Below are positions 1 to 32,000 of a DNA stretch of 32,000 nt, in pieces. Positions within the stretch are counted from its first letter, which is position 1, and every line of letters begins with the position of its first letter. The position numbers and the translations under genes are program-made. The notes beneath the pieces are model-generated. The model searched no databases. It was not told the origin of the DNA and saw only the letters and a list, made by a program, of their open reading frames with translations. The DNA is taken from positions 570,001-602,000 of the forward strand of contig NZ_CP043315.1 of the NCBI RefSeq assembly GCF_008189285.1, given 5' to 3'. This DNA is from Candidatus Saccharimonadota bacterium. Its GTDB lineage: Bacteria > Pseudomonadota > Alphaproteobacteria > CAJXXZ01 > 1604HC.

Positions 1-45
1 AAAGCAAAGCTGAGAATGAGAGAAGCTGTTTAAAATAAACACAAA

Positions 46-59
46 TGTTCCATATGGAA
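46..59 (-). terminator. Candidate hairpin (perfect 14-nt palindrome GTTCCATATGGAAC) with a T-rich tract after it on the minus strand. Possible end of the rpsE-side transcript.
   Basis: Palindrome read directly. The minus-strand RNA would be hairpin followed by AUUUGUGUUUAUUUU. The stem is short and lies about 260 nt beyond the rpsE stop, so support is weak. Confidence 0.25.
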
Positions 60-320
60 CAAAAAAGAAAATATTTAATATTGTTAATTATTAAATGAAA
101 AATTAATTTATCATTTTGCGAGAGAATTATTTAAATAAAAAATCGCAAATTAGATTGATTGTATTTGCTTAAAATCTTAATAATTTGAAATAAATATTTA
201 AATAAATAAAATTGACAACTGTTAAATTTAACAATTTTTTGAAATATTAATTAAGAAAATTAACTAAATTAATTAATCCAAAGCTAAGCATTCAAAGAAT
301 GACAGTTAAAAGAACAAGTA

Positions 321-917
321 TTAAGCAGCTTCTGCTTTACCGAATACTTTATCCATTGAAATACCTCTTTTGATAGCGATCATTTTTGGAGATTGCATGC
401 TAAATACCCCTTTAAACAGAGCTTTAACAACGTTATGAGGGTTATTACTTCCAATAACCTTTACAACTGCATCTTTTACTCCCAAAGCATCTAATGAAGA
501 TCTAACTACTTCACTGGCAATGATACCAGTACCAACAGGAGCAGATCTTAAGCAAATTCTAGTGCTGCAATATTTTACTTCAGCATCATGATGGAATGTT
601 CTTCCTTCTTTCAGTGAAACTTTAAACATAGATCTAGAAGCTTTGTCCATAGCTTTTCTTACAGCATCAGAAACTTCTTTTGCCTTACCTAAGCTATATC
701 CTGCAGATCCATTTCCATCTCCAACTATTACAAACGCACAAACTCTTTGTCTTTTTCCACCTTTTGTAACAGCTGCAATCCAATTCAAAGAAAGAACGTG
801 ATTGATCAAATTTTCTTTCTTCCTGGAAGAATCAAATCTTCTATTGCGTGATCTTCTAGCTTGAGGAACACCTGCATTACTATCTTTATTAAAAGTATTT
901 TTAATAGTATTCATCAA
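321..917 (-). CDS. rpsE: 30S ribosomal protein S5
   Basis: ORF translation has the S5 core (AAVTKGGKRQRVCAFVIVGDGNG...GTGIIAS...NPHNVVKA). It sits after L18 in spc-operon order. Confidence 0.92.
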   Translation of the reverse strand: MMNTIKNTFNKDSNAGVPQARRSRNRRFDSSRKKENLINHVLSLNWIAAVTKGGKRQRVCAFVIVGDGNGSAGYSLGKAKEVSDAVRKAMDKASRSMFKVSLKEGRTFHHDAEVKYCSTRICLRSAPVGTGIIASEVVRSSLDALGVKDAVVKVIGSNNPHNVVKALFKGVFSMQSPKMIAIKRGISMDKVFGKAEAA

Positions 918-1276
918 AACTCCAATCCATTTTCTCTTGCAGAATCAGCAAGAGCTTTAATGCATCCATGCATTTGCCATCCACCTAAATCAAATACGAT
1001 TTTAGTAATCTTTTTTGCTTTTAGTTTATCTGCAATTGTTTTTCCGATCCATTTGCATCCCTCTACTCCATATGTCTTTATAGAGTCAGGGAAATCTTTT
1101 GAAATAGAGCTAGCAGATGCAATAGTTTTATGTTGCTCGTCATCTATTGCTTGAACATAAACAAATTTATTAGACTTAAAAACAGATAATCTTAATCTAT
1201 TATCATGATTGATAGATCTGATCTTAAATCTTCTTCTTCTTTGTCTTCTGCAAAATGATAAATCTAATCTAGACAT
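914..1276 (-). CDS. rplR: 50S ribosomal protein L18
   Basis: L18-like sequence (RLSVFKSNKFVYVQAIDD...DLGGWQMHGCIKALADSARENGLEF). Four-nt overlap with rpsE. spc-operon order. Confidence 0.9.
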   Translation of the reverse strand: MSRLDLSFCRRQRRRRFKIRSINHDNRLRLSVFKSNKFVYVQAIDDEQHKTIASASSISKDFPDSIKTYGVEGCKWIGKTIADKLKAKKITKIVFDLGGWQMHGCIKALADSARENGLEF

Positions 1277-1812
1277 TATCTTTTACCTTCCTTCTTGATT
1301 CTGGATTTCAAACCCAAAATTTCTCCACCTTTGTAAGCTATAGGCTTTCTATGTGAAGCAACTTCAGATGCAAATTGCTTTACCTTTTGAGCATCAATTC
1401 CTTCTATATCTATAATAACAGGCTTTACACAAGTCACCTTTATATAAGAAGGAATATCAACCACTATTGGGTGACTATAACCCAATAAAAGCTTAAGAGT
1501 TGATCCCTCAATGGAACTTTTATAACCAGTTCCAGAAAGAGTAAGAGTTACTTTAAATCCATCAGTAACGCCTTTAATTGCAGATACTATAATTGCTCTA
1601 ATAGTTCCAAGCATGGGGAAATTTTTATTTTTCTTATCATTTCCTCCATTCATGGAAAGCATAATAGAATTGTTATCAAGATTTAAATTCAAAAAAGAGG
1701 GTATATTTAATTCTCTTTCTCCTTTAGGTCCCTTAACAACAAGCATATTATCATTAAAATTACAGCTTATTTTATCTGAAAACATAATTGGATTTCTAGC
1801 TAATCTTGACAT
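1276..1812 (-). CDS. rplF: 50S ribosomal protein L6
   Basis: L6-like sequence (MSRLARNPI...VKGPKGE...GTGYK...LGYSHP...KGGEILGLK), located between S8 and L18. Confidence 0.9.
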   Translation of the reverse strand: MSRLARNPIMFSDKISCNFNDNMLVVKGPKGERELNIPSFLNLNLDNNSIMLSMNGGNDKKNKNFPMLGTIRAIIVSAIKGVTDGFKVTLTLSGTGYKSSIEGSTLKLLLGYSHPIVVDIPSYIKVTCVKPVIIDIEGIDAQKVKQFASEVASHRKPIAYKGGEILGLKSRIKKEGKR

Positions 1813-2189
1813 TAACGTACCTCACAAACTATTTCTCCACCAATGCCATGAGCGATTGCTGAAACATCAGATATAACTCCCTTTGAAGTGCTAAGAATTA
1901 ACATTTTAGAAATTTGTCTTAATTTCTTAATTTGTGCCAAATCAACATGCACTCTTCTGGAAGATTTAGAAATTCTACGCAAACTAGATATTACAGGATA
2001 GCCTCGATCATACTTTAGAGTAATGATGATTTCTCTTTCTGATTCATCTAATTTTTCTATAAATCCTTCTTCTTTCATTACATTTAACACATTTCTAACA
2101 AAGTTAGATTTTTGAACATTTGTGGAATCCTTACCAACCAAGTAAGCATTCCTAATTCTTGTTAAAGTATCAGATATTTTATCATTCAT
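1812..2189 (-). CDS. rpsH: 30S ribosomal protein S8. The ORF is open to 2243, but the ATG at 2189 (MNDKISDTLTRIRNA) is the likely start.
   Basis: Canonical S8 N-terminus DTLTRIRNA begins right after the ATG at 2187-2189. The longer ORF would overlap the rpsN 3' end. Confidence 0.9.
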   Translation of the reverse strand: MNDKISDTLTRIRNAYLVGKDSTNVQKSNFVRNVLNVMKEEGFIEKLDESEREIIITLKYDRGYPVISSLRRISKSSRRVHVDLAQIKKLRQISKMLILSTSKGVISDVSAIAHGIGGEIVCEVR

Positions 2190-2196
2190 AACTACC

Positions 2197-2502
2197 TCAC
2201 CAACTTGCTTGCTCAACGCCAGGTAAGTAACCAAGCACGGCAAGTTCTCTTATTTTGTTTCTACAAATCCCGAATTCTCTATGAACTCCTCTAGGTCTTC
2301 CAGTTAATGCGCATCTTCTTCTGTATCTGATTCCAATGCTTTTTCTTGGAAGGTCGTTCAATTTGTTCATAGCTTCCATCTTTTCTTTCCAGTCTAGATT
2401 AGGATCTTTAATTAACTTCTTTAATTCTTTTCTTTTTGCTTCATATTTCTTACTTAATCTTAATCTCTCTAGATTTCTATAAATCATACTTGTCTTAGAC
2501 AT
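2197..2502 (-). CDS. rpsN: 30S ribosomal protein S14 (long, 101-aa type)
   Basis: S14 signature at the C-terminus (RCALTGRPRGVHREFGICRNKIRELAVLGYLPGVEQASW), located between L5 and S8. Confidence 0.92.
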   Translation of the reverse strand: MSKTSMIYRNLERLRLSKKYEAKRKELKKLIKDPNLDWKEKMEAMNKLNDLPRKSIGIRYRRRCALTGRPRGVHREFGICRNKIRELAVLGYLPGVEQASW

Positions 2503-3040
2503 TGTGTACCTTCTCTCTGAATGGGAGCCATAAGTTCTTTAAAAGCACTTCACAATCAGCATCACTAGATGCAGAAGTAATTAGCGCAATGTTCAAACCA
2601 AATGAAAATGTGCTATCGCTTTCAAAAAATACTGTATGATCTTTAATTCCTAAATTATAATTTCCATTACCATCAAAAGCATTTAATGACATTCCATGAA
2701 AATCTCTAACTCTTGGCAAAGCTAAATAAGCTAATCTTCTAACAAACTCATACATAGAAGCTTTTCTTAAAGTAACAAATACACCAGAAATCATTCCTTC
2801 TCTAACAGAGAATCCAGCAACTGATTTTTTTGCTTTTGCTTTTACAGGCAATTGTCCAGTAATTTTCATAATTTGATCAAAAATAAAATCAATTTTATTT
2901 GGATCTTTTAGATATTTACCACAACCAGCACTGATAACAACTTTAAGCAACTTTGGAACGCTAAAATCATTTTCTAAAGAAAGCTGACTTTTAACAGTTG
3001 GCATGATGTCGCTAAAATTTTCATAATGCTTCATGTTCAT
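2495..3040 (-). CDS. rplE: 50S ribosomal protein L5
   Basis: L5-like sequence (VPKLLKVVISAGCG...FRGMSLNAFDGNGNYNLGIKDHTVFFE), in spc-operon position. Confidence 0.9.
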   Translation of the reverse strand: MNMKHYENFSDIMPTVKSQLSLENDFSVPKLLKVVISAGCGKYLKDPNKIDFIFDQIMKITGQLPVKAKAKKSVAGFSVREGMISGVFVTLRKASMYEFVRRLAYLALPRVRDFHGMSLNAFDGNGNYNLGIKDHTVFFESDSTFSFGLNIALITSASSDADCEVLLKNLWLPFREKVHNV

Positions 3041-3354
3041 GATCTAACCTCTTTCTCAGATTTTCTAAATACTAATACTTTTTTATCATTCTTAAAGACA
3101 TATTTTGTTTTAGATGGCTTGCCATTTTCTATGTGAGCAACATTTGAAACATGCATTGATTTTTCACGTTTAATTATTCCACCTTGAGCAGTATTTGTAG
3201 GCTTTTGATGCATTGTTTGCATGTTAAGCCCTTCTACTATAACTCTCATATTCTTCTTATCAATAAGTGATATTTTACCTGAAGCGCCTTTGTCTTTTCC
3301 ATTAGTTATAATAACAACGTCGCCCATTTTAATTCTTAAATTAATTGCATTCAT
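3037..3354 (-). CDS. rplX: 50S ribosomal protein L24
   Basis: KOW-type N-terminus (IKMGDVVIITNGKDKGASGKI), located between L14 and L5. Confidence 0.9.
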   Translation of the reverse strand: MNAINLRIKMGDVVIITNGKDKGASGKISLIDKKNMRVIVEGLNMQTMHQKPTNTAQGGIIKREKSMHVSNVAHIENGKPSKTKYVFKNDKKVLVFRKSEKEVRS

Positions 3355-3355
3355 A

Positions 3356-3715
3356 TTAATACACCTTCAGAGCTTTTGATGTAATTTTTGCATTTACACT
3401 TCCACTCTCTCTTGCAACACATCCAAGAACTCTAGTTCCAATCATTTCATTTTTTTCATTAATCAACACAGCAGCGTTGTCAGAATATTTCAATGAAACT
3501 CCATTTTTTCTATTAATAATTCCCTTAGTGCGCACTATAACAGCATTGTAAACATCTCCTGATTTTACTTTAGCATTAGGCTCAGCATCTATAACAGAAA
3601 TTTTAATAATCATTCCAACTTCAGCTCCACCTTGAAGAGATCCCATGTTAAAACATCTTACCTTCTTAGCGCCAGAGTTATCAGCAACATTTAAAACAGT
3701 TCCTTTATAAATCAT
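3356..3715 (-). CDS. rplN: 50S ribosomal protein L14
   Basis: Strong L14 match (MIYKGTVLNVADNSGAKKVRCF...AVIVRTK...SLKYSDNAAVLIN). Confidence 0.95.
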   Translation of the reverse strand: MIYKGTVLNVADNSGAKKVRCFNMGSLQGGAEVGMIIKISVIDAEPNAKVKSGDVYNAVIVRTKGIINRKNGVSLKYSDNAAVLINEKNEMIGTRVLGCVARESGSVNAKITSKALKVY

Positions 3716-3945
3716 GATTTATCCTCTACAAGGCACCAGCTTTTTCTTTTAGAAATAGGCGCGCATGATTTTGCTTTAATAAAATCTCCTACTTTGCAAA
3801 CATTTTGTGGATCATGAATCATAAATTTCTTTGATCTCTTAATAACGCTTCCATAAATAGGATGTTTATAAATTCTCTTCACTAGCACAGACACAGTCTT
3901 GTCAGAAGAGCACGACACGACCTTGCCACTTATGTATTTAGTCAT
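3712..3945 (-). CDS. rpsQ: 30S ribosomal protein S17
   Basis: S17-like sequence (GKVVSCSSDKTVSVLVKRIYKHPIYGSVIKRSKKFMIHD). Four-nt overlap with rplN. Confidence 0.9.
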   Translation of the reverse strand: MTKYISGKVVSCSSDKTVSVLVKRIYKHPIYGSVIKRSKKFMIHDPQNVCKVGDFIKAKSCAPISKRKSWCLVEDKS

Positions 3946-4096
3946 TCTTCACCTCTAAAATCCTCATTTGAGTTTTCATTTTTGCTATTTCTTTTCTGGT
4001 CTTCTTAAGTACAGAAGGGTCCTTCAAAGATTTTTTAGCATGCAAAAATAAAGATTCTAGATAGCTACTCATAAGCTTTTGTAATTTTTCTTGCAT
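3938..4096 (-). CDS. rpmC: 50S ribosomal protein L29. This short 52-aa ORF falls below the supplied ORF-track cutoff.
   Basis: My own translation of the minus strand gives MQEKLQKLMSSYLESLFLHAKKSLKDPSVLKKTRKEIAKMKTQMRILEVKND. It is L29-like (helical, R..IAR/K motif). Its stop overlaps the rpsQ ATG, as is typical for rpmC-rpsQ. Confidence 0.6.
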   Translation of the reverse strand: MQEKLQKLMSSYLESLFLHAKKSLKDPSVLKKTRKEIAKMKTQMRILEVKND

Positions 4097-4297
4097 AGAA
4101 CAAATTTACTACAAACATTAGATCAAGTCCATAGATCCGCATGAAATATTAACAATTAAATTGCATAAACTATGAATATATTAATATGCGATAAATTAAA
4201 TTATGCAAAATCATAAAAATCTAATAAAATTAAATCACACAAAACATCATAAAATATATGTTATTTCAATTAAATTTAAAAAAAGTACTTTACCCTA

Positions 4298-4326
4298 TAG
4301 ACAAAAAAAATTGTTTTTGATACATT
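4298..4326 (+). promoter_or_regulatory. Candidate sigma70-type promoter for the 5S rRNA gene
   Basis: TAGACA (4298-4303), 17-nt spacer, TACATT (4321-4326). The mature 5S 5' end lies about 7 nt downstream. Read by eye only. Confidence 0.3.
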
Positions 4327-4332
4327 GATAGT

Positions 4333-4447
4333 GTTGGTTACCATAGCGGAAAACATAACACCCGATTCCATCCCGAACTCGGCAGTGAAAGTTTCCAGCG
4401 CTGATGGTAGTGCATCTTAAGGTGTGCGAGAGTAAGACGTTGCCAAC
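4333..4447 (+). rRNA. rrf: 5S ribosomal RNA
   Basis: Contains the conserved 5S strings CCAUAGCG, CCCGAACUCGGCAGUGAAA, AGCGCUGAUGGUAGUG and GCGAGAGUAAGACGUUGCCAAC. The terminal helix pairs 4333-4341 with 4439-4447. A T-run follows. Confidence 0.88.
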
Positions 4448-4622
4448 TTTTTTTCAATTTAAATTATCAATCAATTTTTTTAGATGAAGCTTGTTTTAGC
4501 AATTTTTATTATTACACAATTTTTTTATTTTTTATTAATTCAATTTTTATTTTTTATAATTTATAATTTCAAATTTATTATCAATATATCATTTAAAATA
4601 ATTTATTTATATAATTTTCATA

Positions 4623-4961
4623 ATGATTTTTACAACAAACTCATATCACAAGGGAATTTTTTACGAATTATTATCAGTTGTTATTTTATTTCTTAGGGGT
4701 CATAAAATATTAAAATGGAGATTTAAAACTCCCGTAGGAGAAATCGATATAATATCCAAAAAAGGAAGTTTTGTATTTGTAAATGAGGTTAAATACAGAA
4801 AAAATATAGAAAATGCTTATCATTTCACAGAATCAAAATATCAAAATAGATTAGAAAGAACCTATTATTGGTGGTTAAAATCAAATTCAAAATATGAAAA
4901 CTGCGAATTAAAAATAAAGTATATTTTCTGGCATAAAAAGTTTAGAATGAGATACATATGA
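4623..4961 (+). CDS. yraN: YraN/UPF0102 family endonuclease-like protein
   Basis: Family-typical motif GEIDIISKKGSFVFVNEVKYR, with the preceding YELLSVVILFLRGHKIL segment. ATGA overlap with rnhA. Confidence 0.6.
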   Translation: MIFTTNSYHKGIFYELLSVVILFLRGHKILKWRFKTPVGEIDIISKKGSFVFVNEVKYRKNIENAYHFTESKYQNRLERTYYWWLKSNSKYENCELKIKYIFWHKKFRMRYI

Positions 4962-5410
4962 CATGGCACTTAATTACTGATGGATCTTGCTTAGGAAACC
5001 CTGGCCGAGGAGGCTGGGCTTTCATGTTGCAAAATGGAGAAAATAAAGATATTCATTCTGGATATGAAGAAAAAACGACAAATAATAGAATGGAGTTACA
5101 AGCATTAATATCTGGATTAAAATATTTTTCTCAGCAATCTAAGGAAAGTTTAGACGTCACGATGGATAGTCAGTATGTGATCAATGGAGTAAAATCTTGG
5201 ATGGCAAATTGGAAGCGAAACAATTGGCAAACAGCAGCAAAAACACCTGTTAAAAATAAAGATTTATGGATGGAATTGGACAAAATAATACCAAGCATGT
5301 CGTTAAATTTTATTTGGACAAAAGGACATCAAGATCATGAGCTACATAACATAGTTGATGAAGCTGCTAGATGCGCTGCAGACAAGCATGCAAGCTGCAC
5401 ATGCAAATAA
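4958..5410 (+). CDS. rnhA: Ribonuclease HI
   Basis: RNase H1 motifs: TDGSCLGNPGRGGWAF, TNNRMELQALISGL, DSQYVINGV, WKRNNW, VKNKDLW, WTKGH. Confidence 0.9.
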   Translation: MTWHLITDGSCLGNPGRGGWAFMLQNGENKDIHSGYEEKTTNNRMELQALISGLKYFSQQSKESLDVTMDSQYVINGVKSWMANWKRNNWQTAAKTPVKNKDLWMELDKIIPSMSLNFIWTKGHQDHELHNIVDEAARCAADKHASCTCK

Positions 5411-5523
5411 ATAAGATCTCTTATCTATAAATATATTACTTGATTTTAACTAATATCAAAAATTTATTTTCACATATTTTTATACAAATATTTCATTTCA
5501 TCATCAAAAAACATCATTTTTCA

Positions 5524-5551
5524 TTGACAATTACTTCTTGTGGGGTAAGAT
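5524..5551 (+). promoter_or_regulatory. Candidate sigma70-type promoter of the left cassette. It lies inside the inverted repeat.
   Basis: TTGACA (5524-5529), 16-nt spacer, TAAGAT (5546-5551), then a G-rich RBS (AGGGGGG) 5-6 nt before the ATG at 5575. It is conserved in the mirror copy with one spacer mismatch. Confidence 0.4.
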
Positions 5552-5574
5552 TGTAGTAATTTAGGGGGGTTGTT

Positions 5575-6870
5575 ATGAAGAACCTGAGAATTTTGATACT
5601 AGCTATGATGTTAGTTGGAGCGAGAGAGTCTATATTTGCTGGAGAAGGGGATTTGAGTGAAAATCCTAGTATAGTAGAGGTAAAGGCTAAAAAAGGAATA
5701 TTGGATAAGTTTAGTCCAACTTTGTATGAAAAAGGGATGAAGTCTATTGAGAAGATTTGCCCAAAGAAATCTCATGCAGAAAAAGAAAGGCTATATTTTA
5801 TAGTATTAGCTAACAAAGGCGCTGGGGGGAGATATGCGATTTCTATATCTAAGATGCTTGATGAGCAACTTGGTTGGGAAGAAGGAAAGCATAGAGTAAG
5901 ATTGGAATTAGTTAATTATGCATACAAGACAAGGCATGCATTGAGTGAGATTTCTGGAGCTCAAGTTTTGGTAGATTCTATACATGGTATGGCCGATGAT
6001 ATACATCAATCTAAGCTAAGCGAGTTGATTGAGTTTGCAGATTACTTGCTAAAGAGTCATGAGAATGGTGAAGTAGTGGACTGGAAGCTAGAAGCAAAGA
6101 GAGCACAGTTTCACATCAATCCCCCAACAGATAAAGATGATCTGGAAGATGTATTCCTGTACCAAAGAGATCAAAAGGTTAGAAAAATGAGAGGGGCTTT
6201 GAGGAAGTTTATTGGGGCAATTAGTTATAGCAGCGATCTTTCTCATGAAGATTTATCTAAGATGTTTTCGGAAGATAAAGAGCAATGCAAGAAAGCAATC
6301 ATTGATGCATTTGAAGCAAATGATAATGTTTTTAGAAAGAGATTATTCCCATCAAATCCAAGCTCAATCGAAGAAGAAAGAGTTATAAGATGGTTATTTG
6401 AATCCTTAGAGTTAGATATAAACCCAATCTTTGCTAAATACAAAGATGAGTTTAAGAAAATGCGCCAAGAAGAAACAGATGCAATGTGGTCAGATAAGTC
6501 TAAAGCTCCTAAAGTTAGCCCAGATCTAGATGAATCAGATATCAATGCAATGATATGTTTGTATGGTATTGGAGAATTGCATGAATTTATATTTAATAAT
6601 TATTTGAAAGATGCGCTTGTTGTTGAATTTAACAAGATAACTGAAGAGAATAAAAGTTATAAAGATTGCTCATTAAGCGCAGAAACTCTATCACTAGGAG
6701 GGATTGCATTTGAAACATGTAATGGCAATCAAAAAATAGCGATTCATCATATTAAGTATGGAGCATACGAAGCTGCCAAAGAACACATCGATGCATTCGT
6801 AAAATCTTATGTTATGCCAAGAGCAGAAGTTTTTGCTAAAAACTATGTTGAGAATTTAAAGAAATCTTAA
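5575..6870 (+). CDS. Secreted (Sec signal peptide) protein of unknown function, VgrG-linked paralogue A (431 aa)
   Basis: N-terminus MKNLRILILAMMLVGARESIFA|GEG looks like an SPase I signal peptide. It has no Cys lipobox. The gene lies 36 nt upstream of vgrG. I recognise no family. Confidence 0.8.
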   Translation: MKNLRILILAMMLVGARESIFAGEGDLSENPSIVEVKAKKGILDKFSPTLYEKGMKSIEKICPKKSHAEKERLYFIVLANKGAGGRYAISISKMLDEQLGWEEGKHRVRLELVNYAYKTRHALSEISGAQVLVDSIHGMADDIHQSKLSELIEFADYLLKSHENGEVVDWKLEAKRAQFHINPPTDKDDLEDVFLYQRDQKVRKMRGALRKFIGAISYSSDLSHEDLSKMFSEDKEQCKKAIIDAFEANDNVFRKRLFPSNPSSIEEERVIRWLFESLELDINPIFAKYKDEFKKMRQEETDAMWSDKSKAPKVSPDLDESDINAMICLYGIGELHEFIFNNYLKDALVVEFNKITEENKSYKDCSLSAETLSLGGIAFETCNGNQKIAIHHIKYGAYEAAKEHIDAFVKSYVMPRAEVFAKNYVENLKKS

Positions 6871-6906
6871 GATAATCTTAATCAATGAAGTCTATGCTTT
6901 GTCAAA

Positions 6907-9900
6907 ATGCAAAACATATCTGGCGGTAAAAGAAAAAGAGGAAGTGATGATGATATTCAATCTACTGTAGTAGTTGAAGATAATCGTCGTATTGTTAAAG
7001 TAGAAAATAAGCAAGAGCAGGTAGAGCCTGATTCTAAGAAGCAAAAGAAAGCTGATCCGTATAATATAGAATGGGTCGCAACATTTAACTATGACTTAAC
7101 CGATAAACCAGAAGACTATGTTGGTCATGTGTTTGTTTTAAATATACAAGAAGGTTTATCTGAAGCTTTTTGTGTAAATGGATCAGGATCTTTTAAAAAT
7201 AAGCAAGAAAATATGGTTGGCAAGAAAGTTAGACTTGGATTAAGTATTGGAATACCTGGTCTAGATACTAAATGTTGGCATGGCGTTGTAAATAAATGGG
7301 AATACTTAAGAGATAGTAGCGCTAAAGATGTAGATGGCAAGAAAATACATCACTATATGTATAAGTTTAGCATAATTCCTGAAATACAATTTAAGTTAAG
7401 CACAAAACGAAGCAGAGTTTTCTTCCCATCTGGTGATGATCAGTCATATTCTGATAATCAAGATATCAAGTTTAATAGGGCAAAATTGATGAATTATGTT
7501 GCAGAAAAACTGATTAAAGATAATGGAGTTGATTTACAAGATAATCCTCCAAATGAAAAAAGAAAGAAAAGTATATATGAAGAATATGATGCTATATACT
7601 CATTCTATGATTATTTAGTTGGAAATAGGGAAAATACTGATCCAGAAAATAAAGTTGATAGAGGGCTTCTTGAAAAATTAGATGAGAAAAATGGTATATC
7701 AAACAACATTGCAGTGCAAATTAAACTTGTTGATGCTTTTGGTAAATTGAGCAAATTTGATGGGAAGATACCAATCAAAGGTGCAGATAACTCTCAAAAG
7801 AATGCAATTGAAAAGGAAGAAGAAGCAACAAAACATAAATGCCCACCCAAGCGCCCATTTTTCAATTACGAAGATAAAACTAACTTTTCACAAACAGATG
7901 AAGAAGAGTTTCCTGAGTATATTGTGCAGTATGATGAGACGGATTGGGAATTTTTAAATAGATTGTGCAGGGAGTTTGGAGTGTATTATTGCTTCGAACA
8001 TACTGATTATCATACTGGAATGGTGTTTTATAGTAATCCTCAAGGAGGAGATTCTGACAATGCATTCGAGGATTTTGGAAGATTTGAGGAAGACGAAGAT
8101 GATGAGGATTATGAGTCGCAAGAAAATGAAGAGTCTTCAGCCGAATCCAAACCATATAAAACTTATCTAGGATATGAAAATGCGATTTTAGGCTATAAGC
8201 CAGATGGCTCATATGATGAGGAAGCGATTAAAGTTCATAAAAGTAAGCAGAAATCACTTAAATCTAATGAAACTTCTAATAGTTCTGCAGGAAATTCTGA
8301 TTCTGACGTAGGGAATAACGAAAATATCCAGAATAAAAGCGATGATAAAACAATTCCTCATGTAACACGTGGCGATGAGAATAAGGTTTTTGATTTGAGC
8401 GATCCATTCACTGATTCAAAGCCATTATATTATAGCAATGCAAATTTGAAGCGAGCAGATGATCAATATATTTCTCAATGGCATGAAGTGAATCAATTCG
8501 TTCAGCCTGCTCCACAACTTTATGGATATAATCCTGATTATGATCCAGAAAAGCGTAATGTTCTTCGTGAGCAAGATCAAAGTGAAGGTGGAGGCAGTTT
8601 TTCTGAAAGTGAAAGTGCAAATTCAGAAAAAGGAAGCAGTAGAATTCAGAATTACTATAATGAGAATTTTACATCTGAGAAACGAGTAAATGATTATAAT
8701 GAGCTATATAAACAGCATGCCCAATCTACTGAGACGGAATATTATGCGAAAACTTATCGTCAAGAAATTAGCCCTGGATATAAATTTGTCCTTACACATC
8801 ACCCTGATTTAGATATGAATGGGCAATATTATGTAAAGCGAGCTGTTCATAATTTGAGCTACGAAGTTGTAAATAATGCAGACCCCGAATCTGCAGATTT
8901 GGATGATATGGAGTTGCGTTATGAAAATGAAGCTGTGTTTGCAAAAATAGATCAGCCATTTAAGATTTTGCCAATTCCTCAAAGGAAAATTCTTGGAATT
9001 CAAACTGGAATTGTTGTTGGAGGGGAAGATCAGAAAATTTATACTAATCATATGGGTCATGTGAAGGTTTATTTTCATTGGGATAGCGCGAGAAAAGATT
9101 TAAGTGATGGAGAAAAACTTCAGCAAGCAATTTGGGTTCGTGTAGCTCAATGGGGAGGAGCTGGAAATGAATGGGGAGGATTTTTTGTACCTCGCGTTGG
9201 TCAAGAGGTTATAATTTCATTCGAAAATGGCAATCCTAGCAAGCCGATTGTGATGGGATGTTTGTATAATCGCTCAACAATGCCTCCATATAATTTAGTG
9301 GAAACTGAAGAAGTTACAGCGAAAACTGGAATCAAAACGGAGTCTTTAAAAGATGTTGAAGAAGGAGAAGAAAAAGGATTTAATGAGCTTAGCTTTGAGG
9401 ATAAAGCAAATGAGGAAAAGGTTTTTCTTCATGCTGAAAAAGATTATGAACAGATTATTAAAGATACGCGCAAATCTAGTATAGGAAGCGGTTCAGATGA
9501 ATTAACTATTAGCAAAGGTGATAGAAAAGTAGAGATTCTAGGCGAGGATGATCCAACAGACGGCTCTGGAAATGATATTCTGATTATTAAAAAAGGAAAT
9601 AAGGAAATAAAACTTGAATCTGAAGAGGCGAAGAATTTTCTTACAGAGCTAAAAAATGGAGATATAATTAATAAAATTGAAGAGGGGAATTATAAACTAG
9701 ATCTGCAGAAAGGAAATCAGGAGATCAAATTACAAGATGGGGATGTTGAAATTAGTATTGAAAAAGGAGATATGAAGATAAATATGAATCAAGGAGATCA
9801 AAAAGAAAATATTACTGGAAACAAAGATATAACTATTGTTAATGGAAACTATACTATAAAAATTGTGGGAGGAAATATGGAGATTGAGGCAAGTCAAATT

Positions 9901-10071
9901 TCATATCAGGCAACTGATTTCTCGATTAAATCTGCAGGTAATTTGAGCTTGGAAGCTGGTGGAAATCTGAGCATTAAGGGAGGAAATATAGAGATGAAAA
10001 GTGAAACAACGGCAGATATTGAGGCGTCAGCGATGATGAATATCAACGCAGGAATAGTGAATATAAACTAA
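6907..10071 (+). CDS. vgrG: Type VI secretion spike protein VgrG (gp27-gp5 fusion, 1054 aa) with a basic N-terminal extension and low-complexity insertions
   Basis: Hallmark VgrG strings are present: EGLSEAF; DWEFLNRLCREFGVYYCFEH; GIQTGIVVGGEDQKIYTNHMGHVKVYFHWD; IWVRVAQWGGAGNEWGGFFVPRVGQEVIISFENGNPSKPIVMGCLYN; GFNELSFEDKANEEKVFLHAEKD. The C-terminus has beta-helix-type short repeats (KGNQEIKLQDGDVEISIEKGDMKINMNQGD...). Confidence 0.92.
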   Translation: MQNISGGKRKRGSDDDIQSTVVVEDNRRIVKVENKQEQVEPDSKKQKKADPYNIEWVATFNYDLTDKPEDYVGHVFVLNIQEGLSEAFCVNGSGSFKNKQENMVGKKVRLGLSIGIPGLDTKCWHGVVNKWEYLRDSSAKDVDGKKIHHYMYKFSIIPEIQFKLSTKRSRVFFPSGDDQSYSDNQDIKFNRAKLMNYVAEKLIKDNGVDLQDNPPNEKRKKSIYEEYDAIYSFYDYLVGNRENTDPENKVDRGLLEKLDEKNGISNNIAVQIKLVDAFGKLSKFDGKIPIKGADNSQKNAIEKEEEATKHKCPPKRPFFNYEDKTNFSQTDEEEFPEYIVQYDETDWEFLNRLCREFGVYYCFEHTDYHTGMVFYSNPQGGDSDNAFEDFGRFEEDEDDEDYESQENEESSAESKPYKTYLGYENAILGYKPDGSYDEEAIKVHKSKQKSLKSNETSNSSAGNSDSDVGNNENIQNKSDDKTIPHVTRGDENKVFDLSDPFTDSKPLYYSNANLKRADDQYISQWHEVNQFVQPAPQLYGYNPDYDPEKRNVLREQDQSEGGGSFSESESANSEKGSSRIQNYYNENFTSEKRVNDYNELYKQHAQSTETEYYAKTYRQEISPGYKFVLTHHPDLDMNGQYYVKRAVHNLSYEVVNNADPESADLDDMELRYENEAVFAKIDQPFKILPIPQRKILGIQTGIVVGGEDQKIYTNHMGHVKVYFHWDSARKDLSDGEKLQQAIWVRVAQWGGAGNEWGGFFVPRVGQEVIISFENGNPSKPIVMGCLYNRSTMPPYNLVETEEVTAKTGIKTESLKDVEEGEEKGFNELSFEDKANEEKVFLHAEKDYEQIIKDTRKSSIGSGSDELTISKGDRKVEILGEDDPTDGSGNDILIIKKGNKEIKLESEEAKNFLTELKNGDIINKIEEGNYKLDLQKGNQEIKLQDGDVEISIEKGDMKINMNQGDQKENITGNKDITIVNGNYTIKIVGGNMEIEASQISYQATDFSIKSAGNLSLEAGGNLSIKGGNIEMKSETTADIEASAMMNINAGIVNIN

Positions 10072-10619
10072 TGAATATTGAGCAAATAATAAAAAATCAA
10101 CAACTAGCATGTGATTCAGAGAATACGATTTCTAGCAATGATTTTGAAGAAGTGATAGTAGATGGAAAAACTATTGAAAAACATGCAATGCAGGATGGAG
10201 TGAGAAATGGGGAAAGTATATATTATAAAGATGGGAAGATTTCTCAAAGAATAAATTACAAAGATGGGAAGATTTTTGGCGCAGTAGAAATATATAAAAA
10301 TGGATCTTTGAATTTAATTATGAATTATAAGAATGAAAAGCCAAATGGGCCTATGTATGTTTTTGAAAAAGGGAAATTATCACAAATAGGATTTTATAAA
10401 GATGAAAAGAAACATGGGAAATTCTTTGTTTTTAATAATGAATATCTATCAAAAGAAGAAAATTATAAAGATGATTTATTGGAAGGAATTTCAATTATAT
10501 ACTATCCAAAATCTACAAATATTTTTGAAATTGGAGAATATTTTGCAGGAGACAAAAATGGATCCTGGAAGCAATTTGACTTAGATGGAAACATTATCAA
10601 AGAAGAATTCTTCGATTAA
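10071..10619 (+). CDS. MORN-repeat-variant / YwqK-antitoxin-like protein (182 aa)
   Basis: Reiterated Y-K-D/N-G-K...G units (YYKDGKISQRINYKDGKIFGAVEIYKNGSL..NYKNEKPNGPMYVFEKGKL..FYKDEKKHGKF). The ATG overlaps the vgrG TAA by 1 nt (TAATG). Confidence 0.7.
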   Translation: MNIEQIIKNQQLACDSENTISSNDFEEVIVDGKTIEKHAMQDGVRNGESIYYKDGKISQRINYKDGKIFGAVEIYKNGSLNLIMNYKNEKPNGPMYVFEKGKLSQIGFYKDEKKHGKFFVFNNEYLSKEENYKDDLLEGISIIYYPKSTNIFEIGEYFAGDKNGSWKQFDLDGNIIKEEFFD

Positions 10620-10704
10620 AGTGTATTTGCCCTACCAAAGAAAATAGTAATAATTTATAGATATTTATACAATATTGGAATTTCATTTATAGTTTTGTAT
10701 AATC

Positions 10705-11310
10705 TTAATTTACAAAAGACGCATTCATCAACTTTGCTCTATTAAACTTAATATCTTGATTATCTGAATACGATTGATCATCACCAGATGGGAAGAAAAC
10801 TCTGCTTCGTTTTGTGCTTAACTTAAATTGTATTTCAGGAATTATGCTAAACTTATACATATAGTGATGTATTTTCTTGCCATCTACATCTTTAGCGCTA
10901 CTATCTCTTAAGTATTCCCATTTATTTACAACGCCATGCCAACATTTAGTATCTAGACCAGGTATTCCAATACTTAATCCAAGTCTAACTTTCTTGCCAA
11001 CCATATTTTCTTGCTTATTTTTAAAAGATCCTGATCCATTTACACAAAAAGCTTCAGATAAACCTTCTTGTATATTTAAAACAAACACATGACCAACATA
11101 GTCTTCTGGTTTATCGGTTAAGTCATAGTTAAATGTTGCGACCCATTCTATATTATACGGATCAGCTTTCTTTTGCTTCTTAGAATCAGGCTCTACCTGC
11201 TCTTGCTTATTTTCTACTTTAACAATACGACGATTATCTTCAACTACTACAGTAGATTGAATGTCATCATCACTTCCTCTTTTTCTTTTACCACCAGATA
11301 TGTTTTGCAT
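10705..11310 (-). pseudogene. Truncated vgrG 5' copy. It has 196 codons identical in protein to vgrG, then 5 unrelated codons and a stop. The start codon is intact.
   Basis: The ORF translation is identical to VgrG residues 1-196. It lacks the gp27 remainder and the gp5 domain. Homology ends at 10723. Confidence 0.8.
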
Positions 11311-11346
11311 TTTGACAAAGCATAGGCTTCATTGATTAAGATTATC

Positions 11347-12645
11347 TTAAGATTTCTTTAAATTCTCAACATAGTTTTTAGCAAAAACTTCTGCTTTTGG
11401 CATAACATAAGATTTTACAAATGCATCGATGTGTTCTTTGGCAGCTTCTCCATGTTTAATATAATAAATGGTCGTGCCTTGCGAAGCATTGCATATATTG
11501 AATGATATTTGATTGATATTAAGTTGATTGTCTTTATTTTCTTCATTTATCTTACCAAGCTCTTTACTCAAAGCAACTGCAATGTATTCATTAAATATGA
11601 AATGGTATAAATCGTCTCTTATATATGTTCTTGTCATTGCAATTTTATCTGATTCATCTAGATCTTGGCTAACTTTAGGAGCTTTAGACTTATCTGACCA
11701 CATTGCATCTGTTTCTTCTTGGCGCATCTTCTTGAACTTAGCTTTGTATTCTTCAAATATAGGATCTATTTCTAAATCTAAAGCACTTAATAGATATCGA
11801 ATAGTGCTTGCTTCTTCTTGATCGCTAGGACATCTTAGATCACATAATCTTATATAAGAGCATCTGTCATAATCTGCTATTATATCAAGCATGAATTGAA
11901 AGCATTGCTCTTCATCTTGAGAAAAAAGTTCTTTCAAATCTTCATTATCTACATGTCTTCTAGCTCCTAATCCTGAAAGACATTGTCTCAAAGCCCCTCT
12001 CATTTTTCTAACCTTTTGATCTCTTTGGTACAGGAATACATCTTCCAGATCATCTTTATCTGTTGGGGGATTGATGTGAAACTGTGCTCTCTTTGCTTCT
12101 AGCTTCCAGTCCACTACCTCACCATTCTCATGACTCTTTAGCAAGTAATCTGCAAACTCAATCAACTCGCTTAGCTTAGATTGATGTATATCATCGGCCA
12201 TCTGCTCTATTGCTGAAGTTAATACAGATGCATCTTCTGGAAGATTCGATTTAATCTCATAAATATATCGCACTATCATATATTCTGTTTTGTCATCAAA
12301 TGATGATAATTTATAATCCAGCATATTTTGCAATCCCTGCTCATCATACTTTTTGAGCGAAATAACAAAACTATCATCATCATTACCTTTAGACATTTGC
12401 AAATATATCATCAATTTATACTTGCCATTAGATTCATTTGGGCACAATTTCTTAGTTTCATCTAAGTATTCTTCATACAATTCTTGAGTATAGAAATCAA
12501 AACGATTTTCATCATTTGAACTTTCTGATTTCTCATCTATATCAACTCTGCTAGGATTTTCACTCAAATCCCCTTCTCCAGCAAATATAGACTCTCTCGC
12601 TCCAACTAACATCATAGCTAGTATCAAAATTCTCAGGTTCTTCAT
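11347..12645 (-). CDS. Secreted (Sec signal peptide) protein of unknown function, VgrG-linked paralogue B (432 aa)
   Basis: It has the same 32-aa N-terminus and signal peptide as paralogue A. The central 72 aa are identical, a 29-aa block is near-identical, and the last 32 aa are near-identical. The rest is diverged. Confidence 0.8.
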   Translation of the reverse strand: MKNLRILILAMMLVGARESIFAGEGDLSENPSRVDIDEKSESSNDENRFDFYTQELYEEYLDETKKLCPNESNGKYKLMIYLQMSKGNDDDSFVISLKKYDEQGLQNMLDYKLSSFDDKTEYMIVRYIYEIKSNLPEDASVLTSAIEQMADDIHQSKLSELIEFADYLLKSHENGEVVDWKLEAKRAQFHINPPTDKDDLEDVFLYQRDQKVRKMRGALRQCLSGLGARRHVDNEDLKELFSQDEEQCFQFMLDIIADYDRCSYIRLCDLRCPSDQEEASTIRYLLSALDLEIDPIFEEYKAKFKKMRQEETDAMWSDKSKAPKVSQDLDESDKIAMTRTYIRDDLYHFIFNEYIAVALSKELGKINEENKDNQLNINQISFNICNASQGTTIYYIKHGEAAKEHIDAFVKSYVMPKAEVFAKNYVENLKKS

Positions 12646-12668
12646 AACAACCCCCCTAAATTACTACA

Positions 12669-12696
12669 ATCTTACCCCACAAAAAGTAATTGTCAA
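12669..12696 (-). promoter_or_regulatory. Mirror copy of the cassette promoter
   Basis: Reverse complement gives TTGACA (12696-12691), 16 nt, TAAGAT (12674-12669), plus the same RBS before the ATG at 12645. Confidence 0.4.
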
Positions 12697-12873
12697 TGAA
12701 AAATGATGTTTGACTAATAAATTAACCAATAAAAGGTAATTCTAAATTCATTTTTAATGTTTTAATGTATATTAATGCCTAATTCAATGCATTTCAAATT
12801 ATCGACAAATACATTACGTAAATGCAGTTCTTTTAGATTGTTTTTTGTCAATACATGTTGTAACATTCTTTTG

Positions 12874-12947
12874 CGGGGCGTAGCGCAGTCTGGTAGCGCA
12901 TCTGCTTTGGGAGCAGGGGGTCGGAAGTTCGAATCTTCTCGCCCCGA
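12874..12947 (+). tRNA. tRNA-Pro (anticodon UGG)
   Basis: Cloverleaf folded by hand. Acceptor CGGGGCG/CGCCCCG, D-arm GCGC..GCGC, anticodon loop UUUGGGA (UGG at 12908-12910), T-loop TTCGAAT. No encoded CCA. Confidence 0.9.
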
Positions 12948-12954
12948 TTGATTA

Positions 12955-13042
12955 GGAAGAGTGGCCGAGTGGCTGAAGGCGCATGCCTGGAAAGCATGTA
13001 TACGGTTTCACCGTATCGAGGGTTCGAATCCCTCTTCTTCCG
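12955..13042 (+). tRNA. tRNA-Ser (anticodon GGA), class II with a long variable arm
   Basis: Acceptor GGAAGAG/TTCTTCC, anticodon stem CATGC/GCATG with loop CUGGAAA, variable arm TACGG..CCGTA, T-arm GAGGG TTCGAAT CCCTC. Confidence 0.9.
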
Positions 13043-13155
13043 TATTAGTCGCCCGCAAAAATCTAAGAATAAAAGAGGGAAGAACGAAACGAATGGAATG
13101 AGTGGAAGTTAAATCCCTCTTCTTCCGTATTAGTCGCCCGCAAAAATCTAAGAAT
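13027..13155 (+). repeat. Two perfect 44-bp direct repeats (13027-13070 and 13112-13155). The first includes the last 16 nt of tRNA-Ser. This looks like an att-like scar.
   Basis: AATCCCTCTTCTTCCGTATTAGTCGCCCGCAAAAATCTAAGAAT occurs twice, 41 nt apart. The second copy is preceded by a degenerate T-arm (GTGGAAGTTAAATCCCTC). Confidence 0.9.
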
Positions 13156-13452
13156 TAAAAATAAGATTTTGAGAGAAAACGATAAATAGAAGTTAACTGA
13201 GCGCAGCGAAGAGAGTAAATTTAAATGTAATGCAAATTTATCAAGAGAGCGTAGCGAGCTGGAATGAGATTTTGAATTAAATGAAAAATTTAGTCATAAT
13301 TAAAATATGCTCAACGAACTATGTCAAGTAAATTTGTTTTTTGGTTATTCAAAAAATTACTATAAATCTCATATAATTTGCTAAAATATAAAAACTTTTT
13401 TCATTTCTCATTGTTATTAAATCATTTAAAATTTCTAACAATTATAAATCTG

Positions 13453-14910
13453 CTATTTTAACCCTCTATACAAATCAAGAGCCTTGTTTCTGGAATCTGC
13501 TAAATCAACAATGGGATTTGGATAAGTTTCTCCCAAAATTATTCCAGCTGATTTTAAAACTTCCTCAGTAGCCTCCCAAGGCTTAAACAAATATTTATCA
13601 GGCAAATTACTTAATTCAGGTACAAATTTCTTAGTATAATCACCATGTTTGTCAAATTTTTCTCCCTGAATGATTGGGTTAAAAATCCTAAAATATGGAG
13701 ACGCATCAACCCCACTGCCAGCAACCCATTGCCAGCTTGCGCTATTATTAGCAAGATCTGCGTCAACCAAGCAATCCCAAAACCAATCTCTTCCTTCATG
13801 CCAATGAATATTTAAATTTTTTACCAAGAATGATGCAGTCACCATTCTAATTCTATTATGCATATATCCTGTTTTCCATAACTGACGCATTCCTGCATCA
13901 ATAATTGGATATCCAGTATTTCCATATTGCCATGCTTTTAAATGCTTTTCATTACTCTTCCATGGAAAGTTGTCAAATTTACTATTAAAATTATCTTTAT
14001 GAATATTCTTAGAATGGTGCAATAAGTAACATGAAAACTCTCTCCATATTATTTCACTTAAAAAATGATCTATATCGCAATCTATTGCATGCAACTTTCC
14101 AACATTGCTAATATATTCCCAAACTTTAGAAGGAGATATTTCGCCAAAATGTAAATGAGCAGATAACAGAGATGTGGAATTTTTTGCTGGATAATCTCTA
14201 TCTTTTTTATATCCAGAAAGCTTGTTTTTTACAAAATAACTAAACTTATTTTGCGCTGCCATCTCTCCTATATCGCATGATTCTAAAATTTTTTGATGCC
14301 ATTTTTCCTTCATCGGAATTAAATCTAGATCCAACAAAGTGGTTTTATTTTCAATATCTTTGATAGTGCTGATTTTTTTTAAATTTTCTACTGCCTTGCG
14401 CGGAGAAAGCAAGTAAGACTTATTTTTATATGCAGAAAAAACTTTATAATAACTTTGATCATTTTTTAATATATCATCTGGATTCCACAAATAATTACTG
14501 TTGAATTCTTTATAATTAACAAATCTTTTATTGCAAACCATTTTAACGTCATTTGCTTGCATTGCGCTCCAAGGCTCATAACATAAATTGCAAAAAACAT
14601 TGCTAACATTATATTTTTCAATAATTTCTTCAATAATCTTACTTGACACTCCTGAATATATATTAAGGTTTCCATTTAAAGACTTGTTTAACATATCAAG
14701 TGAATGATGCAACCATATCTTGCTAGCGCTGCCAATTTTAAATGAGTCAGGAACATAGTAATCATCTAATATATAAATAGGAAGGATGTCTCCTAAATTA
14801 GATGCTGCAACAACAGATAAATTATCAGATAATCTTAAATCCTGCCTAAACCAAGCTATGGAAATCTTTTTCACAATACCAATATAATTGAATATAATTA
14901 TTTTTAGCAA
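13453..14910 (-). CDS. phrB: Deoxyribodipyrimidine photolyase (class I CPD photolyase family). The start is TTG at 14910 or, more likely, GTG at 14874.
   Basis: Collinear with E. coli Phr: IAWFRQDLRLSDN, YKVFSAYK, TSLLSAHLHFGEISP, IIWREF, TGYPIIDAGMRQL..TGYMHNRIRMVTASFLVKNL, DADLANNSASWQW, PYFRIFNPIIQGEKFD. Confidence 0.9.
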   Translation of the reverse strand: MLKIIIFNYIGIVKKISIAWFRQDLRLSDNLSVVAASNLGDILPIYILDDYYVPDSFKIGSASKIWLHHSLDMLNKSLNGNLNIYSGVSSKIIEEIIEKYNVSNVFCNLCYEPWSAMQANDVKMVCNKRFVNYKEFNSNYLWNPDDILKNDQSYYKVFSAYKNKSYLLSPRKAVENLKKISTIKDIENKTTLLDLDLIPMKEKWHQKILESCDIGEMAAQNKFSYFVKNKLSGYKKDRDYPAKNSTSLLSAHLHFGEISPSKVWEYISNVGKLHAIDCDIDHFLSEIIWREFSCYLLHHSKNIHKDNFNSKFDNFPWKSNEKHLKAWQYGNTGYPIIDAGMRQLWKTGYMHNRIRMVTASFLVKNLNIHWHEGRDWFWDCLVDADLANNSASWQWVAGSGVDASPYFRIFNPIIQGEKFDKHGDYTKKFVPELSNLPDKYLFKPWEATEEVLKSAGIILGETYPNPIVDLADSRNKALDLYRGLK

Positions 14911-15015
14911 TTAGTTACGCATTATTTCAATATTTATTGCATGCACCATAGGAAACAAGTAAAATTTAATAAATATATTCAATAGATTTAGAGTGAAACG
15001 CGAAAAATTTAAATT

Positions 15016-15113
15016 AAACTCTTCTTCTTTTATATTAAATCACACGCAAAAATCTAATAATCAAGAAGAAAAAGCTAAAGAAATAGAGCAAGTGAGAACT
15101 AAACCCTTATTCC
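15016..15113 (+). repeat. Degenerate third copy of the tRNA-Ser-3'-end repeat module
   Basis: CTCTTCTTC...TATTAAATCACACGCAAAAATCTAATAAT...GTGAGAACTAAACCCTTATTCC aligns by eye with 13031-13125. That stretch covers CTCTTCTTCCGTATTAGTCGCCCGCAAAAATCTAAGAAT...GTGGAAGTTAAATCCCTCTTCTTCC. Confidence 0.6.
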
Positions 15114-15256
15114 ATTTTAACTATTTGCAATAACTAAAAACATATAAAGTTATCCTCAAATAATTTAAAATCAATAAAGCCAAATCAAAAAATGCTTAAC
15201 TTTAACTTGATATATTGAGCCTTTTTATTTATAATCTCGTTGTTGGAGGTCTCTAA

Positions 15257-15610
15257 ATGAGAATTTACGGTTTCGTCTTGCCTAAAAATAAAGTTTTTAG
15301 ATATGCTTTGAGAGCTATCTATGGCGTTGGTGAATATAGAGCTAGACTTATATGCGAAGATATGAAAATAGAAGACTCTGTTAGAGTGAAAGACTTAGAT
15401 GATTCACATGCTGTGCAATTAGGTAAAACTATTGAAAAGCATGGATTTGTTATTGGTCCTGATCTTCAAAGAGAAATTAATGAAAATATCAAAAGACTGC
15501 AAGCAAATGGTAGTTTGAGAGGCAGGAGACATCTATATGGACTTCCTGTTAATGGACAAAGAACCAAATCAAATGCTAAATCTGCTAGACGTAGAAAGAA
15601 AGTGATGTAA
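15257..15610 (+). CDS. rpsM: 30S ribosomal protein S13
   Basis: S13 motifs: ALRAIYGVGEYRA, DLQREINENIKRL, LRGRRHLYGLPVNGQRTKSNA. Confidence 0.92.
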   Translation: MRIYGFVLPKNKVFRYALRAIYGVGEYRARLICEDMKIEDSVRVKDLDDSHAVQLGKTIEKHGFVIGPDLQREINENIKRLQANGSLRGRRHLYGLPVNGQRTKSNAKSARRRKKVM

Positions 15611-15993
15611 TGGTTAGAGTAACTAAAAGAAGTAAAAAAGAAATTCATTCTCATGTTATGGTTCATATCAGTTCAAGTTCTAATAATACTATAATGACAG
15701 CTTTTTCAGACAAAACTAAAGCTGTTGTTGCATGGTCTTCCCCTGGTGCAGTTGGATTTAAAGGAGCTAGAAAAGCTACCCCTTTTGCCTCACAAGCTGC
15801 CGCAGAAGACCTATCTAATAAAATGGATGGATTTAGCGTAAAAAGCATATCTATTATATTTAGAGGGTTAGGAAATGGTAGAGACGCTGCATTGAAAACA
15901 TTTCAAACTAGAGGATTCATGGTAAAAACAATAGCAGATAGAACTAGTTTTCCATTTAATGGAGTTAGAATGCGTAGGAGACGTCGTGTCTGA
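15610..15993 (+). CDS. rpsK: 30S ribosomal protein S11
   Basis: S11 motifs: HISSSSNNTIMT, GFKGARKATPFASQAAAE, GLGNGRDAALKTFQTRGF, DRTSFPFNGVRMRRRRRV. TAATG overlap with rpsM. Confidence 0.92.
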   Translation: MVRVTKRSKKEIHSHVMVHISSSSNNTIMTAFSDKTKAVVAWSSPGAVGFKGARKATPFASQAAAEDLSNKMDGFSVKSISIIFRGLGNGRDAALKTFQTRGFMVKTIADRTSFPFNGVRMRRRRRV

Positions 15994-16003
15994 TAAGAAT
16001 ATA

Positions 16004-17167
16004 ATGTTAAATTCTTCATTTACTGAAGAACAAGACTCATCTTTTGTAAGTTCTAATAATAAAAATACAGAATCTGTTGTTTTTGGACCTCTGGATCCTG
16101 GATATGGAGTTACTGTAGGAAACTCTATTAGAAGAGTTTTGCTTTCTTCAATTCCTGGATTAGGATTAGTTGGGTTCAAAATCAAAGGCGTTAACAATGT
16201 GTTTTCATCTATTGATGGAGCTCATGAAGATGTTAAATACATAGTTATAAACATGAAAAAAATGATATTTAAATCCAATTTAAATGAATTTACCATGTCA
16301 TTAAAAGCTAAAGATGGTCAAGTTACAGCTGGAATGTTTTCTTTAGTAATCAATAGAGAGAAAATTTCTTTTGATTCCCTAAACTCAGCTAAAGATGAAG
16401 ACTTGTCTGATGATTTGAATTTTGATGAAAGTGAAAGCTCTTCTGATAATTTAGATTCTGAAGAATCCAATGAAAATGAAACAAATGATGATAGCTCAAA
16501 AGAGGTTGAGTCTAGCGATATTGCTGACGAACTAGATGATTCTGATTTATCTGTTGAGATTTTAAATCCTGATCAACATATATGTCATTTATCCAAAGAC
16601 ACTGAAATTGAGATTGAGATTTTTGTTAAATTAGGAAAAGGATACGCTTCTTCAAATTCATTAGATATTCCTGATGGGTTTATCAAAGTTGACGCCTCTT
16701 TTAGCCCAATAAGAAGGGTAGCTTGTGAAATAAGCAATGTTAGAGTTGGTCAAAGAACTGACTATGATCAATTAACTCTAAATGTAGAAACAAATGGAAC
16801 CGTTCAGTCTTCAGTTGCTGTTAATAAATCTTGTTCTATTTTGCGAGACTTGTTTGATGAGCTAATGAATCAAAACCAATCTGAAAAAAGTGTTGTGGAT
16901 CAAGATGACACAGTTGACGAAAGATGGTCTCATGAAATTAGCTCTGCATTAAATTTGTCCAATAGAGCTCAAAATCTTATAGATGCCTTGGAATTTGTTT
17001 ATATAGGAGATCTTGTTATATCAAATGAAAAGCGCTTGCTTTCTGTAGCTGGATATGGAAAGAAAACTATCAGTGAAATTAAAGATTCTTTGTATGCTAA
17101 TTATAAATTTTACTTAGAAACTAAAATAGATAATTGGGAAACAATAAGACCTAAAGGAGTGTTATAA
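16004..17167 (+). CDS. rpoA: DNA-directed RNA polymerase alpha subunit, with an acidic insertion of about 60 aa in the N-terminal domain
   Basis: GNSIRRVLLSSIPG (N-terminal domain), VEILNPDQHICHL, GKGY, SPIRRVA, RTDYDQLTLNVETNG, and C-terminal domain LSNRAQNLI..YIGDLV..GYGKKTISEIKD. The ORF is open from 15959, but the ATG at 16004 follows the rpsK stop. Confidence 0.9.
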   Translation: MLNSSFTEEQDSSFVSSNNKNTESVVFGPLDPGYGVTVGNSIRRVLLSSIPGLGLVGFKIKGVNNVFSSIDGAHEDVKYIVINMKKMIFKSNLNEFTMSLKAKDGQVTAGMFSLVINREKISFDSLNSAKDEDLSDDLNFDESESSSDNLDSEESNENETNDDSSKEVESSDIADELDDSDLSVEILNPDQHICHLSKDTEIEIEIFVKLGKGYASSNSLDIPDGFIKVDASFSPIRRVACEISNVRVGQRTDYDQLTLNVETNGTVQSSVAVNKSCSILRDLFDELMNQNQSEKSVVDQDDTVDERWSHEISSALNLSNRAQNLIDALEFVYIGDLVISNEKRLLSVAGYGKKTISEIKDSLYANYKFYLETKIDNWETIRPKGVL

Positions 17168-17517
17168 TGCGTCATTGCGTAAGTAAGGTAAAGTTAAATA
17201 GAAAACAAGGAAACAGAAAGGCTTTGATTATGAATCTTGCCAGATCTCTCCTTTTGCATGGAAAAATTCATTCTACTAAAGCAAAAATAGCTGCTTGCAG
17301 GCCTTTTGCAGAAAAGATGATCACCTTAATGAAAAAAGGCGATCTAGCTTCAATAAGAAGATTAGTTGGTGTTTTTAGAAGCAAAGAATATGTTAAAGAG
17401 GTTTCTCAAAAAATTTCTGAGATGTATAAAGACAGAAATGGTGGATACACCAGAACTGTTAAAATTGGATATCGTCAAGGTGATGGAGCTCCAATTTCTG
17501 TTATTGAATTAGTATAA
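17167..17517 (+). CDS. rplQ: 50S ribosomal protein L17
   Basis: L17 motifs: MRHCVSKVKLNRKQGNRKALIMNLARSLL, IHSTKAKIAACRPFAEKMIT, GGYTRTVKIGYRQGDGAPISVIELV. Confidence 0.92.
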   Translation: MRHCVSKVKLNRKQGNRKALIMNLARSLLLHGKIHSTKAKIAACRPFAEKMITLMKKGDLASIRRLVGVFRSKEYVKEVSQKISEMYKDRNGGYTRTVKIGYRQGDGAPISVIELV

Positions 17518-18370
17518 TTTCATTCGAAATTATAATAAAACTTTAAGTAAAAGTAGATTTATATTAGTTTTTAGCTTAGTTAAGAAGGAAATATAAATTA
17601 TTCGTTTGATTTTTTTCAGCAAACTATAATAATTATCAACTGATTGTCAATTATTTTATATCGCTATTTCATTGTGAAGCTATCATTAAATGCATGATTC
17701 TTATCTTATTTTTTTTCAATCTACTTTTCTATAATTTCATTTAATTATGCTTTATTGGGATCATTTGTATTTTTCTACAAACCTCAACAAATTCCATTTA
17801 TTTCTTTAGATTGAATGAATTTTTTTACGATTCAAATCAAAACAACGAAAAGTTCAAATTTATATCATGAATTAAAAAATAATGAGAACTTATTAAAATT
17901 GGATTTAGATTATTAGGATTGAAAAGTGTCAAAAAAAATCATATAGAAAACTATGCAAGATAATCGCATAAGAAAATGAATTTGCGATCTATTTATCAAA
18001 AACTCATAGAGACAACAAAGGTTAATTAGAAAAGGTAGTTCATTTTAAGGCTTTAATTTATTATTTTGCAAAAGCAATAACAAGCCAATGAAAGTCGCAT
18101 AAATCAGGCCAATCATATCATTTCTTGTATTTATTTATAGATTTTAATTTATAATTTAATTTTGGATTTTTTAAATTAATAAACAATCTCTTGTTTTTTT
18201 ATTTAGACTCTATCTTGAAGAGCTCAATAAAAATCACTAGATCATAAATTGTAAATAGCATTTATTTTCCATTCTATCAAAGAAAAAACCTCAAACACTA
18301 TGTTAAAATTTATATTAAGATATATTTTATATCATTTGCTTGTGTGCAATCAATTAACAGCATTAGAAAA

Positions 18371-18422
18371 CTTAAACAAACTTAAACAAACTTAAACAAA
18401 CTTAAACAAACTTAAACAAACT
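18371..18422. repeat. Perfect 10-bp microsatellite (CTTAAACAAA) x5, plus a partial unit
   Basis: Read directly from the sequence. It lies in non-coding DNA downstream of fabZ. Confidence 0.95.
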
Positions 18423-18555
18423 GAGATTCATTGTAAATTTATTCAGAAGAACGATGTAAAAAAGCATTGTGAAATAAATTTCACATTTCATAAACAATTA
18501 AGCAGATGTGTGTTAATAAAAAAACATATGAATAAAACTAATATATGAAGCGTGT

Positions 18556-18999
18556 TTATTTTTTGCTCATTGCCATGAATTTTGCTTCGCATACTTTAGT
18601 ATCATCTATGAACCCTGTTCCTGTAAATTGAAAAATAGATCCTCTTCCTTTTTCTTGATTTACAATAAACTTAACTGTATCATTTTCCTCAACTGGCTTT
18701 CTAAATTTCGCCTGATCTATGCTCATAAAAGCAACTCCTGAAGGTTTTTTTTGCCCTTCTTTTTCATAAGAGTATGCAACGCATAGAGTAGCTAATTGAG
18801 CCATAGCTTCTATCAATATAACTCCAGGAACTACATGATAATCAGGAAAATGCCCAACAAAAAAATTCTCACTTGAGGAAAAAGTTCTGTACCCTATTGC
18901 TGATTTCCATAATTCTACTTCCTGAACTCTATCAAGGAATAAAAATGGATCTCTGTGAGGTATTAAAGCTTTGATTTGATCGATATTAAGCAAAATCAA
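18556..18999 (-). CDS. fabZ: 3-hydroxyacyl-ACP dehydratase FabZ (TTG start overlapping the skp stop)
   Basis: IPHRDPFLFLDRV, FFVGHFP..HVVPGVILIEAMAQ, FMSIDQAKFRKPV. Confidence 0.9.
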   Translation of the reverse strand: MILLNIDQIKALIPHRDPFLFLDRVQEVELWKSAIGYRTFSSSENFFVGHFPDYHVVPGVILIEAMAQLATLCVAYSYEKEGQKKPSGVAFMSIDQAKFRKPVEENDTVKFIVNQEKGRGSIFQFTGTGFIDDTKVCEAKFMAMSKK

Positions 19000-19541
19000 T
19001 CCTCTTCTGAATTTGATTCAGCGATCATTTCATCTGTTGCATCTTGCACATCTTCAGAATGAGCAACCACATGATTTGCAGGCAATATGATAGATCCATT
19101 TTTCTTTTTTAATATTTTTTTACCAGCTCTTCGCATTTTTTCACCAAGATCATTTAATGCTTTTTGGTGCATTAATTCCATTTCATCTGCTTTTGCATCA
19201 ATTTCTGACTGGAAATCTTGTTTCTGCTTTTGTAATTTTTTTTCTAACTCTTTAATTTCATTCTTTTGAGCTTCGCTTTTTGCAATTTTCTGCTTATTTC
19301 TTAGCTCTTCTTCCATCTTTTTAAGATTTTTCTTTTTTTCTTCACATTCTTTATCAAATTCAATTTTTTCTCTTTTAAGTCTTTGTTGTAATTTTCTAAT
19401 TATATTTGATGAATAAGCAATCTTCTCCATATCAATAACCAAAATTCCAGACCGTTCAGATTTATTATCAGAAGAAGTTGTGTCTGCCTGTGAATTAAGC
19501 ACGCAACAAACAAGCGAGCAAATTATGACCTTATGTAACAT
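18996..19541 (-). CDS. skp: Periplasmic chaperone Skp/OmpH family
   Basis: Signal peptide (MLHKVIICSLVCCVLNSQA), then a long Lys/Glu coiled-coil region. It sits between bamA and fabZ. Confidence 0.7.
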   Translation of the reverse strand: MLHKVIICSLVCCVLNSQADTTSSDNKSERSGILVIDMEKIAYSSNIIRKLQQRLKREKIEFDKECEEKKKNLKKMEEELRNKQKIAKSEAQKNEIKELEKKLQKQKQDFQSEIDAKADEMELMHQKALNDLGEKMRRAGKKILKKKNGSIILPANHVVAHSEDVQDATDEMIAESNSEED

Positions 19542-19734
19542 AGATCCTCCTAATTAATAGATTAATCTAAATTGATCTCTATTTAAAGTGCCAAACGAAA
19601 TTGAAAGCTGGTTAGGGTGAAAAATGCAAAACTGTATTGAGAGTAAGAAAAATAAAATGGCAAAGCTATAAAACTAAGCGCAATAAGTTGCTCCAATCAG
19701 GAAAAATGATGATTTAAAAAATATAGCAACTAAA

Positions 19735-22287
19735 CTACTGAGTCAAACCTATATTAAAGCTTTGAAATGAATTAAGTGGAGACTTCCCTCCGCAAATAGG
19801 GTAGTTTAACGATATTGCCATTTTTAGCACAGCTACCTTAAATTCCATTCCTATTCCACAAGAAGAAACTATCTTAAATTTATTTTGAGATATATCTGCT
19901 GTATTTTTATCCCATCCTCTCATTTCGCATAATGATTCAGGAACTCTTCGCGCGCTTAATCCACAATCCCACAGCGACCCAATATCTGCAAACGCAAACC
20001 ATCTTGCTTCAAATGCTTTAGGAAGCATTAAAGGGGCATTAAACATAATTCCAGAGCTTAAAAATTTCTTTCCTCCAAGAACATTATACCTAATCGCATC
20101 TCTTGGTCCATGAATATCAAATCCCCTTATATTTGCAGATTTAAAATTATCCATCCAGCTGTAATTATAAATTGGCGTAATGTGCCCACCATTTACTTCT
20201 AATGAAACATTGTATTTCTCTCCATAATATCTTGTTATCTGCATTCTTATATTATTCTTAAGAAAATTAGAAGTTCCAACATTAATAGTTGATCCTATTT
20301 TTGTGCTAAAAGTGTATTTTTCCGCTAAATCAGACATGGAAAATGCATGACCAATATTAAGAGCAACTTGACTCTTATGCTTGTCAAATTTCTTTATATC
20401 TTTGTCAAAAAATCTTGTAATTCCCACACCCTTTGAATACATTTCATCTGAATCTTTAGCGTATGTAGAGTTATCCACTACTTCTATATGCTTAAAACTT
20501 GGAGAAATTGACAATGAAAGCCCATGCTTCTTATGAGAAGAATGAATTCCTGCTCTAAACTCTATGCCTTTTGTTTTTGTTTCTATGGTTTTTGAATTTT
20601 CAGACCAATAAACTTTTTTGTCGTCTTTTTCTACTTTGTCTGGCTTTTTTTCTGATAAAGATAACTTGGCATATTTATCATTTTCTGTATTCTGAGTTTT
20701 TTCAAGTATATCTGAATACCTAATTCTTTCTGACAATATTCTATAGCTATCTGGAGATTGATCTGACCAAGTATTGAAATTGATTCTATTGTCTATAAAA
20801 GAGTTGTCTTCTACAGCTGGAAGAAAAAATACATCTGCTCCTGCAAAAACATGAACAGGCTTTCCATTTACAAATCTTTCTTCAATCTCAAAGCCAAATG
20901 ACCTTGATTCTCTAGATATAGACACATTGCTCTGCAAGCTTTTTCCCAATCCTAAGAAATTAACATCGCTATACCCAAACGTAAATGAATATTCCATCTT
21001 TTTCTGCAATGCAGCGCTAAGTTTAAATACCAAACTTCCAGTGCTTTTTTCTTTATAATCCATAATAAGGTCGGAATTATCTTTGTTATCCTCAACGTTT
21101 ATTTGAACATTATCACAAAATCCAGACCAAACAAGATTCTTTTTAGTTCTTAAAATTTCTTTGTCAGAAATAATATCACCAGGATTTAATGTAATTCTCT
21201 TCAAAATGACATCAGTATGAGTTCTAACATTTCCGTTGATAATAATATTGTTCAGTATTTTTGGCTTTTCCTCTTCGGCGTTAAATTCTATACTAGCTTC
21301 ATTGTTCTTTTTGTCAATTTTATGATTTACTTTATAGTTTCTCCCATACTTATATGCAAGTCTATCTTTAATTAATTGCTTCGCCTTGTTGATCTTTTCA
21401 TGTGAAAATAGATCTTTGCATGCTATCAATTTCTTTATTTCTTGTAATAGAAAAGCAGCATAATTCTTTTCTATGCTTGACGAAATACTTACATTTTTTA
21501 CCGTATATTGCTTTCCTTCAAATAAGTTCACAACTAGAATTTTTTCATTTTTTACTTTTTCCACTGTCATAGAATTTACTCTAAAATCTAAATAACCTAA
21601 ATTATAAGCGTGCCCTTCAATTTGCTCTTTGCTTTGATCTAACGATGAAAAGCTAATGCTCTTTGTGATAAATAACTTTAAAATAGCTCTGTGTTTTTTA
21701 GCAATCTGATCATATAAATCTTCAGTGCTAATTTCTTTGTTTCCAATAAAAATTACCTTATTTATGTTTTTAGGCTTTTCAACCATTACAACAAATTTCA
21801 AATCAATTTTCCCATTTTCTTCATTGGAATATGATTTAACTTCAACATAAGATGTCTCTTCCATGATTTGATACTGCATTCTTATTGTTTCTTCAGTTGC
21901 TTTAATGGTTTGCGGAGACACAAAGCTTCTTTTTTTTAATTTAGTTAAAGCCTCCCACTCTATTGGGTTTGAATTTTTTACTTCGTAAGTCACTTTTCCT
22001 AAAATAGGAAACTCTTTCACGCTTACAATCCATTGGTCATTTTTTCTACTAACTTTTATGTCTTCAAAATAACCCTGTTCACTTAAAGAAGAAATAATAT
22101 CGTCTTTGTTTAATTCATCTATAGAATCCAATATTGAAACAATCAAATCTTTTGATATTCTTTTATTTCCAGAAATTACATAAGATCTCTTGCTATGTTT
22201 TTCCATAACATCAATTGATTTAGATGAAGAGTCGCAATTTAAAGTGATTCCAGAAGTTAGAAGAAATAAAAATATAAAGAGACTCAC
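19735..22287 (-). CDS. bamA: Outer-membrane protein assembly factor BamA (Omp85). The likely GTG start at 22287 overlaps the rseP stop (GTGA).
   Basis: The size, POTRA-like N-terminal repeats and C-terminal beta-barrel fit BamA (..GIGMEFK.. and a short aromatic-containing terminus). The position rseP-bamA-skp also fits. The ORF is open to 22362, but the GTG start gives a signal-peptide-like SLFIFLFLLTSG. Confidence 0.8.
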   Translation of the reverse strand: MSLFIFLFLLTSGITLNCDSSSKSIDVMEKHSKRSYVISGNKRISKDLIVSILDSIDELNKDDIISSLSEQGYFEDIKVSRKNDQWIVSVKEFPILGKVTYEVKNSNPIEWEALTKLKKRSFVSPQTIKATEETIRMQYQIMEETSYVEVKSYSNEENGKIDLKFVVMVEKPKNINKVIFIGNKEISTEDLYDQIAKKHRAILKLFITKSISFSSLDQSKEQIEGHAYNLGYLDFRVNSMTVEKVKNEKILVVNLFEGKQYTVKNVSISSSIEKNYAAFLLQEIKKLIACKDLFSHEKINKAKQLIKDRLAYKYGRNYKVNHKIDKKNNEASIEFNAEEEKPKILNNIIINGNVRTHTDVILKRITLNPGDIISDKEILRTKKNLVWSGFCDNVQINVEDNKDNSDLIMDYKEKSTGSLVFKLSAALQKKMEYSFTFGYSDVNFLGLGKSLQSNVSISRESRSFGFEIEERFVNGKPVHVFAGADVFFLPAVEDNSFIDNRINFNTWSDQSPDSYRILSERIRYSDILEKTQNTENDKYAKLSLSEKKPDKVEKDDKKVYWSENSKTIETKTKGIEFRAGIHSSHKKHGLSLSISPSFKHIEVVDNSTYAKDSDEMYSKGVGITRFFDKDIKKFDKHKSQVALNIGHAFSMSDLAEKYTFSTKIGSTINVGTSNFLKNNIRMQITRYYGEKYNVSLEVNGGHITPIYNYSWMDNFKSANIRGFDIHGPRDAIRYNVLGGKKFLSSGIMFNAPLMLPKAFEARWFAFADIGSLWDCGLSARRVPESLCEMRGWDKNTADISQNKFKIVSSCGIGMEFKVAVLKMAISLNYPICGGKSPLNSFQSFNIGLTQ

Positions 22288-23231
22288 AATATCATTCCTT
22301 TTAAGTCTGACAACATTATAAGTATCATGATCCCTAAACCCAAATACATTGTAGTGTAGCAAAATATTTGAGCTAATTTGCTGCTTATTAAATTGAATAA
22401 CTCGTATGCTATTCTTCCTCCATCTAAAGGCAAAACAGGTAATAAATTAATTACACCCAATCCTGCAGAAAGCATGATAAGCCACATTAAAATATCTTTA
22501 TATTCATACTTAGACACAACAGAATTGGTTGCCTTAAGAACCTTTAATGGACCTCCAATTCCTTTTAATGACATATTTTTGATTGATAGAATAAGATTTT
22601 TTGCATTAAGATAAAATAGCATATAAGAATACTTTGTCCCTTTTGCGATAGATTGAATAAATCCAATTTTTTTATATGAAATTTTGCTTTCAATATTCTT
22701 GATGCCTTCTATTAATTTTTCAGTTTTATCAGCAAAAATGACTTTATATCTAGCAACCCTAGCTTCATCTGAATTACTTGATTCAATTGTTTCTTGAGAA
22801 ATTTTTGCACTATCTAATAGATTTTCTTTTTGTTGAAATTGATCATTTAATTTATTTATTGAAATAATTTCCTGATTATGAAGATATAATTTTTGCTCTT
22901 GAGTTCCAAATTGTAAAAACAAAAATGATGAAACTAGTGCAGAAAAAACAAAATTTCCCATTGGCCCACCTAAATATAGAATGATTTTTGATAAGAATTT
23001 TAAATTCCCCTCTTCGCAATGAACATACCCTCCTAGTGGAAGCATTTTTATTGTCCATTTCGTTTGTCTTTTATCTGTATAAGAAATAATATCTGGACCA
23101 AACCCAACAGAGAATTCCTTTACTGTAGCCTTGTTCATTCTTGCAACTAGGTAATGTCCTAGTTCATGAAATATAACAACTATACTTATTGATAACATTG
23201 TAAAAATTAAATTGAATACATTATGATGCAT
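22284..23231 (-). CDS. rseP: RIP zinc metalloprotease RseP (site-2 protease). The ATG at 23231 is preferred over the TTG at 23255.
   Basis: HELGHYLVAR (HExxH) about 20 residues from the start. NLLPVLPLDGGRI near the C-terminus. KMLPLGGYV. Confidence 0.85.
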   Translation of the reverse strand: MHHNVFNLIFTMLSISIVVIFHELGHYLVARMNKATVKEFSVGFGPDIISYTDKRQTKWTIKMLPLGGYVHCEEGNLKFLSKIILYLGGPMGNFVFSALVSSFLFLQFGTQEQKLYLHNQEIISINKLNDQFQQKENLLDSAKISQETIESSNSDEARVARYKVIFADKTEKLIEGIKNIESKISYKKIGFIQSIAKGTKYSYMLFYLNAKNLILSIKNMSLKGIGGPLKVLKATNSVVSKYEYKDILMWLIMLSAGLGVINLLPVLPLDGGRIAYELFNLISSKLAQIFCYTTMYLGLGIMILIMLSDLKGMIL

Positions 23232-23395
23232 GATGCATTTTAACCAATAAATCAATATCGATCAAGGAAGCGATTTGTATTTTTAAGACTTTTTAACCTT
23301 GATTTCATTCTCATTTGCATGTCTTATTAATCACATATGCCTAGAAAATAAATATTGCAAAGCCAAAAATTAACTTTGTCTTATCTAGAGATTGA

Positions 23396-24973
23396 TTAGT
23401 TTTGTTTGTTTAAGCCAGCTTTGATCAAGTTATCAAATAACGGATGCGGGTTATTTAAATAAGTCTGAAACTCAGGATGAAATTGAACTCCAACATAAAA
23501 TGAATGATCCTTGATTTCAAATCCTTCTAGCAAGATATTATCTGGAGACCATGCAGATAAATTAAAAACTTTTTCCAACGCTTCTCTGTAGTGCAAATGA
23601 TTTACTTCATATCGATGTCTATGTCTTTCGCTAACTATTCCATCTTGCAATCTATCCTTATACATCTCCTGCATTTTGCCAGACATTTTGCATGGATACT
23701 GTCCCAAACGCATTGTTCCACCTTTAACGTTTTCCATGCACTCATCTATTAGTCCAATTGCAGGGTTTTCTATGTTTTTACAAAACTCTGAAGAATTAGA
23801 ATCAATGTTTACAACATTTCTCAACCCTTCAATGACCATAAGTTGCATTCCAAGGCAAATTCCTAAGCATGGAATATCATTCTCACGAGCAAATTGAAGA
23901 GCATTGATCTTTCCTTCAGTTCCTCTTCCGCCAAACCCTCCAGGGACTATAATGCAATCAAACTCTTTTAACTCTTCAGTTGCCAAGCAATCTGAATTAA
24001 TTGCAACTACATCAGCTTTGCATCTATTATACATCGCTGCATGCTTTACAGCTTCAATGACTGAGCAATATGAATCATTGATTTTGTTATATTTTGTAAT
24101 TAATGCAACTCTAATATTTTTCTCATAATGAAAAGATGGCATGCCTATTTCTTGTTTGGTCAGATGTTTGGTCATTTTTTGTTTAAAAAACTTACAAATT
24201 TTCGCATCCAATCCATCTTCATAATACTGCTCTAAAACATCATACAAGGATTCTTGATCCCAAGCTGGAAACACCATCTCCTCATCTAAATTAGCAAACA
24301 TAGCAATCTTCTTTTTCCATGATAAGTCGCCATAATATTTAGTAGATCTACACAAAATAATATCAGGCTTAATTCCAAATTTCTGTAATTCGCTTACAGA
24401 ATGCTGTATTGGCTTTGTTTTAAATTCTTCAGATTTTTTAAGAAATGGCATCAATCCAATATGCAAATACATAACATCACAAGATCTGGATTTTTGTCTA
24501 ATAGATTCTAAAAATGATAATCCTTCTATATCTCCAACCGTTCCTCCAATTTCACAAATCAAAAAGTCTGTATCTTCATCAATATTTGAAGTAATTCTTT
24601 CCATGATCATATTTGTAACATGAGGTATAATTTGCACAGTTTCCCCTAAATAATCACCTCTACGCTCACCTTGGATAACTTCAGAAAAGATTTTTCCAGA
24701 AGTTATATAGTCATCTTTAGTGCATGTAACTCCTGCAAAACGCTCATAATTACCAATATCCATATCAGTTTCTGTTCCATCTTCAGTCACAAAAACCTCT
24801 CCATGCTGATCAGGGCTTAAAGTACCCGCATCAACATTTAAATAAGGCTCTAACTTTCTCATCCTAACTTTAAAGCCGCGTTTTTTCAGCAATAAAGCAG
24901 TCATAGATGCAGTAACTCCTTTTCCTAATCCAGACATAACTCCACCAGTAATGAATATAATTTTTAAAGACAT
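23396..24973 (-). CDS. pyrG: CTP synthase
   Basis: IFITGGVMSGLGKG, LEPYLNVDAGTLSPDQHGEVFVTEDG, GGTVGDIEGLSFLE, glutaminase GICLGMQ, VGVQFHPEF. Confidence 0.95.
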   Translation of the reverse strand: MSLKIIFITGGVMSGLGKGVTASMTALLLKKRGFKVRMRKLEPYLNVDAGTLSPDQHGEVFVTEDGTETDMDIGNYERFAGVTCTKDDYITSGKIFSEVIQGERRGDYLGETVQIIPHVTNMIMERITSNIDEDTDFLICEIGGTVGDIEGLSFLESIRQKSRSCDVMYLHIGLMPFLKKSEEFKTKPIQHSVSELQKFGIKPDIILCRSTKYYGDLSWKKKIAMFANLDEEMVFPAWDQESLYDVLEQYYEDGLDAKICKFFKQKMTKHLTKQEIGMPSFHYEKNIRVALITKYNKINDSYCSVIEAVKHAAMYNRCKADVVAINSDCLATEELKEFDCIIVPGGFGGRGTEGKINALQFARENDIPCLGICLGMQLMVIEGLRNVVNIDSNSSEFCKNIENPAIGLIDECMENVKGGTMRLGQYPCKMSGKMQEMYKDRLQDGIVSERHRHRYEVNHLHYREALEKVFNLSAWSPDNILLEGFEIKDHSFYVGVQFHPEFQTYLNNPHPLFDNLIKAGLNKQN

Positions 24974-24990
24974 ATTTTTTTATTCCTATT

Positions 24991-25374
24991 TTACTTAATT
25001 ATTTGACCTGATGAATCATCTTCTGAATCAGAATTTTTACCTTCATCAGAATCACTTTCATCTTTTTCTTCAGATTTGCTTGGATACTCAGAAATCTCCG
25101 CTGCATTGCTTTCAACCTTAACAGAAGTTTCAGTTTCAAATTCTTTATTTAATGCAATTTTTTGCTTTTTGATCATTATTCCAATGACCAAACATAAAAA
25201 CACAAACATACCATATAAGAAATAAGTCAATTTTGTTAAAAAGGTAGACATTGCTCTAGGAGTCATGAATTTAGACTGACTCATGCTAACGGCATCCTCT
25301 CCTTTTTGCAAAAAAACTAAAATCGACAAACTTAACACGACTACCAAATAGATAGACCATACGACACTCAACAT
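24991..25374 (-). CDS. secG: Preprotein translocase subunit SecG with an acidic Ser/Asp/Glu-rich C-terminal tail
   Basis: Two predicted TM segments with LQKGEDA after TM1 (SecG-like LLQ.GKGA). Small size and position next to pyrG also fit. Confidence 0.65.
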   Translation of the reverse strand: MLSVVWSIYLVVVLSLSILVFLQKGEDAVSMSQSKFMTPRAMSTFLTKLTYFLYGMFVFLCLVIGIMIKKQKIALNKEFETETSVKVESNAAEISEYPSKSEEKDESDSDEGKNSDSEDDSSGQIIK

Positions 25375-25573
25375 AAAAACATTTTATAAGAAATGAGCGA
25401 CATGCGCAATTGAAATTACTAAAATCTTTAGCTTTCTACAAAGATTCTTTAAACTTTAACAAAAAAACCTGCTTAATAGCATTTAGGTTGCTGCAAATAT
25501 ATTAGTGATTTTGGAAAGAAAGCTCGTTTTGCACTATTTATTGCAAAGATTTTTATAACGTAGAGATAAGAAC

Positions 25574-26704
25574 CTATTTTATACCTTGAAGTTTGACGCA
25601 AAGATCTTGGTAATTTGGTGGAAGATCTTGGCCAATAAACCAATTCATTAGTTGATCTAAGTAATGTTTGACTTTAGGTCCGGGAGCAATGTCAGCAATT
25701 TTCATAATATCTTGACCAGAAAAATAAAATAAATTTTCTTTCCATATATCCAGAAATGACAAATCAGATAACCTTCCTTTCAGGATAAATCCATCGTCCC
25801 ACAAATCTCTAGGGGCATTATTGATCCATTTTACATAATCTTTCTTGCAATTCATGTTTGGTAAATCTCTTAACAATTGCACATTTCTTTTTTGCAAATT
25901 GGACAATTTAACATCATCAACACTTCCCTTGAAAGACGCAAACTTACATAAAGCAGAAGATTTAAGATTTAAGATTTTTTCTTGGGATATTATTCTATCT
26001 ATTACTTCAAAATCTGGAGATGGAAAATCACAGTAGTTCCATAAATTAATTTTATCCATTAACTTTAAAGTGAAAAGAAAATTATCTGCATGAAGCAATT
26101 TTATCATTTCTACAATGCATCTTTCTCTAGCAATGCCAGTCAAATTTGACACATATTTACCGCATGATTCAAGAGATTTTACATCATGCTCTTGTCCATA
26201 ATGAGCAAGAAAACGAAAAAATCTTAAAATACGCAAATAATCTTCTTGTATTCTTTGGTCTGGATCTCCTATAAATCTTATCATTCCTCTTTTTATATCT
26301 TCCAATCCGCTTGTATAATCATATATTTTCCCATCAAGGTCTGAATATAATGCATTGATTGTAAGGTCTCTTCTTTTTGCATCCTCTTCCCAAGATTTAG
26401 AAAATTCAACTTTTGCATGACGTCCATCTGTTTCAATGTCAACTCTAAGCGTTGTAACTTCAAAAACATCTTTGTCCATTATGCAAGTTACAGTTCCATG
26501 CTGCAAACCAGTAGGTATAACTTGAAATCCAGCATCCTTAGCAAGCTTCATTACTTCCTCAGGCAAAAGCGAAGTTGCAAGATCCACTTCATCATTGAAT
26601 GTTTTTTTCATAATATGATTTCTCACACAACCGCCAACTGCCATACATGGATTAAGAGTTTTCATAAGTTTGTTTAAATTGTCATTGTTGAGCCATTTAA
26701 CCAT
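25574..26704 (-). CDS. cca: tRNA nucleotidyltransferase (CCA-adding) / poly(A) polymerase family protein
   Basis: GGCVRNHIM....DEVDLAT head-domain motif, RRDLTINALY, EDYLRILRFFRF. Confidence 0.85.
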   Translation of the reverse strand: MVKWLNNDNLNKLMKTLNPCMAVGGCVRNHIMKKTFNDEVDLATSLLPEEVMKLAKDAGFQVIPTGLQHGTVTCIMDKDVFEVTTLRVDIETDGRHAKVEFSKSWEEDAKRRDLTINALYSDLDGKIYDYTSGLEDIKRGMIRFIGDPDQRIQEDYLRILRFFRFLAHYGQEHDVKSLESCGKYVSNLTGIARERCIVEMIKLLHADNFLFTLKLMDKINLWNYCDFPSPDFEVIDRIISQEKILNLKSSALCKFASFKGSVDDVKLSNLQKRNVQLLRDLPNMNCKKDYVKWINNAPRDLWDDGFILKGRLSDLSFLDIWKENLFYFSGQDIMKIADIAPGPKVKHYLDQLMNWFIGQDLPPNYQDLCVKLQGIK

Positions 26705-27515
26705 CGAAAGACTCGCATTTTACATTCATTAACTTACAAAAATTATTTCCAGTAATTTGAGCAAATTCTGCCTCATCAATATTTTTAAGTTGCGCAATGT
26801 ATTTTCCCACATAAGACACAAATGCTGGCTCATTAGATTTTCCACGATGAGGTGCTGGAGCCAAATATGGAGCGTCAGTTTCAATTAATATTCTGTCTAA
26901 AGGAACAAATTGCGCTATTTCACGAACTTGATTTGCATTTTTGAATGTTATTATTCCTGAAAAAGAAATCATCCAACCTAAATCCAGAACTTTCTTGGCA
27001 AATTCCATAGATCCAGTATAGCAATGAGCAATCCCTTTAATTCCATCGTACTTTTTAATCATTGCAATTGCATCATCTTCAGCATCTCTCATATGTAAAA
27101 CCAATGGTAATTTGTGCTTATGCGCATAGGCAAGCTGAATATCAAACCCTGCAAATTGCTTCTTTAAATTACTTCCTTTAAATCCATCTAATCCACATTC
27201 TCCAATTGAAACAACATTCTTCCTTCCTATCCATTCTGAAAGATAGCTCTCTATTTCTTGTATATCTTCAATTCTTTCATCAAGAGGATGCACGCCAACT
27301 GCAAACCATAAATTATCACGCAAATAACTGTAAGTTTTATCCAAAGTTCCTATAGTTGTGCTTATGCTCATTGCACCTACAACTTGGTGTGTTTTCATAT
27401 TCTGAAATACTTTTTCTATATCATTTGACATAGGCTCATAATCTAAATGACAATGGCTATCTATCCATTTTATTGGATCAATTGTTTTATTAACAAAATT
27501 CATTGAACAAATCAT
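26697..27515 (-). CDS. tatD: TatD-family metal-dependent hydrolase/DNase. The start may be 27515 or 27503. The ORF is open to a TTG at 27563.
   Basis: IDSHCHLD, GECGLD, VLHMRDA, AHCYTGS, ETDAPYLAPAPHRGKSNEPA. Confidence 0.88.
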   Translation of the reverse strand: MICSMNFVNKTIDPIKWIDSHCHLDYEPMSNDIEKVFQNMKTHQVVGAMSISTTIGTLDKTYSYLRDNLWFAVGVHPLDERIEDIQEIESYLSEWIGRKNVVSIGECGLDGFKGSNLKKQFAGFDIQLAYAHKHKLPLVLHMRDAEDDAIAMIKKYDGIKGIAHCYTGSMEFAKKVLDLGWMISFSGIITFKNANQVREIAQFVPLDRILIETDAPYLAPAPHRGKSNEPAFVSYVGKYIAQLKNIDEAEFAQITGNNFCKLMNVKCESFDG

Positions 27516-27580
27516 ATCTTTATCATTAAATTCAAGCAACGCTTGTGTTTGACTTGCATACAAGTGTAGAATTGTTTTAA

Positions 27581-27652
27581 GGCCGAGTGGCAGAATGGCT
27601 TATGCAGAGGATTGCAAATCCTTTTATGTCGGTTCGATTCCGGTCTCGGCCT
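27581..27652 (+). tRNA. tRNA-Cys (anticodon GCA)
   Basis: Acceptor GGCCGAG/CTCGGCC, anticodon stem GAGGA/TCCTT with loop UUGCAAA, T-loop TTCGATT, discriminator U. Confidence 0.88.
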
Positions 27653-27703
27653 TTTCAAACACCTTATAGACTATCCATATCATGATGTATAAAATAAAGA
27701 TGA

Positions 27704-28378
27704 ATGAAAAGAATATATGCATGTTCAATAATTGTTAATATGATTTTAGGATTAGCTACATTTAAAGCTTATGTAAAATATTATAATTTGAAATGTCAGT
27801 CAGTAAATTATAGAACATCATCCAGACAAATAAAGCATAATCAAATGTGTGTTTTGCAATCTCAGCCAGAGTGGTATCATTTTGGACCAATTAGCGCAAA
27901 AGCTATGTATACATGGTTTTATAACGAAGATATTAAATGTAAAATTACTGGAAAGATTGAAAATAATGAATATATTACATACAATATTTCTCTAAAATCT
28001 AGCAATCACAAAAACATGGCGAATGCTATTGAAAATGTTCCGTTTGGAAACTTTCTTGTTTATACAATTATTCACGAAGGTGATTACATTACATCAAATG
28101 GGTCCATTACATTTAGCAAGCTAATAAGGGATCAAAATTTTAAGGAAAGAAATGACATTGACCTTAAATTGAATGCAATTATTAAAAGCAATGAAACATG
28201 GCAAATTCGCTTGAATGAAGATTGGATTAATAGCAATCAAAAAAATCCATGGGATATTGATATAGTTGATGTTCAACATGACCGTATTAAAGTTCAATGG
28301 AAAATACTAGGGAAAATTAATAAAGAAACAATAAAGTTGAATCAAAAAATTGAATTAAGATATGAATACGATGCATGA
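27704..28378 (+). CDS. Hypothetical protein with an N-terminal hydrophobic anchor or signal, translationally coupled (ATGA) to priA
   Basis: Long ORF in the same orientation as priA with a 4-nt overlap. N-terminus MKRIYACSIIVNMILGLATF. I recognise no motif. Confidence 0.55.
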   Translation: MKRIYACSIIVNMILGLATFKAYVKYYNLKCQSVNYRTSSRQIKHNQMCVLQSQPEWYHFGPISAKAMYTWFYNEDIKCKITGKIENNEYITYNISLKSSNHKNMANAIENVPFGNFLVYTIIHEGDYITSNGSITFSKLIRDQNFKERNDIDLKLNAIIKSNETWQIRLNEDWINSNQKNPWDIDIVDVQHDRIKVQWKILGKINKETIKLNQKIELRYEYDA

Positions 28379-30381
28379 CATATAAATACAGCATATTGCT
28401 TCCTGAATCATGGACAAAAGATAACTTTTATACATATACCTCAGAACAATCCATAGAAAATGGGTCATTTGTTGTGGTTCCTGTAAAAACAAAAAAAGCT
28501 ACAGGGATTGTTATGGGCACAGATTCAGAAAATAACTTTGATGGATTGAGGGAAATTACAGAAATTCTTTCGTATAAATTAAATGAACAGGTGATAAATT
28601 GGATTATTGTATCAAGCAAATATACATTAATTCCAATGAACCAAATATTGAAAATGATTCTCGTGTCTAATAAAAATACCAAACCTGGATATCTCGAAAT
28701 TCAATCAGAGGTTAATGATTTAAAGCCAGGTAAATACCCTATCGAAATGCTTAAAATGCATTGGAATAAAGTTAGAGCAATGATGAAAGAGGGAGTTATC
28801 ACAGAAACAGAGTTTCCTTCTTCTGATATTCCTATGGAGCAAGATTTTTTCTCTCCAGATCAAACAAAAGCTATTAATAGCATTCAAGCAATTACCTCAG
28901 GCACTGTTCTTTTAAAAGGGTCCACTGGATCTGGGAAAACAAATGTATATTTTGAAATATTGCATAAAATATGGCAACAAGGGAAGCAAATACTTATCCT
29001 AGTTCCTGAAATATCATTAACATATCAGCTAATTGAAAGATTTCATGAAAGATTTAAAGTTTATCCATATAGATGGCATAATTCATGCAAACAACCAGTT
29101 TGGAATTGGGCTGTAAGTGGAAAACCAGGAGTTGTTATTGGAGTAAGATCAGCTCTATGGATTCCATTCTCAAATCTAGGCTTAATTATTGTAGACGAAG
29201 AGCATTCAACAACATACAAGCAGGAAAATGGCCCTCGTTACAATGCAAAAGACATAGCTATACTTAGAGCAAAATCAGAAAATATTCCAATAATTCTTGT
29301 TTCTGCTACACCTTCTCTTGAAACAGTAAAAAATATCAGAGATAAAAATTATAAATGTGTAGAACTTGAACGAACAATACCAAATAAATTAAATATAAAA
29401 TTAGTAAAAACAAATAAATGGATGTCTGATGATCTAAAAAAGCATATTCAAGAAACTTTGGAAAGAAAAGAGCAAGTAATGTTATTTCTAAATAGAAAAG
29501 GGTTCTCAACACATATACATTGCACTACATGCAATAATAGACTGTTATGCAAATCATGCACTGCTGGATTAATATTCTACAAAAATAATTACACCCATTG
29601 CAGCTACTGCTCTCAAAAACAACTAATGCCTAAGGTATGCCCAGAATGTCAGTCAGAAGATTCATGGAAATTCTATGGAATGGGAATAGAGAAGATACAA
29701 GATCAATTATGCGAAATATTTCCAGATCATAAAATCTCGCTATTGAGCAGTGACACTACAGAAATAATTGATGAAACAATGCATAAAATGCAAAATAATG
29801 AAATTGACATATTGATAGGAACTCAAATTCTAGCTCAAGGATGCCACTTTCCTAATTTAACATTAGTTGGAATCGTGCAAGGAGATATTGGTGCGCATTC
29901 TGGAGATATTAGAAATACAGAAAGAATGTATCAATTGATTTCTCAAGTCAAAGGAAGATGCGGAAGAGCAGATAAGCCAGGAACAGTAATTATACAGAGC
30001 GCAGATGACAAGCATCCGCTTTTACAAGCAATTGCTCAGGAAAATACTAAAGAGTGGCTAGATCAAGAGCTGTCTATAAGACAAAATCATAATTTGCCTC
30101 CATTTTCTAGAATGATAAGAATTATTATTGGGTCTAAATCAGCTGCTTTGACAGAAAAAATAGTCATGAATATAAAAAAACCTACAATTCTAGGAGTAGA
30201 AATTATGGGGCCAGCGCCAACTCAATTACATAAATACAACAATGATTATCGATGGTCATTTCTAATTCAGTATAGCAAAAACATATTTCCTCAAGCAAAA
30301 ATCAAGCAATGGATAGATGGGTTTCGACTGCCAAAAAATGTAAGATTAACAATTGATGTTGATCCACAAAGCTTCTTTTAA
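28375..30381 (+). CDS. priA: Primosomal replication restart helicase PriA (protein N')
   Basis: Walker A GSTGSGKT, DEEH box (IIVDEEH), Cys-rich zinc module CTTCNN..CKSC...CSYC...CPEC, helicase C motifs (GTQILAQG, RCGRADKPG). Confidence 0.93.
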   Translation: MTYKYSILLPESWTKDNFYTYTSEQSIENGSFVVVPVKTKKATGIVMGTDSENNFDGLREITEILSYKLNEQVINWIIVSSKYTLIPMNQILKMILVSNKNTKPGYLEIQSEVNDLKPGKYPIEMLKMHWNKVRAMMKEGVITETEFPSSDIPMEQDFFSPDQTKAINSIQAITSGTVLLKGSTGSGKTNVYFEILHKIWQQGKQILILVPEISLTYQLIERFHERFKVYPYRWHNSCKQPVWNWAVSGKPGVVIGVRSALWIPFSNLGLIIVDEEHSTTYKQENGPRYNAKDIAILRAKSENIPIILVSATPSLETVKNIRDKNYKCVELERTIPNKLNIKLVKTNKWMSDDLKKHIQETLERKEQVMLFLNRKGFSTHIHCTTCNNRLLCKSCTAGLIFYKNNYTHCSYCSQKQLMPKVCPECQSEDSWKFYGMGIEKIQDQLCEIFPDHKISLLSSDTTEIIDETMHKMQNNEIDILIGTQILAQGCHFPNLTLVGIVQGDIGAHSGDIRNTERMYQLISQVKGRCGRADKPGTVIIQSADDKHPLLQAIAQENTKEWLDQELSIRQNHNLPPFSRMIRIIIGSKSAALTEKIVMNIKKPTILGVEIMGPAPTQLHKYNNDYRWSFLIQYSKNIFPQAKIKQWIDGFRLPKNVRLTIDVDPQSFF

Positions 30382-30437
30382 TCAAGCAGAATAAAAAGCT
30401 CTTTTAGAGAAACAAAGCTCTTTAAATCTTTTTTAAG

Positions 30438-30553
30438 AATGCATAAAGCTTCTTCTAATTGCATAAAACTTCGAGGAATATATAAAACTTCTTCTAATTG
30501 CATGAAACTTCGAGGAATATATAAAGCTTCTTCTAATTGCATGAAACTTCGAG
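30438..30553. repeat. 39-bp tandem repeat, about 2.9 copies, in the priA / tssE-like convergent spacer
   Basis: Units at 30449-30487, 30488-30526 and 30527-30553 (partial) differ at two positions. The array is open in one frame on each strand, which produces ORFs 30378..30611(-) and 30439..30627(+). Confidence 0.9.
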
Positions 30554-30691
30554 ATTTTTTAGACATGCATAAAGCTTTAAAACTTCTTTTGGCCTCTTTA
30601 ATCCAATTCATTAATTTAACCCAATAACAAATTTATTAAAAACTTATTTTGTAATTTTTTTGCAAAAAATTATACTATTATTTTGTTAAAT

Positions 30692-31054
30692 CTAAATCAT
30701 TCTTTTGTTAGAGCTGAATTTCAATGAAAAAACACTATTTTCAAATTTAACATCTCCAGATATCCACATAACTACAACAAAATTCTTATCATCAAATTTT
30801 CCTGCACTAACTTTTGGATTAATTAATCTTGGCTCATACTCCATAATATCTCTCTCAATTTGAGAAGAAAGGGAGCTCAACTTATATGAATCATATGGAT
30901 TGTTTGGCACATCAATCCTAATGTTAGAAGAAGAAATAGATTGCTTATCAACTATGCATTCTATTTCGTGAAAAATAGAATCGTATAATTCTTGAATAGA
31001 TTCATATCTTTCTACTGGATTAATTTGTATTCTTTCAAATAAAGCTGGTTTCAT
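30692..31054 (-). CDS. tssE: GPW/gp25-family baseplate wedge protein, probable T6SS TssE
   Basis: 120 aa with TssE-like landmarks: N-terminal LFERI, then SI..EIE.I, then IERDIMEYEPRL..PKV, then a C-terminal beta-like segment (FVVVMWISGDV....FSLKF). The call is from recalled family pattern, not a search. Confidence 0.55.
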   Translation of the reverse strand: MKPALFERIQINPVERYESIQELYDSIFHEIECIVDKQSISSSNIRIDVPNNPYDSYKLSSLSSQIERDIMEYEPRLINPKVSAGKFDDKNFVVVMWISGDVKFENSVFSLKFSSNKRMI

Positions 31055-31179
31055 ATATAAGCATTTACTATATAAAAACTAAATAAATATAAATATTTTA
31101 CTTATAGCTTAAATATAAGCGATATTAAACGTTTTATTGCCTTCATAATGCTTTTTATCAATAAACCTCTTAACATTTC

Positions 31180-32000
31180 TTAACCTTCTTTTTTGTCTTT
31201 CTCTTCACTTGGTTCTTCTTGATTTTTAGTTGGATTTATCATTCCATGTAATTTTCTCTCAATTTCATCGCATACTTCGGAATTCTCATAAAGATATTCT
31301 TTAACCGCTTCTCTTCCTTGTCCAACTTTTGTGTCTCCAATTGAATACCAAGAACCAGATTTTGTAATTAAATCATACTTCACACCTAAATCAACAATCT
31401 CTCCTAATTTAGAAACTCCTTCTCCGAAAAGTATTTCAAATTCTGCTATTTTAAGAGGAGGCGCCATCTTGTTTTTTACAACTTTAACTCTAGTTTGATG
31501 ACCATAAACGCTATCATTTTTCTTTAGTGCAGCAATTTTTCTTATATCTAATCTAATTGAAGCATAGAATTTCAAAGCATTTCCACCAGTAGTTGTTTCT
31601 GGACTTCCAAACATAACACCTATTTTGTGTCTAATTTGATTAATAAATATCACAATGCATCCTGATTTTTTAACAACTCCAGTTAGCTTTCTCAATGCCT
31701 GACTCATCAATCTTGCATGAAGTCCCATATGGCTATCTCCCATATCTCCTTCTAGCTCTGCCTTAGGAACTAAAGCAGCAACACTATCTAAAACAATAAC
31801 TTTCATAGATTGAGATCTTACAAAAGTATCTATAATTTCTAACGCTTGCTCACCAGTATCTGGTTGAGAAAGAATAAATTTATCACCACTAAGGTTAACG
31901 CCTAATTTCTTAGCATATTCTGGATCCATCGCATGCTCTGTATCTACGAAAAGACATGTTCCATCTTTCTTTTGGGCCTCAGCAATTACTTGCAAAGCCA
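31180..32000 (-). CDS. recA: Recombinase RecA. The N-terminal part runs off the window.
   Basis: [107 protein letters not shown]. Confidence 0.95.

Follow-up and report, generated by a model that had tools for sequence, protein, structure and literature searches.

A mirror-image duplication around the vgrG–MORN operon of Candidatus Cytomitobacter indipagum: a signature of gene conversion between old paralogues and a probable, largely neutral flip-flop

The 628-kb genome of Candidatus Cytomitobacter indipagum, a Holosporaceae endosymbiont of a diplonemid (protist), carries a 7.2-kb cassette in which the 5' part of a T6SS vgrG operon is present twice, in mutually inverted arms. The window analyzed here, a stretch of 32,000 nucleotides from this organism, had been predicted to hold a two-state switch, where RecA-type crossovers would determine which of two secreted paralogues is co-expressed with the spike. 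This reading is partly supported by our results: recombination between the arms is well supported by their patterns of identity, and a real on/off switch is probably not what the cassette represents. On balance, we find it reasonably probable that the locus is an orphan vgrG islet of a reduced, Hcp-less T6SS, whose arms are homogenized by conversion and whose core flips occasionally, being a largely neutral flip-flop under concerted evolution and not a regulatory switch. We consider such flips largely neutral because both orientations would be equivalent.

Each arm comprises a promoter-like site, an RBS, a signal-peptide gene (A in the left arm, B in the right), a 36-nt spacer and vgrG codons 1-196, and the full vgrG with the coupled MORN/YwqK gene is a continuation of the left arm only (Table 1). 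In these respects, the repeat search and the ORFs confirmed the anatomy of the original prediction, and recA was indeed found in the window. The near-perfect homology, previously put at about 620 bp, actually extends over 726 bp with 11 mismatches; these are clustered at both ends, with a central perfect run of 488 nt (6955-7442). A repeat of such length and identity cannot have arisen by chance. The arms do share the elements attributed to them, but their likeness is uneven, a mosaic in which blocks of ~100% identity alternate with blocks of 40-55%. The inverted-repeat search recognized four nested pairs (I1-I4), and even the spacer, said to be the same in both arms, has one mismatch, at position 6891.

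A TTGACA-16-TAAGAT site and an AGGGGGG motif 6 nt upstream of ATG are found in both arms, and a further promoter-like site lies inside the repeat, just upstream of vgrG and of its stub. Promoter-like matches are not enriched in this AT-rich DNA (62 found vs. 56 expected from shuffles), and it is only conservation in both arms that suggests a promoter at the outer site. Remnants of a second MORN gene or of a second vgrG 3' end were sought in the spacer 10620-10722, and none were found. Rfam matches in the window were limited to a 5S rRNA and two tRNAs.

Table 1. Coordinates of the cassette, its repeats and recA within the window.
Feature	Position	Strand	Remarks
Left arm	5509-7494		Inverted relative to the right arm
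Right arm	12712-10723		Inverted relative to the left arm
Outer promoter-like site (TTGACA-16-TAAGAT)	5524-5551 / 12696-12669	+ / -	Left / right arm
Inner promoter-like site	6848-6876 / 11369-11341		Just upstream of vgrG / stub
Gene A (FZC35_02605)	5575-6870	+	431 aa; member of an orphan family, with a Sec-type signal peptide and two hypervariable segments; 100% to C. indipagum protein
vgrG (tssI)	6907-10071	+	1054 aa, full length; 100% to C. indipagum VgrG
MORN_2/YwqK-family gene	10071-10619	+	Start overlaps vgrG stop by 1 nt; translationally coupled to vgrG
Convergent gap, MORN stop to stub stop	10620-10704		No terminator-like hairpin (terminator search and RNA fold, z = 0.13)
vgrG stub	10705-11310	-	201 aa; residues 1-196 equal VgrG 1-196, then ASFVN and stop
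Gene B (FZC35_02625)	11347-12645	-	432 aa; overall 56% identical to its paralogue A
Unique core	7495-10722		3.2 kb; predicted to be inverted by a crossover in the 726-bp repeat
I1	6769-7494 / 10723-11448	+ / -	726 nt, 98-98.5% identity; last 102 nt of A, 36-nt spacer, vgrG codons 1-196
I2	5989-6323 / 11867-12201	+ / -	84%; homogenized block inside A; ~99-100% over 5987-6190, pS ~0
I3	6370-6602 / 11585-11817	+ / -	77%; second internal block of A, partly homogenized; 86-98% over 6434-6534
I4	5509-5698 / 12522-12711	+ / -	93%; outer block: promoter-like site, RBS, gene start, signal peptide; 100% over 5520-5670
recA	31180-31995	-	RecA Pfam 2.5e-96; N-terminus beyond window end

The vgrG of the cassette is a genuine T6SS spike gene. 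Its product matches TIGR03361 (4e-80, 269.8 bits, cutoff 186.35) and TIGR01646 (177.7 bits, cutoff 121.8), carries the domains Phage_GPD, Phage_base_V and Gp5_trimer_C, and has the gp27-like hub, the gp5 OB-fold and the beta-helix of such proteins. The adjacent gene contains MORN_2 (PF07661, 34.7 bits vs. a gathering cutoff of 29.6), with orthologues in C. primus (67% identity) and HK-STAS-PROT-4 (53%). NCBI names it, as well as the C. primus orthologue, a YwqK-family antitoxin, and in the genome paper it is called a YwqK immunity protein (bioRxiv 10.1101/719211). Domain searches detected no toxin domain in VgrG, A or B; no PAAR or adaptor was detected at the locus, and domain scans of the ORFs revealed no T6SS genes other than vgrG in the window. 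According to the genome paper, C. indipagum has most T6SS components, while Hcp and TssJ are absent genome-wide (bioRxiv 10.1101/719211).

Four blocks of the A and B arms are ~98-100% identical, synonymous sites included, and they alternate with two hypervariable segments. Codon analysis gave a pS of about 0 in the identical blocks versus a pS of 0.5-0.95 and a pN of 0.4-0.57 in the variable segments, and showed B to be under constraint in the conserved blocks. The identity also reaches non-coding DNA, the spacer and the upstream region being identical or nearly so between the arms. Blocks with pS = 0 that sit within paralogues otherwise saturated at synonymous sites are direct sequence evidence of recombination between the arms. 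Such a mosaic, in which diverged paralogues share stretches free of synonymous and non-coding differences as in concerted evolution, is the signature of repeated RecA-type conversion between old paralogues. It is conversion that the evidence speaks for, and crossovers with inversion of the core would be an extrapolation from it. We also weighed a diversity-generating retroelement as the origin of the variable segments but dismissed it: neither a reverse transcriptase nor a template repeat was found, and the segments differ by indels and at bases of every type.

When homologues of A and B were sought among 5.8e9 proteins by a word-indexed search, only A and B themselves were returned, and HMMER, run as a full profile search against 1.84e9 representatives, recovered only the query itself. 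Nothing above noise was obtained in Pfam, NCBIfam and PDB-sequence searches, and BLASTP revealed no similarity of A and B to the positionally equivalent 441-aa signal-peptide protein of HK-STAS-PROT-4. The AlphaFold2 model of A, built from a two-sequence alignment, was unusable (pLDDT 37).

Relatives share the predicted layout only in part. In C. primus, two inverted, mosaic paralogues of the A/B family (Cp_A and Cp_B) flank vgrG-MORN, and the HiFi assembly shows the pair. However, they face outward and come with no vgrG stub, while A and B of C. indipagum face inward; in a third relative, secG directly follows MORN and the inverted arrangement is absent. The variable regions of Cp_A and Cp_B occupy the same alignment positions as those of A and B, and their conserved blocks combine a pN of ~0 with a pS of 0.08-0.56, so both copies are constrained. 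Paralogues are 56% identical within C. indipagum and 69% within C. primus, compared with 20-32% between the species, and this excess of within-species likeness is concerted evolution. In the first variable region, B of C. indipagum (Ci_B) is 30% identical to Cp_B and 24% to A (Ci_A), which suggests that divergence there is older than the species split. Because the orientation of A and B differs between the species and the third relative has secG after MORN, the history is more complex than one old duplication, and the duplications in the two species may even have been independent. The HK-STAS-PROT-4 MAG, with 42% VgrG identity and no repeats, was the only useful relative from the VgrG scan of genome contigs, and a scan of metagenome contigs with a three-species VgrG alignment gave no close relative. 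The contig index, queried with the exact A, VgrG, MORN and B proteins for other assemblies or orientations, contained no entry for them. Two C. primus assemblies from the same host strain, one Illumina-only and the other HiFi, have the same core orientation but differ by an ~11-kb inversion beginning 45 nt past the Cp_B stop, which may be a short-read misassembly.

As for the recombination machinery, the available text of the genome paper lists RecFOR and MutSL as present and RecBCD as absent, and mentions RuvABC for another species only (bioRxiv 10.1101/719211). Because RuvABC is not reported there for C. indipagum, crossovers may be rare compared with non-crossover conversion, and the crossover-resolving capacity of this organism is uncertain. 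No site-specific recombinase or integrase domain was seen in the scanned window ORFs of at least 80 aa; therefore, any flip would need homologous recombination. A site-specific invertase (Hin/Gin/Fim type, shufflons) was rejected as a candidate, as no recombinase gene was found and the repeats are 190-726 nt of gene sequence and not tens of bp.

Taken together, the scenario we favor is as follows. The operon's 5' part, which runs from the promoter through the signal-peptide gene and the spacer to nt 588 of vgrG, is present twice in inverted orientation, with A and B as old paralogues of a fast-evolving, genus-restricted family. RecA/RecFOR-dependent gene conversion would repeatedly homogenize the four homologous blocks, and MutSL together with missing homology would halt the tracts at the two hypervariable segments, which would stay different. 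The 726-bp inner block is also a substrate for reciprocal exchange, and the 3.2-kb core (the vgrG 3' part and MORN) probably flips now and then. Owing to the mirror symmetry of the locus, each flip would restore an equivalent operon in which neither the promoter nor the VgrG protein is changed. Such a flip is mechanistically plausible, and here the predicted crossover retains its footing: the inverted homology is a good RecA substrate, and the arms do appear to recombine. Against the scenario, one may set the synonymous-only differences of the stub, the orientation differences between species, the unreported RuvABC and the single core orientation observed, which both C. primus assemblies share.

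The first of these deserves closer attention. The vgrG 5' part and the stub differ at eight nucleotides, all of them at third codon positions and all synonymous (P ~0.0015 under neutrality of the stub; 0.004 for the six edge sites alone). Six of the eight are found in the 52 nt next to the inner edge, from which a crossover would almost never carry them into the functional gene. Such divergence is an oddity, not to be expected of a stub that is simply a "neutral leftover". One might suppose that B and the stub make up a functional operon of their own in the right arm, in which the 201-aa VgrG fragment is under selection, the duplication being kept for its product and recombination being incidental. 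The fragment includes part of the gp27-like domain and an N-terminus that is basic, NLS-like and species-specific; over 196 codons it does not differ from VgrG in protein sequence, its ORF is intact with the RBS and spacer of the left arm, and gene B is constrained as described above. However, the fragment ends inside the gp27-like domain and would probably not take the fold of a normal spike subunit, it is absent from C. primus, HK-STAS-PROT-4 and a third relative, and two complete mirror-image operons in an ancestor followed by a recent deletion would give the same synonymous pattern. We regard a selected stub as unlikely.

An adaptive two-state switch is, in our opinion, quite unlikely. Here, RecA-mediated flips would alternate A or B in linkage to vgrG-MORN, and crossovers in the other blocks would re-assort the hypervariable segments, creating population heterogeneity. 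Several of its ingredients are in place: inverted homology of 726 nt at 98.5% surrounds the 3.2-kb core, with three more nested pairs and recA in the window; the mirror layout of paralogues around vgrG-MORN recurs in C. primus, and the synonymous-only divergence of the two vgrG 5' copies fits both arms serving in the functional gene. The ~11-kb inversion beside Cp_B could be added, but it may be a misassembly. What is missing is an output. An identical vgrG-MORN operon would, as predicted, be rebuilt behind B, in keeping with the anatomy and the identical VgrG 1-196, yet this amounts to a switch without obvious effect: the two arms share their promoter-like site, RBS, gene 3' end, spacer and VgrG 1-196, and only a single 3' part exists. 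With equivalent signals in both arms, either state would therefore express A, B, the stub, VgrG and MORN alike, A and B each being predicted to be expressed from its own copy. Moreover, the six inner-edge synonymous differences are not explicable by flipping, the second orientation was not observed, the two C. primus assemblies share one core orientation, and the arrangement is absent in the third relative. Within the literature searched, the statement that no T6SS locus has been described as a palindromic vgrG switch held.

A bolder version of this idea, which we would call distinctly improbable, is a selected flip-flop device working with no invertase, in which crossovers in any of the four nested blocks would invert nested segments without breaking the operon, re-assort the hypervariable regions of A and B and change the paralogue in cis with vgrG-MORN. 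If this were true, an obligate endosymbiont without horizontal gene input could vary a host-facing protein pair, and the synonymous-only divergence of the stub would be the footprint of both arms in use.

That one duplication left a static relic whose arms no longer exchange sequence, the blocks of identity being due to purifying selection or recency, is already disfavored and seems to us very unlikely. Small endosymbiont genomes are generally stable, and the genome paper stresses few repeats and pseudogenes (bioRxiv 10.1101/719211). Nevertheless, identity reaches synonymous sites, the spacer and the promoter region in four blocks, and because these alternate with synonymously saturated segments, a single age cannot explain both; no third copy of an arm, of A/B or of vgrG that could act as donor was found in the window, and no other homologue emerged from the protein searches described above. 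An assembly artefact, with the right arm or the core orientation mis-joined, is hardly credible: repeats of 0.7 kb are unresolvable by 2x125 Illumina reads alone, and the Illumina-only C. primus assembly differs from the HiFi one beside the same gene family, but the C. indipagum genome was closed with ONT and 3423x Illumina in Unicycler, its arms are diverged, intact paralogous ORFs with unique segments and not identical copies, and an equivalent inverted pair exists in the C. primus HiFi data.

The locus is the one that George et al. describe, with VgrG and the adjacent YwqK-family (MORN_2) protein, as part of the T6SS of diplonemid Holosporaceae endosymbionts; in the available text of their paper, neither the duplication in inverted orientation nor the pair of paralogues nor the stub of vgrG is mentioned (bioRxiv 10.1101/719211). 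If our preferred reading is right, inverted duplicates at the T6SS spike locus go on recombining even in a 628-kb endosymbiont genome that has been called stable, and the locus might serve to read out RecA/RecFOR activity naturally in a symbiont that cannot be cultured. Of the factors of the Hcp-less system that might face the host or competitors, A and B appear to be the strongest candidates and, together with the VgrG N-terminal fragment, they are specific candidates for functional work. That the two C. primus assemblies disagree in structure beside the same gene family also calls for caution with assemblies of these genomes. On present evidence, no new kind of genetic switch is added.

A known system for comparison is the sap locus of Campylobacter fetus, where RecA-dependent inversion occurs between opposed sapA homologues sharing a ~600-bp conserved 5' region. 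The invertible segment carries a single promoter and the homologues differ in their 3' parts, so that inversion changes the protein. The Cytomitobacter cassette resembles it in its long inverted 5' homology, in the lack of a dedicated invertase and in homologous recombination as the proposed engine; unlike in sap, each arm has its promoter outside the core and only one 3' part exists, so that inversion would change nothing obvious. Recombination with the main gene is also a feature of orphan vgrG islands and Rhs/effector orphan modules, the known modules usually being direct repeats of 3' toxin-immunity parts that provide new C-termini. They share with our locus a vgrG away from the core T6SS genes, accessory genes alongside and repeated fragments giving homology, but in the Cytomitobacter cassette it is the 5' end that is repeated, in inverted orientation, and an alternative 3' module is lacking.

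Other parallels are found where inverted repeats undergo conversion. In Salmonella and E. coli, the inverted duplicates tufA and tufB evolve in concert by RecA-dependent conversion, with occasional inversions (PMC5485169, PMC6735719), and in the tuf model conversion efficiency falls near the ends of homology and large heterologies block the tracts (PMC5485169). As in tuf, the paralogous copies of the Cytomitobacter cassette are inverted and nearly identical even at synonymous sites, conversion seems to be weaker at homology ends and blocked by heterologies, and the same homology could give inversions. The copies differ from tuf in lying only 3.2-6.8 kb apart, in their mosaic structure with hypervariable segments and in including a promoter and a partial second gene (the vgrG stub); because RecBCD is reported absent, RecFOR would have to initiate. 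In plastid flip-flop isomerization and in the palindrome arms of the human Y chromosome, large inverted repeats undergo conversion and the spacer inverts with little or no functional effect (PMC3723533). Those systems are eukaryotic or organellar and much larger, whereas ours is a 7.2-kb bacterial cassette whose arms retain hypervariable segments; nevertheless, inverted repeats homogenized by conversion around an invertible spacer, with little consequence, are what the Cytomitobacter locus appears to have in common with them.

The mirror-image vgrG cassette that the original prediction had described was recovered by repeat search and ORF layout as four nested inverted pairs (the innermost is given in the table below). 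The genes follow the order A(+), vgrG(+), MORN(+), stub(-), B(-), where A and B are signal-peptide paralogues, one per inverted arm, and the stub is a truncated vgrG copy encoding exactly VgrG residues 1-196, followed by ASFVN and a stop codon. The MORN start overlaps the vgrG stop. A (5575-6870) matches hypothetical protein FZC35_02605 of Candidatus Cytomitobacter indipagum with 100% identity, B is FZC35_02625 of the same organism, the MORN protein is FZC35_02615, and the 1054-aa protein is the annotated VgrG. The vgrG gene lies above the curated cutoffs of TIGR03361 and TIGR01646 and shows all three Pfam domains expected of it; for MORN, the score exceeds the MORN_2 cutoff. As had been stated, domain searches of the window found no Hcp, PAAR, adaptor or toxin, and recA is present. 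The inner inverted homology is indeed near-perfect, but its proposed length of about 620 bp proved too short, since it also takes in the final 102 nt of both A and B.

Features of the cassette, its surroundings and the C. primus assemblies (window coordinates unless a contig is named)
Feature	Position	Strand	Remarks
spc ribosomal-protein operon (L14 to S5)	321-3715	-
5S rRNA	4333-4448	+	Rfam 78.8 bits; no adjacent 23S rRNA
High-identity blocks of arms (left-arm coordinates)	roughly 5509-5690, 5987-6190, 6434-6534, 6769-7494	+	base-by-base alignment
Innermost inverted repeat	6769-7494 vs 10723-11448	inverted	726 nt, 11 mismatches, 488-nt perfect centre
VgrG residues 1-56	6907-7075, mirrored in stub 11310-11142	+ / -
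Gap between mirror operons	10620-10704		85 nt
tRNA-Pro	12874-12947
tRNA-Ser(GGA)	12955-13042
48-nt direct repeat	13027-13074 and 13112-13159		98%
alpha operon (S13, S11, rpoA, L17)	15257-17517	+
recA	31180-31995		cut by window end
C. primus assembly differences	L021 (HiFi contig) 11565-12348 and 12349 onward vs L022 (Illumina-only contig)		HiFi vs Illumina-only comparison

Each arm carries the predicted promoter-like element, TTGACA-16-TAAGAT, about 15 nt inside its outer start, with AGGGGGG ahead of the ATG. As hexamer matches, such sites are not enriched in the AT-rich window DNA (62 versus 56 in shuffles), so that their conservation in both arms is the one argument for them. The repeat itself holds a further promoter-like site, just upstream of vgrG and the stub. 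The mirror operons converge on a gap in which no terminator-like hairpin was found. Transcription that ran on from B-stub would produce RNA antisense to MORN and vgrG; in the opposite case, the antisense RNA would cover the stub and B.

The arms are mosaics, in which blocks of 96-100% identity alternate with indel-bearing segments of 40-55% identity. Between A and B, pS is 0 in the identical blocks, while the variable segments show pS of 0.5-0.95 and pN of 0.4-0.57; a single duplication age cannot yield both. No third copy was found in the window or among 5.8 billion or 1.84 billion database proteins. Judging from the sequences, the simplest reading is that A and B are old paralogues whose alignable blocks have probably been homogenised repeatedly by gene conversion, the tracts of which would end at heterologous segments. 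In the 726-bp block, the mismatches lie at the two ends, in agreement with the tuf model, where conversion efficiency drops toward homology ends and large heterologies block tracts (PMC5485169). Overall, recombination between the arms is supported.

The stub is oddly constrained. All eight nucleotide differences between it and the vgrG 5' part are synonymous third-position changes, with a probability of ~0.0015 if the stub were neutral and vgrG alone constrained; for the six that lie no more than 52 nt from the inner edge, taken alone, the probability is 0.004. Gene conversion alone does not produce this bias, and flipping cannot account for the edge sites, because these always travel with the core, the segment between the inner repeats. 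Three explanations are left: the stub may itself be a product under selection; the differences may have arisen when two complete mirror-image operons existed, the stub being a recent deletion remnant; or the pattern may be due to chance. The first ~56 VgrG residues are species-specific, with C. primus aligning only from residue 57 and the MAG HK-STAS-PROT-4 from residue 71. Basic runs in this N-terminus (GKRKRG, KKQKK) resemble eukaryotic nuclear-localisation signals, and VgrG also contains long acidic low-complexity inserts.

Two C. primus assemblies were reached via the MORN orthologue. There, vgrG-MORN again lies between two inverted paralogues of the same family, Cp_A (532 aa, -) and Cp_B (535 aa, +), with inverted blocks 87-93% identical; B and Cp_B share 32% identity (E = 1e-16), and the variable regions occupy equal alignment positions in both species. 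C. primus differs in that the paralogues face outward and the vgrG stub is absent. Its conserved blocks show pN of ~0 with pS of 0.08-0.56, which indicates that both copies are functional and that conversion there is older or rarer. Paralogue identity is 56% within C. indipagum and 69% within C. primus, against 20-32% between species; such a pattern, on sequence comparison, is that of concerted evolution. B is, over the first variable region, as close to Cp_B as to A, or closer, a hint that the paralogues may be older than the split of the two species.

Both C. primus assemblies come from host strain YPF1604 (CP043316.1, Illumina-only; OX638200.1, PacBio HiFi; PMC13598402) and are identical throughout the cassette. 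Beyond it they diverge: a deletion of 272 nt, flanked by short direct repeats, separates their Cp_B genes, and a ~11-kb inversion starts 45 nt past the Cp_B stop. The last ~120 nt of Cp_B hold five differences, three of them matching Cp_A. Together with the inversion, these suggest that the 3' end of the paralogue is present in a further inverted copy ~11 kb away. The two assemblies may differ here through a genuine inversion or polymorphism, or else through a short-read mis-join at that copy.

In HK-STAS-PROT-4 (558-kb genome; contig L001, 7760-12823), a signal-peptide gene of similar size (441 aa) and the MORN/YwqK gene after it are divergent from vgrG, on the opposite strand, without repeats; the 441-aa protein has no detectable sequence similarity to A or B, despite the shared size class and position. 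Here priA is 1 kb from vgrG, versus 18 kb in the window. In a Cytomitobacter-like Logan contig (SRR12358676, 1646-2395), secG directly follows vgrG-MORN, neither paralogue nor stub is found there, and the MORN protein is 74% identical. The context of the vgrG-MORN module differs in every genome examined, and these varied layouts suggest a neighbourhood prone to rearrangement.

The spc and alpha operons are usually contiguous and in the same orientation. Here they are divergent, and an 11.5-kb block lies between them, comprising a lone 5S rRNA, yraN and rnhA, the vgrG cassette, two tRNA genes and one for a photolyase. Such a layout suggests that an inversion or insertion took place here long ago. 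The 48-nt direct repeat, ~300-450 nt outside the right arm's outer end, copies the final 16 nt of tRNA-Ser(GGA) and 32 nt downstream, and resembles the att-type scar that an integrated element leaves; tRNA-Pro lies between the arm and tRNA-Ser.

In the available portion of the genome paper (bioRxiv 10.1101/719211), C. indipagum is described as one of the Holosporaceae, living as an endosymbiont in the diplonemid Diplonema aggregatum; its genome of 628 kb (~30% G+C) was closed in Unicycler from 3423x Illumina reads plus Nanopore reads. The same portion reports a T6SS without Hcp and TssJ, a YwqK-family protein adjoining VgrG, and RecA, RecFOR and MutSL as present and RecBCD as absent; it names RuvABC for another species only, and mentions no duplication, paralogue pair or truncated vgrG.

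No description of such an arrangement was found in the literature searched, as had been supposed. What makes it of interest is that the spike locus of so extremely reduced a symbiont has a conserved pair of paralogues with hypervariable segments, and that the stub is oddly constrained. The original prediction also saw a two-state switch of the paralogue co-expressed with the spike. If the 726-bp copies crossed over, the core would come to lie behind B, and A would be followed by the stub. The promoter-like site, the RBS, the 3' end of the gene, the spacer and VgrG 1-196 are the same in both arms, so that in either orientation all five genes (A, B, stub, vgrG and MORN) would draw on equivalent expression signals. 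Recombination between the arms is supported, while a two-state switch would be a priori unlikely to have an output. The mechanism would resemble that of RecA-dependent inversion systems, and no invertase gene was found among the window ORFs scanned for domains. In the C. fetus sap system, inversion reportedly alters the expressed product; unlike in this and other known recombinational switches, the predicted core flip would leave the product apparently unchanged. Owing to this equivalent output, we class the cassette among flip-flop isomers and inverted paralogues that evolve in concert rather than among switches: it appears undescribed, yet belongs to a well-known kind of genome structure.

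Follow-up and report, generated by a model that had tools for sequence, protein, structure and literature searches.

Sequence evidence for concerted evolution of two inverted orphan genes at a type VI secretion spike locus of Candidatus Cytomitobacter indipagum

The vgrG locus and its two orphan genes

The window, i.e. the whole 32-kb stretch of DNA that was analysed, comes from Candidatus Cytomitobacter indipagum, a diplonemid endosymbiont of the family Holosporaceae with a genome of 628 kb. It contains a full-length vgrG (6907-10071, + strand), encoding a type VI secretion spike protein of 1054 aa that is named VgrG by NCBI and matches Pfam Phage_GPD, Phage_base_V and Gp5_trimer_C as well as TIGR03361 (4e-80). 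The start of the following gene (10071-10619, +) overlaps the vgrG stop codon. This gene encodes a MORN-repeat (YwqK-type) protein (Pfam MORN_2), and its product is called an immunity protein in the genome paper of C. indipagum. Upstream of vgrG lies an ORF for a protein of 431 aa, paralogue A (FZC35_02605, 5575-6870, +), and a second ORF, paralogue B (FZC35_02625, 432 aa, 11347-12645), is encoded on the negative strand and is overall 56% identical to A. Downstream of B, on the same strand, we found a vgrG stub, a 201-codon ORF (10705-11310, -) in which the first 196 codons equal vgrG at the amino acid level and are followed by ASFVN and a stop codon. The stub is missing from the protein-database matches and is on that ground probably annotated as a pseudogene. 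No further vgrG remnants were found in the window.

A promoter-like site, an RBS, the start codon and a predicted signal peptide are common to A and B. The left arm of an inverted repeat begins with the region upstream of A (5509-5574, +), which differs from 12711-12646 at position 5537 only. It holds a promoter-like TTGACA-16-TAAGAT at 5524-5551 and the RBS GGGGGG. The region upstream of B (12646-12711, -), the end of the right arm, also has this promoter-like site, at 12696-12669, and this RBS. The promoter-like sites were identified as consensus matches only. By inspection, the N-terminus has K2 and R5, a hydrophobic core of residues 6-16 (Kyte-Doolittle 2.87) and the sequence IFA/GE, with no further hydrophobic segment in the protein; this is plausibly a Sec-type signal peptide.

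Both proteins are orphans. A and B have no significant relatives in Pfam, NCBIfam, PADLOC, PHROGs or PDB, the best sub-threshold matches being RepB_C for B (16.3 bits against a cut-off of 27.3, E 0.0097), phrog_24200 (E 0.039) and annexin (E 0.067). A word-index search of 5.8 billion proteins and a HMMER search of 1.84 billion proteins returned only A and B themselves. Likewise, there was no significant model match to the known T6SS accessory families that adjoin vgrG (DUF4123, DUF1795/Eag and DUF2169 adaptors, PAAR and known immunity proteins). Paralogue A is predicted to be all-helical, and AlphaFold2 of A with B gave helices only, at a pLDDT of 37. Neither A nor B contains internal repeats. 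Most likely, in our view, both proteins are alpha-helical, are exported via Sec to be secreted or to reside in the envelope, and are co-expressed with the spike.

The genome scan revealed one relative, the MAG HK-STAS-PROT-4, in which the locus is single-copy and contains no repeats; a gene beside it encodes a protein with 53% identity to the MORN-repeat protein. Apart from the window's own protein, a search with VgrG gave that of this MAG alone, and a metagenome scan for orthologous loci gave generic VgrGs only. The vgrG-adjoining protein of the MAG, here called X (441 aa), was considered as an orthologue of A and B and rejected (BLASTP E 0.5-1, hhalign probability 0.2%). X and A/B share only their size, a predicted signal peptide, a helical prediction and the place beside vgrG and a MORN gene. 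Protein X is likewise an orphan, with an AlphaFold2 pLDDT of 38 and a weak, sub-threshold match to Peptidase_C101 (E 0.0045). The database and relative searches gave no alignable orthologue or outgroup of A and B.

Block structure of the inverted repeat

The inverted repeat, made up of the left arm (5509-7494) and the right arm (12711-10723), is a mosaic in which identity changes in steps at the edges. It had been predicted that near-identical blocks alternate with three diverged modules, and this is what a global nucleotide alignment of the arms revealed (MAFFT, 30-nt windows): the identity profile is a step function with no smooth decay. The longest perfect runs between the arms are 488, 132, 131 and 83 nt. 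In 2000 column shuffles the longest run was at most 51 nt, and none of the shuffles (0/2000) reached the observed runs. At the protein level the seven segments, from the N-terminus, are 100% (C1), 23% (V1), 100% (C2), 34% (V2), 97% (C3), 37% (V3) and 97% (C4) identical between A and B.

Block C1 (5509-5670, partner 12711-12550) begins 66 nt upstream of the ATG of paralogue A and covers the promoter, the RBS and codons 1-32 including the signal peptide, with 2 mismatches in 162 nt (dS 0.05, dN 0). The original prediction described codons 1-32 as identical at both levels; the amino acids are indeed identical, but the nucleotides differ at 5670, and the block extends upstream over the promoter-like site and the RBS. 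It is followed by module V1 (residues 33-138 of A, 5671-5988, partner 12549-12202), which contains indels (dS 1.5, dN 0.82). Block C2 (72 aa, residues 139-210, 5989-6204, partner 12201-11986; dS 0.05) has abrupt edges on both sides. Its amino acids are identical as predicted, with two synonymous mismatches, at 6072 and 6204, where one had been counted.

Module V2 (residues 211-292, 6205-6450, partner 11985-11737; dS 0.91, dN 0.57) separates C2 from the shortest block, C3, of some 30 aa (about 6451-6541, partner 11736-11646; dS 0.13). The near-identity claimed for C3 applies to its core, 6460-6541, which has 1 mismatch, but its edges are more gradual than the remaining ones. Module V3 (residues 323-398, 6542-6768, partner 11645-11449) has dS 1.7 and dN 0.53.

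The last block does not end at the stop codon of A and B, as had been assumed. It spans the last 33 codons of A and B, a 36-nt spacer and 588 nt, the first 196 codons, of vgrG (6769-7494, partner 11448-10723; 726 nt, 98% identity), so that the right arm carries the stub, which had been overlooked. Mismatches are unevenly spread over this block, with 5 in 6769-6954, none in 6955-7442 and 6 in 7443-7494.

The homology blocks measure 90-726 nt, and no motif is common to the eight block/module junctions. The G+C content is 37.5% in the blocks versus 30-33% in the modules (p=0.008), and that of the modules is unremarkable for the C. indipagum genome. The excess in the blocks fits biased conversion, if only as a faint hint.

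Gene conversion and the origin of the mosaic

Blocks and modules differ strongly at synonymous sites, with dS of 0.05-0.13 in the blocks versus 0.9-1.7 in the modules. At the module rate, the probability of at most 6 synonymous differences in 98 synonymous sites (pooled) is 3e-31. By this contrast, and by permutation, synonymous identity in the blocks is far over the background of the pair, which supports the earlier view that the blocks were homogenised and not merely conserved.

The modules had also been called hypervariable, a term that their substitutions argue against: pN (0.43) is lower than pS (0.62), dN/dS is 0.3-0.6, and at synonymous sites they are as diverged as the unhomogenised stub end of vgrG. 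The modules are, moreover, colinear over their entire length in the alignment. Since they are colinear and pN is lower than pS, A and B are both real, constrained genes. The substitution pattern indicates that the modules are old and not fast-mutating.

The stub tells a similar story. All nucleotide differences between stub and vgrG are synonymous (8/8) and the middle 161 codons are identical, whereas the last 18 of the shared codons (179-196) are unhomogenised, with pS 0.69, dS about 1.9 and dN 0. This shows that the second vgrG is old and long-coding and that it encloses a recent conversion tract. Mismatch density differs between the adjoining segments of the last block (5/186 vs 0/488, Fisher p=0.0015), which argues for more than one event. 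As judged from two sequences with no outgroup, the blocks are recent gene-conversion islands from at least two events, with at least two tracts of different age.

General recombination machinery is present. The gene recA is found in the window (31180-32000, -; Pfam RecA, 4.7e-96), cut by the window end, and the genome paper of C. indipagum reports RecA-RecFOR and MutSL, with RecBCD absent. RecA is likely the enzyme behind the conversion tracts. Taken together, we suggest, with a probability of roughly 70%, that the locus consists of two old inverted paralogous units that were partly re-homogenised by RecA-dependent intrachromosomal gene conversion.

This reading would proceed from an ancestral state with two old inverted transcription units, each with a promoter followed by the exported orphan, A or B, and by vgrG. 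Conversion would be able to start and survive only in places that purifying selection had left similar enough for pairing, presumably the promoter with the signal peptide, the C-terminus, the 5' end of vgrG and two helical segments inside the proteins. It may halt abruptly where a divergence of around 50% blocks heteroduplex extension, MutSL being present, and selection may also purge tracts that would make A and B alike. A late deletion may have truncated the second vgrG; alternatively, the 201-aa stub may still be useful. Inversions and chimeras would be possible by-products of the same recombination, and not a demonstrated mechanism. It should be noted that four block edges are sharper than a simple decay of conversion frequency toward the homology border predicts, and the sharp edges could instead reflect imported modules or selection.

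The inverted geometry invites another reading, put forward in the original prediction as shufflon or antigenic-variation logic. The minimum for RecA pairing is usually given as 25-30 bp. Every block exceeds this length, so the geometric part of the prediction stands: a crossover in a block would invert the interior and give reciprocal chimeras. A working recombinational shuffling switch would use crossovers in the four blocks to produce up to 8 chimeric module combinations and to toggle the paralogue in front of the full-length vgrG, block homogenisation being a side effect of frequent crossover. Inverted blocks of 162, 216, about 90 and 726 nt fit such a switch, as do the presence of recA and the intact, constrained state of A and B in a genome otherwise shedding genes, and repeated events would keep the blocks identical. 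However, A and B have the same promoter, RBS and signal peptide. The two copies thus do not divide into an expressed one and a silent one, and reciprocal exchange leaves the set of expressed modules unchanged, altering only their combination in cis. The longest substrate, the 726-nt block, inverts with A and B essentially unaltered. Inversion also cannot account for purifying selection on the stub's distal 18 codons, which stay with the stub unless a crossover falls within the last 52 nt.

Nor does the window hold the parts expected of a dedicated system. We did not find an integrase or invertase among the scanned ORFs of at least 80 aa in the 32-kb window, all of which are housekeeping, T6SS or orphan genes, and further copies, cassettes or fragments of A and B were likewise not found there. 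The databases hold no variant or chimeric A/B proteins. On balance we consider a working switch unlikely, and the analogy to shufflons and antigenic variation is not borne out. A recombinase-free, homology-block shufflon, in which RecA continually inverts the interior in the endosymbiont population, gives chimeric exported proteins in up to 8 module combinations and switches their coupling to the T6SS spike, is quite unlikely in our view. If true, it would diversify a host- or competitor-facing protein in a genome nearly without other sources of variation.

The closed C. indipagum assembly, made with Unicycler from Illumina and Nanopore data according to the genome paper, contains a single arrangement of the inverted repeat. 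An exact-protein look-up gave no other assemblies or contigs with these sequences, so one assembly only was available. GC skew was considered as a trace of past inversion; it tracks gene orientation and is hence uninformative. An artefact could arise as a linkage error of the hybrid assembly, as the repeats exceed the 125-nt Illumina reads and only read pairs and long reads connect the sequence across the blocks of 216 and 726 nt. The diverged modules are, however, unique sequence that misassembly cannot create, and only their linkage could err. Alternatively, a recent duplicate might have been diversified by targeted mutagenesis, e.g. by a diversity-generating retroelement (DGR), but saturated dS makes the modules old. 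The modules were rejected as a DGR target: substitutions are spread over all classes and are not adenine-specific, indels are present, and the window encodes no reverse transcriptase, the sole RVT_3 match being an RNase H (Pfam). We regard both artefact and hypermutation as very improbable.

A and B could also be alleles of different origin. One unit, for example A-vgrG-MORN, may have been acquired from a related strain, either through homologous or homology-facilitated recombination or with a gene transfer agent as vehicle, and have displaced the resident unit, leaving B and the stub as remnants and the blocks as footprints. The sharp block edges would suit such an import, and the synonymous-only differences of the stub resemble strain-level allelic divergence. 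In Vibrio cholerae, vgrG-linked modules are exchanged by homologous recombination and leave remnants (PMC5361080), and gene transfer agent clusters are reported from reduced protist endosymbionts in PMC9254644, a paper that mentions Cytomitobacter. One displacement is not expected to give an inverted orientation with four separate identical blocks, though, and later gene conversion would still be needed for the 488-nt perfect tract. The G+C content of the modules does not set them apart from the genome, and a second strain or allele is absent from the databases searched. We therefore give an import of alleles little credence. Based on these observations, the locus reflects, as far as its sequence tells, real concerted evolution, by ordinary recombination, between two old copies of a putatively exported orphan gene in inverted orientation; a shuffling switch is not demonstrated.

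Significance and comparison with known systems

Obligate endosymbiont genomes of such size are usually regarded as static. For the 628-kb genome of this obligate endosymbiont, the locus offers direct sequence evidence that homologous recombination still acts on duplications, and the published assembly may hide inversion isomers at the inverted repeat. In addition, the first gene of the vgrG operon encodes a lineage-restricted, duplicated protein with predicted export. For interaction of Holosporineae with their hosts, the type VI system is regarded as the main candidate; its substrates and partners are not known (PMC11909080). A, B and their positional analogue X of MAG HK-STAS-PROT-4 are reasonable experimental candidates.

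Several known systems resemble parts of the locus. Shufflons and invertible hsdS genes, such as Rci/sfx of R64 and the phase-variable type I restriction specificity genes, use a tyrosine recombinase and short border repeats. The likeness lies in inverted segments and in an inversion that would give alternative chimeric proteins; unlike in these systems, a site-specific recombinase and border repeats were not found in the window, and the proteins are unrelated. Segmental gene conversion underlies antigenic variation in Neisseria pilE/pilS, Anaplasma msp2 and Borrelia vlsE. There, too, conserved blocks flank variable mini-cassettes and provide homology for RecA-dependent transfer. Unlike those systems, with one expression site and several promoterless donors, A and B are two full-length copies with the same promoter, RBS and signal peptide, the window holds no further cassettes, nor is there an adaptive immune system from which to escape. 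A mechanism of the pilE/pilS type was rejected, as both copies have their own promoter-like site, silent donors were not found in the window and the databases hold two proteins of the family. Segmental gene conversion is reviewed in PMC4534519.

T6SS auxiliary clusters of Vibrio cholerae (PMC5361080) are similar in that vgrG-linked modules are remodelled via conserved flanks, with mosaics and remnants. In Vibrio this happens between strains and concerns effector-immunity pairs downstream of vgrG; at our locus the copies are inverted and lie in the same genome, and the gene concerned precedes vgrG. The hypervariable regions of Wolbachia wsp are reportedly mosaic (Baldo et al. 2005), and a mosaic wspB is reported in PMC4705124. 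Comparable to the putatively exported A and B, WSP is exported by an alphaproteobacterial symbiont that lives inside cells; in its gene, too, conserved and strongly diverged segments alternate, and recombination has shaped it. Unlike A and B, which recombined within one genome and are predicted all-helical orphans, Wolbachia mosaics arise between strains and WSP is a beta-barrel outer-membrane protein.

The tufA and tufB genes of Salmonella and E. coli, inverted duplicates, reportedly undergo RecA-dependent concerted evolution, a finding attributed to Abdulkarim and Hughes (1996). Like A and B, they are inverted chromosomal paralogues with identity at synonymous sites. General host recombination maintains this without a dedicated recombinase, as it probably does in our pair, and conversion between them sometimes comes with inversion, which may hold for A and B as well. 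The tuf genes are homogenised over their full length. Unlike them, A and B, situated at the T6SS spike locus of an endosymbiont with a 628-kb genome, are separated by 3.2 kb and are homogenised only in four islands between which three old modules persist.

Mosaic structure of the inverted paralogues

Paralogue A (5575-6870, plus strand) and its inverted copy B (11347-12645, minus strand) encode acidic proteins of 431 aa (pI 6.0) and 432 aa (pI 4.8), respectively. A is 100% identical to the hypothetical protein FZC35_02605 of Candidatus Cytomitobacter indipagum and B is FZC35_02625; both are encoded on one contig of 628,024 bp. C. indipagum belongs to the Holosporaceae and lives as an endosymbiont in a marine diplonemid; its genome was closed with Illumina and Nanopore reads using Unicycler (10.1101/719211). 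The N-terminus is the same in both proteins, MKNLR followed by a hydrophobic core (residues 6-16) and IFA-GE, and looks like a Sec signal peptide. No other hydrophobic segments were found in A or B. Neither protein gave a significant family match in Pfam, NCBIfam, PADLOC, PHROGs or PDB sequences, and searches of 5.8 billion proteins and of 1.84 billion cluster representatives found no relatives. AlphaFold2 predicted helices only, with a pLDDT of 37 (A with B).

A repeat finder joined 5509-7494 to 12711-10723 by four inverted pairs. The original prediction described near-identical blocks alternating with diverged modules in A and B, and a global nucleotide alignment of the two arms bears this out: in 30-nt windows the identity profile is a step function, with 29-30/30 within blocks, 13-20/30 with gaps between them, and sharp steps rather than a smooth decay. 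The blocks are C1 (5509-5670), C2 (5989-6204), C3 (about 6451-6541, core 6460-6541) and C4+ (6769-7494). The borders of C3 are gradual; all others are abrupt. Perfect runs in a MAFFT alignment measure 488, 132, 131 and 83 nt, compared to a maximum of 51 when the alignment columns were shuffled 2000 times. At the protein level, identity alternates in the same way along the blocks and the modules V1-V3 (C1 100%, V1 23%, C2 100%, V2 34%, C3 97%, V3 37%, C4 97%).

C1 begins 66 nt 5' of the ATG and takes in a promoter-like site (TTGACA-16-TAAGAT) and a GGGGGG ribosome-binding site, present in both copies. At the other end, C4+ runs on across a 36-nt spacer into vgrG, the T6SS spike gene (6907-10071, plus strand), as far as codon 196, and the right arm thus holds a 201-codon vgrG stub behind B (10705-11310, minus strand) with an intact reading frame.

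Recent blocks, old modules and the vgrG stub

Divergence between A and B was estimated per segment by the Nei-Gojobori method. The blocks have a dS of 0.05 (C1, C2 and C4) or 0.13 (C3), with dN about 0 in C1 and C2 and about 0.01 in C3 and C4. In the modules, dS and dN are 1.52 and 0.82 for V1 (dN/dS 0.54), 0.91 and 0.57 for V2 (0.62), and 1.70 and 0.53 for V3 (0.31). At the pooled module rate (pS 0.62), the blocks, with 98 synonymous sites, would show six or fewer synonymous differences with a probability of 3e-31, a scarcity that purifying selection on the protein cannot explain. The suggestion that the blocks were homogenised, and not merely conserved by selection, is thereby upheld, and silent-site divergence indicates that their common ancestor is much more recent than that of the modules. 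The modules had also been called hypervariable, a term that does not apply in any mechanistic sense, since they align colinearly, have a pN of 0.43 below the pS of 0.62, and show a broad substitution spectrum. Within 5509-6870 the G+C content is 37.5% in blocks versus 30-33% in modules (p = 0.008; window average about 31%). This is possibly a trace of GC-biased gene conversion, but amino-acid content fits equally; the vgrG 5' tract does not share the enrichment of the A/B blocks.

The stub differs from vgrG at eight nucleotides, all third-position synonymous, a pattern with P = 1e-4 even with just one of the two lineages neutral. Two differences lie in codons 1-17, none in codons 18-178, within 488 identical nt in a row, and six in codons 179-196 (pS 0.69, dS about 1.9, dN 0). 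At silent sites the end of the stub has thus diverged as far as the A/B modules have, and it was kept under protein-level selection throughout that period. In the simplest reading, the right arm would formerly have borne a second, complete and functional vgrG behind B, which was cut down comparatively late, or the stub would still be useful. Conversion from vgrG recently replaced the middle of the stub, or transfer went in the opposite direction. The stub may be a gene truncated not long ago, or an N-terminal fragment that still functions. Being absent from the protein database matches, it is probably annotated as a pseudogene. An inversion that joins the vgrG body now to one 5' end and now to the other does not account for the selection on the last 18 codons, which stay with the stub in any crossover outside the final 52 nt. 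Mismatch density is uneven along C4+ (5/186 in 6769-6954 versus 0/488 in 6955-7442; Fisher p = 0.0015), so C4+ records two or more conversion events that differ in age.

Both vgrG and the stub encode a 70-residue N-terminal extension (6907-7116) with basic clusters (GKRKRG ... KKQKK) that give the impression of a nuclear-localisation signal. VgrG further contains long acidic and serine-rich low-complexity inserts (about 8060-8350).

Related locus and genomic surroundings

The sole related locus found belongs to the alphaproteobacterial MAG HK-STAS-PROT-4, which is complete at 558 kb and comes from activated sludge. VgrG is 42% identical, with unrelated sequence in place of the extension (the alignment begins at residue 71), and the MORN protein, encoded in the window by a YwqK-type gene after vgrG (10071-10619, plus strand), is 53% identical. 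In the MAG locus, L001, a divergent gene for a 441-aa orphan (8407-9732, minus strand) adjoins vgrG and is followed by the MORN gene; the gene order is unlike that of the window, as both point away from vgrG. The orphan carries a signal peptide (MKKSLLLLLLVSNVSVHA-GD) and is predicted to be all-helical. Neither BLASTP (E 0.5-1) nor hhalign (probability 0.2%) links it significantly to A or B, and no repeats were found at the MAG vgrG locus. It may be a very fast-evolving orthologue of A/B or a positional analogue only. It gave a weak, below-threshold match (E 0.0045, 16.9 bits versus a cut-off of 27) to Peptidase_C101, which we take to be the OTULIN-type deubiquitinase family. In the genome paper the pairing of VgrG with YwqK is noted, while the inverted paralogues go unmentioned (10.1101/719211).

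The vgrG locus aside, the window holds housekeeping genes, among them fabZ, skp, bamA, rseP, pyrG, secG, pcnB, tatD and priA. The ribosomal-protein superoperon is split and divergent, with the spc-operon genes rpsQ-rplN-rplX-rplE-...-rpsE running leftwards (321-3945, minus strand) and rpsM-rpsK-rpoA-rplQ rightwards (15257-17517, plus strand). Between the halves lie a 5S rRNA gene (4333-4448), a UPF0102-family gene (the YraN family), the RNase H gene rnhA, the vgrG locus, two tRNAs (12874-13042) and a photolyase gene (13453-14910). The 5S rRNA gene is isolated: its neighbours are rpsQ (minus strand) and the UPF0102-family gene, and no 23S rRNA gene adjoins it. A stretch made up of the 3' end of tRNA-Ser(GGA) (12955-13042) and 32 nt downstream (13027-13074 in all) is directly repeated 85 nt later (13112-13159, 98% identity), and a degenerate third copy (15018-15065, 60% identity, core CGCAAAAATCTAA) lies beyond the photolyase gene, which is thus bracketed by tRNA-end repeats; the arrangement resembles what is left of an element that once integrated at the tRNA. 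The product of rpoA (15959-17167) has 402 aa, whereas about 330 aa are expected of a bacterial alpha subunit; its dimerisation-domain match is spread over residues 44-299, suggesting an insertion. Two ORFs (27704-28378, 224 aa; 30692-31054, 120 aa) had no Pfam match. The former lies immediately upstream of priA, a position occupied in the MAG by a 227-aa ORF (L001 15860-16543).

Probable gene conversion and known systems

The window includes recA at its right edge, and C. indipagum is reported to have RecA-RecFOR and MutSL and to lack RecBCD (10.1101/719211). The most likely process is RecA-dependent gene conversion between old inverted paralogues, limited to segments still similar enough to pair and halted by the roughly 50% divergence of the modules. 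Pairing-competent similarity may then account for these particular blocks; the searches gave no alignable orthologue of A or B. Neither A nor B has internal repeats.

There is a small chance that crossovers in the shared blocks instead amount to a true shuffling system that needs no recombinase. The predicted geometry stands, as a crossover in any block would invert the interior and give reciprocal chimeras, but a working variation system is improbable on four counts. Promoter-like site, ribosome-binding site and signal peptide are the same in A and B, so both are presumably expressed and reciprocal exchange leaves unchanged which modules are made. Recombination at the 726-nt block, the largest substrate, gives an inversion with hardly any change to A and B, which merely shifts vgrG and the MORN gene to behind B. 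Each module has two alleles only, with no additional module copies or donor archive found in the window, and the searched protein collections held no variant or chimeric proteins. As far as sequence alone goes, rare inversion isomers in the population would be compatible with these points.

Among known systems, a shufflon was rejected because the ORFs of the window include no integrase or invertase and no motif common to the eight block/module junctions was found, a pilE/pilS-type system because both copies carry the same putative expression signals and the window has no donor archive, and a DGR because of the broad substitution spectrum and the indels in the modules and because the window has no reverse transcriptase. 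Gene conversion, a known process, cleanly explains the A/B mosaic, which is real; what is new is an orphan gene pair in an unusual genome. The closest kind is the concerted evolution of inverted duplicates, as in tufA/tufB, although homogenisation of A and B is patchy and gives a mosaic, similar to those of Wolbachia wsp/wspB and the Vibrio T6SS auxiliary clusters.
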